DNA of 64,000 bases from Diplonema japonicum (GCA_964019335.1 OZ025654.1:434001-498000), one strand, 5' to 3'; positions 1 to 64,000 are shown, counted from the first letter of the stretch. The notes: a model not told the origin generated them from the sequence alone. Made by a program: numbers and translations.

Positions 1-423
1 ATATGACAGCATGGCGCCGTAAGCAAACAGCGCCATTGATATGGACACCACGTAGTAGCCTGTCTTGCCAAGGAGAGAGTGGCACAGGATTTCATAGTCG
101 TTTATTTTCATTTTGTCGCCGAGGTCGATGATTAATCGGACGGAATACGCTGTCAGGACACCCGTGGCGAGGAGGACGATGAAGGAGAAGAATGCGCCGC
201 CCTCCTCCATTGCGAAGGGGAGGCCGATGATGCCAGCGCCTACGATGGAGTTTACAAAGTTCGCAACGCCACTCCACATCGAGTGCGTCCCCCGAATGCC
301 ATGCACTTCTCTTACGTCGCCCGCTGCTGCATCGACTGTCTGGTCCCCCACCACCTCGATATCTACCTCTTCCATTTCAACCTCTTCATGGTCATTCTCC
401 CTCGCTGCCAAGTCTTCTTCCAT
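1..423 (-). CDS. Amino acid transporter (Aa_trans / SLC38-like), 5' part only; runs off the window edge
   Basis: Manual translation from ATG at 423: MEEDLAARE...SMWSGVANFVNSIVGAGIIGLPFAMEEGG...TAYSVRL...YEILCHSLLGKTGYYVV. NSIVGAGIIGLPFA is the TM1 signature of the AAAP/SLC38 family; the frame is open to position 1. Confidence 0.85.
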   Translation of the reverse strand, partial: MEEDLAARENDHEEVEMEEVDIEVVGDQTVDAAAGDVREVHGIRGTHSMWSGVANFVNSIVGAGIIGLPFAMEEGGAFFSFIVLLATGVLTAYSVRLIIDLGDKMKINDYEILCHSLLGKTGYYVVSISMALFAYGAMLSY

Positions 424-580
424 CGTTTACAGTATAGCGTGGAAAATAGACTGTATGGTTATTCTTTTCTTCTTCCAAAATAAAAAACACACAAAAAAAA
501 CAAAAATAACGACAAGGAGAGGAGGGAAAAAGACAAAGCAGTATACACCTATACATTTATGATACATGAGGCCAGGTGGG

Positions 581-1420
581 CTACCCATAAGTCATCGGGG
601 TCCTTCCGTTTGAGTAGATGTTTACCTGTGTTCTATTCTTCATTGGGGGGTGCCCAGAGGTGGGTTGGTAGGCAGTTGGCGGTCCTTTTTTCGGGATGGG
701 TGGTGGGGCGGTCGTGTTTCCAAGAGGGACAGATTCAGAAAAGCCAGTGTAGGGAGCCGCTTGCTTCGAATTGGTCATCTTCATGAGGAGTTGTGTTTGT
801 TCCAGCCTGTGCTGCAGTTCGTTGTTTCGTGTTTGAAGGTCGACCAATTCATTGGACTTCGCCTCACGTTCTTTTCGGAGCTCCTCTCTGAGCTGCGCGA
901 TTTCAGTGGTAGCGTCTTGCCGCACACGTCGCAGCATCTCTTCTCCCTGCACCTTCGAGAAGTTGCTTTCATGCATCACAGTTGACGGTCGCACGTACAC
1001 CTTCTGCGCAATGGGGCGATTCTCAATCATCTCAAATGAAGGTATCTCATTGACAGGGTCTTCAGGCCGGTAGACTGAGGCAATAAGGCGGACAAGATCG
1101 AAAGCATTGATGGCGGAGAAAAGCAGGTCGTACTGGTTAGGCGCTCCCTTCACAGCCCGCACATCGTCTTCATACAGAACCATTGTCTGGATATGTGAAA
1201 TGGCAATGCACCGCTCCATAGATGTTTGAAGGTCGGCAGCATAGCTCGCCCTGTCAAGAAGAAGTACCAGCCGCTTTGACTGCCGACCGTCCCTCCCAGG
1301 ACGCCCTGACACTTGGAAGAAGTGCAGCGTGCATGCACCGCTGGAGCTGCTCGCAGACGTAAGGTACTCTACAGGCAGGCCGACTCTATTCGTCTGTGTT
1401 GAGTACTGAGACACTGACAT
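581..1420 (-). CDS. Hypothetical protein with a possible PH-like N-terminal domain, a coiled coil and a Pro-rich tail
   Basis: 279-aa ORF. RLVLLLDR...MERCIAISHIQ...YDLLF resembles euglenozoan PH-like domains; EIAQLREELRKERE...LEQTQ is heptad-rich. Confidence 0.6.
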   Translation of the reverse strand: MSVSQYSTQTNRVGLPVEYLTSASSSSGACTLHFFQVSGRPGRDGRQSKRLVLLLDRASYAADLQTSMERCIAISHIQTMVLYEDDVRAVKGAPNQYDLLFSAINAFDLVRLIASVYRPEDPVNEIPSFEMIENRPIAQKVYVRPSTVMHESNFSKVQGEEMLRRVRQDATTEIAQLREELRKEREAKSNELVDLQTRNNELQHRLEQTQLLMKMTNSKQAAPYTGFSESVPLGNTTAPPPIPKKGPPTAYQPTSGHPPMKNRTQVNIYSNGRTPMTYG

Positions 1421-1683
1421 TTGCCCACCCTTTTATTTTCCTTTTTGTTTTTTACCAGAATTTTTAAAGTGTGGGTATGCAAATGAGAAAGGGGAAATAG
1501 TGAATGGGGGAAAAAAAAAAAGAAATGAGGGAAGAAAAAAGGGGGCTGGAAGAAGAGGGGACTCAAAAAATCATCCCCTTCAGAAACACAGCCCATCTAT
1601 TAATACCCCCCCCCCCCCCCCCCCTCCCTTTCTGGGAAAGCCCTTGTTCATCCTCAACAAAAGAAAAAGAACAATAGGAAATT

Positions 1684-3801
1684 TCACCATTCCCTGAACT
1701 CCATCCATTTATTCAAAATGATCTCAAGCAACATAAAGATGCCCTTCGCAACGAGATACAAGACAACAGGCCAGACAAGGTCCCAGAACGTAGGTAGGAT
1801 GGCGAATGTGTTGGAGAGAGGCTGGAGTTCCTGCATTGCATTTTTCTTTCCCCCCCCTCCCCCACACACCTTCCCACTCGACGACACAGGGTGGTTAGGT
1901 AGCAGCTTGGCATGTGTTTCGAAATACTCCCTCAGGACAGGGTCCTCCTTAGCACGCTGCGTCTTGGAAAGTTGTCTTTTATCAAATTGTGTAAAAGGCG
2001 TCACGAACGAATTCCAACCAAGACAGGTGACGAACAGCGAATCAACGACAGTACACGTCAGCCAAGCAGGACAGTCATCATCCTGCAAATACCCAACACA
2101 CTTCGACGCCAAATCAGTAAGAAAGGCATCAACATGTGCCTGGGTAGAAGCATGCAACGGGTTGGTCACAGGGAACACCGAGGCAGGGACGTCCAAAGCC
2201 TTCGATATGAAAACAGACGACCCGCCGCACTGTGCAAGGGACTCCGACGTGAATCTCTGCAACGACTTGAGAAGATCCTTTTTGGGAATCGTGAGAAATC
2301 CAAGCCCGACCATTCTGGGAAGCAAATGACCGGCATTGAGGGGATGGATGTCAACAGAGGGCGTTGACGCTGCGTGGCAAAAGGTCACAGAGGTGTGCGG
2401 CACACCAGAGGACGTCAACACGTCAGACGCAAAAGAGGACGTGCTGAGCCATTCCCATGAGGAGGACGTATCGTTTGCGAGCTTGTCGATGAATTGGGTT
2501 TTTGCCTCGTTGGCTTCTTCTTTGGTGTTACAAGCGACAGCGACAAGTCCATAGCCAGAACTAGATGGTGTGCCATCGGAGGCCATGTCGCCTGTCTTGG
2601 CGAGACGCGGGAGGAGGAGCTCTTGAGCATTGTGGTCCATCATGTTAACCATTTCATCGATTACGCGGATGCGTTCGTTCGGCGACTCCCCGCATAGCAT
2701 GCAGAAGACACCCTTCTTCATGGCCACCATCAGCGCAACCGCCACCTCCTCCACGCTTCCTACCACCGCGAGCGACGGTTTTCTTTCCCCGTCGCCGCGG
2801 CCTTTTTCCTCGGATTTCCCTTTCGTCAATTGTATAACCTCCCGCATCGCTAATTTGTGTTTGATCAGCATTTTTGAACGGTCGGTGACCTGTAATGTAG
2901 ACCCGCATACACCGGCGTGTGCTTCCCCACGTTGTGCCCCGTAAAAGTTCCCCACCAACATGGCGTCCACAGCAAGAAGCCCGCCGGGGAAATCGGGGTA
3001 TAATAACTCAGCTTTTGCCCTGTGAGAATACTTCAGATACAGCTTTCCGGGGACTGTGGCTTGCAACCACTGTTCATTCCGTGTGAGGTCTCTGCGTAGC
3101 GTGACAGAGGCGGAGGCTGCGAGCACGTTCCAAAGCAGCACATCGAGCTCCGAAGACACCTCCAGAAGGTAGTCAACCAGGTTGATTTCATATGCGTACG
3201 TGGCTGATAGAATCCTGCTGCGGAGCACAATGTCCAAAGCTTTCTGAAGACCGATCAGCTTCGGCAGTTTGGTCATTGCAGTGTGCGAAGGCAGGACACC
3301 TGTCTTGAGATCAGGTAGGCCGAGCGATGTCCCTGCCACTGCTACTCTAATCTTCGTTGACAAGGCTAGCTCTAAACTCGCTCCTAAGCAGCTTCCGTGG
3401 ATTACGGAAATTGTCGGTTGTTCCCAAGTTAGAATTCTCGAAAAGATTCTTCGGATGTTCTCATGGTTCTTCTTCCCTGTCTCGATGGTGGTCTCTTTAT
3501 AGATGTCCTCTAAGTCGGACCCCACCCCGAACCCTGAGTGTTTTGATGAAGTGATTACCAGCAAGGCAGAGCGAAGCTCTTTGGCCTTGTTCAGTGTGAC
3601 GTCCATGTCTCTGGCCCACGTCGAGTCGATGTGGTTGACTTCCCTCCCTTTCCGATCCATGACTATCCAAGCCACTTTACCCTGCGCGCCACCAGGTAGA
3701 TCCCCACCTTTTTTATCCTTCATCGTGACTGTGTACAAACGGGTTGATGTTGTCACATGGACTAGGTTCTTCTCCGTACATGCATGCAAGATGGTAGCCA
3801 T
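1684..3801 (-). CDS. Divergent trifunctional-enzyme alpha / FadJ-like protein: crotonase domain, eroded dehydrogenase region, C-terminal TM anchor
   Basis: Crotonase motifs LLVITSSKHSGFGVGSDL, IHGSCLGASLELALS, LGLPDLKTGVLP, LPKLIGLQKALDIVL; hydrophobic C-terminus WPVVLYLVAKGIFMLLEIIL. Confidence 0.75.
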   Translation of the reverse strand: MATILHACTEKNLVHVTTSTRLYTVTMKDKKGGDLPGGAQGKVAWIVMDRKGREVNHIDSTWARDMDVTLNKAKELRSALLVITSSKHSGFGVGSDLEDIYKETTIETGKKNHENIRRIFSRILTWEQPTISVIHGSCLGASLELALSTKIRVAVAGTSLGLPDLKTGVLPSHTAMTKLPKLIGLQKALDIVLRSRILSATYAYEINLVDYLLEVSSELDVLLWNVLAASASVTLRRDLTRNEQWLQATVPGKLYLKYSHRAKAELLYPDFPGGLLAVDAMLVGNFYGAQRGEAHAGVCGSTLQVTDRSKMLIKHKLAMREVIQLTKGKSEEKGRGDGERKPSLAVVGSVEEVAVALMVAMKKGVFCMLCGESPNERIRVIDEMVNMMDHNAQELLLPRLAKTGDMASDGTPSSSGYGLVAVACNTKEEANEAKTQFIDKLANDTSSSWEWLSTSSFASDVLTSSGVPHTSVTFCHAASTPSVDIHPLNAGHLLPRMVGLGFLTIPKKDLLKSLQRFTSESLAQCGGSSVFISKALDVPASVFPVTNPLHASTQAHVDAFLTDLASKCVGYLQDDDCPAWLTCTVVDSLFVTCLGWNSFVTPFTQFDKRQLSKTQRAKEDPVLREYFETHAKLLPNHPVSSSGKVCGGGGGKKNAMQELQPLSNTFAILPTFWDLVWPVVLYLVAKGIFMLLEIILNKWMEFREW

Positions 3802-4717
3802 TTCTTTTTTTTTTTCTTTCTCTCTGCGATGTTTCTTTTCTTCTTGAAGCGTTTAGATGTATTGGGGGGGGGATGTTTTTTTTTGACTATTTTTTTGATT
3901 GATCTTGTTGGGAGGGGTAAAAATTGTTTAGAAAAAAAGAGAAAAGAAGCTGGGAAAGAGGAAAAAAAAAAAAGAAAAGAAACAGAGGACATAAGGAAGT
4001 ATGGGCGTAGAGACCGGCCGTTGTTTATACGCGCCGAGATACACATTTCGAGAAAAGCTTGAAAACTGATCCGTAAGAACGCCTGCTAACGTTCCCTTTT
4101 GTTTAGTTAAGTTAAAAATAAATTACGCTTTCCTAAATGAATAGTTTAAAGCACTAGCAACTCACCAAATTTGGTATCACAGAAAAAAAGAAGAAAGAAA
4201 AAGGCGGGAAAGGAGTGAAGGCGATTAAGAAAACAATAAGAATTCTCCCCCTTGTGTTTCTTCTTTTGCTTGGTCCACGAAAAAGAAGAGCTGAGGGCTG
4301 ATGAAAAAACACAAAATTTGTTGTCCATTTGTGAACAGGTGACGTTGTGCCGCTCGCCACAAAGTACCTTATTCTTGTCTCTCCGGCACAGACCTTCTGA
4401 CACGACTCGCTTAAGGGGAGGTGTCGTTAAGCACCTAGACCCAGCTAACAGCCTTGCTGCCCCACTTTAGAAAAAAAGGAAAACTAAGCACGTGCTTTTC
4501 TTTTGTGTTTACCACATTCATTCAGTTAAAAGCAAAGACTGCAAAAAAACAAAACCGAGGGGCGGAGGGGAATAAATACAGAAAGGTATGGCAGTAGTGG
4601 GGAAGGAAAGGAAAGGGAAAGACAGGATTATAATTATTATTATTATTATTATTATTATTTTCTTTTGTTGCTGTTTTCCTTTAGAAAATCGAACGGCGTA
4701 AACGTATGAACAAAAAG

Positions 4718-4819
4718 AAACTAGTTTGGCGCTTCATTTTGTTTGTGCGCACGAGCGGAATTTTACCTAATAAAATAGCTCATCACGCTGCCATCTACTA
4801 GTTTTTAGTCTCGACAATA
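4718..4819. repeat. Dispersed repeat D (~100 bp, hairpin or MITE-like); copies or fragments at 4718, 17155, 20020, 29471 (inverted), 33715, 54659, 57384, 63820
   Basis: aaactagtttggcgcttcatttgtttgtgcgcacgagcgg...aataaaatagctcat...gctgccatc.actagtttttagtc..gacaata. Confidence 0.85.
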
Positions 4820-5867
4820 CAAAAAAAAAACAAAAAACAAAACACACAATGATGGGGGAGAGGGAACTGTTTTACATCCGCAAACCCGCAAACCCGGAGT
4901 TTGCGGGTTTGCATCCCACCAAGGGGAAAAGAATATGGTGTTCAATCCACAGTGACCAACAAAGGTAAAACAATATAAAAAAAAAAAAAAAAAAAACAAT
5001 TGCTTGTTTGTGCACAGCTGGGGGAGGGACCTTCGGACTTTCTAATTGAAAGCCACTATTTCCTCAAGGTAAAAGAATTTCCAAAGGCCCGCTCTGAGAA
5101 CATTCTGGGACCACGTGCAAACATGACACTCAACGCCACGAAGGGCATGGCAACAGTGGACAATAAGCTACGAGAGGGAGACCATCCAGGTCACAGTTAC
5201 CATTTAGCACAAAAGAAGCAATGCCTAGGGTTTTTTTTTCCTCGGCTTCATATGCTTAGAAATCCGAGGCCGCTATATTCTTTTCTTTTTAAAAAAAAAA
5301 AAAACCTTTTCATTCCTTTTTCTTTTTCTTCTAGCAAAAAACCAAAAGACGGTGAAGCCCACCCATATTATCCCCCCCCCCCCCCCCCTATCACAACGTA
5401 ATTAAAACGTACTAGCTGACCCAACAGCCTGCACTCGGAGTGTCACGGAACTCCTCCAAAAAAAAAAAAAAAAAAGAAAAAGAAAAAGAAAAAGAAAAAG
5501 AAAAGAGGAACTGGCTTTTGTTTGTACGTGCCTGGTAAAACCTGGAGAAGTTTGTAAACCCGAAACATATTAACGATTCCCCTTTTGTTTAGACAAGTCA
5601 AAGACTCGTTCTTGCAAATAAAAAAAAAAAGATAAAAAAAATCACTATAGGTAGTGTCGGACCACAGTGTTTCCGCCAGGTGACGGTGACAGACAACAAA
5701 TACATGTCTACCGGAAAAAAAAAAAAATGGCTCCGAAATCCACGCAAGGGATCTCCTTCCCCAGAGGAAGTGCCCAAGAGGTTGTAGCTTCAGGTTCTTT
5801 CTTTTTTTTTTCCCTTCTCTTTCTTTCTTCTTTTCATGAGATATTATAGTCCATAGGGGTAAGATTA

Positions 5868-5898
<31 letters not shown>

Positions 5899-6081
5899 AC
5901 GATCGAATTTGTTGAAAGGAAAAAAAAAAAAAAAAAAATGATAATAAAGGATTATGTTTGTTTGACAAAGCTGGTAGCAATGTGTCTCTCCGACATATAT
6001 GAAATGAAGAAGAAAAAAAAAAGAAAAAAAAACCAATATTCTTTCCCTCACCCCACATTTTCATTTTTCTTTTTTCCCCCC

Positions 6082-7923
6082 TCAGACCATCCCCAGCACA
6101 CGGACCTCAATTTTGTCTTTCATCATGTTCAACAAATCGCTCTCCGCGTCCGACAGCTCTTCGGGCCCGGTTTCCAGTGCCTTAAAAGCGTCCTCATTCT
6201 TACCGAGCAAATAGCTCCTCCCCGCTTCGTTATAACGGTCCCATTCCTTCCCCTGTAGCTGGTACATCCACTCCACATCATTAACAGAACTCTTCTGCCC
6301 GTGCAAAACCTCATAACATAGAACAAGTGTCTCTAAATGGGGAATAGATAGCTTAGTAAGTACAAGCCTCAAAGTATATACATGAGCAGTCTCCTTGTAG
6401 ACAGACGAGGTGCAGACAACTGCCATGTCATTGTGAGAACAGAACTTTTCGATGTAAGATGCGGTGACAACCGAGGGACCGATTGTGGCAAGGCATTTTA
6501 AGTCAGATGAACCAAGTGGTCCGCAGTATGCCCATCCAGACGAAATTCCTATGCACACAGCAATGTTCTTCTCAGCAAGGCTATCCTTAACCTCGAGTGA
6601 GGTCAGAAACGCATTATTCGTGTAATTAACACATTTCTTCGATGTGTTGAAAGACGCATACACATGATCACCGATAACAACATTAACAACCCCAGAGTGG
6701 CTTGAAAGCGACGAGGTGATTGCGGTGATGAAGCTGTCGAACTCATCTTGAAACCCTTGCAGGTTTTCAACAATACCGGAGTGGGAACGTCTTTTGTTGA
6801 AAACGACGAAACCCGCGTTTCGTTTCTCGATTGAGTTGAACAGGTTTGTGGGCTTCGCAGCGGAGTCCGATGACATCCTTGACATCCGCGACGAGCTGTC
6901 CTGCAGGATAACAGACGTCCCACCGTCATTATTCAAGTAAAACGTTCTCGAAGGTGTCGGGGAACCTCTGTGTCCTAACGACGCTGATTCCTCTTTTGAA
7001 AAAACCCCCGATGATTCTTTAACAGGAGCGTGTTGATTAACGTCGTTGACCAGACACGACTGTGGTAGATACGGTTTGTACAATGTCAGGTTCGCCAGTA
7101 TGCTGTTGAACCCCTCGCGGAGCTGAGGAGGCAGAGACGGGTTCTTCTTTAAGATCTCCTCCGCGGACCTCAAGTCAAATCTTGACAATGAGATCGCGAT
7201 ATCTTCTGAAGCAATGATGGCGGCTTCTATCTTCGCGTGTTCATCACGAAGCCCTGTTGCAAAACTGCTCGTTATGTGAAAATCCACAAGATACAACATG
7301 ATCTGAACCAACATCGTGATCAACATGAAATCGGCTTTCCTCTCACAGGGAAGGTTGTCGCAAGTATACCATTCCTGTCGAAACGACTGCGTGTCGAGAA
7401 AATAAGGAGAATCGTATAACCCAAACCTGACGATCCCTTCTGCAGTCGTCAGTACAAACCAGAAGCACATTACTCCGATAATGATGAAGGACACCTTGTT
7501 TCCAACACCGCAGACGAGGCCAATGTCCAGCAATACAATTGCCAGTGCCCATGGCCGTAGTGTATCCAGTGCAGCCGCACCCCAATCAGCAACAAGGAAC
7601 GCGAATAAGTACAAATAAAGCGTTATTTTTACGTAAGTATCCGGGGCTGTTTTTGTGCAGAGGATGTATAGCAGTCCCATAGCTCCTATTCCCATAGCCA
7701 TTGCAAAGCAGAGCCACCTTGCGGTCAATCTGTCGCCGTTTGCGATGAGAAGCGGGGTTCTGGCTACGGTGGCGAACCCGCAGATGAAGGCGGCTAGGTG
7801 CATTGCGACCATTACCTTTTTACGCACCGCTGTTTGAGCTGTGTCTGTTGGTACAACGACTCGCCGGAAGAACGGCCCTAATATGTAATCTACCAACTCG
7901 GATACTATGCCTGGGGATAGCAT
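6082..7923 (-). CDS. Multi-pass receptor-type class III nucleotidyl cyclase-like protein, probably inactive
   Basis: Likely start MLSPG at 7923; the upstream ORF extension is homopolymer noise. About 6 TM segments, then cyclase-like motifs VIGDHVYASF, IGISSGWAYCGPLG, TIGPSVVTASYIE. Confidence 0.75.
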   Translation of the reverse strand: MLSPGIVSELVDYILGPFFRRVVVPTDTAQTAVRKKVMVAMHLAAFICGFATVARTPLLIANGDRLTARWLCFAMAMGIGAMGLLYILCTKTAPDTYVKITLYLYLFAFLVADWGAAALDTLRPWALAIVLLDIGLVCGVGNKVSFIIIGVMCFWFVLTTAEGIVRFGLYDSPYFLDTQSFRQEWYTCDNLPCERKADFMLITMLVQIMLYLVDFHITSSFATGLRDEHAKIEAAIIASEDIAISLSRFDLRSAEEILKKNPSLPPQLREGFNSILANLTLYKPYLPQSCLVNDVNQHAPVKESSGVFSKEESASLGHRGSPTPSRTFYLNNDGGTSVILQDSSSRMSRMSSDSAAKPTNLFNSIEKRNAGFVVFNKRRSHSGIVENLQGFQDEFDSFITAITSSLSSHSGVVNVVIGDHVYASFNTSKKCVNYTNNAFLTSLEVKDSLAEKNIAVCIGISSGWAYCGPLGSSDLKCLATIGPSVVTASYIEKFCSHNDMAVVCTSSVYKETAHVYTLRLVLTKLSIPHLETLVLCYEVLHGQKSSVNDVEWMYQLQGKEWDRYNEAGRSYLLGKNEDAFKALETGPEELSDAESDLLNMMKDKIEVRVLGMV

Positions 7924-8608
7924 TCTCCCCCCCCCTACACCCCGTTTTTTTTTTTTTTTTTTTTTTTTCCTCCCGCTTTTTTTCTTTTTAAAATGATGTT
8001 TTTTGTTTTTTGTTTTTTTGATTGAAAAAAAAGTGGGGTGAGAGAGGGGTAAGAAATAAAAAAAATTTAAAAAAATAAAACCCCCCCCCCCGAGCAAACG
8101 AGGGGTTTTTTTTTTCTTTCTTTTTTTTCTTTTTTTTTTTTGTGATTTGAGTTTTTTTTTTTTTTCTTGTTGAAAGGAAAAAGGGGGCCGTGTGTTATCG
8201 TTGTGCCCGTAAATGTGTTAAATCTTTTTTTTTTTTTTCTTTTTTCTTTTTGAGTTTCTTCCGAGAGAGAGAGAAAGGTGTGGGGATGGAAAAAGGAATA
8301 AAAAAGAGGATTTCCTGATCTTTCAAATATCAGCATATAAAAAGGAAAAAAAAAAAAAAAAAAAAGTAAAATACTGTAAAACATTGTTTCACCAAGAGGT
8401 AGATCGCGGCTTTTCTATCTTTTTATAGACCCCCAGGTTCTTGTTTCTGTTCTGTGGTTTTCTCATGAACCCGAATAAATATGCGTAAAGCCTTCAGGAG
8501 CAGAGCGGCCTACGGAGGCACAATTTCCGTTCAGACTTCAACAGGTTTTTACAGTAAAATAAAAAAGAAAACGCGGCGTCATCATCGGTAAAAAGTACAA
8601 CTAACCCT

Positions 8609-8643
<35 letters not shown>

Positions 8644-9693
8644 TGGACATTTTTCTGCGGGCGATTTCATATTACGAAAAAAAAAAAAGAAAAAAAAAGA
8701 AATACTACCAGATGAAAATTTGGGGTGGGGGGGGGGGGAGGGGAAGTGTGTGGTGTAGGGTAGGAACAAAAAGGACTTTCTTTTAAAAAAAAAGGTCGAT
8801 ATTAGATACACCTAACTAATGCAACCCGTACTCTTTCTTAGCAATAAGAGTTTGTTGTCTAATATATTGCTATTCTTGTTCAGTTGAGCGCAGGAAGGGA
8901 GAAGAAAAACAAAATGGAACGAAACAGAAAACTACAAAGAAACAATGGGAAAAAGGGAAAAAGAAAAGAGAAAAAAAAAGTGTGTAAAAAAGAATTTTCA
9001 TCAAACACTAAACTCTCATTTCTTTTTTTTTTTCTCTTTTTCGTTTTTATTTTAATTCGCCCCCCCCCCCCCCCCCTACAAATGAATTGAATTTCTTTCA
9101 TTCCTTTTTTATTTCTTTCTTCTCTTCCCACTTCTTTTTCATATCACTCTTTATTTTTCGGAAAAAATAGATCCCCTAAACTGTAAAAACCTTTTTTTTT
9201 TATTTCAGGTCCCCAGCCCCCCTATCGGTTGTCCCTTTTTTTTAAAAAAAAAAAGAAGACGGGTGAGAGAACATGCATAGTCGGTATGGTACTCCTAAGC
9301 TCTTCAAATAAAAAAATATTTAAAAAAAAAAAAGGAAGAAGAATAACAACAAATCAGTAGAATAATGGGTGAGATATCTATTTTTACCCAAAAGAAAAAA
9401 AAAACCCCCCGAAGAAAAAAAAAATAAAGTTCTCATAAAACAGAAATATTTCAGTGCACCCACGCTGTCTATGAAAAAAGAAGAAGTTGAAACACCTCGT
9501 TGTAAGGAAGCAACAAACAAGAAAAATAGGGGGAAAAAAAAAAAAAGGTGGTAGTCTTGAACAAAACTACTCGTATCAGGCGAAAAAGAAAAAAAGAATC
9601 AACTTCCCCACAGAAAAGGGGGGAAGAACTTAAAACTATATAAGAAATAGAAGAAAAAAAAAGAAAAGAAAAAGAAACCCCACCCCCCACCCA

Positions 9694-12600
9694 TCACAAT
9701 TCATGCAGCATATGGTCATACATTTCTTGCCCTGGTTCGCTGTCAGTGTCCCCAAAAGTCGTAGTTTCCTTTTTCTTTTTTCTGTACACAACAACGAGCA
9801 CGAACAAAAGACACCCCGAGCCACCTATAATAATCCAGAGAAGTATTGAAGATGACCTATCGTCCTCACAAGGCGCGACGCCGAAAACCCCTGGAAGCAC
9901 AGAAAGCGAAGACACGGAAGTGGGACATGCACCTTCACCTGACTCACTGTTTACACAATAAGCAGAGTTATTTATTTCAAGCGGTTGTTTAACCATAAGA
10001 AACACGACACAGCCCTGTGTGCTCGTGTCCATTACAGTGCATGAAACGCGGACCTCGTCCTCCTCTGTTATGGATATGGGGGTGTAGACCATTATCTGCT
10101 TCTGGTGCGAAGAATCTAAGTAATCCACACGCGCAATCTCAGTAATTGCTCCTCTCTTGTCGACTTTCTCAACAATCGCGTTCTTGCTGTTAGTACCGTA
10201 GAAGGAAACACCATGTACCTGGAAGTCGCCCCTCCCAGGGCACTTCCCGCAGGTCATTTGCATTGAAGCGGGTCCTTCCCCTGTTCCGCTGTTGAACCCA
10301 ACAGGTGTGAACCACAAGTCGTGCTTCGGTGGAGCAGTCGTGTACCTTAGTCGAATACCGCTTTCATCAATCGTGTGAGATATTAGACCAAACGGGTTGT
10401 CGTACGTCCACTGGAATAAGAATACGTAGCTGTCAAGAAGGTGCACGCCTGTCAGTTCCGGGAAGGCCAAAGGTGGGTCGCCTGGTGTGTACACCCAACT
10501 CAAGCTCTTATCCTTAAGTACTATTAATATCGATTTCAATCGTGGGTAGGCTGTCCCCGTAGTGTCGACGCCTTCCAACATTGTCAAGTATGTATCGCCT
10601 ATCCCTATTTCGCGAACTGAAACGACTCTCCTATATAACTTATCTGGTGCTATCGCCTCCCCATAAGTCACTTCGGCTGTCATGTCTGTGGAAGTCACCG
10701 TTGCAGGAGGTTGAAACCCGAAGGTTGTAGCCAACCGCCGTCCCCCGTGGCCCTTGCCCATGAGCGACGTGCTGCCGTAGGCGAGGATGATTGGGAAGTT
10801 CATCGTCGGGTCCATGTCGCGGTCTCTATTGCGGTCTTGAACAGCGAGCTTTCTCTGTAGATTATATGAAGCCGACGTGGCCGTTACGTTGTAGTTAAGC
10901 AGTGTCCACTCGTCGGCACCGCAGTCATCCTTTATCGGCGCTGCGTACTCTGTCGCGAACATGTCTGTGACGAAGGGCTCACCTGTCTGGTCCCACTGAA
11001 CTGTCACGATGTCGCTCCCAGGCATCCCGCCCGTGCCTGGCTCCGCAATCCCAAACCCCATCCACCCTGTGCTCGCCACTGTAATGGTCAACACCACCTC
11101 CGTCGCGTCCTCCGACATCGTGTGGCAGATGATATAATCGTTCTTGATGGCCAGCTGGTACGCCGTGCAGGTCTCTCCATACGGCGACTGCGTTCTCGGT
11201 GTTGCCGTCTCCGGTGCCTCGGTTGGCACTGCCGTACCGTTAGCAGGAGCTTCTGTCTCATTAGGTGGAAACGTGTCGTTTTGCGGCGACAGGGTGTCCG
11301 GTTCTGCTGTCCCAGGCGCAGATGTGCCAGGTGCATCGGTAGACGGCGCTGTTGTTGGCGGTGCGTCAGTCGCAGTGCACATGGCGGTGTCGTTCCCGAA
11401 CTTCAAAGGCGCATCACCGTCACTGACGTCTGCAGGGTCCCCCACGTACGGCACCGGGTCCTGCCAACCGCACAAGGCCATCGTTTCGTCCAAGTATCCA
11501 CAGTACGTCAGCGCATTCTTCGGGTACACATACAAGTACGCGATGCATTTCTCCTGATCAGCTGCTGTGCCGATCCTTGTCTCTGGCCCTGCAGTGTTGG
11601 AGTACGAGCAGATCGCATGTAGCTCATCACCCGGCTCGAGTATCGCGGACACCTCGTTCATGTTCTGAAAGCCGAGCCCCCAGTACTCAGATGACGACAG
11701 CTCCGAGACCATGCTCCCGTTGCGCCATTGGTTCACCCTGGCCTTCCGACCCAGCTGGTGCATCTGGAACACAACCCCAAAAACGTTCAAGTCCGTAGGG
11801 AACCTCTGCGTACACGACGCAGGGCAGTTTGCCTGCAGCGAGAAGTATTCCCCCGGCTGGGTGACAGGTATCGGTGTTTTGATCTTCAAACTAGGATCAC
11901 CTATGGCTATGGACTGTGCGTCGAAGGGACGCAGATTAGTAGTAAACCCGATACGAAGCCCGCTTGCATCCTGCACGGGGCCCTGGTTTGCATGGTTGTC
12001 GTAGTGTACCTCGAGAAGGAGGTATCGGTAGTGCTGTGGGGCACTGTAGCTGAATCGGAAGCCGGCTTTGTCTGGAAGATATGTTGACCCAGCACCAACA
12101 GCCCATGAGAAAAGTACCTCGTTGCAAGATGCATTCCACTTGGGACACGACTCGCCAGGGTTGTTGAGAAGGGACTCAAACTCCGGGGTGTTTGTGAGGC
12201 AGCCGTGGAGGACTATGCTGTGGACGGAGTCGCTGTTTGCTTCGATCGGCTCGAAACCAATCGCGTGGTAGTCCTGCATCTCGAAGAAGCTGAGGTAGCT
12301 CAGCGAGTCGAACGCATTACACGCGTAGACAGTCTTCTTATCAGGAACAGTATAGTTTCCCATTGTGAATTCAATGTATTCCGTAAACGGTGGGCGGGTG
12401 TTCTCATCTGAACCATCGAAAACCAACGACGTGGCAAGCCTCGCTGCGTTATGATACGCCTGTTTTGGTACGTCGCCGTAGGCCAGAATGACTCGGTTTT
12501 CTCCGAGTGTGACCGTTCGGTCTCGTTGTGTGTCGACGGCTATCAAGGGTTTGATGAGGATTCCTTGGACCCTTCCGTTGTCTCTTGTGAACCCCTCGAT

Positions 12601-14409
12601 GACCCAGTCAGACGAGCCGCAGTCATCCTCTTTAGGCGCCTCATTCCCTACAGCGAACCTATCTGTTACATATGGAACACCGTTCTCCCATTCAATTGTG
12701 GCGATATCTGCACCACCCATTGAACCTGACGTTCGTTCGGATATCCCAAACCCAACCCATCCCGTGGTCTTCACTGTTATGTTGAGCTTTAAGTGCGCCG
12801 TTGTCATCTCCCAGCAAACCATGTAGTCGTTCTGTGTTAGTAAAGAGAACTGAGCGCAGTTGTGAGGAAGCGGAGGGTTCGGGGTCATCCCGACGTTCTT
12901 ACCGAACTCGATTGTGAGCGGCGGGTCGGTGGGGTACTCCGGAGTCCGCGTTGCAGGAATCAACAAATCAAGCCCGCACATCGCTTGCGATTCCGAGTAA
13001 TACCCACAGTACGACCTCGCTGCCTTAGGGTACGCGTATAGGTAGGCTATGCACATTTCATCACTCGACCCCAACCCAAACACCCCATCGCTACCATACA
13101 CGCATGTAGTATGCAGTTCGTCTCCCGGTTGAAGTACGCCGCTTGCCGGGTTGATCGATTGGAACCCGAAATTCCAAAACTCGATTCTGCTCACCTCTTT
13201 CAAGAATGTGTCGTTCCGCCACTGCGACAATCTGATGGATGTGCCCTTCGAGTGCATGTGAAGAAACGCCCCGAAGATAGTGACGGGGGCGGTGTTTAGT
13301 TTCGTGCACTCCGACACGCAATCGACCTGGAAAGTGTTTTGAGTGACAGCGTTAATGGGCGTTTGTAACCTGACGGCAGGGTCACCGACGGCAATGGTCT
13401 GCGCGTCGTGGGTCCGCAGCGTGGGCGTGAAAAACAACTCAACGCCAGAGGTGTCGACACCCGTCTGCATAGATGGGTTGTCATAATGAATTTCCAAGAT
13501 GAGGTAACGATACTCACCAGAAGCGCTGAACCGCAGCCCCGCCTCAGGGGGAAGCATAAATTCCGGCCCGCCGACCGCCCATGTATAAACAATCTCCCCG
13601 CAAGTCGATGATATATCGGGGCATGTTTCGGTCGGGGTGACTGCCGACAACCACTCCGCCGATTTCGTGCTGCAAGCATGCACCAGCACATGGTGCATGA
13701 TGTACCCCTTGCCAACCGTATTGTCCAGCGCACGAAATCCTATCGAATGGAAATCCTTGGTAGCAAGTTCAGGGAGAGCGGTCATAACGTCAATAGACTG
13801 ACACGCATAGGTGGTCACCTTGCTTGGTACGTTGAAGCTCGCCATCTGAAGTGGCACTGTGACATCAGGTGTGACGGATGGTTGCGAAGTTGGATCGTTG
13901 GCGAACGTGATGGTAGTCGACAAGCGGGCGGCATTATGGTAGCCAAGAGGACCGGTACCGAAGCCTAAGATGACTTTGTTCGGGCCCAGTTCGATGGGGC
14001 GGTCCTCTTCTTCAGTTGAGACTGAAAGAGTTTTGATAATCCGTATGGCGACCCCCCCGGTGTTTTCCAGTGCGGAGATGAACTTCCAGCTGCTGCCGTC
14101 GTATGCATCTGGATGAATGGCATGGCCCACTGCGTAGGAGTCTTGCCCACTCCATTGTGTGCCTTTCTTTGAGACAATGAAGACGTCGCTGCCTGACATC
14201 CCGCCGCTGTTGAACTCGGATATCCCTACCCCAATCCACCCTAGAAGTGTGCTTTGTACGGTTATTTTCAATCGTAGCTCGTTGGAGGCTACGTCGATCT
14301 CGTGGCACAGAACGTAGTCCCCAGCGGAGACCAGCCTGAACGTCTCACAAACCTCTGCGCCTGCAGCGAGGCCGAGCATCGTTGCTATTATTATCGTGGT
14401 GTGCCTCAT
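9694..14409 (-). CDS. Type I membrane protein with three tandem DOMON + copper type II monooxygenase (DBH/MOXD1-like) modules
   Basis: Signal peptide; DOMON motif GW(I/V/M)G(V/F)GI.E...G.M.G.D occurs three times; Cu-monooxygenase motifs MHHVLVH, LEIHYDN, LHMH, DEMC; Thr/Pro linker; C-terminal TM followed by RKKKK. Confidence 0.9.
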   Translation of the reverse strand: MRHTTIIIATMLGLAAGAEVCETFRLVSAGDYVLCHEIDVASNELRLKITVQSTLLGWIGVGISEFNSGGMSGSDVFIVSKKGTQWSGQDSYAVGHAIHPDAYDGSSWKFISALENTGGVAIRIIKTLSVSTEEEDRPIELGPNKVILGFGTGPLGYHNAARLSTTITFANDPTSQPSVTPDVTVPLQMASFNVPSKVTTYACQSIDVMTALPELATKDFHSIGFRALDNTVGKGYIMHHVLVHACSTKSAEWLSAVTPTETCPDISSTCGEIVYTWAVGGPEFMLPPEAGLRFSASGEYRYLILEIHYDNPSMQTGVDTSGVELFFTPTLRTHDAQTIAVGDPAVRLQTPINAVTQNTFQVDCVSECTKLNTAPVTIFGAFLHMHSKGTSIRLSQWRNDTFLKEVSRIEFWNFGFQSINPASGVLQPGDELHTTCVYGSDGVFGLGSSDEMCIAYLYAYPKAARSYCGYYSESQAMCGLDLLIPATRTPEYPTDPPLTIEFGKNVGMTPNPPLPHNCAQFSLLTQNDYMVCWEMTTAHLKLNITVKTTGWVGFGISERTSGSMGGADIATIEWENGVPYVTDRFAVGNEAPKEDDCGSSDWVIEGFTRDNGRVQGILIKPLIAVDTQRDRTVTLGENRVILAYGDVPKQAYHNAARLATSLVFDGSDENTRPPFTEYIEFTMGNYTVPDKKTVYACNAFDSLSYLSFFEMQDYHAIGFEPIEANSDSVHSIVLHGCLTNTPEFESLLNNPGESCPKWNASCNEVLFSWAVGAGSTYLPDKAGFRFSYSAPQHYRYLLLEVHYDNHANQGPVQDASGLRIGFTTNLRPFDAQSIAIGDPSLKIKTPIPVTQPGEYFSLQANCPASCTQRFPTDLNVFGVVFQMHQLGRKARVNQWRNGSMVSELSSSEYWGLGFQNMNEVSAILEPGDELHAICSYSNTAGPETRIGTAADQEKCIAYLYVYPKNALTYCGYLDETMALCGWQDPVPYVGDPADVSDGDAPLKFGNDTAMCTATDAPPTTAPSTDAPGTSAPGTAEPDTLSPQNDTFPPNETEAPANGTAVPTEAPETATPRTQSPYGETCTAYQLAIKNDYIICHTMSEDATEVVLTITVASTGWMGFGIAEPGTGGMPGSDIVTVQWDQTGEPFVTDMFATEYAAPIKDDCGADEWTLLNYNVTATSASYNLQRKLAVQDRNRDRDMDPTMNFPIILAYGSTSLMGKGHGGRRLATTFGFQPPATVTSTDMTAEVTYGEAIAPDKLYRRVVSVREIGIGDTYLTMLEGVDTTGTAYPRLKSILIVLKDKSLSWVYTPGDPPLAFPELTGVHLLDSYVFLFQWTYDNPFGLISHTIDESGIRLRYTTAPPKHDLWFTPVGFNSGTGEGPASMQMTCGKCPGRGDFQVHGVSFYGTNSKNAIVEKVDKRGAITEIARVDYLDSSHQKQIMVYTPISITEEDEVRVSCTVMDTSTQGCVVFLMVKQPLEINNSAYCVNSESGEGACPTSVSSLSVLPGVFGVAPCEDDRSSSILLWIIIGGSGCLLFVLVVVYRKKKKETTTFGDTDSEPGQEMYDHMLHEL

Positions 14410-15323
14410 TGCTCTCTTTTCCCCCCTTTCCCTCTTTTCTCCTTCCCCCGGCCACCCTCCCCCTCCCCCTCCTGTGTTGTCGGGTGTTATACAAATGAGG
14501 TTGACAATATGTAAAGAAATAAAGAGAAAATAAATTATAACGTTGTGGGAAGGGGAGAGGGGATGGTTTGATTCGCTCGTCTCAATTTTTACTTTGAGTG
14601 GTGTCCCTTCCGCAATGGTTGTGTGCTTCAGTCAGTAGCACACGGTAAGGTGAGGTGGCACTGTGTAAAAGGATTGAGAGGAGTACAACAAAACCACCTT
14701 ATCCGGGGGAGGGGAGGGGATGCCTCGCGAATAAAGAAAATATTCAGACACAAATCTGAGCCAGCAGCGACCCATTAGAAAGAAATTATGATATTTTTGG
14801 CGGAACAACTGTTGGGGGAAGAAGAGATCACACGACCACCGGTCTCACCGGTGAAGCTTTCAAAGAACTCTTTTTTTAAAATGAAGCACACGCAGCAGAG
14901 AAAGCGGGAAAATAAAAAAAATAATAAATAAGGCGTTTAGCATGAAAGGACATCATTTTCCTTTTGGCCCCGACGAGAATGGGGAACCAGTGTGCAAGCT
15001 TCGGGAGATGGGGCAACAGTGGCACAGTATTCCCCTACTCGCTGCGCCTAACAGTCTCCCGTACATCCTCTCGTTACTCAAATCAAACTTTTCTTTTTTT
15101 AAAGGGTGGACTTCAAAACCATGGTTTATGACAAGAAGAAAATAAAGACCTACTTTGTGAAATTTGGATACCCTCAAACAAACCCAAGGCTTTGGGGGAG
15201 AACATTCAAAAGCTAAAAAAGCCCTTGTAAAAAAAGGGGGAGGGGACGAACGAAAAAGGAAACTCCCACTTTAAATTTTAATAAGCGATCATCTGCTCTA
15301 AGGGGGGGTCTCCCTTTTCTATT

Positions 15324-16904
15324 CTACAAGGCAGGGACGGGCGGGCACCATTTGGCAACGTTTTGCCTGCTGAGTTCCATCGCAGCAGCGATTGTCAAGT
15401 GATCGTTTCCACGCTGCGCCACGAGCTGTACACCCACAGGGAGGTGGGTCTCGGGGTGGAGCCCGCACGGGATGTGCGTGGCGGGCATCTCCATGACGTT
15501 GAAGATAGATGTTGCGGTGCTGTTCACGAACCAATTGTTCCAGAACCCATGCTTAGGGGCACATGTGGGCAGAGACGGTGCCACCCAAATACCGTTTTCA
15601 CCGATGTCGGCCTCCAAGCGTTCACGAAGCACCTCACCCTCCCCGCACAATTTCTTCACCATGGACTTCGGCATCAGCCCGTCGATAAGAGCCAGCCCCA
15701 GCCCTGCGAAGGTATGTTCCGACGTTCCAAACGGTAGTTTCAACAACTCCACAAAGCTGTTAATCTTCTCCTTCTTCTCGGACAGGACCACGTCGAAGGT
15801 CTGCGGTTGCGCATCACCCAACATCGCCGCCCAGATGTCAAACGCCTTCCCCATGTAGTCCACGTCGATAACTTCCACGTCGCACCCCATCTCACGCAGT
15901 GCGTTCTCGACTCTCTCCTGCGCTTTGATGTGCTCCGCACACCGTGCTGTCACCAACTTCGAACCTGACATGATCTTTCTCATGGAGCGCACTTTCAATG
16001 ATTTAACGCGCACATCCTTCGGGTCCTTCCACCTCTCGCTTGCTTTTGTTGTGCAGTACTCATTGGCAACGCCGTCTGGCCCGCTTATAATGTTGAGAAT
16101 GGGCCAAAGGTCCTCCGCGTGGCGGGTGGTGGGGCCGAGCTGGCAGTATCGCTCCACGATGCCATGAACAGCAGGGATGGTGTGGGTGTTTGGAACCGCT
16201 CCTCCGGTGGGTTTGTGTCCGAAAAGCCCGTTAAAGGACGCTGGGATACGTGTGGACCCGCCAACATCGGAGGTAATTGCTGCGGGCCCCCCGCAAGCTG
16301 ACACGATCGACGCACATCCACCTGATGAGCCGCCAGGGTTTCTTGTTGTGTCGTACGGGTTGCACGTTCGTCCGTACACATTGTTTGCAGATTCCATCCA
16401 CATGCATGCTTCAGAGAGGTTCCCACTGCCGAGAACAATGAAACCATTGTCTTCCATACGCTGCACTGCAGGGTTCTTGTTTTCCCCGATGGTTCCCTTT
16501 CGTCTGACCAAACCGGATGTGTAGGGCATGCCTGGGTACTCGAAGCATTCTTTGATGATCAATGGAACGCCGTGGAACGGTTTCCTCTTATCGGAAGGTG
16601 CGGCGTCCGCTGCGATGGCCTCCTTGATCGCAGCGGTGAACCTGTTTGCTACAACAGCGTTGAGGTCTTTGTTTACTTTCTCGATTTGTTTGATGAATGC
16701 TCTGGTTACCTTTTCGCTTGTCGTGTCTCCCTTCCTGATCATCTCAGCAAGTTCAGTGCAGCTCTTCACTAGCACGCTGTCATTGAGCTCTCCTAGATCA
16801 ACCGGCGACCTCTTCTCACTTCCTTTGTTCCACTTCCACCATAGTATGCCCAGTGCTACGCATACGAGCCCTACTGCTTCCTTAGTACAGAGATAGTCAC
16901 ACAT
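15324..16904 (-). CDS. Amidase-signature enzyme, fatty-acid amide hydrolase 2-like
   Basis: PFHGVPLIIKE (catalytic Lys), NPGGSSGG, SDVGGSTRIPA (Ser-cisSer-Lys triad); N-terminal TM. Confidence 0.9.
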   Translation of the reverse strand: MCDYLCTKEAVGLVCVALGILWWKWNKGSEKRSPVDLGELNDSVLVKSCTELAEMIRKGDTTSEKVTRAFIKQIEKVNKDLNAVVANRFTAAIKEAIAADAAPSDKRKPFHGVPLIIKECFEYPGMPYTSGLVRRKGTIGENKNPAVQRMEDNGFIVLGSGNLSEACMWMESANNVYGRTCNPYDTTRNPGGSSGGCASIVSACGGPAAITSDVGGSTRIPASFNGLFGHKPTGGAVPNTHTIPAVHGIVERYCQLGPTTRHAEDLWPILNIISGPDGVANEYCTTKASERWKDPKDVRVKSLKVRSMRKIMSGSKLVTARCAEHIKAQERVENALREMGCDVEVIDVDYMGKAFDIWAAMLGDAQPQTFDVVLSEKKEKINSFVELLKLPFGTSEHTFAGLGLALIDGLMPKSMVKKLCGEGEVLRERLEADIGENGIWVAPSLPTCAPKHGFWNNWFVNSTATSIFNVMEMPATHIPCGLHPETHLPVGVQLVAQRGNDHLTIAAAMELSRQNVAKWCPPVPAL

Positions 16905-17390
16905 ATTTATTTTCGAACTGCTAAAAGGGGTGAATTTCGAGAATTATGGAAGGGGGGGAAAGGTTTCAGAGACGGAGACCCCCCCCTTTTCTTTTTTTTA
17001 CGAACTAAAACCAGTCTGAATGAGAAAAGAAGATGGGGGGGAAATATAAAGATAGATAGTGGAGGTTGTTCAAGGAAGGTTATTCTCCCGTCGGTTTAAA
17101 AAGAAAAGGGGAAGAAAGAGAAGGAAGGGCAGAAGCAAAGAAAAAGAAAGAATGTTGCGCACGAGCGGTGTTTTTACCCAATAAAATAGCTCATTGCACG
17201 ATGCCATCAACTAGTTTTAGTCGCGACAATTATTGTTGGAACAAAAAAAAAAAAAACAAAAAAAAAAGGGAGAGGGAAGAAGGTGAAGCTTTCGCACCAG
17301 ATTCGGGTGCTATAAAATAGCCACAATGCATAACATACTTAATTCAAATGAAGAAAGCGACTATTGTAAAGTCGTGTCACAGATTCATCT

Positions 17391-18224
17391 TCACTCTGCC
17401 AGCTCGTACATATACTCTTCCGTGTCTTCTTCCGCGTCCATCCGCTCACGATGCAGCTTTCGTTTCAGCAACAAGACGACCCCCATTACAACACACACCA
17501 CCACGCCCCCTACGGACATCGCCACCATCACTGATAAGGATAAATTGTCGTCTGTTGAAACTACCGTGTCCGGGGTATAGCATAGGGGCTTGTCTTGCAC
17601 AAGATGGCACTTCTCGCCTGTGTTAGGACACGTGTGGTTCGCACATGGATGCTTCAAGCAGAGGTCACTAGTGTGCAGCTCCGTGCACAGAGGAAGACCG
17701 TTGGTAGCAATCCTGCATTGCAATGTTCCCGGGCACCTTATTTTATCGCAAGGGCTGGGCCCGCTGGCACATGATACCGGGGGAACCTTTGTTGGCGTTG
17801 GAACGCAATGTTCGTTGGCCAGGCAGAAGTCATCCCTAGCACACCAGCAAGGGTCGTGCCGCCTCACGCACGCAACTGTACCGTAGGGATCCACACCGCA
17901 CGTGGAGCCATTAGAACAGTTCAGATTGCTGCGGAGGCAAGGGTCGCCCAACCGTGGTGCGTCCATGCATAGCGTCCCATTCACTTTCTTTGAACTATCG
18001 TTGTAAGTATTCTCATCACGACAGTGGTAACTTGTATTCTTCAACAGGCTGCAGATTTCAGAAGAGCACCTGTTCATCCACTCTGTGGCGACCACTACCT
18101 TGCCATCGGGGCATCTAGCTGTGTTGTTGATGAGCTGGAAGTTTGCATTCAGACATTCTTTCGCAGACACCGCAGTAAGCATGCTCGTAAATAGGAGGCA
18201 AAATGCGCCCGCGGACATTATCAT
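17391..18224 (-). CDS. Cys-rich type I surface membrane protein
   Basis: Signal peptide, many Cys in PC...C...C modules, TM VMVAMSVGGVVVCVVMGVVLLL, short acidic tail. Confidence 0.75.
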   Translation of the reverse strand: MIMSAGAFCLLFTSMLTAVSAKECLNANFQLINNTARCPDGKVVVATEWMNRCSSEICSLLKNTSYHCRDENTYNDSSKKVNGTLCMDAPRLGDPCLRSNLNCSNGSTCGVDPYGTVACVRRHDPCWCARDDFCLANEHCVPTPTKVPPVSCASGPSPCDKIRCPGTLQCRIATNGLPLCTELHTSDLCLKHPCANHTCPNTGEKCHLVQDKPLCYTPDTVVSTDDNLSLSVMVAMSVGGVVVCVVMGVVLLLKRKLHRERMDAEEDTEEYMYELAE

Positions 18225-18411
18225 GGCCTATGGAGAAGGATCAATGATAATTTATAAAAAAAAAAGATAATTTTAATAAAACGTGGAAAAAGGAAAAAAA
18301 GAAGCACTGTGGCATCTCTTCTTTTTTCTTTTTTTTTTTTTTTGTTTTAGAGAGGAGGTAAAAAGAAAACAGAGAAAAAAAGAAAATGGCAACATAGTAC
18401 AAACGATTCTA

Positions 18412-18535
18412 TTGCGGCAGGGGTGCGCAACAACGACTACTTAGCCCATCCACCGTCCTTTGCCCCCTATGTTAGAGAGGACCGGGCAGGGCACCGCACA
18501 ACACCGCAGAACAGAAACTACACAACACGGAGTCC
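18412..18535. repeat. Dispersed repeat A (~125 bp, three near-identical copies at 18412, 24901, 63076)
   Basis: ttgcggcaggggtgcgcaacaacgactac...acacaacacggagtcc seen three times. Confidence 0.92.
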
Positions 18536-18727
18536 GAATCGGAACTTTTGAGGTGAAAAAGAAAATCTAAGAGTTAAAGGAGGTCTCTGTGAGACACCCC
18601 TGTTCTCTCAGACAAAAGAGAGAGGGGAAATTTGAGCGAATTGAAAAAGGAAAGATTGGATAATGTTTTTTCATTCTTCTCCTCCTTCATTTTTCTGCGA
18701 AAAGAACTTCTCTCGTCGCGAGCTTGC

Positions 18728-19216
18728 TTACAGCCTAACCCAAGCACAGCCGTTGCTGAAGTCGATCCTCCTGCCATCGATCTGGACAGTGCCGGTGATC
18801 CCAGTCATGCCAGTTTGGTAGGTCATCATCTGACCAGTGAGGGTCCCGACAGCGGGGGACCAGCTCATGGCCCCGCTGAGGCAGGTGAACTGGTTGCCCA
18901 CCTGCTGGATCTCCACCCTGTCGGGACCAGCAGCGTTCTTCCAGGTCCCAGTGAGGTTGATGCCGGTGTTGGCTACGGAGACGAGCTTCTTCTGGCAGAG
19001 AGGGCCGTGTTGCCCAGGATGCGTCGCGCACTTGTTGCAGCAGCTGGTGGGGTTCACACCGGTGACCTGGTAGTCGCAGCTCACACACTTGAAGGCCTGC
19101 TTCTTGCAGTGGGGCCCGTGGTGCCCAGGGGTCATGTGGCAGAGCTTGCAGCAGTGGGTGGGGCTGACACCAGTCACACCGAAGTTGCAGGTGGCGCTTG
19201 TGCACTTTCCAGACAT
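18728..19216 (-). CDS. Small Cys/His-rich protein with two C..C..VTGV.PT.CC..C...PG.HGP.C repeats and a beta-rich C-terminal domain (copy 1)
   Basis: 162-aa ORF with internal duplication; identical protein at 25230-25718. Confidence 0.75.
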   Translation of the reverse strand: MSGKCTSATCNFGVTGVSPTHCCKLCHMTPGHHGPHCKKQAFKCVSCDYQVTGVNPTSCCNKCATHPGQHGPLCQKKLVSVANTGINLTGTWKNAAGPDRVEIQQVGNQFTCLSGAMSWSPAVGTLTGQMMTYQTGMTGITGTVQIDGRRIDFSNGCAWVRL

Positions 19217-20115
19217 TTTCTTTTTTTTTTTTTTTGGTGCCTATGGTGAGTGTGATCGAGAGTTCAAAACAAAGAATATCAAAACAAAAGAATGACGTGG
19301 GACCGCAACGACCCACCAAAGCAAGAGACAAGAGAGGGGGAAGAAGGGGTCCGGAGAGAGGGAAGGGGGGGTTCTTTAAAGGATATGAGGGGGGATGGGT
19401 AATCTGCAAAAACTGAAAGTGCAGTATATAGACCTTGTAACACCGCAGAACAGAAAACTACACAACACTGAGTCCTTTGTGACTGAGAGTTCCAAACAAA
19501 GAAATATCAAAACAAAAGAATTTCAGACGCGGGACCGCAACGACCCACCAAAGCAAGAGACAAGAGAGCGGGAAGAAGGGGTTCCGAGGGAAGGGTCTTT
19601 TAAAGGATATGAGGGGGGAGGGGTAGTCTGCAAAAACTGAAAGTGCCGTAGACCTTTATGTGAGGTTCAGTTTAGTTCAAAAGTTTTAGTAAACGCATAA
19701 TCTGCACAGAAATCTTTGAAAAATTGCAGAAACCATGAATTGTTTCAGCAGAAAGGGTGCCTCGAGAATACTTCGGAGAGACATAAAAAATTCGATAAGA
19801 CTTTAGTGCAGAAGAAATGCTCACACAGAGAGAAAAAAAAAAAGAAAAAAAGGAGACATTTAAAATGAAAAAGAAAGAAACAAAAAAAGAGAGAAGGGGG
19901 AAAAGAGTATGCTTCTTTTTCTCCCAAGTTCTTCTCAAGTATTCACATTCACTTGTATGCTTCACGGTGCCTCCCTTTGTTTTCTTTTTTTACGCGCTTG
20001 CAGTGAAGCGTGAAAAAGAAAACTAGTTCGACGTTTCATTTGTTTGTATTATTATTTTTGATTCAGTTGTTGTAGAAGTGTGTCTCTACATTTTCATTTC
20101 ATATATTGTTAGTCA

Positions 20116-23100
20116 CTAAATGCGTGCCTCTTCACACGCCATCTCATATTCCGTTCCCTGCAGGAAGTCGTTCATGGTGACGGCATCCTGATGCTTCTTC
20201 CACACCACAAAGCCCACGCCCCCGCAAGCGGCAAGGGAACCCACAGCGACGAGGATCCAGACCCAGACCGGGGTGGAGCTGTTGTTGTTGCTGTCCTCTG
20301 CTGGAGTGCTGGCCTCCTGCCCTGCCGCCGCCTGCAGGTTCAACGGGGAAAGGGCGTATCCCTTGCACCCCAGCAGCACAGGGCCTCCCTTCCGGGCTTC
20401 TCCGGACCCGTCTGCGCAGCTGCACGTGTAGTCCTGCATGCTCCCTTTGGTCTTCTTCCCCTCCGCGCAGTTCTCCCCATCCCCGCACGGGTTCCCCAGG
20501 CACTCGTCCACAAAGTCGCAGTTCGCCACCTTCGCCCCCTTCATCGTCTTCGTCTTCGTCGTGGCCGACCCCGCAGTGCAGCTGCACACATAGTCCCCCA
20601 ACGTCGCCATCCCTGTTGGGTCCGTGCACTCCTGGCCCCCGCACGGATCGCTGCTGCACTCCGTCTTCATCGTGCACCTCGTCGCCCGCCCCACCGTGCT
20701 GTGGCCCTCGTACAAAGTCGTTCAGGCTGTCCGCTGCAGGGTTCGGGTCGCTGCAGGTCTCCGTCACCTCGGGGTGCCCCACCCATGTGCAGGGGCTCCC
20801 CACGTTCCCGACTACGCACTCGTCGCACTTCACCACAGGGGCCCCTTTGCTGCGCCTCGAACCAAAGGGGCAGCTGCACATGAAATCACCACTCGAAAGC
20901 AGGTTTCCATCCTGGCAGCCCTGCCCAGCACCGCAAGGGTTCGTTGTGCATTCGTCGGTGCCACAGTTCGGCACTGCTTGGCCGGTCGCGTTGAAGCCTG
21001 TTTTTATGCAAGAGCAGGTGAAGTCCCTTTTGCTGCCAGCTGCTGTGTCGGGGTCGTTGCAGATCTGGTCCGCACCACACGGCTTCGCATCGCACTCATC
21101 CTTTACACACCTCGCGGGGCCATCCCTCTGGACGATGGTGGTGTCCGCATCACAGGTACAGGTGAAGTCGTGCTGGCTGTTCTTCGCCTTGTTCGGGTCG
21201 TTGCAGGTCTGACCAGAAGCAGCACCGCCACAGGGAGAAGGGGTCCTGGCACACTCGTCGATCTCGCAGGTGGCGGAGGTGCCCGTTGCAACAATGCCGT
21301 TGGTGCAGGTGCAGGTGAAGTCATTCAGATTCTTCAACTCGGTGTTGAGATCCTTGCATGTCTGCCCGGTCCCGCAAGGCTTTGCATCGCACTCATCCTT
21401 TACACACCTCGCAGGGCCATCCACCTTGACAATGCTTGTGTTTGCATCACAGGTACAGGTGAAGTCATGCTGGCTGTTCTTCGCCTTGTTCGGGTCGTTG
21501 CAGGTCTGACCAGAAGCAGCACCACCGCAGGGAGAAGGGGTCCTGGCACACTCATCGATCTCGCAGGTGGCGGAGGTACCTGTTGCAACAACACCGTTGG
21601 TGCAGGTGCAGGTGAAGTCATTCAAGTTCTTCAACTCGGTGTTGGGATCCTTGCAAACCTGTCCGGTCCCGCAAGGCTTCGCATCGCACTCATCCTTTAC
21701 ACACCTCGCAGGGCCATCAACCTTGACAATGGTGGTGTCCGCATCACAGGTACAGGTGAAGTCATGCTGGCTGTTCTTCGCCTTGTTCGGGTCATTGCAG
21801 GTCTGACCAGAAGCAGCACCACCGCAGGGAGAAGGGGTCCTGGCACACTCATCGATCTCGCAGGTGGCGGAGGTACCCGTTGCAACAACGCCGTTGGTGC
21901 AGGTGCAGGTGAAGTCGTTGCTGTTGGCAAGAGCAGTGTTGGGATCTTTGCAAACCTGCCCGGTCCCGCAAGGCTTCGCATCACATTCGTTCAAGATGCA
22001 AGTGGCAGCACCACCAGTCATGGTGCCCAACTTGGGGGCCGTACACGTGCAGACGTAGTCTTTAGTTTTCGAAACTGAAGTGTCCGGGTCGCTGCAGGTC
22101 TGCCCGCTCCCGCACGGGCTGGCATTGCACTCATCCAGCACACAGCTTGCACCCTTGCCAGTGGCCGACCCCGTCCCGGTTGTGCACGTGCACACAAAGT
22201 CGTTCGAAGGAGCAGATGCCTTATCGGGGTCCGTGCAGGTCTGTCCAGCGGGGCAAGGCGTCGACGCGCACTCGTCGTTAGAACCGGTGCTGCAGGTCGC
22301 AGGTCCACCAACATTCGTAGTCATCGTGTTCGGAGCGGGGCACGTGCACACGAAGTCCTTCAACATCGCCGCAGACTTGTTGGGATCTTCGCAGGTCTGC
22401 CCGGTGGCACAAGGCATCGACGCACACTCATCCTTCGTGCAGGTGGCGGGACCGTCAACCTTCCTGATGCTGTTGTCATTGTCGCAGGTGCATGTGAAGT
22501 CGTGAAGCTTGTTGGCTGCGGTGTCGGGATCGTTGCAGGTCTGGCCAGTCTGACCACAGGGAGCGGGGGTGGTCTTGCACTCATCCTTGGTGCAGGTGGC
22601 TGGCCCGCCGGTGACAACGATGCTGGTGGAGCCGGTGCAGGTGCAGGTGTAGTCACTAGTCGAGCCAGGGGAGGTGTTGGGGTCCTTGCAAGTTTGACCG
22701 GTCCCACACGGCGTCGTGGTGCACTCGTCCTTCATGCAGGTGGCGGGACCGTCAACCTTCCTGATGCTGTTGTCGTTATCGCAAATGCAGGTGAAATCGT
22801 GAAGCTTGTTGGCTGCGGTGTCGGGGTCGTTGCAGGTCTGGCCAGTCCCACAAGGAGTGGGGGTGGCCTGGCATTCGTCGTTCGTGCAGGTGGCCGGGCC
22901 TCCCTTGACAACGATGCTAGTGGTGCCGGTGCAGGTGCAGGTGTAGTCACCGGTCGAGCCAGGGGATGTGTTGGGGTCATTGCAGGTTTGACCGGTCCCA
23001 CACGGCGTCGTGGTGCACTCATCCTTCATGCAGGTGGCGGGACCGTCAACCTTCCTGATGCTGTTGTCGTTGTCACAGGCGCAGGTGAAGTCGTGAAGCT

Positions 23101-24496
23101 TGTTGGCTGCGGTGTCGGGGTCGTTGCAGGTCTGGCCAGTCCCACAAGGAGCGGGGGTGGCCTGGCATTCGTCGTTCGTGCAGGTGGCCGGGCCTCCCTT
23201 GACAACGATGCTAGTGGTGCCGGTGCAGGTGCAGGTGTAGTCACCGGTCGAGCCAGGGGAGGTGTTGGGGTCATTGCAGTCCTGCCCGCTGCTCCCACAG
23301 GGCTTCGTCGTGCACTCGTCCTTCATGCAGGTGGCGGGACCGTCAACCTTCTTGATGCTGCTGTCGTTGTCGCAGGTGCATGTGAAGTCGTGGGACTTGC
23401 TGGCTGCGGTGTCGGGGTCGTTGCAGGTCTGGCCGGTCCCGCAAGGGGTCGTTGTGCACTCGTCGATGGTGCAGGAGGCGGGCTTGGAGCCGGTGGCTTT
23501 CGTTGCCGTGTCGGCTTTGCAGGTGCACACGAAGTTGTTGGCCGAGCTCTGGTCCGGGTCGTTGCAGGTTTGGTCGGAGCCGCATGGCGAAGGGGTGGCG
23601 GCGCATTCGTCGGTTGAGGTTGACCCCTTGCAGCCGGTAGCGGCGGTGTTGGGCTTCAGGACGTTCTTGGCATACTCACTCCCAGGGCCCATGGGGGTGA
23701 CGTTCCCAGGGGACTTGTAGTTGCACATGAGGTACACATTTGTGGACGTCCCCGACTTCTTGTGGCACAGAGCGCAGCCCACCTCAGAGCTGTCCTTCCA
23801 CACCACCTGCGTCATGTGGCCTGTGGTGCCAGTTTCCGAGGCCGTGTCGTAGTTCCAGCAGGCTTCCTCCCCGCAGTACCACGAAGTAGTCCCGCTGGCA
23901 GGGTCGTAGTCGTGGACCTCCGTCTGGCCCCCGACCATTGCGATGTTCTCGCCGTAGCCACTCTTTTTGTTGTGGGTCAGCTTCTCCGTGGTGCAAGTGG
24001 TGGTCATCCCCTTGCTCTTGATGGTCCAGTCCGCGATCGCTGTGCTGTAAGTGAGGGGGCAGGCGCCGTGCTTGGCGCGGAACTCGTTGTGCTTGGCGAG
24101 AACGTTGTCGATCTGCCACTGCGCGAGGTCCGTGTAGCAAGGGGTGCTTGTCGCAGCGCCGCACTTCCCTGTCCTCGGGGGCGCTGGGGTTGCCTTTTCA
24201 TCGTAGGTCCCAGGGGCACAGGTGCACTTCTTGCACCCACCCATCCCAACAAGCGTCGGACAGTCATAGCTTCCGAGCAGGTCCGTGCACTTGTATCCGC
24301 TGAACGTATCGGTGCACTTGCTGGCTTGCGGGCACCAAGCAACGGAAGACGTGCAGGCCCCCAGCAACCCCCCCTCTCGGGAGACATCCGAAAGGCTCGA
24401 CGCCTCCATCCGACCGCCACCCACCGTCAGGTTATAAGGGTTCTCCTCCGTGAAGAGGGCAATACTGCCAACGAAGACAGCGGCGAGAAGCGACAT
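20116..24496 (-). CDS. CAP/SCP (PR-1-like) domain plus many EGF-like repeats, surface protein; frameshifted near 20712 ahead of the last repeats and TM
   Basis: CAP motifs HNEFRAKHGA, YGENIA, GHMTQVVWK, CNYKSPGN; more than 20 DEC...PC...C.DP...DF.C.C repeats. The last EGF repeats, TM and tail are in a second frame (ORF 20116-20715). Confidence 0.85.
21060..23450. repeat. Intragenic tandem repeats of ~294-297 bp, each encoding two EGF-like units
   Basis: Near-identical shadow ORFs at 21270/21567/21864 (297-bp period) and 22732/23026 (294-bp period); repeated peptides such as CEIDECARTPSPCGGAASGQTCNDPNKAKNSQHDFTC. Confidence 0.9.
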
Positions 24497-24900
24497 GGTG
24501 TTCCCTTAGGTTTTTATTGTGTTGTCTTTTGTGAAATCTGATGTGGATGATTGTGTGTGCTGGATAAGTACTTTTTTTGAAAGGCGATAGAAAAGAGAAG
24601 AAAAGAAAAAAAGACAAAAAGAAAAGTACTTTCAAAGAAAAGATGCATTGTGACATCTTTTCCCACGCCCATCGTCTTAAATGGAGAGAAAAGAAAGAAA
24701 AAAAAAGAGCATGGGTCGAAGAAACGATATCCCAACGTTTTCATTTTTGCAACTCCTTTTACTTTGTTGTTGTTGGTTATCCTGAGTGCTGGGATGGATT
24801 CAATGGGCTATCCGCCCCTGTGAAAAAAGAAAACCCGAAAAAGAAAAAGAAAAAAGAAGAATCCCACTTGAGGAAAAGAAAAATGAAAAACACACATCCT

Positions 24901-25720
24901 TTGCGGCAGGGGTGCGCAACAACGACTACTTAGCCCATCCACCGTCCTTTGCCCCCTATGTTAGAGAGGACCGGGCAGGGCACCGCACAACACCGCAGAA
25001 CAGAAACTACACAACACGGAGTCCGAATCGAACTTTTGAGGTGAAAAAGAAATATAGGAATTAAAAAGGAGGTCTCTGTGAGACACCCCTGTTCAGGAAG
25101 GGGGGGATGCGGATTGAAAAAAAAAGGAAAGATTGGATAATGTTTTTTTATTTTATCTTTATTTTACGTTGTTCATTCTTCTCCTCCTTCATTTTTCTGC
25201 GAAAAGAACTTCTCTCGTCGCGAGCTTGCTTACAGCCTAACCCAAGCACAGCCGTTGCTGAAGTCGATCCTCCTGCCATCGATCTGGACAGTGCCGGTGA
25301 TCCCAGTCATGCCAGTTTGGTAGGTCATCATCTGACCAGTGAGGGTCCCGACAGCGGGGGACCAGCTCATGGCCCCGCTGAGGCAGGTGAACTGGTTGCC
25401 CACCTGCTGGATCTCCACCCTGTCGGGACCAGCAGCGTTCTTCCAGGTCCCAGTGAGGTTGATGCCGGTGTTGGCTACGGAGACGAGCTTCTTCTGGCAG
25501 AGAGGGCCGTGTTGCCCAGGATGCGTCGCGCACTTGTTGCAGCAGCTGGTGGGGTTCACACCGGTGACCTGGTAGTCGCAGCTCACACACTTGAAGGCCT
25601 GCTTCTTGCAGTGGGGCCCGTGGTGCCCAGGGGTCATGTGGCAGAGCTTGCAGCAGTGGGTGGGGCTGACACCAGTCACACCGAAGTTGCAGGTGGCGCT
25701 TGTGCACTTTCCAGACATTT
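24901..25720. repeat. Segmental duplicate of 18412-19218 (repeat A, 3' region and 162-aa gene)
   Basis: Direct match from ttgcggcaggggtgcgcaac through ccagacattt; spacer between A and the CDS is more diverged. Confidence 0.9.
25230..25718 (-). CDS. Small Cys/His-rich protein (copy 2, identical to 18728-19216)
   Basis: Identical 162-aa translation. Confidence 0.75.
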   Translation of the reverse strand: MSGKCTSATCNFGVTGVSPTHCCKLCHMTPGHHGPHCKKQAFKCVSCDYQVTGVNPTSCCNKCATHPGQHGPLCQKKLVSVANTGINLTGTWKNAAGPDRVEIQQVGNQFTCLSGAMSWSPAVGTLTGQMMTYQTGMTGITGTVQIDGRRIDFSNGCAWVRL

Positions 25721-26117
25721 TATTTGTTGCTTTTTTTTTGGGGTGGTTATCTGGTGTGATTGAGAGTTAAGTAAGGAAACAATAAACAAGAGCGTGAGTA
25801 AGCGAGCGGTGTAAGCAACGGTCCACTACGAATAAAACAAGGGACCAACGTTGGCGCACTGCTGAGCGACTGTATTTATTTTTCGAGAAACAGCCCGTGG
25901 ACATGCGATGCGCCCGAGGAACGGGGGTATTTTTAATTGTTAAAGTTCAAAGAAAAGACAATCCCATTGGGACAGCCAAAGTTACGTTCAACTCCCATCT
26001 GCGCTGTCTGTCCCGACGCCGTTTAAAAGAAGAAAAAAGACACTTTCCCCCCATGTTACTTCTTCGTCTTCTTTTCTTTTTTTCTTTTCTTTTTCCTTAC
26101 TCCAACAATCATTACGG

Positions 26118-27359
26118 CTATTTAAACAGATTCTGCAGTATTGTGCAGACAATCACAAACGTGGTGAAGTAGAGCAGGAACACCGCCGTCCCACGGCGCC
26201 TTGGGGTGGAGACAGTGCAGTCCGGGTGATACACGACAAGAAGGAGGGGTACAGTGAAATTAATGAAGCCAAGGCAAAGGAGGGATGACCAATTCAACAG
26301 CGAGGTGAACCACGGCTGCAGGTAGCACACACCTGCTGCGACCCACGGCACAGCGATGGAGTAGAACCCAGGCCGGTCCGTCAGGGAAGCCAGGTTCCTC
26401 TTCAGCAAAATGGAATACACGGGAATTGGAAGCAGCAGCGCGAGACAGTAACCGTACCCAGCCAACTTGACAACCTCCGGCGGGGATGACTCGAAGACAG
26501 CTTGAAGAAGGTTTCCCGGGACGGGTGTGGGTCCATACGACCCGCCAATCACCCCGATAAGGCAACAGATAACGAACATAATGAAAACAGCAGATTTCAT
26601 GGCGGTTTTGAACGTCCCTTTATGCCTCGCTGTGTCGTGCAGAGAAGGGACCGCGAGTACGAACGCGAAGCAAAACACCGAAACCCCTAGCAGCTCAGAG
26701 GAGTCGCTTCCGACTATCGGCACAGACCCTTCCGGGTCCCGTGTCTCGGATAGATACATGAGAAGCATCCCCAACGACACTACAGACAACAGCGAAGAGA
26801 GCATCTGCGGGAAGATGTTGTCAGTGATGTCAAGGCGGCCGAGAAAGATGCAAAACACAGCGTCAAGAGCAAACCCCAACGACACACCGTATGTCCCTTC
26901 TGGGAACGGCGTCAAAGATTGAGATGTTGTGGTGAGAAGCCCCACGGACGGGTACAACCTCAACAGTGACGAAGTACCAAAAACGTTCACCAGAAAAGAA
27001 TCCACTGCCTGTGATGTAACCACTATCTGCGCGCAAGTCAATGCAGCAAGGGAGCATGATAGAACAGTCATGGTTCCTAGGTATCCCTTTTCCCCCAGGA
27101 TCTTGTGGCTCAGATCGGAGAATTCTTCTCCGGCATGTTCTTGGAGTATGTCGTTCAGAAGAGATACTGTTTTTCCTGTGACTCCTGCTGCCACGCCCAC
27201 CCCTACTACACCGTATGCCCATCCTGCCTTTCCGAATATCGAACCCAGCGCCAGCAGACCTGGTCCGTTCATAGTATTGCATGCTAAGAGCACCAACATC
27301 AATGATGAGAGCTTCTTCTGATTGGCCTCCTTGCTGCCCAGCAATGGGGTGCGCTCCAT
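26118..27359 (-). CDS. Amino acid transporter (Aa_trans family)
   Basis: Likely start MERTPLL at 27359; NTMNGPGLLAL TM1 motif; about 11 hydrophobic segments. Confidence 0.8.
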   Translation of the reverse strand: MERTPLLGSKEANQKKLSSLMLVLLACNTMNGPGLLALGSIFGKAGWAYGVVGVGVAAGVTGKTVSLLNDILQEHAGEEFSDLSHKILGEKGYLGTMTVLSCSLAALTCAQIVVTSQAVDSFLVNVFGTSSLLRLYPSVGLLTTTSQSLTPFPEGTYGVSLGFALDAVFCIFLGRLDITDNIFPQMLSSLLSVVSLGMLLMYLSETRDPEGSVPIVGSDSSELLGVSVFCFAFVLAVPSLHDTARHKGTFKTAMKSAVFIMFVICCLIGVIGGSYGPTPVPGNLLQAVFESSPPEVVKLAGYGYCLALLLPIPVYSILLKRNLASLTDRPGFYSIAVPWVAAGVCYLQPWFTSLLNWSSLLCLGFINFTVPLLLVVYHPDCTVSTPRRRGTAVFLLYFTTFVIVCTILQNLFK

Positions 27360-27745
27360 TATTAAGTATCCTTTACCATGCTGGGGGGTCGTAAAGGATT
27401 GTATAGAAAGAAAAGAGGGAGAGGGAGAGGGGTGAAAACACAAAGGTTCTATTTTTCGTTTCTTCTCACGCTTTTTTTCTTATTCTTTTTTTTCTTGTGG
27501 AGGAAAAACAACTTCTTTTTCAGTAGTGTGCCATAACTATTTGTCTTCGAACCACCGTACTCACCAGTTACGCTAAACGGTGGGAAGCCTGCCGCGGGAG
27601 TTACTGAAACATTTACCAAACACCTGTCCCCGCTCCTTTTTTTTGTATTGATGCCCTTTTTCGTTTCTTTTTCTCTCGTCTTCTTTCTATTTCTTTTCTT
27701 CAAAGGGGGCTAGATGATCAACACTTACCTCTTTTTCTTTTTGTT

Positions 27746-28357
27746 CTACGCCGATTTGTAGGTGTACTTTGCCTCCCTCAACCTTTCGATCTCATGGAAC
27801 CCCTTCTGCATGGTGTGGCAAAGGTACTCTGTCAAGCCTGTGAAGAAGACAGGCCAGAGCCAAATAAGGTGGTTGGGCTCCAAAGAGGAATAAATGAGAG
27901 AAAAGGACAGGGGCGTGTTGTCGCGGTACATCTTGTATGACAATGATGACGAAATCTCTGAGGCGGCTAGGTAGAAATGGTAAGAGGAGGGAAGCATGGC
28001 ACATAGGATAGCTGGGTAGAGGGAAATCTTCCTCCTGGCATCCCGTAGAGTTCGGTCGGGGTCCAGGCTCTGCGTGTCGGCTCCGAAGATTCGTATCACG
28101 CAGAAGAATGCCACTGCTGCCGTGCACAAGCTGCACAGCACACTCATGTTCTCCCCCGCCTCACCAAAGTGGAACCTCTCCCCATTCGCAGCCAACCCCA
28201 AGTACAATATCCCTACGATCGCTGCTATCGCCCCAAACATCCTCGAGAACGCTTTATTCGATCCCTTGTGCAGCTCTTCGTACCGCAAGCAGATGGCCTC
28301 TTGCTCTGCAGTGTCCAACGGCTCGTCTTTCACTTTGTCGCGCTTGCGAACGTTCAT
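27746..28357 (-). CDS. Hypothetical membrane protein with 3-4 TM segments
   Basis: Likely start MNVRKRD; LDTAEQE N-terminal motif, TM segments, C-terminal LREAKYTYKSA. Confidence 0.65.
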   Translation of the reverse strand: MNVRKRDKVKDEPLDTAEQEAICLRYEELHKGSNKAFSRMFGAIAAIVGILYLGLAANGERFHFGEAGENMSVLCSLCTAAVAFFCVIRIFGADTQSLDPDRTLRDARRKISLYPAILCAMLPSSYHFYLAASEISSSLSYKMYRDNTPLSFSLIYSSLEPNHLIWLWPVFFTGLTEYLCHTMQKGFHEIERLREAKYTYKSA

Positions 28358-28534
28358 ATTCTTCTTTGTTTTGTTTTGCTCTTTTTCACTTTTTGAATTA
28401 AAAAGAAGGGAGGGGGCATAATTATTCTTTGTTCCCAAACGTAAATATTAACGTTGTCGCTATCCATGCTGCAAGCATGCCTGAGATTAAAAGAAAGTAA
28501 TCAATGAGACGCCACCCCTTAAATGAGTTAAAGG

Positions 28535-29270
28535 ACGTCTTTGAACAAAAAGAAATCACCTCCACATTCTTGTGAATCACAGGTCTGCCCTCACGAACTC
28601 GTAGGTGATGCTGCCAGTGATGTTGACCTGGGTTCGGAGCATCCTTGTGGTCTGGTGTTGGTAGCCCAAGTTAGAGAAGTGCTGTACCGGGAAGGGGTAG
28701 CGCCTCACACAGCACCACCCGGCGTCCTCGCCCATCCTCTCCACCTCCCACTGGCTGTATGGGTACTTCGTCCCCTTCGTCGTGATGTGGACCTTGGTGT
28801 GTGCCCCTGTGAAGGGCTGTTTTAGCAGGTTCGAGAAGATGTCCTTGAGCAGCTTCCTGTTCGAGGCAACGGAGGCCTCCACCATCCCAGGGAGTTGCGT
28901 CGCCCCTGTGTGCGGGAAGTTGAACACGACGTAGTCCACAGCCCCGGCCACCTCGACCTGTCGGTGAAGTCGGCCCCATTCCTTGCGCACTTGCATCCCT
29001 TGAGGGCCAGCTCGGTAATCGCCACGCCTCCTTCGGGTCCAGCGTGCTCGTCGTGAGTTAACAAGAAATAAAATCAAGTTAGGGGTGACTAAAAAAAACA
29101 CTTTCTTTTAATTCTATAAAACCACTACTTTTCTAAAGCCCTTGAACACTCTTTTGCACCAAACTCAAACCCATCGATATTACAGGGACTCAATGTTGTC
29201 CTTGAAGTACTCCCACAACCCGTTTCATGGCGACGTAGTGAACAGACGTGAACGTTTGCTTCAGGGTGCA
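28535..29270 (-). pseudogene. Deletion-collapsed duplicate of the 35975-50740 locus: DUF2431 domain 3' end, intergenic spacer and fragments of the TUTase-like gene
   Basis: 28583-29056 matches 36016-36512 (with a 16-nt deletion); 29057-29178 matches 48317-48446; 29185-29270 matches pieces of 50611-50738. Confidence 0.85.
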
Positions 29271-29552
29271 GCTTCTTCTCCTTGTTCATCTTCAGCCTCG
29301 TCTTCGACCGTGTAGGTGGGGATCCGGCCATAAGGCTCAAACCCTCGGAACAACAAGGCTCCTCGAAGCGTTACGCCCGCCGGTCCATTCGGACTCGTAT
29401 AGACCCGGTTGGGGATACTGGATCTGGATGTGAATTTGGAAATAGCCGTTCGCCGAGTGTGCAATCCACACATATGTTTATTAGGTAAAATACCGCTCGT
29501 GAGCACAAACAACAAATGAAGCGCCAAACTAGTTGTTTCTTCTTTTTCTTTT

Positions 29553-30011
29553 TCAGCTGATCGCTTTCCAAGCACCCAGTCCGAGGACAGCAGACCCACC
29601 GACTTCACAAACGACAAGTGCAGCCATGAAGGCTTCAAGGAGCCACACGGGAACCGCTCCAGGTTCTTTGTTTTTCGATTGTCTTATTTGATTGTTGGTG
29701 TCATTCTGGAGCCCGTGGAGGAGGTAGCTGCCGATCGCCAGACCGAAGAAGGTCAGAGTTGCCTTGGCTGCCTTTTCATTGACGCTACTGGGGTACACCG
29801 AGAGCTGTGAGCACATCGCAAGCAGCACAGAGGCATTTGCGTACATGAGGGACGACCTGTGTGCCACGTCGACGTAGTGGTTCGCCCGCCCTGCGCTGCT
29901 GCTCATCATCTGCCTGTACTTCCATACACCGCTCAGTAGCCCTGTCATAAAGAACACGATGCTGCCCTTCACGCAGAGCTTTGTCGCCTTTGCCAGCTTT
30001 ATTCCATCCAT
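29553..30011 (-). CDS. Small 4-TM protein resembling uncharacterised bacterial membrane proteins
   Basis: GLLSGVWKY..M, YVDVAHRSSLMYA and SYLLHG..NDTNNQ pattern. Confidence 0.6.
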   Translation of the reverse strand: MDGIKLAKATKLCVKGSIVFFMTGLLSGVWKYRQMMSSSAGRANHYVDVAHRSSLMYANASVLLAMCSQLSVYPSSVNEKAAKATLTFFGLAIGSYLLHGLQNDTNNQIRQSKNKEPGAVPVWLLEAFMAALVVCEVGGSAVLGLGAWKAIS

Positions 30012-30144
30012 GTATTCCCTTTCCCTTTTTTTTTTTTAATTCTTCCCTCAGTTGCAGTGTAAGTCAGCTCCCGTTGCCCTCGAGTTTGATATGAATAACG
30101 AGAGAGGAATGTTAGAAAGAAAAAAGAAAAAACTCAAAGTACAG

Positions 30145-32140
30145 GACAAGCCCCCCGCTAGAGGGCCGCCCTATGGGAGGGGGGGGTCTATCTGTTAATA
30201 CTCCCCTTCTGGAGCATTGCTTTCATTCCGATTGAGGCCGTGAGCGTCTTGCGGAGTCGTGTGATGCGGTCCCGCTTGTAGTCGGCTTTCAATTCCATTA
30301 GCTTGTCGTGCGTGGAGCGGGTGGCGAAAATTGGCCTCCTGGAGAAACCAATAGCTGCCTTTCCTCCAATGGCGATGAGGGACTTCACTCTTTTTCTCTC
30401 GTCCGCTGGGAAGGGGCGTCGCTTCTTTCGTGCCCTGCATGCTGTGTTTATCTTTACGATGAGAGCTTTGATTCTGCGCGCCCTATCTTCCAGCAGGCCT
30501 CCCAAAGACTTTCCGGTCGTCCATTCGAAGTCAATGGCCAGTTCCACCGCCGACACCTCCGAGGTGGTGTCCTTCTCCACCCAGCGCAGTTGTGACAACC
30601 ATTGTAGCAGCGGGTTCAGGTACTGGGACAGGACCCCGCTCACTCCTTCGAGCTCGCCAGCTATCGGAACGGGGCATTTCTTACCTACCACATTTCGAAT
30701 CCACGGTAGCGGCTGTGTGTTGACATCCTCCTTCTGCATGAGCTCTACGTCTCGTTTCTCAACCACCACGGCTAAGTATCGTTGCAGCTTCTCTAGGTAC
30801 GCAAAGTCATGTCCTCTCGGCAGAATCGCGTGCAATTCCAGACATAGGGGCCATCCTGTCCTGTTGCGCAGTGGTTCCAAGCCGTCCTGTGCTAGCTCTT
30901 CCTGTGCGCAGGCGCACTCGTAGAGTTGGTGGCGGAGTAGGGTTACCGTGTCCGGGTACGGTGATTCACACAGGTCGCACCTGAACCCTTGTGTGCGTGA
31001 TACTGTCGTTGTTGGGACTTGGCTTATGCTCTCTTCGACTTCTTCGGTGCCGTCACCTTCTGGTGCCAGGGGGACGCTTCTTTGATTCGTTCCTGCATGC
31101 GGGCTAAGGTAGGGGACCCCTCCGGTGATAACCCGTCTCAGGCAGTAGGATATGAGCGGGTCTTTGGCTGTTTTCCATAGTTGGTTGGTTTTGGGATCCG
31201 CTCCCGCCTCCATCCCTCTCACTGTGTTCCTCTCGTTCGCCAGCGACCTGCTCCGGGCTTTCCTCACCGCGTCCCTAAAGACGTGTCCGCGTTCGGCCCA
31301 GGGTTTGTTCCCACAGTCTAGCAATTGCGCCCAGCTCCATCCTATATAGGGGAGCCACCGACAGACCAGGTTGCCTACTGGTCCCATCGGGGTGGACCCC
31401 GTGCCGTACCCCGCAGCGATCCGCATGCATCTCTGTCGTAGTCGTTCGTCGTCGAGCGCTCCGGACACCACCTTCAGGGAGTGGTATATCACATAGGAGA
31501 GGGGATCGTTAGTGTGCCCCTTCAAGAGGACTGTGTTCACTGCGGTAGGAGAGCGTCCACGGTGGTGAGGGCCCCATAGGTTGCATGTTACCCTTGTCGA
31601 CAATTTCTTGAGCGTCTCGTCACATGGGGGGGAGAACGGTCCGCTGTAGAGGCATGACGGAAGAATCGTCGTGCTGACCAGGTGTGCTTTCGTCTCGAAG
31701 GCTAACCTCGTGCAACCCAGCCGGTCTAGCGAGTCAAGCGCATTCGCGGTCGGTTTGTTCCATTTCGTCCCTGTCCTGCGCGTGTTGATTTTCACGCCAA
31801 GCCTTCGAGGTCCGACACCGTCTTGTATGGTACAGGTACTTCCGAGCCTTTCTTCATCGCCGTTCGGTCTCCCACGACTCTCGACTTGAACCCTTCCGCG
31901 GTGCCAAAGCCCACCGTCTTTTCCTCGTTGACCTGCATCCCCGTCAGGTCGCAAAACTCTGGAGTCCCTTCGACCGCTGCCTGCAGTGATTCCCGCAGCT
32001 TCGCTAACAGATAGGCGTCGTCGGCATATGCTAGCACCTCGGCGTCCGGCGCTACCTGCTCGACGGCCCGTATCATGATGGACAGCAAGGCGTTGATGAT
32101 GATGACCGACAGCGGGCACCCCTGGAGGATACCGTTCGTA
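30145..32140 (-). mobile_element. 5'-truncated, frameshifted non-LTR retrotransposon (RT C-terminal half plus Cys/His motif)
   Basis: TNGILQGCPLS...LAYADDAYL...GMQVNEEKT in one frame; shifts near 31800 into ORF 30188-32326 (LGVKI...CDLC...RHQLYEC); GC-rich stem-loop after the stop. Confidence 0.9.
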
Positions 32141-32431
32141 AAAAAAGATAAAAGAGTGATTTTTTTTTTTTTTTTTTTTAAATTCCACCTCCTCTTGGTC
32201 TAGCCAGACCGACCCCACCCAGCTGGGCTGTGTGGAGCCAACGGAAGTGTGTTGAGACGTTCGTGCTTTCGTGTCGGCCTGTGTTATTGTTCTTGCACCT
32301 TTGTGACATGGGTATTCTCTTTCCACTGTTGGCTAATGGCTTTTTTTTTTTTTTTTTTTTTTTTTTCTGTTGATGCTCATGGGGGAAGAGGGTTGTTGGG
32401 GTTTATGTTATTTTTTCTTTCTTTCCTTTTT

Positions 32432-32462
<31 letters not shown>

Positions 32463-32559
32463 CTATTTGTTTACACTTGTCTCTCATTTAAGGGCACCTG
32501 CGGTATGTGGCAGAAGCCTGAAGAGTCTCAACCTGTCTCTTGATCGAAGAAAACAAGGA

Positions 32560-33400
32560 AAATGCTGCACATCTCTAAAACCCTGTCAAGAGCCCCTACT
32601 TGCAGTAGCACTGCAAAGGTGGGCTTTGTCATGTTTTCTTTTTTTTGGAGAGAGTCCTAACTTGACCCCTAAGTTTTCGAAGTGTTCAAATATGAGTTTT
32701 TCTGAAGACTTGGGGTGCTACGGAGACTTAGGAAACCTTGGGTACCGGATCAGAAACTTTTCCCTCTTGAACATTGCTCAAACTAAGGGGGTGGGTTTTG
32801 AACATTTCTCTGAACTTAGGGGTCAAGTTAGCAGTTTTCTCTTTTTTTTTTTTTAGTAATATGCACTTATCCATGCTGCATGCATGCTTGAGATAAAAAA
32901 AAGGCGGTATTCAAGAGTACCATCCTTTTATGAGTTGAAGGAGGCCTTTTGAGAGGCGCTCCTTTGTTCTGCATCTGTCCAGAAGGTTATTAGTAGCGAT
33001 GGGGAGAAGAGAAGGGGTGATGGGGATAAAAAGGAAAAAGAGTCGGCGATTCTAGCGGCACGTACAAACAACGGCAAGTTTCTCTTAAAAAGAAAAGGTG
33101 GTGCTGCATATCTCTAAAACCCTGTCAAGACATCTCTACCCTACTTGCAGAAGCACTGCAAAGGTGAGGTCTTCACGGTTCTTTTAGAAATATTTTAACG
33201 TTTTCGTTATCCACGCTGCATGCATGTCTGAGATAAAAAAGGTGGTACTCCATGAGAGTACCATCCCTTACATGAGTTGAAGGAGGTCTTTGGACGCTCC
33301 TTCGTTCTCATCCACTACTGCATCTGTAGTAGCATATTATGATCGAGAGAAAGGGGGGGAAAAGAAAGGAAAAAAAAAAGGGAAAAGGGTCGGCATTTGT
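32560..33400. repeat. Degenerate tandem duplication containing repeat family E (atccatgctgcatgcatg...gagataaaaaa...atgagttgaaggagg)
   Basis: gctgca.atctctaaaaccctgtcaaga...cctacttgcag at ~32563 and ~33103. E motif at 32869, 33209, 28462, with partial copies at 33585, 18570, 25060, 35973, 63926. Confidence 0.75.
32657..32831. mobile_element. MITE-like element of ~175 bp with 19-bp perfect TIRs
   Basis: CTAACTTGACCCCTAAGTT at 32657-32675 and its exact reverse complement at 32813-32831, extending imperfectly to ~34 bp; absent from the neighbouring tandem copy at 33100-33300. Confidence 0.75.
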
Positions 33401-33786
33401 ACAAAGCCGAACCTGCCAAACAAGCCAATATCCTGTCAAGTGCCCCTACCTTGATGCGCGGAACATTGCTATTTCTTTTTTTTTTCAATAGCAGTGGTAC
33501 CCAGAGGACGATGGGGCGGCTTACACTAAACCTTTTTTTCTTTCTTTATGTTTTTTGATTGACGTGTCTTAAAAGATGCACTTACCATGTTGCATGCCTG
33601 AGATAAAAAAAGGATGCAGTGTATAGAGGTCACTGAGACACTCCATTGTTCTTATCCCGCACCCAAACCATCTAAATTAAGAACAACCCACAAAGTGGGG
33701 GGTGCGACTGCAGTTATGCGGAATCTTACTAATAAATAGCTCATTGCGCTGCTTTAACTGGTTTTTAGTGCTAATAATATTGTTAA

Positions 33787-35929
33787 CCATTAAAGGACGA
33801 AGCGCTAGATATCTAGCGATCAAAAAATTAAAATTTTTGTATAGGCATTTTAAGTACCATAGACCCTTACCCTTGCACAGAATGACCTAGTTCCGCGATT
33901 TCTTTTCCATCGAAAATCACTTTTGGCCCCTAGATTAACCTCCAAAAACACCCTCGAAACCAGTTTTTGGTGGCACGAAAGCTCATATGAGCAGTACTGA
34001 TTCAAACGAGTTCGGGAGTGCCTAAGGGGACATTCTCACTGACGATGGGACCTCACCTAGCGCCAGTAGTGACGAGAAGAGTGAAAATATGCCCTGGGAG
34101 AGCGATATTACGCAGGTTACGCGTAAGAAGTTACCCTTTTCCCACATGAGTGCATCAAGGATTTCCAAGCTGTTCATCTCAATGGGGTTTGTGAAATCTC
34201 TTTGCACCGTTTGCAAGTACCACAACCCCGACTTTGACTTCACTGTGGACGATATCTATCAGTTTCTGGCCTTGTGGGTGCTCATGGACATCATCCGCAA
34301 GGCTGGCATAAAAGATTACTGGCCGACCATTTGTGCCCTCGCCACCTTTTTTTGGCAAGTGTAATGAAACGTTACTGCTTTTTGCGCTTACAGCGGTCGT
34401 TGCATTTTGGAGGGGTGAAGAGACAGACAGGTTGCAAAAAATAAGATTCTTGCTCCCCTACCTGTCTGCAACACTATTCCCCCGGAGAATCGATCATTGA
34501 TGAGAGTATGATCAAGTATCGCTTCAGAGTATTCCAGCCTGCAAAGAGGACAGGTGAGGCTGTGCACCGGACAGGATCTGACACAGGGTCGTGTTCAACT
34601 TGTCGATCTACTGTCCGCAGTGCTAATACCATTGTAAAAGCGTTGAAAAAGCAATCAAACACAGCACTGTGGACCCCGATGTGAGGTATCTCAGCACTTG
34701 GCATATTACCTTCCCATTTGGTGAAGGATCGAGGTCATTGTAGGGGGGTGCTGGTGTTTGGGAGCCCTGACTCGCGTACAGGATTGGCGTACCACGTGAT
34801 CACTGCAGAAGCACCAATGCTTATGATGCCAAAAAAGGACAACATGGCGACCAGAATGTCTCGGCGGCGGAGCTCTGCTTCGAGCTTCTTGTCCTGCAGC
34901 TCGAGCGCGACAATGAAAGCTCTTACAACGTTCTCCCGTATCTCCTGCGGTGCCTTCAATGGCGTCTTGCTTGACATGAAGTGAACGTCGTGCTCAGTCT
35001 GAAAGCGCACCCCATGTGACTTGTCGATGCCACTATTCGTGTCCACCTGGTGGATGGCTCGGCATCGGTAGCGTTCCCCTTGTACCCCGGCATCGATAAC
35101 TTCTATACTGGCGTTACCCTTGTACAACAGATGTGGGAATCGGGTTTGTGGTGGAAACAATCCGAGGAAAGTCCAGTCAATGGTGGTAACAATCCGAAGA
35201 AAACCGCCAGAATGTACCTAATCTTGCCCCAGTGAAGAAGCAAGTAGGCCCAGGCAGGCCCAAAAACGGGTTAGCGACAACAGCTTTTCGACTGTTATGC
35301 GCCAGTCCGGAAACAACCGCCCAGCAAGCACCCGTTCTGAAATGGGGACCGAGGGGCCCAGGGAAGATGCCAGGCGCGACTTCACTGGTCCAAAAAACTG
35401 GATGCAGCAAGACAATGCACACACCACATGCGTGTTTTGGGGGTCCGGGTGCAAACTATCTTCATCTGCAAGGCTTGTAACGTGCATCTGTGCCCAGCTT
35501 GCTTTGCGGACTATCACGAACCAGTGGTTTACCCACCCCAATCTACCCCCTCTGGAGGCCCGGCTACACCGAAGGAACGCCCAAGGTACCAGCGTCTCCA
35601 AACACATACCCTTCTCCCCAGGTCGTCATCTGAGCCAAGTCCCAAAAGCAAAACCCCCCCTAGCACTCCGAGGCCCAAGCGAAAAAAGTAAGGAAGTGTC
35701 TAACCTATGGGTGGGGTTTTACAATAAATTTCACTTCAATTCCTTATTCTATTCACTTCCCAGGGCCTTTGAGGGGCGTCTGGGGGTGTTTTTTGTCCCT
35801 CCTGGGTGATGTATTTTCTTTTACACAAGCGTCGTTCTATGGTTGCATGCTCGAGGATGTTTTAATTTTAGAAAATAAAAAAGTCGATGGTGACCTTTTT
35901 TTTGCCCAAAAACCCCCGTCCTTTAATGG
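33787..35929 (+). mobile_element. piggyBac-family DNA transposon with decayed transposase
   Basis: TTAA|CCATTAAAGGACG (33783-33799) ... CGTCCTTTAATGG|TTAA (35917-35933). Plus-strand remnants DIYQFLALWVLMDIIRKAGIKDYW, IDESMIKY and C-terminal CKACNVHLCPACFADYH. Confidence 0.92.
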
Positions 35930-36003
35930 TTAAAATGAAATATAATTCGGAATTTTTAAAAATAAAGGAAACAAGGAGGTCTTTGAACAAAAAGAAATCA
36001 CTT

Positions 36004-39000
36004 TCACATTCTTACGTCTGCCCTCACGAACTCGTAGGTGATGCTGCCAGTGATGTTGACCTGGGTTCGGAGCATCCTTGTGGTCTGGTGTTGGTAGCCC
36101 AAGTTAGAGAAGTGCTGTACCGGGAAGGGGTAGCGCCTCACACAGCACCACCCGGCGTCCTCGCCCATCCTCTCCACCTCCCACTGGCTGTATGGGTACT
36201 TCGTCCCCTTCGTCGTGATGTGGACCTTGGTGTGTGCCCCTGTGAAGGGCTGTTTTAGCAGGTTCGAGAAGATGTCCTTGAGCAGCTTCCTGTTCGAGGC
36301 AACGGAGGCCTCCACCATCCCAGGGAGTTGCGTCGCCCCTGTGTGCGGGAAGTTGAACACGACGTAGTCCACAGCCCCGGCCACCTCGACCTGTCGGTGA
36401 ACCGCACGGTTTGTGAAGTCGGCCCCATTCCTTGCGCACTTGCATCCCTTGAGGGCCAGCTCGGTCATCGCCACCGCGTCCTCCTCCTTCGGGTCCAGCG
36501 TGCTCGTCGTGATGTCTATCGGGTTGACCATCTTGCACAGGGCCAGCGAAAAGGAGAAGTTCCCGTCCCCAATAACCAGCACCTTGTCCCCTGGCTGGTA
36601 GGGATGCGTCTCCGACACGGTTCCCGACCCTCCCCCGATGCTGAAGAACGGTCGTGCCTTTGTCGAAAGCCCTTCCGCCACAAACACTTCGTCGTAGTGT
36701 CTCATGTCGAACGCCTTTGACGTCAGCCCCACCAGCACCGCTATCTTCCTCACCTCTGCTGTCCCTGTCTCTACCACAACCTCGACAATCGAGGACGAGG
36801 AAGATTGCTTTCTCACACACACCGTTGCAGAAGGATACCTCCTCCTGGCCTCAGCCACTGCAAGCTTCCTCGCCGCTGCCTCGTCCTCAACCGCCCGCTG
36901 CACGGGGGACGACAACGACGCCACCGCACCCGCCGATGCGTACTTGTCACCGATGAGGGTGGACACCCTCAGGCATTCTGACAGCAGGCCGTTCCTCGTC
37001 CGCAGCAGCTCGGTCACAAGTTTGTACGGGAGGTCAACCACCCTCGACCCCGGGTGGGCCTCGTAGATGTCGCAAGGGGTCGTCACAGCTTCCTCAACAT
37101 CGCACACGAGGAGCCCTCTGTTCGGTGCCACGAAGAGTGTCTTCTCGCTCCACTCATCCAGCACGGGGAGCACCTTCGCCGCCGCCTGCTCCTCCACAGA
37201 CATGTCCTTCCAACGCTTGTTCACCTCCACGAGGACGGAGCGCAGCTCATCTGATACACTCGCACCACTGCCGCTCCCACCACTACCCTGTACGCGCTTC
37301 ACACGCTGCTCCACTGCTTCCTCCTCCGTCACGTTCAGAACCTTCGTGAAGAAGTAGTGCAGCCCTTCGTACACCTCCTCCAACCCGTCCCGCCAGAACA
37401 GCTCCTTGTCAGTCCCCTTCCGCCACTTGTTCGCCAGCTTCGGGTGGTAGACGAGCACCTCCCTGCTCCGACACGCCACTTCTTCCCGCACAACCGTCTC
37501 CCTGTCCATGAAAGCATACAGCAGCCTGCACTTCTGCGACATCTCGTCAATCCTTTCCTCCTCCTTGTCTTCTCCCGCCTTCAGGTCTCGAAGCACCTCC
37601 ATCACGTCGTCTGCGCACGGCCGCCTCACCATCCCGACCGCCTCGAACAAGGCCTCGTTCTTCACCTCCTGCTCCAGTGTCGGGACACACCCCTTCAGCC
37701 CTTCCTCCCGAAGGAACACCTTCGTCACCCGCACCAGCCCGTTGTGCTTCGTCCTCACCAATTTCCCCTTCAATGCCAGTCCCCACCCACAGCGCAGCGT
37801 CGCCACGTATTGGCCCCAGTGCTCGTCTAGATAGCACAGCAAGCAACTGATATCCTTCCCGAGCCCCGCACTCGTCACCCACGGGTCCAGCTCCCCCTGA
37901 ACCACGCGCAGAGACCTCGGTACGCCGATCTCTCCCTTCACGATCGCCACATCCTCCTCCGCGTACTCTTCAGAGACCAGCACCTTGCTGCCCCTCGACC
38001 CCAGCACCTCCATCAGCTTCCTGCCGCAGTACAGGCGGTCCGCACAAGCGTATTCCCCCGCAACCGTCCTCAGCTTCACAGCCCTTCCCAGGATCTCCAA
38101 CACCGTGTCCCTTTCCTCCTTGCTGTGCCTCCTGCTCAGCAGCCTCTGCCGCAGGGAGAGGTACATGTCGAACGAGTTCTCGTCGGAAGTTGCCTTGAGC
38201 TCTGCCATCATTTGCGCCACCAGCTCCTCCGTGGCGTTCAGCTGCATCTCACGCGTGCTCTTCGAGTTCGGTGTTTCGAGCATTCCCAGGTCCTGCACCA
38301 GGAACTGTCGCTCTCCCTTCCCGAGCAGTGAAGCGAAGTCTTTTCTCAGAGACCCCTTACTCTCTCCTTCCAAACACAGCTTGGGTGCCTCTCGAAGCGG
38401 TTCGTCGTCTCCTTTTTCGCCGCCCTTCACCCCACTGCAGCAGGGCCAGATCGCCATCCCTGCAACCGTTCCCATGTTCCTCCCGCTCTCCATGAGGGCG
38501 TGCAACAGCAGCAGGAAGAAGTCTCCACCCTTCTTTGCGTACAGCTGAGGAGTCTTCTCCACCCAGTGGACCACCTTCCCAACGCCCCACTCCTCCATCC
38601 CGAGCCTCCGAAGCACATAAGGAGGGACCGCCTCCATGTTCCTCACGGCCGCCTGCACCCCGTGAAGCTCTTGCAGAAGCAGCCTCATTGCTGTCGTCGT
38701 CGTCGTCGTCATCGTCATCTTCGTCTTCGTCGCCTTCGTTAGCTCCTGCGCGTAGACCACAGAACCCGGTTCCGCAAGGCCGCCCCCAGACACCTCCACG
38801 CACCTCAGCTTCGCCACCTGCGCATACAGCTCCTCAACGAAGGGCACAAAAAAGGGATCGGTCGTCTTCGTTGGAAGGTAGGCTACCGTCGGGACGTCCC
38901 CGAGCCCACTCATCACCTCCGAAGACACCAGCGCCCCGCACACCGCCTCCACCAGGTGCCCACGCAGCTGCACGTTCCAGTCTTCGTTCTCGTGGAACTC

Positions 39001-41110
39001 GCTTCGGTTCGCCGTCAGGAGCAGGTCCATGTTTACAACAAAGGGGAACCCGACGTCCCGAACCGGGAGGTAGTTGTACACCTTGAAGGTCTCAAGGTCC
39101 GAGGAAGCATTCGGGTGGCTCTCCGGAAAGGCAAGAAGGATGCTGCTCGACCCTTGGTGGAGGCGTGTCTCGCTCTTGTGCCCCTTCATCTCGTACCTCT
39201 TGCTGAACACACAGAACCTCTTTGTCAGGAGCACCGTTTTCTTTTGAGTGTCTTCGATCCTCTCTTCCACAGAGCACGTTCGTACTGTATCCTTCTCTGT
39301 TTTCTTTTTGCTTCCTCCTTGATCATTTTCTTCTTCTTCTTCTTCTTCTTCTTCCTTCTTCTTCTTTTTCCTCGCGGGTTCAGTTCCATCGCAAGACCAG
39401 ATTGAGACAACTCCTGTCGCAGCCCTCACTCGAATCTCCTTGATCTTCCTGAAGAACATGAGGCACAACGGGTCGACACAGAGCTCCGTCACCTGTGCCC
39501 CCTCGCACCAGGGGAGCCGGACCGCCGTCGTCATCCTTGACCGTTCCACCCTCTCCACCAAGGCCTTTTCTTCCGCCTCTCCCAGCTGCTTTGGATAGAT
39601 GTAGCCGATGACGTCCTCCTTGTCAAACTTGAATCGGAAGGCGCCGCTGACCACCATCGGCGTGTCGCTCACCCTGAAGACCGACTTGAACCCGATCCCC
39701 TTCTCCCCGATATACCCGAACTTATGCTTCTTCGTGCTCCTCCCGACATCACACAAGGCACGGAAGTTCGCCTCCTCCATCCCCACCTCGTTGCAGAGGA
39801 ACGTCCCCGCCTCCTCTCCGAAGTCCATCTCCACTCGGGGAACCACCGCCTTCCCGTACTGGTTATCGTCGAAGTTTTGAAGCAGCTCAGCGATGAAGTG
39901 GTCGTCTCGCGCCACCGTGTCCCTCGCCAGCAGCGACAGGCTCCGGTTCAGCATCTCGTACGTCCTCAGAAGCGCCCTGTCCGCCTCAGCGTTTCGGTTT
40001 GCTCCGCTCGGCCGCTTCTCTTCCTGCACCTTCGCCAGTATTCTGCGTCCTTCCTCCACTGCTGCTCCCTTTGTTGTTGTTGTTGTTGTTGTTGTTATCG
40101 CTTCTCCACCCGCCACTTCATCTTCTTCTTCCTCCGACTCGCTGCTTTCCGCAGGGAACTCTTCTTCTTCTGCCTCCTCCTCCCCCACGAGTTCTTCCCA
40201 CAGCCTCTTCGCACAAGTGATCTGCTCCAGGTCCAGCTTCCTGGCGGCGTCGAAGGTGTTGGGGCTCGCTCGATGCGGCATCGACCTGTGCATCGCGAAC
40301 AGAACCATGAGCAAGCTCCTCTCACTCGTCGATGAGACCCCCTTCGCAGAGCACACATGCTTCGCCGTCTCGTACAGGTGGTTGTGCAGCCGAGGGGACA
40401 TCGTGTAGATCCACCGCTTGCTGAATCCCCCCGGAATCTCGGGGAGTTCCTCCCTTGTCGATGCCAGGGCCTCCCAGGTCGCTGTCTCGGGGCTGCTGAC
40501 GAGGTCCGCAAGGTACTTGTCCAGGATACAGGCGAACGGGAAGCACCCCTCGTCCGTACTCGGTGCCGTCTTCACGTCGTCCACCTTGCTTGCCAGAAGC
40601 CTGAACATGCTGGTGAACTTAGGGTATGCATGAAGTACCTTAAACTCTACCTTGAACCTCGACCGGATGTCGTCGCGGCTACTCGCGTATATGGACCTCA
40701 GGTACTTCTGAACCCGCTCAGAGACTGTCTTCACCTTTTCTTTTTCCCCTCCTCTTCCTTCTTCCTTCACACAGCAAGAGACCCACTCTGCCCCGAACTG
40801 CACCTGGATCTTGTGTTTTATGATGGAAAGGAGGCTCTCCCGCATGTCGCTCACGCCGTCTCCAGCAGCAGTGTCGACGAGGTGTTTCGCAGCCTCCTCC
40901 AGGTCTCCTCCTTGCCACATAAACCTGTCGAAACCGTTCCACGAGCTGCTGGTCGCTGTGTCCACGTGTGCCTGCTTCCAGTAGCCGTCCAGACACCGCT
41001 CCGCTGTGCACCCCGTTACAAGCAAGCAGGTGACCACTCGCTCACGGAGCACATTCTCCACGCATGTAAACAGATCCGGCGAGCTGTTCCTCAAGAACAC
41101 CACAAGCCTC

Positions 41111-41192
<82 letters not shown>

Positions 41193-44100
41193 GCTGTACA
41201 ACGTCTATCGCATCCTCGAACTCCCTCTGGTGCTTGTAGTTCTTGGCGTCGAGGAAGGCCACTCCTTTGACCTCCGTGTGCAGCTCCCACCGCGCCTCCT
41301 GGACCGTGACGTGGGTCGGGTGCGGGCACGACTCCTCGTCCATCCACCACCTCAGGTACGCTTCCAGGCTCGTCGTTCGCTCCTCAGAGGGGATCTCCAA
41401 ACAGTCCTTCAGAGCAGCCACCACCTCCTCAGCTGCATCATCGACCGATAACGCGTCACACCCCTTCCTCAAGAGAGCCGCCTCCTTCGCCACATAGATC
41501 GCCTCGTTGCTCACCCCGATGCACTCCCCGCGCTCGAGCCCCTTCAGCCTCGTCCGGACCTCTTCGATGAGCCTTCCTTCTCCCCCCGTGTAGTACTTGT
41601 GCTTCTCGAACCTGTTCAAGAGGGGCGGTGGGAAGGTGTTATAGGCATCGTCCTCCGTGCACAGCAGCATCAGCTTCAGGTCCTTGTGAACCTCCGCCTT
41701 CATCCTGGCGTGGCCCACCCCGATGTCGACGTACCTGCGCGCCCCGTAGGTCACGTAGAACTTGTTGAACAGGTCATACATCGATTCATAACAAGCGTTC
41801 GCATTCGTGATGATGAAGGTCTTCCCCGTGTTCAGAAGCGGCTTCATCCGCCTGATCAGGTCCTGCGTGAAGCCCAAGCCCTTGTCCCCAGGAAACCCGC
41901 TCCCGCAGATCACCTCCAGCTCCTCTGCCTTCTCCCCGACGAAGTGCTGCCTCAGGTTCCCCAGCGACCCAGAAATACTGTCGCACACCAGCAGTGGGTA
42001 CCTCGCCTTCTCGGGTTCCTCCAGTGCCTTCAGTGCTGCTTCCGTGCTGTGACGGTACAGCGTGTTTCTCAGAACCTCTTTGGGGTACACCTCATTGTTT
42101 GTTTGGTCTTCTTCATCCTCTTCTTCTTCTTCTTCTTCCTCTTCCTCTTCCTCTCCCTCTTCATCTTCCCCTATTTCTACTTTGAGATAGGGCTGAACGG
42201 CCTTCAAGAAGATGGTATCAACCTCCTCCTGAGGACCAAGAGGGAGGCCAGAAAAGTTCCTGTACACACAGTCCATCACAGAGGGAACGTCAAGCGTCTC
42301 GCTCGCCACCATCCTGTTGACCCCGGAGTAGAAATCTCGTAGAGCATAGAAGGCTCCCTCGGGGAACTCTTTCTTCTGTGACATCACCTCTGTGGTTTTG
42401 CAGAAGGCCTTCGAGATGGCGCCGAGAAGCTTCTTCCCCGTCTGCATGTCCTTCTCACGGCCCTTCTGCCCCAAGAAGTCCAACGCGGTGTCCTCCAGGT
42501 CGGAGGGCGAGGGGAGGGACCTCGTGATGAAGAGACCTCGGTTCATCTTCGCGGGGTCCACCTGCCAGTTCGACATGAGCAGGCACGGACGGTCCTTCGA
42601 GTCGAACCGCTGGTGCAGAACCTTCAGAGGCATCTCCTTGCTCATTTCTGCAAGCCCCACTTCCTCCAACACCACCACCCCGTCCGCTTGCCCATCCACA
42701 GCATCGAAGTGAGACTCCAGGTCAGCCGTTGTTGTGTGTGGTGAGCACTGCAGCACCCGGAGCGTCACCGCGGGGAGTGCCCGGAACAGCGGTGTCCCAG
42801 AACGCTTCCCGCGCATCGCATCCGCCACAATCGCTTTCGCAAGGGACTTGCTCGTCCCAGGAGGCCCGATGATGAAGAGCGGGACCTTGATGCTCACAGC
42901 GATCGCTGTCATGTAGATGTTTTCCCGTAAGGCGTTGTTCATCACCACACCGTCGGGGAGGCAATCCTCCATAGCCTTCGCGAACACCTTTTGAAGCTTT
43001 AAGAAGACATCCTGTATTTCTGAGAACATTATTATCCCATCCAACTCTTCATAGATAAGCTCCCTTTCACCAAGCTTCGATGCATAGACAGTGCACACCG
43101 CACAGATGGCGCACTCGCCTTCGTCTAGGTCTAAAATCAACAACTCGCACAGCTCGTTCAGCTTGTTGTAGACCTTTTCAAAGTAGTTGATGTCTCGGAA
43201 GGATACGAATCTGTAGTCGCTGTACGGTGACAGCTTCATGAATATGTGTGCCTTCGTCACGAGCAACACTGTACGTTGGGGAAGGTGCCTCAGCCTTTGC
43301 TGTATGCACTTCTTCAATGTGGCCTCCTGCATGTCGGGGAACTTGATGTTGAAGTCGTCCCTGGACAGAGAGTGAACCCTGTATACCTTCTCTGCGAGGT
43401 TCGCCTCATCCTTCCCCCCAGCCATCACCTGCAGTCCCATGTGGCGAAAGCGCTCGATCTCCTTCGCCGTGCGCCTGCGGTCGGGGTTGATTGCTCCGAT
43501 GATTCGCATGAACCTAGTATTTCCACTTGTCCTCAAGGACTTCCCGTTCATGCGGTCCTCGAAGAACACTTCTTTGATGAGGTCGACAGCAGGGCTCGTG
43601 TTCATCTCGTCCAAGAACAAGATCGTGGGTTGTCTGTCGACCTGGTACTGATCGTAAGCATCATCCCTGTACTTGCAGATCATCTCCATAATGTAGTCCT
43701 CTGTGTAGCCTCCATGGACAGTCTTGATGTCCAGCCTGTGGCCTCGCATGGCGCACCAAAACTTTACCAGCTCGGTCTTGCCGCACCCAGTCTCACCCTC
43801 AAGGACAAGGGGTATGTTCGCCTCGTACCACATATCGAGCTGCACCGCAAGATTCGCCACCTGTGGAGACCACACGAAGTGGCTGAAGTGGGCTGGCTTT
43901 GCATTGCCCAAGTACTTCTCGTACATTATTTCCTGACGGTGCAGAGCAGCAAAATCGAAGAACACCAGTTCCTCGTCGTTGGGCATGAGCATGTGGCTTG
44001 CAATGGAGAGGGACGATTTCGTTGGGTCCAAGTGCTTTCTTGTGTTCATGAGTTCCATCACCTTCTTAGCCATTGAGAACTGCTGTACTGTGATGTCGCC

Positions 44101-47100
44101 CCCGTTCAACTTGCGGAGACTGGCCCACAGTTTGAAGCACTCATCCTTCATATGGGCTCCCGTGCCAGGGAGAAGGTCACGAACCACTACTTGATGGTGC
44201 ACAGGAACATCACGAGGCAGCGAGGGAGCCTTTCTTTCGTTTATGCGACCAAAAATGTTCTGGACGTGAAGATAGTTCTTCGCCTGAACCTGTATCCAGT
44301 TCACATTCATGATTTTTATGAAGTTCGTCAGATCACGTGTCTCCACGAAGATGTCATCAGGCATGCGGTGCACCACGCCACTTGGCCCCACCACCATTCG
44401 TAGAACAAGCATTTCAAACAACAGCCTGTCAAGGTGCGGGCATTCACACGACGTGTCCCCAACACGGACTATCAGAGGGAGTCTCGATGTGAGAGCTCGT
44501 TTCCACGAGTCAAGCGAAGCGGTCCCGTTCAAAGTGACCATGACCCGAGGTCCCTCGATGCACTTTTTGATATACCTGGTCTTCCCGCCCCCAGGGCATT
44601 CCGAGGTCACCACAATAGCAAGATGACGGACCCACCGGGAAAGCTTCTCTTCATCCACCCTGAGGACCTCTTCAGGTACCTTTTCCTCAACAAGGACACC
44701 ACACCTCTCTCCGAAGAAAAGTACAGAGATGTCCTTGTCTTCCTTTAGCTTCTTCAGACCCGCCATCAACCTCTTCTGACAAGCAGCAGGTGCATCTTGC
44801 AGGTCGCACACAGCATACAGTGTGTTGCTCCGAAGCTCCACTCTGCGGAGAAACCTGTCGACCTCACCCATCCCTGCAGTGTGCTTCCCAGTTAGCAACA
44901 GCATGTTCCAAGCTGTGGGAAAATCCCCAGCCTTTCTGAACACTTCAAGAACTCCGACATAGGTGCTCTCTGTTTCAACAAAGAGCAAAGGGTAGGAGGT
45001 GATCGGGGCCTCGAGTGTTGGAAGCCTGAATACCAATGCGTCTTTAGACTTAAGGGCCTGCAAAGGGTAGTCGTCAAAGAGTACACCATTCGACTCCCCA
45101 TAACGCAGGAGGACCTCAGTTGGCATAGAGGCAAGGACAGGATGCTCGAGCTGCATGGCCCTCAGCTTCTTTGTCCAGCTGTCCCTCGCCTGAATCAGGC
45201 TGTCGGCATAGGTTGTGATAGCATCGGCATTCTGGCAACACCATTCCCTCTGGAGCTCACCCTGGACACACGGGACCCCATCTACTCGGCATTCCACGAA
45301 CACGGCCAGGGCTTTCTCGCTTGCTTCTAAAACGTTCATGCAGTCCCTCGTGGTTGTCTCCCCGTTGTTGAGCCTTGCGTAGTGAGCTGCTGTCACAAAG
45401 TCCTTCCATTTGTGGTGGTGGTACTCCTTCAAACCTACCAACAAGCTGAGGGTCACCACAGGGCCCTTCGCCACAAGGAGCACCTCGCCGTGATGAATGG
45501 CCTTCAGTTCCCGAAGCTGTTTTCCTTCCCCACCCTTCAGGTCACTGATGAGCTGACGGAGTTCGTCCAGATTCTTGAGGATGTTCACATGCGAGGCGGC
45601 GACAGACTTAAAATCTTCACCCCCAATGGTGGTCGCCACCACCTTCGGGTCCTTCGCAAGGCTCAACGTGTACAACACCGGCCGAGCGAGGCGTATGTCC
45701 TGCAGAGCCGACTGCAGCCCCGCATTGTCTGCCGTCTCGTCCAGAGCCACATCAAGAAACCGCACGAACTGCTTGTCTTCTTTTCCACTGTCTCCGAACC
45801 CTTCCTTATCAAGAAGCTCCACCAAAGGACGCAGTTTCATCAGTATGTCGTAGCTCTCTTCATCTGCCTCGTTGATGTGGTTGCATTTGATGTACTGTTC
45901 AGCATTCTCGGCCAGCATAACTAACACGCTCACCCTGAGGTCCTTCATCTCCAGCCATTTTGACATCAGTGCTTTTGCGAATTGGGGAAAGCACTTCCTG
46001 TACAACCTCAGCAAAGGTATCGCATTCAAACTGTGAAGCTTTCCAAGCTCTGCAATGCCTTCCTTCACACCTGCATCCACCACCTTGTCGCAGAGTTGCA
46101 TCATGGTGTCTAGAATGTCTTCGTGGCAGTACGGTATGTATTGTTGGTAGTTGTCAATACAAGCATCGGGGGTAATGCAATCCAACTTCAATGCCGCTAG
46201 AACCGCCTCCAGCTTCTTGCGTATGGTGCCCCAGTTTGCAAGTAATTCGTATACAGTATGGACATTGGTGGTCACAAGCCTCTGCATGATCTTCTTCGCC
46301 TTTAACTCCTTCAGCATCCCAGCTTTCTCCAGAAGCCCCGCCTCCTGCAGTTTCTTGTACTCCCAAAAACTCTCACAAGTCGACTTTCGATTCTTGATCT
46401 TTCTGTCTCGGTGAAAGGTCACAAGGTTCTTCGAGATTTGAGGTGACAACTTAAAGACCGATTCGATGTCCTGATAGCATTGAATCAGTCTTACGCGCTC
46501 ACTGTTCCACACAACTACCTCCGCCATCTTCTGCTCAAGGTCACCGATGTTCAACAACACCTTCCCGCTCATTTCATTGACAATGTTAAGAATAGTGAGG
46601 AACCTGTCCTTCTCCTTTGCCAGTGTACAGACCTCATCAATGTCAAGCTCCCCGATACCGGTTGAATACTTCTTACAAAGCTCACTTGTGAACTCCTTCA
46701 GTTCCTTGATGTCCGTTGTGATCTTCAGCAGCTTGCAGACCTGCAAAGCCTGCATCGTCTCTGGAAGTACCAAGCTGGCTGTTGTCTTCGTTGCCTTCTT
46801 CAGCCCTTGGCCGACAAGATGTATCACCGCGTCTTTATACGGTTCCCAGTCTGCAGCCGTTTTGTTGCTTAGAATGTCCTCGAGACTGGCGACCCTCTTC
46901 ACCAGACCGTTCACGAAGGCTTGGTCCTCAGCCCACGGCGCAGAGCTTAAGTTGAGTGGTGGGATGTCCTTCACGTCGATCTGCATGTTGCTAAATACGA
47001 GGGTTCGCTTGTTGATGTTGAGGTGGTGCAAGCACATGATCTTAGAGGGGTGTCCGTTCTTTACAAGATCTGTGTATTCCTTCAAGATGAAGGTATCTTT

Positions 47101-48264
47101 CGTGGCTAGCTTCGTACAGTTCATGTTCATGACGAGTGTGGCCTGCCACGCAGTGGACTCTGTAGGTGGTACCTTTTTGAACAGTTTTCCAAGCACTTCG
47201 CTTGGTGGTGAATCAGAAGTGCCAGAAGACGTCGACAACAACCGCAGTACCAGTGAGTACCACTCGGCTGGAGCATCTTGCTTTGAGCCACCCATCTTTC
47301 TGATGACTGCAAGTACAAGATCCGGCCGGGGGACGGGAAGGTTGTCCATTTCCATCAGAGGAGCAGGGTGCTTCCACAGGAGGTAGGGAAGCAAACCCTC
47401 ATGCCTTTTCATTGCGGTCTCCAAAACGGCAGGTTTCTTGCTTGCTAAGTCAGCTGCCAACTCAGAGCTGTCACGTTTTTGAATGTGGAGAGCTCTCTGA
47501 AACTGATCATCCGACGGCACCCAGTTTCCCTTTATGCCCGTGATGCGGCGGCTACTTGAGGCGAACAAACCCTCCGCAAGGATGTTGGTCGTGATCTTTG
47601 GGTTGAAGTCGGCCATCGGTTCTCTCCTCTGTGCGACTTCGAGGAACGTTTCCAGCAGCTTGCCTTCCAGCAGAACTGCACCATCTACTTCGTGGAGAGC
47701 GGTGAACCACTCGGTCACATCATTAATGCAGAAAAACCTGCTTAGGATGCAATCCTGCAAGAGAGGGAAATAGGTTTCAGGTGGCGTCCCGGTGAACCTA
47801 AATGTCTGGATAATGTTTTCGAAGGCCTTCTTGATGGGGTTGTTGTCTTGTTTCTTCTTCTCCTCTTGGTGTTTACGTTCAAAAAGGAGCGCACCCGACA
47901 TGTTACCGATCGGTGGTGCATAGAACGTCATGAAGTCAGCGTAGTGCAGCTCTGCCCTGTCCGAGGGGATGCTGAGCTTGCTGCCAGGTTCCGACTTTCC
48001 ATCGTACTCGTACTTCACATGTACTTCACCGGCACGAACGGGAAGCTTGTGAACAATAAATGTATGGTACTCGTTGGACTTCGTGTACACGTACTTCATG
48101 ACCTGCCATTTGGCTTCATCTCCTTGCTCTTCACTTGCTACGCTCACCTTCAGCAGGGAAGACTTAGAAACTATTTCGCAGGGAACAAACACCTTGAAAG
48201 ACATGTTAACTGACACAGCAACCTTTACCTTTGCTTTCATTGGTGGCTTCACTGGCTGGCTCAT
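36004..48264 (-). CDS. Giant fusion protein: RNF213/mysterin-like AAA+ core, Sacsin/NO VEIN-like GHKL ATPase, and BMT5/DUF2431-like SAM methyltransferase domain
   Basis: Start MSQPVKPP at 48264. AAA motifs GETGCGKT (~43780), FLDEMN, GAINP, GPPGTSKS (~42850), LEEVGLAE..PLKVLH, SNWQVDPAKMNRGLF, LRDFYS, PPPLLNRFEKH. GHKL motifs ELLQNFDDN (~39870) and IGEKGIGFKSVF (~39690). MTase motifs VLVIGDGNFSFSLAL (~36560) and VVFNFPHTG (~36350). Confidence 0.88.
41110..41196. repeat. (CAA)n microsatellite encoding poly-Gln within the giant protein
   Basis: Near-pure TTG run on the plus strand; QQQQ... in the translation. Confidence 0.95.
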
Positions 48265-48451
48265 ACTTTCGGTTTTCTTTCTTTCTTTTTTTATGACTGT
48301 AGCGGAGGTGAGGGGGGTTAACAAATAAAATAAAATAAATAAATCAAGCCGGGGTGATTAAGAAACACTTTCTTTTAATGCGGATAAAACCACTACCTTT
48401 CTAAAGCCCTTGAACACTCTTTTGTATCACACTCGAACCCATCGATTAAGG

Positions 48452-48599
48452 TCATCTTCTGTCCCTATCTCTTCTTTCTCTTCTACCACCTCTGTTCCTT
48501 TCTCTGTCTCTGTCTCTCTCTCTCTCTCTGTCTCTGTCTCTGTCCCTGTCTCTGTCCCTATCTCTATCTCTGTACCTGTCCCTGTCTCTTTCCCGGCCT

Positions 48600-48646
<47 letters not shown>

Positions 48647-51600
48647 TCTGTCTCTTTCCCGACCTCTGTCCCTGTCCCTGTCTCTGTCTCTGTCTCTGTC
48701 TCTGTCTCTGTCTCTGTCTCTGTCTCTGTCTCTGTCTCTGTCTCTGTCTCTGTCTCTGTCTCTGTCTCTGTCTCTGTCTCTGTCTCTGTCTCTGTCTCTG
48801 TCTCTATCATTGTCTCTATCTCTGCCTCTGTCCCTATCCCGGTGTCGGTCTCCATCTCTATCATCTTCCCCCCTCTCTCTGCCCGCCATCCAGTCCGTGG
48901 CTTCAGTATCTTCAACAACAAACATCGCGTCGTCATCATCCCCCGGCCTCTGCACCCTCACCGGTTCAGTGTTGGTTCTAGGCTTCTTTGCTTTGCGGAG
49001 CTCTGCTTCGAATTTCTCCTTGTATGTTTTATTGTCCCTGGCCTCCTCCTCTTCCGGCTTCGGGACATACGGGGTAGGGGAAAGCTCCGGGACCTGAGCA
49101 ATGAGGGACAAGTTCGCCTCGTCCGCCGGTTGGCGTCCTTTGAACCTGTGCAGACAGATTTCGTTATAGCGTATGAGCACGTGTAGAGCGAACAGCCTGA
49201 GGAATTCGACTAAGCCAGGGGACAAGGCATCCATGTTCCACAGGGAAGTCCATGGCGAGGAAGGCAAGAGAGTCCTCCCAAGGCTGACAGCGCTCCTGGG
49301 GTCCGATGTAAGTGTGTCATGGAAGGCGACCCACAAAGGGAACACGTCGTCAACATCGATGCCGATGCTTGCGATCACGTCAGCAGGCAGCGCCGCCAGC
49401 ATCTGCCGCACGTCAGGGTCGTTGCCGTCCACGTTGGCCGCCATCCCCTGCGCTGCCATCGTAGCGAGCGTTCCCTCCACCCAGCACACGCTCTGCAGCG
49501 CCCTGAGGAGGAACGGGGTCGGGAATGGCAACGATTTTGACTTGTCGACAAAAAATGCTGCCCACTCTGCAGGAGGGTTCAGCCCGAGGAACTCCTCCAG
49601 GTTGCTCAGCCACATGGTGCACCTGCTACGAGGCGACGGCTTGCCCTTGAGATACAGCCTATCCTGATGGTTCAGAGTTAGTATGATGGTCGAAAGCTCG
49701 GTCCATTTTCCCCCATCCACAGGGTGCTGCTGCAATTCAGTGAATCGAGGAATGGGTTGCGTGAGCAGGGTAGCGATGGGTGTGGGGTCAGGGAGCTCGG
49801 CGCTGGGGAAGACATAAAGCGAGTCGTTGACCTTTGTGAGGAGCTCTTTGATGGGGGGGAGGTAGGAAGGAGCGGTTTCTGGGGCACGGATGAGCTCGTC
49901 AAAGCGGGTGTTCCAGATCTCGTTCAGCTTGTCTTTAGAATCCTCGAAGATCGCCAAGAGGTCCTCGTAGCCAGGCTGGGCAGGTGTTGCGATGGTGGTG
50001 ATGACGTCTCGGAGGTAATGAAGTTCCTGCCAGATGGTGTGCCGCACAGAAGCGGGCCATTCTTCACCGTAGAAGGCTTTGATCTCGAAGTCTGTGGTGA
50101 AAAGATAGGTTTTGAGCATCATCTCCTTGAGGACAGCTTGGATGGCAAAGGTGTCGGACTGCCATAGGTCATCCCACACCCCGCCTGTGAACATCTTCTC
50201 GCCGACCTTTCGCGCTTTGTCCCAAAGGAGGTGCGTGTGGCGGTTGTGCTGTGTGTCTGTCTTGTCGAAGCAAGCCTTCATGAACCGCATCCTTTCGAAC
50301 GGAGAATGCTTCCCCCAATCAATATCATTTATTGCCTGGTACACCTTCGAGTCTATCCGCTCGTTTGGCTCGCCGGCATTGTTGCCACGTCGCACCTTTT
50401 CGCAGTATTCGAAAACAATGCACAGGAACGCAATGTCGAGATCGCGGTCACAGCTGGCGATGTACCGCTTCCATGGCGAATCTCTGCCGAGGCAGAGGTT
50501 CAACATGGTCGTGAGATCCCTGCTCTCCTTGGAGAAGGACCACTCCCTGTCTTTGTAATAGTTCAGGCGGGCCCATAGAGCTTCCCAAGAATCGTCCCAA
50601 ACATGATACGGGGACTCAATGTTCTCCGTGAACCTTTGGATGTCACGTGGCATGACCGAGTACTTGTGGGTCAACGTTCCCACAACCCGTTTCATGGCGA
50701 CGTAGTGAACAGACGTGAACGTTTTCTTCAGGGTGCGGGTTTTCACGTACGTCATTTTCCACAGCGGGAGGAATTTGAAGACCTTTGTACAGTCGTCGAC
50801 GACGACGGGGAGCCCTCCTTCGGGACACCCTGCAGCGAGGTGCGCTTTGATTGACAGAAGTGCTTTGTACCACCCCAACGGGTTACGCTCTTGACTCTCA
50901 ATAATGTTCTCGGGAATGCAGGCTTCTTGAAGCACGTCGATGAAATCGCTTCCATAAAAGAACACATCGTAATAGATATCTGTGTCGCAGTGGAAGACAC
51001 CCAGCTTGCTGTCTGCGTTAATCTGCGTAGGAAGGAACGACCAGATGGCCGGGTTTTTCGACTCGTTTATGCGGAGCTCCGAGTTGAAGACGAAGTTCCA
51101 TCGATCCACGTATGACTTCATCCCGGGGTTGTTGTTAGTCAACAAGTAGTAGCAAAACATCACGTTCCCCTGGTAGTAGTGCTTTCTGGGGAGCGTGACG
51201 TTCCCAGCATGGTTATAGTCCTCATAAGGGTCTTGGATGACCATGTAGCTGAACTTCTTTCTGTTTGAAGCGTCCATGTAGTGCACCCTGTTGTGCGAGG
51301 GTGTGAAGTTCAACGTGTTCGGGGTTAATGGTTCCTCGTGAGGCTCGAACCCGACAGCCAGACGGTTCCAGTGAAACCCACTGTAAAACCTGAAGAACGC
51401 GATGACAAGGTCTCGGACCTTCAACATATCGGGCTCCGAGAGGTTTTGAACCCTTCCGGGAGCGTTGAGAAGGGTGGCGTTTTGGTGCTTGACGTCTTTC
51501 GGGGGGATCATCTTGCAGTTCCCGGTGTGCTGCAGGAAGTACACCACAATGCAAAGGAACGCAAAAGGCGTCAGCCCCTCTTTGTAAGAATCGATGATCA

Positions 51601-52687
51601 TTTTCCCGCACGCCCATCGCTTCGCGATCATGATGAAGGTCAACACAACGTCAGAGTTCTCCGCAGACATTATCACGTCTTTGAACAACGCAGTCGACTG
51701 GCAAAACCCGTGTGTCGTGATGGTGATGTTGTGCTCGGCAAGCTTCTCAGCAACGTACAGGGCCGCAGGGGGGCTTTCGTGATCGTCGTAGGAGTTCTTC
51801 ATGAACACAACAGCTTCCAAAGCCGTTTTGAAGTCCTTGAAGCAAACCTCCATCACATCATCTTCACCCGAAGTAATCTCCTGCCCGAACATCTTCTTCA
51901 ACCTCGGGACCCACTGTTCCATGGCGCTCTTGTCATGGAACCTTACAACGCCGTCTTTCCATGTGTTTTTCTCAGGGAGCTTCATGTAAAACTCTTGATG
52001 TAAACTCCTCGGTGCCATCTCGATGGCTTCAGGTGGGTACACTGCTTTCTTCAAGTGTTTGCACACGAATTCAAGAAGCTCCGTTTCGGCGAAATGCTTC
52101 CCAGTGTAAAACGGAGAGATGCTGATTTCTATGTTTAAATTGCTGCCTTTGGCCGACAGACCCAGGACGGAGCTGCCCACCGATCGCGCGTAGATTCCTT
52201 TGGGGAGTAGTTGTGATACGATTTCCAAGGTGCTGGTCTTTCTTCCTAGATCGACGTGGTCTTCGCGAGAGTTTTGCGAATCGGTGATGAGTTTTGCCCA
52301 GTCTGGAGACAGTGTGGCCGGCTCTGTTTGGCTTTGGTTGCTTTGCATTGCCGACAGGATCTGCCAGCTTCTGAGGTCGCCAAGTTCGTCTTGGTGGCAC
52401 TCCTTCGCGTGATCAAGGTTCTCGCACATGAAAATCTTCAGACAGTATTCACAGTATTTAATGCGGCCTACATGGGTGTCCTTCCACGTCTTCACCCATT
52501 TTTTCAGCTTTTTTATCCTTGGGCCTGCCATGCCGTGCTGTCCTGGCTGTTTTGTGTCTTCCATTTGATGTGTAGTCATCTCTTCCCATCCCTCCCTCTG
52601 CCCCTCCTGCCATCCTGCTTCCTCCTTTTCATGTTCGAAATTCTCAGGACCCCATTCGCTATCGTCCCCTTCCACCCATTCGGACAT
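48452..52687 (-). CDS. TUTase / non-canonical poly(A) polymerase-like protein, catalytic Asp residues lost, with an N-terminal Cys/His motif and a C-terminal Arg-Asp repeat tail
   Basis: VGSSVLGLSAKGSNLNIEI (GS..DxD position reads NxN); AKRWA...GLTPFAFLCIVVYFLQ; LVIAFFRFYSGFHW...IQDPYE..NHAGNV (PAP-associated-like); CEYC...H...H; (DR)n tail. Confidence 0.8.
48455..48870. repeat. Hexamer microsatellite (TCTCTG/TCCCTG)n encoding the Arg-Asp tail
   Basis: Directly visible; produces low-complexity shadow ORFs in other frames. Confidence 0.95.
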
Positions 52688-53109
52688 CTTTTTTCTTTAC
52701 AACCCCGTAGATACCTGGAGAAGGTTTAAGATAAACTTTTCCCCCTTTTCTTTTTTTGTTCGGACAGGAAAAGACTCGCTTGTGCAAGAATCGTCAGGCG
52801 AGGGTACGGAGAAGTCGGAAGGAAAAAAAAAGGGAAGGTACTTCCTTCAAATGTTCAAAACACTTCGATATACTAACCAGAAAAAAACACACTTTTCTTT
52901 TATCTCTCCCAACCAATTAACACACTTCCAAAAAAGATAACGGCCATTTTCTTTCTTTTCTTCTCGTTTTCTTTATTAACCTACTCTTTGTAAGCAAGCA
53001 CCCAGCAGGACTTCTTAGCACACCAAGTTCGCTCGAGAACACCTGCGGACGTCCAGCACGCATCCTGCGAAATTTATTTTATTATTTTTATTTTTTCTTT
53101 TTAAAGAGA

Positions 53110-54492
53110 TCACACCACTGGTTTAGGGGAAGCAGGAGGTTCAGTTTTCACATTGGCTTGGATGGACGAAAAGATATCAGAAGCGGAGCTTGGCTGTGAC
53201 GAACAAGGAGCCGCACCAGTGGCGTAGTTGAAGCCGGATACAGGGGACTCCGAAAAGGAGTAAAGGTACGGATCCGTCGTGGTCGGGGTGTGCTGGGGTG
53301 CGGCAGGAGAAGTGGCAGCAACAAGAGGCTTCGAGGTATTTTGCAACGGGTGGATGACAGCATAGCTCGCACCATCCTTCGACAGCGTGTACGAGAGAAA
53401 CGACAGCCCACCTTCATGAGACACAACCGTTCCACCGTCTGCCTTGAAAGCCTCGAACCCTGCCTCAACCTCTTTAAACACATTCATTCTGGCTAGTATC
53501 AACGCAAAGACCGAGTCCAACGGCGTGTTGCACCGCAGAATCCCATGAACCCTGGCAGGAGCTCCAAGCTGCACGGAGTTGCCGGTGAAACGTCGTTGCG
53601 TCCATCTTGGAACCCCAGTAAGAGAGTCGAGCCACAAATACTCAATATACTCACCAGCTGCTCCACATGCATCGCTTTCATCAAGGTTTGCTCCGGGAAG
53701 CAAATGGTGCAAATTCACATACGGTTCTGTCCTTGCTGCCAGCCGCCCTGTCGTTTTGTTCTTTCGAACGCTGAACTTCACCCCTTCCATGTTGAAGCAG
53801 AGCTCGGACGCGCTGTTGACAGTAACACCCGACAGATCGCATCCTTTCGCAGCGTTGGACAGTGCTACCAGGTTTGCACATGCGATGGAGAGCTCAAGTG
53901 GTGTCTCTGTTAAATCAGCAGGTTCAGCTTTGCTTGGTTTTGTCGGTTTGTAACCAAGCTCCGGAAGTGACATGAGGCCAGAAGATGCTGCGTTCATAGC
54001 GCGTACCTTAGAGCGAGCTTCCTGAGAGATGGCTGGTGCGGAGATGACGCGCATCCCGACAAGGGCTTGTAGTTCGCCAGAGAGCTTCGCCTTCTTTGCG
54101 ATGCCTTGTTTCAATTCTGTCAGTATCCGTTTCCTAGGAGGTAGTTTTTGGATTTCTTCCGGAAAGCTGTCGGCAGGCATGCCTGTAATGGCCTCGGGCA
54201 TTCTGAGGCAGCGCTTCAACATGGTTACCTCTGCCTCCAGAGCGGTGACGATGCCGCACCCGGCCTTGCCCTCTTCTTCTGCGATTTTCTTGCCGACTTC
54301 CTCGCATTTTTGTTGCTTCCCGGCGAGCATCGCCTCCATCAGTATTGCCTTCTCGCGTAGGCTGGTGAGCTTTCCGTTGAGGCTCTGCTTCAGCTCCCCC
54401 GTGAGGCCTTTTGAAAGCTGCTCTTGCGAAAGCTTCTTCACGACTTCCTTATAGGCGGACAAGGCTTCCTTTACCTCCGTGATTTCCGTCAT
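53110..54492 (-). CDS. Coiled-coil protein, possibly a divergent THO complex subunit 5
   Basis: N-terminal coiled coil; ETPLELSIACANLVAL and LLPGANLD...YLWLDSLTGV loosely recall THOC5 LP.PLY and LFPGD.G...Y.W.Q.L.G motifs. The ORF is solid; the family call is weak. Confidence 0.45.
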   Translation of the reverse strand: MTEITEVKEALSAYKEVVKKLSQEQLSKGLTGELKQSLNGKLTSLREKAILMEAMLAGKQQKCEEVGKKIAEEEGKAGCGIVTALEAEVTMLKRCLRMPEAITGMPADSFPEEIQKLPPRKRILTELKQGIAKKAKLSGELQALVGMRVISAPAISQEARSKVRAMNAASSGLMSLPELGYKPTKPSKAEPADLTETPLELSIACANLVALSNAAKGCDLSGVTVNSASELCFNMEGVKFSVRKNKTTGRLAARTEPYVNLHHLLPGANLDESDACGAAGEYIEYLWLDSLTGVPRWTQRRFTGNSVQLGAPARVHGILRCNTPLDSVFALILARMNVFKEVEAGFEAFKADGGTVVSHEGGLSFLSYTLSKDGASYAVIHPLQNTSKPLVAATSPAAPQHTPTTTDPYLYSFSESPVSGFNYATGAAPCSSQPSSASDIFSSIQANVKTEPPASPKPVV

Positions 54493-55895
54493 ATTTCTTT
54501 TTTTTATTATACTTTTTTTGTTTTGTTTTTCTCCTCGCCCTCCTATAACGTCGGTAAGGGAAGGGGAAAAAAATGGGGGGGGGGGACACGAAGAGAAAGG
54601 AATCTAGAAGAATCTGTCAGTCAAAACGGGAGGGGAGGGGAGAGTAATACCGGCAGGAAAAAACTAGTTTGGCGCTCCATTTGTTTGTGCGCACGAGCGG
54701 AAGAACCACAGTCGTGACCGTGTTTGCTTGAGTACAGGGGGCGCACCTCGAGCTGTAACTTCTTCTACATCCTCGAAATATATCGCTAAAACTAATAAGA
54801 AATATTCCTCGTTTCTCTTTCTTTTTTTTTTTGTTTTAACGCCTAAAATCCCACTTCTCAAATCTCAGAGATTGCATTTTTTTCTTTTGTCAGTGGGATC
54901 AGATGGACTTCAGGTAAAAAATAAGAGGGGCCCAAAAAAAAAATGGTTTATGGGAATGGAGCTAGATATGTCCCCCCTGTGAGTAAAAAGAGTTGTTTGT
55001 GCACAGCCGGGGTTAACCTGTAGAAGGATAAGCCCAACAATGCTACCACTACTCTTTTTAGCAATAACAATTTATTATCAATATATTGTTTTCTTGTTCA
55101 AGCAAAAAAAAAAGGCGGGGAATTCTACGGTTAAATAGTTCGTACTTTGAACGGGAGAGGCTTCAGCTCAAGCGCGATGGTTAGGGTAGCGAGGAAAAGA
55201 AAGAAAAAAGAGATGAGATAAAGGAGGTTCCTGTCTTGGAACGTCCCCCTTGTCTCTACGTATCTACCCCTTTCTCCCTGAACATGAGATAAAGCAGTCC
55301 AGTGTTACAGGGGGCGCACCTCGGCCGAGTTGTAGCTTAAAGAACTAAAAGGTTTGGGTTTCATATCTTCTGGGCATAGTACATAGTACGTCACGCGACT
55401 CACCTGCACCAGTTAAGTCCTGCCCCAAAATTAAACACCCGGACCTGTTGTTTTAAAAAAAAAAGAAAAGAAGAAAATAGCGCGAACTTCAGTGCCCCCG
55501 TTACAAATAAAAGAAAGAAGAACAAGAAATAAGAGTAAAAAAGAAAGAAAGAAATTCACTATGATAGGAACGAAGTTAGCAACGGCTCGCCGCGGTACCT
55601 TATGATGCTCCCCTTTTGGGGTCGTTCCCTGCTACCCACCGTAGTGCCTAGCTGTCGTTTATATCTTCCGGTAATTTTCTCTCAGTCCCTTGGTCGCCGT
55701 CAGCCCCGATGCGAACAGGGCCAAAAAAAATAAAGGTATTTTTTTAAATTAAACTTTCGCGTGTGTTGGAAGAAGAAAAAAGACACGTTTTTTTTTTTTT
55801 TTCTTCTTCTTTTTCTTTTCATTCTTTTCTGCGTGCAATAGATTGAAACGCATAACACTGCTCATAAGAGAATATTAAAAAAAAAAAAGAATTAA

Positions 55896-57382
55896 AGGGG
55901 CCCCCCGAATAATCCCTTTATTTGGGCAGTGGAGGGGGGGTGTTTGGGCTCCAAAAAAAAAGAATTATTTGGAATACACTTATTTGGGTTGTACTTATTT
56001 GGGCTGGGGGGCCTGCCACATGGAAAGCAGGGAGCGGGGCTTAGAGCACTTCGGAAATCTTAACATGCCAAATTGTGCCAAGACTTTTTTCATGCCCTTT
56101 TTTTTTCCAAGGGAAATTTTAACAGTTTTTCTCCCAGGCTGTGGAGAACCCACAAACGTTGCAGACAAACCGCCTGGTTTTGGCGTTAGGTGGTTGCTGG
56201 GAGGTTGCTGAAATGATTTTAAGTTAGAATAGAGAAGCGAAAAAATAATTGCAGGGGTCTGAGAGGCTTGAGAAACTGTCGGGGCTTGGGAGGCTGCTGG
56301 AGTCTCGTCAGGTGCAGTGTCCATTGTAACACCCGCAACTACATTCTGTGCTGCACTGTCTAAAGCCCGACCCCTTCAAAGTGCTTACTTCGCTAAGTGC
56401 CCTTAGCTGTATGGTCTCCTCGGAACTACCTGGAAGGTAGCCGCAGGACCGCATACAGCTAAAGGTGCCGAGCAGTTGCATGACCTTTCTCATGTGCCTG
56501 CCCTACCCACAGTGCCACGTTGATTCGGCGCTCTGCTGCAGTCATCAACCAACGTCCCAGCCTCGGCTGCTTGGGGCATGCCGCAGCCCCTCCGAACCCC
56601 TCAAAATGACGTGAGGTCTGAATCGCCGGTGCCACACAGAAGCAGCCTCACAATACGTACTTTTCCTTTTCAATCGATTGTTATATTTGTTCTAATAAAA
56701 TACACTACTCAAGCTACTGGCACCTTCCGAAGAAGGGCCTCCCACGTCGATCGAGGATGCCCTGGGGGGGCCGTTCCAGTCTGATCATGTCGCACATATA
56801 ACATATTTCTCATCTTCTAGAAGAAAATGGGGTTGCCCTCGTAGCTCGCCACGGCCAGCATTCTTACTTGTGTAAGCAGCCTCACAATACCGCCAGTGGG
56901 CTACGGCACAGCTTTGGGATCTTGCTCAGGAATGGAATATTGACATTGCGGGCCATGAAAGAAGCAAATACCGGATAAGCTGTCAACACATGAATCCACG
57001 TGCCCTTCCGGCAACGCAGAAGCACCGGGCCACCCACAAAGCGCCTTCGAACTCAGTAGTTCCGTAAGCCCCGTGGTCCCTGTTCAAAATGCAAAAGAAT
57101 TGCTTGTAAGTGCCCAAAAAGTGCCCAAAACCAGGCGGAAATCGACTTTTTGGTCAAAAAAGGGGTGTATACATGGGTTAGGTCGGCTAGTACCCTGCAC
57201 AGGCGTAACTGAGAAAAGCCCGTTGCACGACTACCATGTGACCCCCCCACCCCGGTCCCCCAAAAAAAAAAGAAAGGGGGTCGGGAATTATTTGGGAAAT
57301 TTGGAGCGGAAAAATCCCCGAAAAAAAAAAGAATTATGGGGAAAAACACATTATTTGGGAGGGAATTATTCGGGCCCCCCCT
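55896..57382. mobile_element. Non-autonomous TIR element of ~1.5 kb, superfamily uncertain (Kolobok-like ends)
   Basis: Left TTAA|AGGGGCCCCCCGAATAATCCC; right GGGAATTATTCGGGCCCCCCCT|TTAG; TTATTTGG(G) motifs clustered near both ends. Confidence 0.6.
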
Positions 57383-57742
57383 TTAGTTTGGCGCTTTATT
57401 TGTTTGTGCGCACAAGCGGGATTACCTAATAAATAGCTCATTACGCTGCCATCAACTAGTTTTTAGTCGACAATAATATTGTTAAAACAAAAAAAAGAAG
57501 AAAAACATCTCGAACTGAATCTGTCTAAACTCATGCACAGAAAGAGGTCAGAAAATAAAAGGTCATTATGAAGCAATCTTCCCCCGCACAGGCAGGTTTC
57601 AATTGTTCGTATCAGAGAGAGGCGGAAAAACAGATTTTGAGAAAAACCTGCAGTTAAAGGATCGCCTAAACGACAGTCATCACGAAAAGGAGATTGCTGA
57701 TTTGGGGAGACCCACTTACTTATTTTTCTTAAATAAAACTAA

Positions 57743-59224
57743 CCTTCCATATTCGCTAAGTGACCTGCCCTATGTCCCAAAGGGGTTACAGGGCTATAGG
57801 GGAAAAAATGTCAAAAATGCACAAAGGTTCATTGAATTTTTTTTTCAAAAAAAAAATCCATATGTCGGACATGAAAGAACGGTGAGTTCCAAGGAAGTTC
57901 CAAAAAAGATTTTCCAAAAAAAGTTTTTTGGGGCCAACTAAAATGACCTTGGAAGTCGCCATTTTGAGTTTTGGCCATTTTTGCCAAACTTTTGCACCTG
58001 GGCACTTTTCCCTTTAAAAACCCTTGGAAAACTGGTTCGATCCCAGAAGCCAGCATCTTCCTGACCAGTAGTTCAGCGGAAAATATTTTCGGCCAGGGTG
58101 GTCTAGTTGGGAGGGCTTTTGTTCTACTTCGGGTGGTTCAAGCGTCTGAAGAAACAACAGATTTTTCTGGTGACCCAGAATAGTGAGCCCCCCTACTCTT
58201 CAGTGTACTAGTTTCTTTTCATCATATTTCTGTGTTGGTCACCGATCACCAACACCGGCTGAGGAAGACGCAGTACAACTTGCTGGAAATGGTGGCAAAA
58301 CGTGACCGAGGACGTGAGCGGGAGCCTGATGATGAAACACGGAGAAGACATTATCAAGTAGCTCAGGAAGCTGAAGTAGTACGACGGGCCGAGGAAGACG
58401 ACAGTCACCACAATGGAACTCGTACGAGACTTCGAGAACACGCTGGGCGTCGAGCCGATCACGGGGAAGCAGGGTGATCTGGCCATGGTACAGAAAGAGG
58501 CGCGGAGTTTCCACGGCCTCCTGAAGAGAATCCAAGAAGGGTGGAACAGCATGCGTACAGAATAAGGTCAGAGGCAAGCGAATCTTCCCAGCGGAGAGCC
58601 AGAAGAACCACGCACTCAGAACCATATTTTCAGAGAAAGGCAACAGCCGAAAAAGAAAGAAAGGCGAGGCCCCAGAAGGGAGAAAGGGGTAGATAAGTAG
58701 AGATAAGTAGACAAGGACGTTCCAGAACAGAAACTTCCTTTAGCTCATCTCTTATTCTGTGTTTATTCATCACAGTGTTGATGGGCTGAGGCACGTCGTG
58801 AGTGTGTATCGCGGAGGATATCTGGTGTGGAAAGAAGGGAACCTACTCCACTCACTGTTCCAGATGCGTGAGTAAAGATGGGGGGTCAGAGTTTTGAATT
58901 TTTGTGTGGTAGAGTGGTTACCGTGCTCACCTGTCAGGCCCCCTTGTTCCAGGAGTCGCGGGTTCGAATCCCGACGCAGTGGTTTTTTCATCAGGGTTCG
59001 AACCCCACTTGTGCCGTGTTTTTTCCACCAGAGCTGCTTCATTTTGTATAGTACAAAGTAAGGCAAATCACCAAAAAAAGTTTTATTACAAAAAAAGATT
59101 CCATATGTCGGACATTGGGCCCCGGACGCAAATAAATCCATTCCAGCCCTAGAAAAAGCAATTAGAAATTTTTTTAGCTCTTCAAAATGCGAGTTCTGGT
59201 CGGTCACTTAGCGAATATGGAAGG
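57743..59224 (+). mobile_element. TIR DNA transposon derivative of ~1.48 kb with 23-bp perfect TIRs and possible Tc1/mariner-like remnants
   Basis: CCTTCCATATTCGCTAAGTGACC at 57743-57765 and exact reverse complement at 59202-59224, with TAA on both flanks. Remnant peptides GPRKTT (~58386) and LLKRIQEGWNSM (~58520). Direct repeat tccatatgtcggacat near both ends. Confidence 0.85.
58900..58988 (+). ncRNA. tRNA-derived Pol III unit (pseudo-tRNA-Asp(GTC) or SINE head) inside the TIR element
   Basis: A box TGGTAGAGTGG (58907-58917), CTGTCA anticodon-like loop (58931-58936), B box GGTTCGAATCC (58961-58971), T6 tract (58983-58988). Poor acceptor stem and ~13 extra nt after the anticodon. Confidence 0.55.
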
Positions 59225-59356
59225 TAAAAGAAAAAGGAAAAATGTTATGAAGTTAGAAGTTAGTGGCGAAACCAAACGCGGTACGTATTAAACTAAAAAC
59301 TAGTCGAAACCAAGAAACTAGGGGAGGAAGGAGGAGGAGGAGGACGGGGGTGAGCA

Positions 59357-61486
59357 TCAAGAGCACAACTGAGGATCCTCCTCATAAGGCGAGAATGTAG
59401 CCTGTTCAGTGTGCACAACATAATCGTAAGTGCAAGCCGTAAGCGTAGAGTACCCGGGTTCTTCTTCTTTGTAGCAAACAGAATAACAACACTCTGCTGT
59501 GAAAAGCTCATCCTCTTCTTCTTGAGTGGTCTCTTCTACTTCTCGAGTGGCTATGTGTTCGAGATCATCTGCCTTTTGAGTCGCTTCCACATGTTCGGTC
59601 TCTTCTTCCCCTGGAGTGGTCTCTTCTTCCTCTTCTTCATCCTCTGCAAATATAATGCTCTGTTCCTCCCATTGCTCCCCTGAGAAGGAGATCTGTGACC
59701 AAGTGTCGGTTGGGGTTTCGAGCTTCATCGATTCAGTCGTCGCAGCTTCATCAACAGTACAACATATCTCAAGAGTGTCATCCATAACCTCAAGAGTGTT
59801 ATCTATAACCTCAAGAGTGTCATCCATAACCACCTCAATGTTGCGGAACTCTGGGGCACTGCTATCAGCATCATCCGTGCATGCCTCAGAAGACGCCTTG
59901 GGTTCGGCCCCCCCTCCCATGGGCAGGGGGGTCTCTTCCTGTACGTAGAACCTTTCCTCCTCTGCGTCAATCTTGATGTTGTCGGTTACCCTGCTGCGCT
60001 GCTTGTTCGCCCCCTTCACCCTTTGCTTCCTTGTCAAGCGTTGCTCGTACTTTGTGGTGCGGTCGGGTTCTTTGCGTCCGTCCAGCACCTTGCTGAGGTT
60101 GTGCAGGGACCTACGGTGGACCTTTGATGAAGTAGCCCCTGCAGGCCTGTAGAAGACGCGATGATACCGGAAGTAAGGTGTGTTGTGCCGCTTGCGCTGT
60201 TCGCGGAGGTGCTCTTTGAAGCTGACCCTGAGGGAGCTCATCCATTCCACGTAGCCTGCGGCAGGTCCGTACAACTCGGAGAACTCCTGTCGGGAGTACA
60301 GCTTCTCAAGGTCGCCAGTACTCCGTGCAGGATGGAACCTCACACCCCCTGCACGCCACGTGGCGTTGCCAACGATGAAGCCATGCGACACAAGGTGCTC
60401 ACGTTCTGTACCAAAGTTCCCCGAGAGGATGTCGTACCTCCTCTCTTGCATGGGTAACGAGTGGCACGTCGTGTGGAGCAGCGCCCCTGTATCGGCGATG
60501 AGTCTCTCGGTGACCGCGGGTAGCCCCGTTACACCGACAGCCTCCTCCACCTCGTCAAAACTACTACAAAGAACCTTGAAATGAACCATAACCATGTCGC
60601 TGATGTCGCACCACCTCGAGAACGCTTCGGGGATGGTGGGCAACACCTCACGCATGGTCTTGAATGCCCTCACAAGAGGCCTCCTGAAGGTAACAGGGAG
60701 GAATGTTTTGTTAACAGGCGTCATGGTGTGAAGGTCTCGGGAAGCACAACACCATTCAGACACAACGCGGCCGGTGGTGGGGCAAGCAAGGTGGCAGTTC
60801 AGGAAGTTGATGTCGTCATCGTGGAAGCTGAGCAGCAACAAGTAGTCATAGCCACCACACGGCACAGTGGACAGTTCAGCGCAGTGATCTTTGCGGTAAG
60901 CAAACGCATCACAGTCTGAGTCTTGCGGCAACGACTCATCAACGAAGTCAGGGAAGGTTGCCACCCAAGGGACGACAACGAGGAGCTTCGACAATGAAGG
61001 GCCATGATACACTTCGCCCTTTGAGGAACAGTGGGAAGGAAGCGGGTCGTCTTCTGAGTAACGGAACCCATAAAAGGCCGTGAATATAAACCTACAAATG
61101 GAACGCGCAGCAGCCTTCAATTCGTTCTCCTGGTAGGTAGGAAAGACTGGATCGTAGTGGCCTGTTCCCCACTCTGCAATACACCGGCTGCAATGAGATG
61201 CGTTTAAAGACTTCACCTCTACTCTTCCCATGCTGCTTTTGGCGAAGTACAGCTCTGTGTAAAGCTGGAGCCTTGAATGCCATTTCTGCTTACAATATCC
61301 GCACACGTAATCCGCATTGATCACGGGCATCACGGTGGCCTTGTACCACCTGCTGCATGAGGGTATCGCCGTGGCTACCCCGCCCTTGCTGAACAGGTCC
61401 CTCATCTCTTCCCACATAACGGTGAAGTTGTCATTCACACCTTGTGGTATGCTGCTGTCCTGCAGCAGCACCATGCCATAGGCCAT
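59357..61486 (-). CDS. Protein with an N-terminal zf-3CxxC (RTP-family)-like zinc-binding domain and an acidic disordered C-terminus
   Basis: Likely start MAYGMV. ADYVCGYCKQKWHS...GRVEVK...HCSRC...PVFP...ICRFIFTAFYG fits the RTP pattern C..C...W.S...G.V....C..C...P.F...Y. A 21-bp tandem repeat (LEV.D.T, three units) lies near 59765-59830. Confidence 0.6.
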   Translation of the reverse strand: MAYGMVLLQDSSIPQGVNDNFTVMWEEMRDLFSKGGVATAIPSCSRWYKATVMPVINADYVCGYCKQKWHSRLQLYTELYFAKSSMGRVEVKSLNASHCSRCIAEWGTGHYDPVFPTYQENELKAAARSICRFIFTAFYGFRYSEDDPLPSHCSSKGEVYHGPSLSKLLVVVPWVATFPDFVDESLPQDSDCDAFAYRKDHCAELSTVPCGGYDYLLLLSFHDDDINFLNCHLACPTTGRVVSEWCCASRDLHTMTPVNKTFLPVTFRRPLVRAFKTMREVLPTIPEAFSRWCDISDMVMVHFKVLCSSFDEVEEAVGVTGLPAVTERLIADTGALLHTTCHSLPMQERRYDILSGNFGTEREHLVSHGFIVGNATWRAGGVRFHPARSTGDLEKLYSRQEFSELYGPAAGYVEWMSSLRVSFKEHLREQRKRHNTPYFRYHRVFYRPAGATSSKVHRRSLHNLSKVLDGRKEPDRTTKYEQRLTRKQRVKGANKQRSRVTDNIKIDAEEERFYVQEETPLPMGGGAEPKASSEACTDDADSSAPEFRNIEVVMDDTLEVIDNTLEVMDDTLEICCTVDEAATTESMKLETPTDTWSQISFSGEQWEEQSIIFAEDEEEEEETTPGEEETEHVEATQKADDLEHIATREVEETTQEEEDELFTAECCYSVCYKEEEPGYSTLTACTYDYVVHTEQATFSPYEEDPQLCS

Positions 61487-61582
61487 GTTTGTGTGAAGTG
61501 AAGCGGGGGGTCCCCCAAAACCCACCACCTTGTTTTAAGTGATACTAACTGGTTGAAAAGAATAAAGAGGATAAGAGAAACA

Positions 61583-61860
61583 AAATTCGATAAAGTTTCA
61601 GATGTGCACAGGGGTGCTCACTGTTCAAAGAAGAAATTCACACTATTCACCGTTCTGCGGTTGCAGTCTGGCGCCTGCGGTGGCTGTTCGTCGCGAGATG
61701 GACGGCATCTGAGCGAGAAACATTACATGGAGTCATGCTAGGTAAACAAAAAAGAAATTCGATAAAACTTCAAGACCCAGGGGTGCTCACTGTTCGTAAA
61801 GAAATCCACATTAATTCACCGTTCTGCGGTTGCAGTCTGGGGCATCTGGGGGAGAAACAA
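61583..61860. repeat. Local tandem duplication (~100-140 bp units)
   Basis: aaattcgataaa...caggggtgctcactgttc...ttcaccgttctgcggttgcagtctgg twice; related to 63488-63530. Confidence 0.8.
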
Positions 61861-62375
61861 GGCAGATTAGCTCGGTCCCGTGTCGTAGCAGTGTGCCGTC
61901 GAACGCCTGAGGATGTGCACATTCAGTTTAGAAAAAGTTATCCTTCCATTTTTTGCTGTGCTCTTATGGATGTGACCCAATACCTAGTCCTAGTGGCCCA
62001 TGCGACCGGCTATAATATAGTATCTTCCTACCACGGCCTTCGACAAGAGTACTTCTGTCCATGCAGCACCTGTCGTGCATGATCTCATCAAAGGGCTGGT
62101 GAATTGTCAATTTCTTTTCTGCCGCCTAGCGTCACGGGTTGGTACCTGTGCGAGATCTATCTGCTTCGTAAGCTCCTGATAAATCCATGGGAGCTCCGTA
62201 TTGTTCGTCGCTTCCTCCCTAGACCACCTTCGTGCGTTTTGAAGAACAAAAAAAAAGAAAAAGGCACACTCAAATCTACATAAATAACTGGCACACGTAT
62301 GCCTCAGGAAGAACCTGGCAACGAAAAAAGAAGAAGGGTGCCGACGTTTTAAAGCAGGGAATACAAGTCTCCTTG

Positions 62376-62984
62376 TTAATCCTGTTCAGACTCGAATCGC
62401 AACCCTATGCCAGATCCTGAATTCACACAGACCACGGTTTCGTGCTCTTCATGATGGAGATGGATCAATGTGTGTTTCTCGAGATCGATTGCCTCCTGCG
62501 CGGCTTCCCTTTTGAATAGCGCAAGCTTGGTAGGGGAGGTAGAGAAGAAGAAGGAATGGGTGGTTTTGTCAGTGGGGCAGTAGAAGAATTCCTCAGGGCC
62601 AAGGTGTTTCCTGTAGGTTACTGCAGTAGTTTCTTCCTTGGTGATGAAGTTGAGATCGAGGATGGGTCCGTCAAGTAGCTTGGAAGTTGTCACCTCGCCA
62701 CCGTTAAACGATGCATAGCTTCCCATTTCCGTAAGCGTGTTAACCCCACTCTCTGCATGGACAAGTTCTACCCCTTTCCCTTCCAGCAAAAACAAATTTC
62801 TCTTGTATCCCACGAACTTTGAAAACGGCTCATTCGTCGAAACCTCAGCAGCGCTAACCCTCCAGTTGTACTCTTCCTTGTCCTTCAACAGCTCATATGT
62901 AACGCCCTTTCCATTCTTCCATACACTCGGTTTAACCTTTGACTTTGGGTAGACATTGTACAGGCTGGCAATGGTACGATTCAT
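62376..62984 (-). CDS. HutD/Ves-family cupin protein
   Basis: WKNGKGVTYEL, WRVSAAEV, PFSKFVGYKRNLFLLEGKG and GPILDLNF are HutD family motifs. Confidence 0.85.
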   Translation of the reverse strand: MNRTIASLYNVYPKSKVKPSVWKNGKGVTYELLKDKEEYNWRVSAAEVSTNEPFSKFVGYKRNLFLLEGKGVELVHAESGVNTLTEMGSYASFNGGEVTTSKLLDGPILDLNFITKEETTAVTYRKHLGPEEFFYCPTDKTTHSFFFSTSPTKLALFKREAAQEAIDLEKHTLIHLHHEEHETVVCVNSGSGIGLRFESEQD

Positions 62985-63075
62985 CTTTCCCTCCCACTAT
63001 TAGAAAGGCACAAATCAACGCGGAGTACAAAGTAAAAAAAAAAGAAAAAGACAAAGGTAGGGGAACACACATCTT

Positions 63076-63850
63076 TTGCGGCAGGGGTGCGCAACAACGA
63101 CTACTTTGCCCATCCACCGTCCTTTGCCCCCTATGTTAGAGAGGACCGGGCAGGGCACCGCACAACACCGCAGAACAGAAAGCTACACAACACGGAGTCC
63201 TATGTGACTGAGTTCAAAACAAAAGAATTTCAAGTGACGCGGGACCGCAACGACCCACCAAAGCTAGAGACAAGAGAGAGGGAAGGGGTGGTTCTTTTAA
63301 AGGATATGAGGGGGGAGGGGAAATCTGCAAAAACTGAAAGTGCGGTGTAGACCTGTATATGAGATTCAGTATAGTTCAAAAGTTTTAGTAAACGCATAAT
63401 CTGCACAGAAATCTTTCGAAAAATTGCAAAAACCATGAATTGTTTCAGCAGAAAAGGTGCCTCGAGAATACTTCGGAGAGACATAAAAAATTCGATAAGA
63501 CTTTAGTGCAGAAAAGGTGCTCACTGTTGGTAGAGAAAAAGAAAGAAAAATAATTCTTTATGACTATATGTCTTGTTGTTCGCACGAGCAAAAAGAATAG
63601 TTTTTAACAAGCTGCGAAAGTTTTTCAAGTTGCATATAGTTATAAAATCATTCCTTTTGAAAGATAAATAGTTGTAACAAACAAAAAAAGAGAGAAGGGG
63701 GAAAAGAGTATGCTTCTTTTTCTCCCAACTTCTTCGCTTATGTATTCACCTTGTATGCTTCACGGTGTCTGCGCCCTTTGTTTTCTTCGTTTACGCGCTT
63801 GCAGTGAAGCGTGAAAAAGAAAACTAGTTTGGTGCTTCATTTGTTTGTGC
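63076..63850. repeat. Intergenic block homologous to 18412-18535 joined directly to 19438-20047
   Basis: Shared gggaccgcaacgacccaccaaagc, agttcaaaagttttagtaaacgcataatctgcacagaaatc and gcgcttgcagtgaagcgtgaaaaagaaaactagtt. Confidence 0.88.
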
Positions 63851-64000
63851 TCACGAGCGGGACTTTACATAATAAAATAGCTCGTTGCGCTCGTCTCGAC
63901 AATAATATTGTTAAAACAAAAAACATATGAGTTAAAGGAAGTCTTTGTGAGACGCCCCCTTGTTCTAAAAAAGAAAACAAAAAATGAGGGTACGTATAAA

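What the first reader, a model, noticed from the sequence alone, without database searches (positions are those of the whole stretch)
36004..48264. RNF213-like AAA+ motor whose E3-ligase half appears replaced by a Sacsin/NOV ATPase and an RNA methyltransferase domain
Seen: one uninterrupted ~4090-aa ORF with the mysterin-type AAA motif series (SECPGGGKT, GETGCGKT/FLDEMN, GPPGTSKS/LEEVGLAE..PLKVLH, DPAKMNR, LLNRFEKH), then ELLQNFDDN...IGEKGIGFKSVF, then GDGNFSFS...FNFPH. No RING or RZ finger is visible. Known: animal RNF213 is a pathogen-sensing AAA+ E3 ligase; Sacsin/NOV domains are Hsp90-like GHKL ATPases; DUF2431/BMT5 is an rRNA m3U methyltransferase domain. Inference: a sensor-effector machine whose output is RNA methylation or RNP remodelling rather than ubiquitylation. 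I do not recognise this architecture from described proteins.
Basis: partly seen in the sequence, partly recalled or inferred. Interest (0 to 1): 0.92.

Follow-up and report, generated by a model that had tools for sequence, protein, structure and literature searches.

The report
RNF213 motor fused to Tiamat-like methyltransferase
A single 4,086-residue protist gene joins the ATP-driven motor of the animal immune protein RNF213 to a bacterial-type defence ATPase (Tiamat/NO VEIN) that ends in an RNA-methyltransferase-like domain instead of a nuclease; this is a rare, undescribed combination of two immune-type modules.

Summary

- **AAA region:** it is homologous to RNF213 (PDB RNF213 chains, E 1e-81). 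No dynein or midasin chain appears. AAA1-2 match by profile comparison, and an AAA6-like fold follows.
- **Missing E3 half:** RNF213's hinge, E3 module, RING and RZ finger are not detectable.
- **C-terminal half:** it is more than a "sacsin domain". It is a Tiamat/NO VEIN body (PADLOC TmtA E 1e-53; collinear with Tiamat-like proteins over about 1,000 aa, E 4.5e-88).
- **Effector swap:** the Tiamat PD-(D/E)xK nuclease is replaced by a BMT5-like SAM methyltransferase (Pfam E 1e-21).
- **Relatives:** the same order of parts occurs in Diplonema papillatum, three unnamed ENA proteins and Cymbomonas. These form their own clade (100/100), apart from RZ-bearing RNF213s.
- **Paralogue:** the same genome also encodes a 5,176-aa RZ-bearing RNF213 paralogue.
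- **Selection:** differences from a sister organism are mostly synonymous (19:13).

No paper found describes this architecture. Function (an ATP-gated, conflict-type nucleic-acid methylating machine) is inference, and transcription as one mRNA is not shown.

The scan had flagged this same stretch once more (s1-867255) and other RNF213-like genes of this genome, but not this architecture on other DNA.

The parts
36004..48264 (-). Whole coding sequence: 4,086 codons plus stop (36004-36006), without introns.
   Evidence: ORF list and translation. It is collinear with Diplonema P0001 and Cymbomonas P0005 from aa 784 to the C-terminus.
48297..48347 (-). Putative trans-splice acceptor: a pyrimidine-rich tract (48301-48347) followed by AG (48297-48298), 33 nt upstream of the ATG.
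   Evidence: Read directly from the sequence. The genome carries 217 copies of the kinetoplastid/diplonemid spliced-leader core. Use of this site is inferred, not shown.
45916..48264 (-). N-terminal region, aa 1-783. It is specific to this lineage and no family or fold could be assigned.
   Evidence: No Pfam hit up to E 5. No profile match to RNF213. No Atlas hit. It does not align to family members by BLAST.
45064..45915 (-). Pre-AAA region conserved within the family, aa 784-1067.
   Evidence: BLAST alignments to P0001 and P0005 start at aa 784-785. No match to the RNF213 linker or N-arm.
43843..45063 (-). AAA1-AAA2 of the RNF213-type ring, aa 1068-1474. The AAA2 Walker A (CPGGGKT, aa 1223-1229) is conserved in the family.
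   Evidence: hhalign of the family against an RNF213 alignment: aa 1068-1321 match Mus RNF213 1762-2084, probability 98.3%, E 1e-14. Walker A alignment.
41593..43842 (-). AAA3-AAA5, aa 1475-2224. AAA3 has Walker A GETGCGKT and Walker B FLDEMN. AAA4 has Walker A GPPGTSKS and Walker B VVLEE. The motifs DPAKMNR and LLNRFEKH are present.
   Evidence: PDB RNF213 chains E 1e-81, aligned to mouse 2366-3132. hhalign E 3e-121. Motifs are invariant across the family.
40951..41379 (-). AAA6-like alpha/beta domain, aa 2296-2438, interrupted by a 41-residue poly-Gln run (CAA/CAG repeat at 41111-41197).
   Evidence: The AF2 model segment (pLDDT 60-76) aligns to AAA+ large domains (Cdc6/ORC, RFC, dynein AAA5/6 region) at Z 7-8.7. 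This is borderline evidence. There is no sequence match to RNF213 here. Repeat located.
39961..40950 (-). Connector, aa 2439-2768. It is helical, has a family-conserved core (about aa 2570-2720) and an acidic low-complexity tail. It sits where RNF213 has its hinge.
   Evidence: Invariant columns F2575, F2577, P2663, E2696 and G2719. Model pLDDT 58-84 for aa 2573-2693. No match to the RNF213 hinge or E3 module.
38728..39960 (-). Tiamat/NO VEIN-type GHL (Bergerat-fold) ATPase head with its extension, aa 2769-3179. The catalytic Glu2793 and Asn2797 (ELLQNFDD), NEVGM, GEKGIGFKSVF and LPVRDVGFPF..NRSEFHENEDWN are all present.
   Evidence: PADLOC TmtA E 1e-53. NCBIfam sacsin ATP-binding domain E 2e-14. 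Pfam SACS. VIA Z 12.3 to sacsin SR1 and Z 9-11 to TopoVI-B, MORC2 and MutL N+transducer. Motif conservation.
36925..38631 (-). Tiamat/NOV-type alpha-solenoid body, aa 3212-3780.
   Evidence: hhalign of the family against 24 Tiamat-like proteins (SACS + NOV_C, about 1,500 aa). Without the ATPase head, aa 3212-3780 match Tiamat 426-1049, probability 99.1%, E 1e-18. The last part alone (aa 3503-3780) gives probability 97.3%.
36085..36579 (-). BMT5-like class-I SAM methyltransferase domain, aa 3896-4060 (motif I GDGNFSFS, motif FNFPH). It occupies the position of the Tiamat/NOV PD-(D/E)xK nuclease.
   Evidence: Pfam PF10354 E 1.2e-21, profile positions 1-167 of 168. Motifs conserved in the family. 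The model segment aligns to FtsJ/MRM2/Spb1 and other SAM methyltransferases at Z 8-9.5. No NOV_C hit, and the Tiamat alignment ends at position 1049 of 1555.
28531..29056 (-). Ghost of a second copy: the last ~500 bp of this ORF, with 16-bp and 7-bp deletions, joined directly to a copy of the gene's own 5' flank.
   Evidence: Own-genome DNA search, 93% identity. Alignments. Doubled contig depth and loose ends at 36016 and 36512 in the read runs.

Best explanation
**What is shown.** One gene without introns, in a euglenozoan genome, encodes a 4,086-aa chimera of three known kinds of module:
1. After a lineage-specific N-terminus comes an RNF213-type ring of six AAA+ modules. AAA2 has a nucleotide-binding loop only. 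AAA3 and AAA4 have intact Walker A and B motifs.
2. Where RNF213 continues with hinge, E3 module, RING and RZ finger, this protein continues with a Tiamat/NO VEIN-type body: a GHL ATPase head with all ATP-binding and hydrolysis motifs, plus its alpha-solenoid.
3. Where Tiamat/NOV end in a PD-(D/E)xK nuclease, it ends in a BMT5-like SAM-dependent methyltransferase with intact cofactor motifs.

The arrangement is conserved in at least four lineages and evolves under purifying selection.

**What is inferred.** It works as an ATP-gated sensor-effector of a biological-conflict (immune-type) system.
- The AAA ring acts as a nucleotide-dependent switch and scaffold, as in RNF213.
- The GHL-solenoid part closes on a nucleic acid, as proposed for Tiamat and other GHL clamps.
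- The output is base methylation of the captured RNA (or single-stranded nucleic acid) rather than ubiquitylation or cleavage.
- By analogy with yeast Bmt5, the modified position may be N3 of uridine, which blocks base pairing.

The architecture is near certain (above 0.95). The conflict-system, nucleic-acid-methylation mechanism is about even odds.
For: **Gene and architecture**
- Continuous ORF with all motifs.
- RNF213 homology of AAA3-5 (E 1e-81; E 3e-121) and of AAA1-2 (probability 98%).
- AAA+ fold for aa 2296-2438 (Z 7-8.7).
- TmtA (Tiamat) models E 1e-53.
- Collinear profile alignment to Tiamat-like proteins over aa 2760-3780, E 4.5e-88. It still reaches 99% probability without the ATPase head. 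Catalytic motifs are aligned.
- GHL fold Z 12.3.
- BMT5-like domain 78 bits against a cut-off of 24.7, with a methyltransferase fold at Z 8-9.5.

**Conservation**
- The same Pfam set and the same order occur in Diplonema P0001, ENA P0002-4 and Cymbomonas P0005/6.
- These form a clade with 100/100 support.
- Walker, GHL and SAM motifs are conserved across them.

**Selection**
- 19 synonymous against 13 non-synonymous codon differences to a 95-99% identical relative. All differences inside the AAA and GHL cores are synonymous.

**Not a mis-join**
- Three independent studies' contigs match with 0 differences.

**Conflict context**
- RNF213 is an immune E3 ligase (PMC11549300, PMC7311170).
- Tiamat is an antiphage protein whose nuclease is often swapped for other effectors, and NOV knock-down raises virus load (10.64898/2026.09.30.754977 and 10.64898/2026.09.30.755639).
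- The family is rare and patchy: 7 proteins among 5.8 billion clusters, and only 3 representatives among 1.84 billion match both the solenoid and the methyltransferase.
- The genome holds several other RNF213-like giants, including an RZ-bearing one.
- A duplicate of this locus has decayed to a ghost.
- A canonical stand-alone BMT5-like gene exists elsewhere in the genome (176 bits), so housekeeping m3U does not need this protein.
Against: - **No functional data.** None exist for any family member.
- **Transcription not shown.** The only possible RNA run is labelled a guess and belongs to a sister organism.
- **Weak models.** AF2 models are of low confidence (mean pLDDT 43-47). AAA6 and the connector therefore rest on weak evidence.
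- **Ambiguous domain function.** The only characterised BMT5-family enzyme is a housekeeping rRNA methyltransferase (PMC3950682). NOV also has developmental roles. The domains alone do not therefore prove an immune role.
- **Moderate selection signal.** The ratio of non-synonymous to synonymous change is about 0.23. This shows ordinary purifying selection with no arms-race signature.
- **Gene order uninformative.** Neighbouring genes in a polycistronic unit say little about function.
- **A possible frameshift.** In two of three DNA runs, the only contig laid across 36397 lacks 16 bp, as the ghost copy does. Bubble collapse between the two near-identical copies is the likely cause. A strain-level frameshift in the methyltransferase domain is not excluded.
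Confidence: 0.5

Rival explanations
1. A housekeeping RNP remodeller. Like midasin/Rea1, the dynein-like AAA ring and the Hsp90-like ATPase would remodel pre-ribosomal (or other) particles, while the BMT5-like domain installs a constitutive m3U in rRNA.
For: The BMT5-like domain is complete and its motifs are intact. The only characterised member methylates 25S rRNA (PMC3950682). The best structural matches of the domain include ribosome-assembly methyltransferases (MRM2, Spb1). RNF213's nearest structural relative is dynein/midasin-type machinery (PMC7311170). Purifying selection is ordinary.
Against: The family is extremely rare and patchy: four lineages, with no hit in any well-sampled eukaryote group. 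That is not expected of a core ribosome-biogenesis factor. The genome has a much better-scoring stand-alone BMT5-like gene (176 bits against 84 bits). Both larger modules belong to families tied to immunity. A duplicate was allowed to decay.
Confidence: 0.2
2. A chromatin- or DNA-directed regulator. As with NOV, MORC and SMCHD1, the GHL clamp would act on DNA in the nucleus, and the methyltransferase would modify DNA or a protein instead of RNA.
For: The GHL head plus transducer-like part aligns with MORC2, SMCHD1, MutL and TopoVI-B (Z 9-11). Tiamat cleaves DNA and NOV is nuclear. Tiamat genes neighbour DNA methyltransferases in bacteria.
Against: The methyltransferase is of the BMT5 family, whose known substrate is RNA (PMC3950682). 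It has no DNA-methyltransferase motifs or Pfam hits. No DNA-binding or chromatin-reader domain was detected.
Confidence: 0.15
3. A structural or decaying relic. One or more of the enzymatic modules would be an inactive pseudo-enzyme kept as scaffold, or the gene would be on its way to loss, as its duplicate was.
For: The ghost copy shows the locus can be lost. A 16-bp deletion is seen in contigs of two runs. The GHL motif II is NEVGM rather than DxGxG. One ENA member has FNFLH instead of FNFPH.
Against: 4,086 codons are open. The excess of synonymous differences falls especially in the catalytic cores. Walker A/B, GHL Glu/Asn/GxxGxG and SAM motifs are conserved across lineages as far apart as a green alga and euglenozoans. 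NE.GF is also the consensus of the active Tiamat-like family.
Confidence: 0.1
4. An artefact: a mis-assembly, or separate neighbouring genes read through as one ORF.
For: Kinetoplastid-type genomes pack same-strand genes closely. The ORF contains long codon repeats where short-read contigs break.
Against: There is no stop in 12.3 kb. Contigs from three independent studies agree. The same domain order is found in Diplonema, three ENA proteins and two Cymbomonas proteins. Conserved sequence spans the junction regions.
Confidence: 0.03

Closest known systems
RNF213 (mysterin), the animal AAA+/E3 ubiquitin ligase of cell-autonomous immunity
   Same: - Homologous dynein-like AAA core: AAA1-2 by profile comparison, and AAA3-5 at about 31% identity (E 1e-81 to 1e-97).
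- Same pattern of sites: AAA2 Walker A only, AAA3 and AAA4 with Walker A and B.
- Same signature motifs (DPAKMNR, LLNRFEKH).
- Giant single polypeptide with a long N-terminal region.
   Different: - No detectable N-arm, hinge, E3 module, RING or RZ finger.
- The C-terminal half belongs to a different family.
- It forms a separate clade from the RZ-bearing RNF213s of animals, a giant-virus MAG, metagenome contigs and this genome's own paralogue.
Tiamat (TmtA) antiphage protein and its eukaryotic homologue NO VEIN
   Same: GHL ATPase head with the catalytic Glu/Asn and the ATPase extension, followed by the alpha-solenoid. It is collinear with Tiamat-like proteins over about 1,000 residues.
   Different: - It lacks the last ~500 residues of Tiamat (beta-sheet domain and PD-(D/E)xK NOV_C nuclease) and carries a BMT5-like methyltransferase there.
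- It lacks the NOV N-terminal motifs and LOTUS domains, and carries an RNF213 AAA ring upstream instead.
- The Tiamat survey lists swaps to helicase, peptidase, HNH, HET, CDK and LOTUS. It lists neither this methyltransferase swap nor an RNF213 fusion (RNF213 has 0 occurrences).
Bmt5 / BMT5-like (DUF2431, PF10354) methyltransferases
   Same: Full-length domain match with the GxGxFSFS and FNFPH motifs, and a class-I SAM methyltransferase fold.
   Different: Bmt5-type proteins are small stand-alone enzymes. This genome and Diplonema have such genes too. Here the domain is the C-terminal tip of a 4,086-aa machine and is more divergent (84 bits against 176 bits for the stand-alone gene). Its substrate is unknown.
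Sacsin
   Same: The ATPase head has the sacsin SR1 fold (Z 12.3, rmsd 3.1 A over 152 residues) and passes the Pfam SACS and NCBIfam sacsin thresholds.
   Different: There is one ATPase head, not three repeats. There is no J domain and no HEPN domain. By sequence it is much closer to Tiamat/NOV than to sacsin (TmtA E 1e-53 against sacsin chains E 2e-3).

Membership tests
RNF213 (AAA+/E3 ligase) | Dynein-like AAA core with RNF213-specific sequence. [quoted passage not shown] | tested here: met
   PDB RNF213 E 1e-81 with no dynein or midasin hit. hhalign gives AAA1-2 at 98% probability and AAA3-5 at E 3e-121. Walker motifs are conserved.
RNF213 (AAA+/E3 ligase) | Sixth AAA module closing the ring. 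| tested here: inconclusive
   aa 2296-2438 model as an AAA+ alpha/beta domain at Z 7-8.7. This comes from a low-confidence model, and there is no sequence match to RNF213 AAA6.
RNF213 (AAA+/E3 ligase) | Hinge plus E3 module with a RING domain. | tested here: not met
   No Pfam RING hit. No profile match of aa 2224-4086 to RNF213 3130-5139. No Cys/His cluster.
RNF213 (AAA+/E3 ligase) | RZ-type zinc finger (PF20173). | tested here: not met
   Absent from the protein and from the locus in a six-frame genome search. That search does find it in paralogues at C24, C25 and C104.
RNF213 (AAA+/E3 ligase) | N-arm/stalk. | tested here: inconclusive
   No sequence or profile similarity for aa 1-1067. The fold was not modelled.
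Tiamat / NO VEIN | GHL (Hsp90-like) ATPase head with catalytic Glu and Mg-binding Asn, and the ATPase extension. | tested here: met
   PADLOC TmtA E 1e-53 over aa 2769-3179. Fold Z 12.3. E2793/N2797 and the extension motifs are aligned.
Tiamat / NO VEIN | Long alpha-solenoid (DUF3684-type) region after the ATPase. | tested here: met
   hhalign: aa 3212-3780 match Tiamat-like 426-1049, probability 99.1%, E 1e-18. The fold itself was not confirmed because model confidence was low.
Tiamat / NO VEIN | C-terminal PD-(D/E)xK nuclease (NOV_C, PF13020). | tested here: not met
   No NOV_C hit. The profile alignment stops at Tiamat position 1049 of 1555. The protein therefore counts as 'Tiamat-like' with a swapped effector, in the sense used in 10.64898/2026.09.30.754977.
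BMT5-like methyltransferase (PF10354) | Full-length domain above the curated cut-off, with SAM motifs. | tested here: met
   78 bits against a cut-off of 24.7, profile positions 1-167 of 168. GDGNFSFS and FNFPH are conserved. SAM methyltransferase fold at Z 8-9.5.
BMT5-like methyltransferase (PF10354) | N3-uridine methylation of rRNA. | not testable with these tools
   This needs an enzyme assay and nucleoside mass spectrometry.
Sacsin | Three sacsin repeat regions plus a J domain and a HEPN domain. | tested here: not met
   One SACS/GHL head only. No DnaJ or HEPN hit.
   No midasin or dynein chain appears in the PDB sequence search up to E 1, while RNF213 scores 1e-81.

The most novel reading that the evidence does not exclude
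The RNF213-type AAA ring would be an ancient, portable control chassis of eukaryotic cell-autonomous immunity that can drive different effectors. This family would define a new effector class: a Tiamat-like nucleic-acid clamp that disables an invader's RNA, or the cell's own translation in an abortive-infection manner, by methylating a base-pairing position (m3U-type) instead of ubiquitylating or cutting. It would directly link two 'ancestral immunity' modules, RNF213 and Tiamat/NOV, in one polypeptide.
Probability: 0.3. Interest if true: 0.9.

Novelty: new variant of a known kind. Interest (0 to 1): 0.72.

Why it matters
RNF213 is usually treated as an animal (mainly vertebrate) E3 ligase whose huge AAA core has an unclear job. 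This protein is a natural experiment: the same core is kept, with the same pattern of active and inactive ATP sites, while the whole ubiquitin-ligase half is exchanged.

That argues that the AAA ring is a self-standing regulatory module that can be coupled to unrelated outputs. It also offers a second system in which to ask what the ring senses.

The replacement matters too. It is a Tiamat/NO VEIN body, a family only just recognised (October 2026 preprints) as conserved from phage defence to plant antiviral responses. Its mechanism and effector swapping are open questions. A methyltransferase in the nuclease position is a swap not listed in that survey.

The fusion predicts a functional link between RNF213-type and Tiamat-type machinery that can be tested in Diplonema papillatum.

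It also corrects a database label. The Diplonema orthologue is annotated 'putative E3 ubiquitin-protein ligase', although no E3 element is detectable in it.

Tried and rejected
- **Dynein or midasin instead of RNF213:** rejected.
- **Hidden E3, RING or RZ:** rejected by the Pfam scan, profile-profile comparison against an RNF213 alignment, a Cys/His scan and a six-frame RZ search.
- **Mis-join:** rejected.
- **True sacsin:** rejected. There is a single head with no J or HEPN domain, and it is far closer to TmtA.
- **Stand-alone 'sacsin + BMT5' proteins as a source of the C-terminal half:** none found among 1.84 billion representatives. The long multi-stretch hits are Cuscuta arrays of BMT5 domains.
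- **More family members in giant-virus and metagenome contigs:** only RZ-bearing relatives of the AAA core turned up, and none carries the Tiamat or BMT5 part.
- **N-terminal 1,068 aa:** no Pfam hit, no RNF213 profile match and no Atlas hit.
- **Structure prediction of aa 2224-3330 and 3280-4086:** a 7-row alignment gave poor models (pLDDT 47 and 43). Only the GHL head, one AAA-like domain and the methyltransferase could be used.
- **PDB sequence search with the methyltransferase domain:** nothing.
- **Localisation of the Diplonema orthologue in the subcellular proteome paper:** not found in the supplements held.
- **Naming the organism through a neighbouring amidase:** uninformative, best hit 48% identity.

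Full report
**Observation**

The window holds an open frame on the minus strand from 48324 down to the stop at 36004-36006. From the first ATG at 48264 it encodes 4,086 residues without a stop.

All thirteen large ORFs of the window lie on the same strand. The genome (62.5 Mb, 132 contigs) contains 217 copies of the kinetoplastid/diplonemid spliced-leader core against 0 for the reversed control. The host is therefore a euglenozoan with polycistronic, trans-spliced genes. A pyrimidine tract followed by AG lies 33 nt upstream of the ATG, which fits a trans-splice acceptor.

**The AAA part is RNF213-type**

A sequence search of all PDB chains returns only RNF213 entries (6tax, 7oik, 8s24 and others). 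They score E about 1e-81 and align aa 1475-2223 to mouse residues 2366-3132. No dynein or midasin chain appears up to E 1. By the published borders (AAA core 1775-3405, hinge 3406-3588, E3 module 3589-4926; PMC7311170), this stretch is AAA3 to AAA5.

Profile-profile comparison of the family alignment with an alignment of nine animal RNF213s adds AAA1-2: aa 1068-1321 match residues 1762-2084 at 98% probability. It also confirms AAA3-5 (E 3e-121).

The pattern of sites is that of RNF213. AAA2 has a conserved Walker A loop only. AAA3 and AAA4 have Walker A and B, invariant across the family.

A further alpha/beta domain at aa 2296-2438, interrupted by a 41-residue poly-Gln run, aligns with AAA+ large domains at Z 7-8.7. 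The model has only moderate confidence there. I read it as AAA6 but count this as weak evidence.

**RNF213 homology ends there**

Neither BLAST nor profile comparison finds any similarity of aa 1-780 or aa 2224-4086 to the N-arm, hinge, E3 module or C-terminal domain of RNF213.

- There is no Pfam RING or RZ hit.
- There is no Cys/His cluster.
- A six-frame search of the whole genome with the RZ-finger model finds three loci, none of them this one.

**The C-terminal half is a Tiamat/NO VEIN body with a swapped effector**

Pfam SACS and the NCBIfam sacsin ATP-binding model pass their cut-offs. The much stronger matches are the PADLOC models of TmtA, the antiphage protein Tiamat (E 1e-53 over aa 2769-3179), and NO VEIN proteins of animals and plants.

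Structure comparison places aa 2783-2958 on the sacsin SR1/Hsp90 N-domain fold (Z 12.3). It places aa 2783-3150 on the ATPase-plus-transducer unit of TopoVI-B, MORC2, SMCHD1 and MutL (Z 9-11).

An exhaustive phmmer search with aa 2900-4086 showed that aa 3010-3280 also match about 1,500-aa proteins that carry SACS plus NOV_C. I aligned 24 of these and compared them with the family profile.

- The alignment is collinear from aa 2760 to 3780 with Tiamat-like positions 24-1049 (E 4.5e-88).
- It survives removal of the ATPase head: aa 3212-3780 match 426-1049 at 99% probability.
- The last part alone (aa 3503-3780) gives 97%.

The catalytic Glu/Asn box, the NE.GF box, GEKGIGFKSVF and the ATPase-extension motifs all align. 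The 'unknown middle' is therefore the Tiamat/NOV solenoid.

The last ~500 residues of Tiamat, including the PD-(D/E)xK NOV_C nuclease, have no counterpart. After a ~115-residue linker comes a complete BMT5-like domain (aa 3896-4060, 78 bits against a cut-off of 24.7, profile 1-167 of 168). Its GxGxFSFS and FNFPH motifs are conserved, and its model aligns almost exclusively with SAM methyltransferases, FtsJ/MRM2/Spb1 first (Z 8-9.5).

**Conservation and rarity**

A search restricted to the AAA core found seven proteins with the same Pfam set (AAA + SACS + BMT5-like):

- Diplonema papillatum KAJ9466027.1 (4,793 aa, annotated 'putative E3 ubiquitin-protein ligase') and a second, shorter Diplonema papillatum entry from EukProt (P0007, 3,258 aa)
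- three unnamed ENA proteins (3,289-3,623 aa)
- two Cymbomonas tetramitiformis proteins (4,160 and 4,338 aa)

Diplonema and Cymbomonas proteins align with the query from aa ~784 to the C-terminus in the same order. No closer relative and no self-hit is in the database.

In a maximum-likelihood tree of AAA3-5, seven proteins of this architecture (this one, Diplonema P0001, the three ENA and the two Cymbomonas proteins) form a clade with 100/100 support. A long branch separates them from RZ-bearing RNF213s. The query branches outside Diplonema plus ENA, and Cymbomonas is the outermost. The own-genome paralogue has a very long branch, so its exact place is unsure.

Among 1.84 billion cluster representatives, only three (all family members) match both the solenoid and the methyltransferase. 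No stand-alone 'sacsin + BMT5' protein exists there.

Relatives of the AAA core in a giant-virus MAG (4,427-aa ORF) and in metagenome contigs all carry RZ fingers. None has the Tiamat or BMT5 part.

**The gene is real and maintained**

Contigs of the same organism from three independent studies cover 36004-42000 with no differences and break only at codon repeats. A run of a sister organism (95-99% identical; labelled RNA only as a guess) holds pieces of the AAA end, the GHL head, the solenoid and the methyltransferase. Its differences are 19 synonymous against 13 non-synonymous codons, all synonymous inside the AAA and GHL cores, plus one in-frame 3-bp deletion. I estimate the ratio of non-synonymous to synonymous change at about 0.23.

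**Genomic context**

The same genome encodes a 5,176-aa RNF213-like protein (C25:89827-105453). It has GECGCGKT and GKPGSSKT loops and a Pfam RZ finger (E 2e-17) but no RING hit. This agrees with the earlier first-reader note s1-865595, whose length fits exactly.

Further giant ORFs give weaker AAA matches. The genome also holds NOV-like ORFs, sacsin-like ORFs and stand-alone BMT5-like genes, one of which scores far better than the fused domain. All three 'parents' therefore coexist with the chimera.

A 0.5-kb ghost at 28531-29056 is the 3' end of a second copy of this ORF, joined directly to a copy of its own 5' flank. It explains the doubled depth and the loose ends in the runs. A tandem duplicate of the locus was evidently made and then deleted.

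**Literature**

No paper in the library combines RNF213 with sacsin and methyltransferase in this sense, or RNF213 with euglenozoans. Two preprints of October 2026 establish Tiamat as an ATPase-DNase whose nuclease is often replaced by other effectors. They establish NO VEIN as its plant homologue with a role in virus interactions. Their catalogue of swaps (helicases, HNH, Schlafen-peptidase, HET, CDK, LOTUS, S1) contains no methyltransferase in the nuclease position and never mentions RNF213. Yeast Bmt5 makes m3U2634 in 25S rRNA (PMC3950682).

**Mechanism (inference)**

The most economical reading is a sensor-effector machine of a conflict system.

- The RNF213-type ring serves as an ATP-dependent switch or scaffold.
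- The Tiamat-like GHL-solenoid unit binds a nucleic acid.
- The methyltransferase, in the effector position, modifies the bound nucleic acid.

Points in favour:
- Both large modules come from immune-linked families.
- Effector swapping is typical of such systems.
- The family is rare and patchy.
- RNF213-like genes are expanded in this genome.
- A separate stand-alone BMT5-like gene scoring far above the fused domain, a candidate housekeeping enzyme, exists.

Points against:
- There are no functional data at all.
- Purifying selection is ordinary, with no arms-race signature.
- BMT5 has a housekeeping precedent.
- NOV has developmental roles.

I put this reading at about even odds. The rivals are a ribosome/RNP-remodelling role (0.2), a chromatin/DNA role (0.15), a partly inactive relic (0.1) and an artefact (0.03).

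**Open points**

- Transcription as one mRNA is not shown.
- In two of the three DNA runs, the only contig laid over 36397 lacks 16 bp, as the ghost does. Contig builders collapse near-identical copies, so this is probably the ghost's allele, but raw reads are needed.
- The N-terminal 1,067 residues and the connector aa 2439-2768 remain without assignment.

**Verdict**

The protein is not an RNF213 E3 ligase and not a Tiamat/NOV nuclease. It is a new, conserved variant that joins the motor of the first to the body of the second and ends in a BMT5-like methyltransferase.

Noticed in passing
window 28531-29056 (flank to about 29200): Ghost of a second copy of this gene. The last ~500 bp of the ORF (with 16-bp and 7-bp deletions and a changed stop region) are joined directly to a copy of the gene's own 5' intergenic flank (48300-48455). 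Nearly the whole 11.8-kb coding sequence has been deleted from a duplicate.
   Followed up: yes
G000:C25:89827-105453 (loci L028, L032, L033): A second RNF213-like giant ORF (5,176 aa from the first Met). It has GECGCGKT at aa 2603, GKPGSSKT at aa 2924 and a Pfam RZ-type zinc finger (E 2e-17), but no RING hit. The canonical RZ-bearing type thus coexists with the Tiamat/BMT5 variant.
   Followed up: partly
G000: C60 (5,912-aa ORF), C16 (5,142), C18 (5,551), C104 (2,606, weak RZ hit), C69 (2,599), C24 (RZ hit in a 660-aa frame): More giant intron-less ORFs give weak matches to the AAA4-AAA5 region, and there are two more RZ-finger loci. RNF213-like genes seem expanded in this genome. The C-terminal 1,752 aa of the C18 ORF have no Pfam hit.
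   Followed up: partly
G000, 217 places, many within a few kb of contig ends: The spliced-leader core CAGTTTCTGTACTTTATTG is dispersed over most contigs rather than confined to one tandem array. Many copies lie near contig ends.
   Followed up: no
window 36397 (16 bp) in runs X2 and X6: In two of three DNA runs, the only contig laid across this place lacks 16 bp, as the ghost copy does. Either contig building collapsed the two copies, or some strains carry a frameshift in the methyltransferase domain.
   Followed up: no
L034:876-14159 (IMG/VR GVMAG-S-1016713-135): A giant-virus metagenome-assembled genome encodes a 4,427-aa RNF213-like protein with an RZ finger. It is 29-33% identical to this protein's AAA3-5.
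   Followed up: partly
L035:4631-17584, L037:4436-15898, L039:717-19078: Metagenome contigs (one from compost, 129 kb) hold 3,800-4,300-aa RNF213-like ORFs with RZ fingers. One contig has a pair of ~3,000-aa ORFs with VWA and AAA domains.
   Followed up: partly
protein P0001 (Diplonema papillatum KAJ9466027.1): It is annotated 'putative E3 ubiquitin-protein ligase', but Pfam finds only AAA, SACS and BMT5-like domains and no RING or RZ. The name is probably carried over from RNF213 and is misleading.
   Followed up: partly
window 48452-52687 (minus strand): The upstream neighbour (1,411 aa) has only a PAP_assoc (Cid1-type) Pfam hit.
   Followed up: no
window 41111-41197, 42110-42169, 39328-39370, 38693-38739, 40071-40096: Long in-frame codon repeats lie inside the ORF: 41 Gln, acidic runs and a Thr run. 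Short-read contigs of all strains break at three of them (39328-39370, 40071-40096, 41111-41197) and reads seem cut at a fourth (38693-38739), so their lengths may vary between strains.
   Followed up: no
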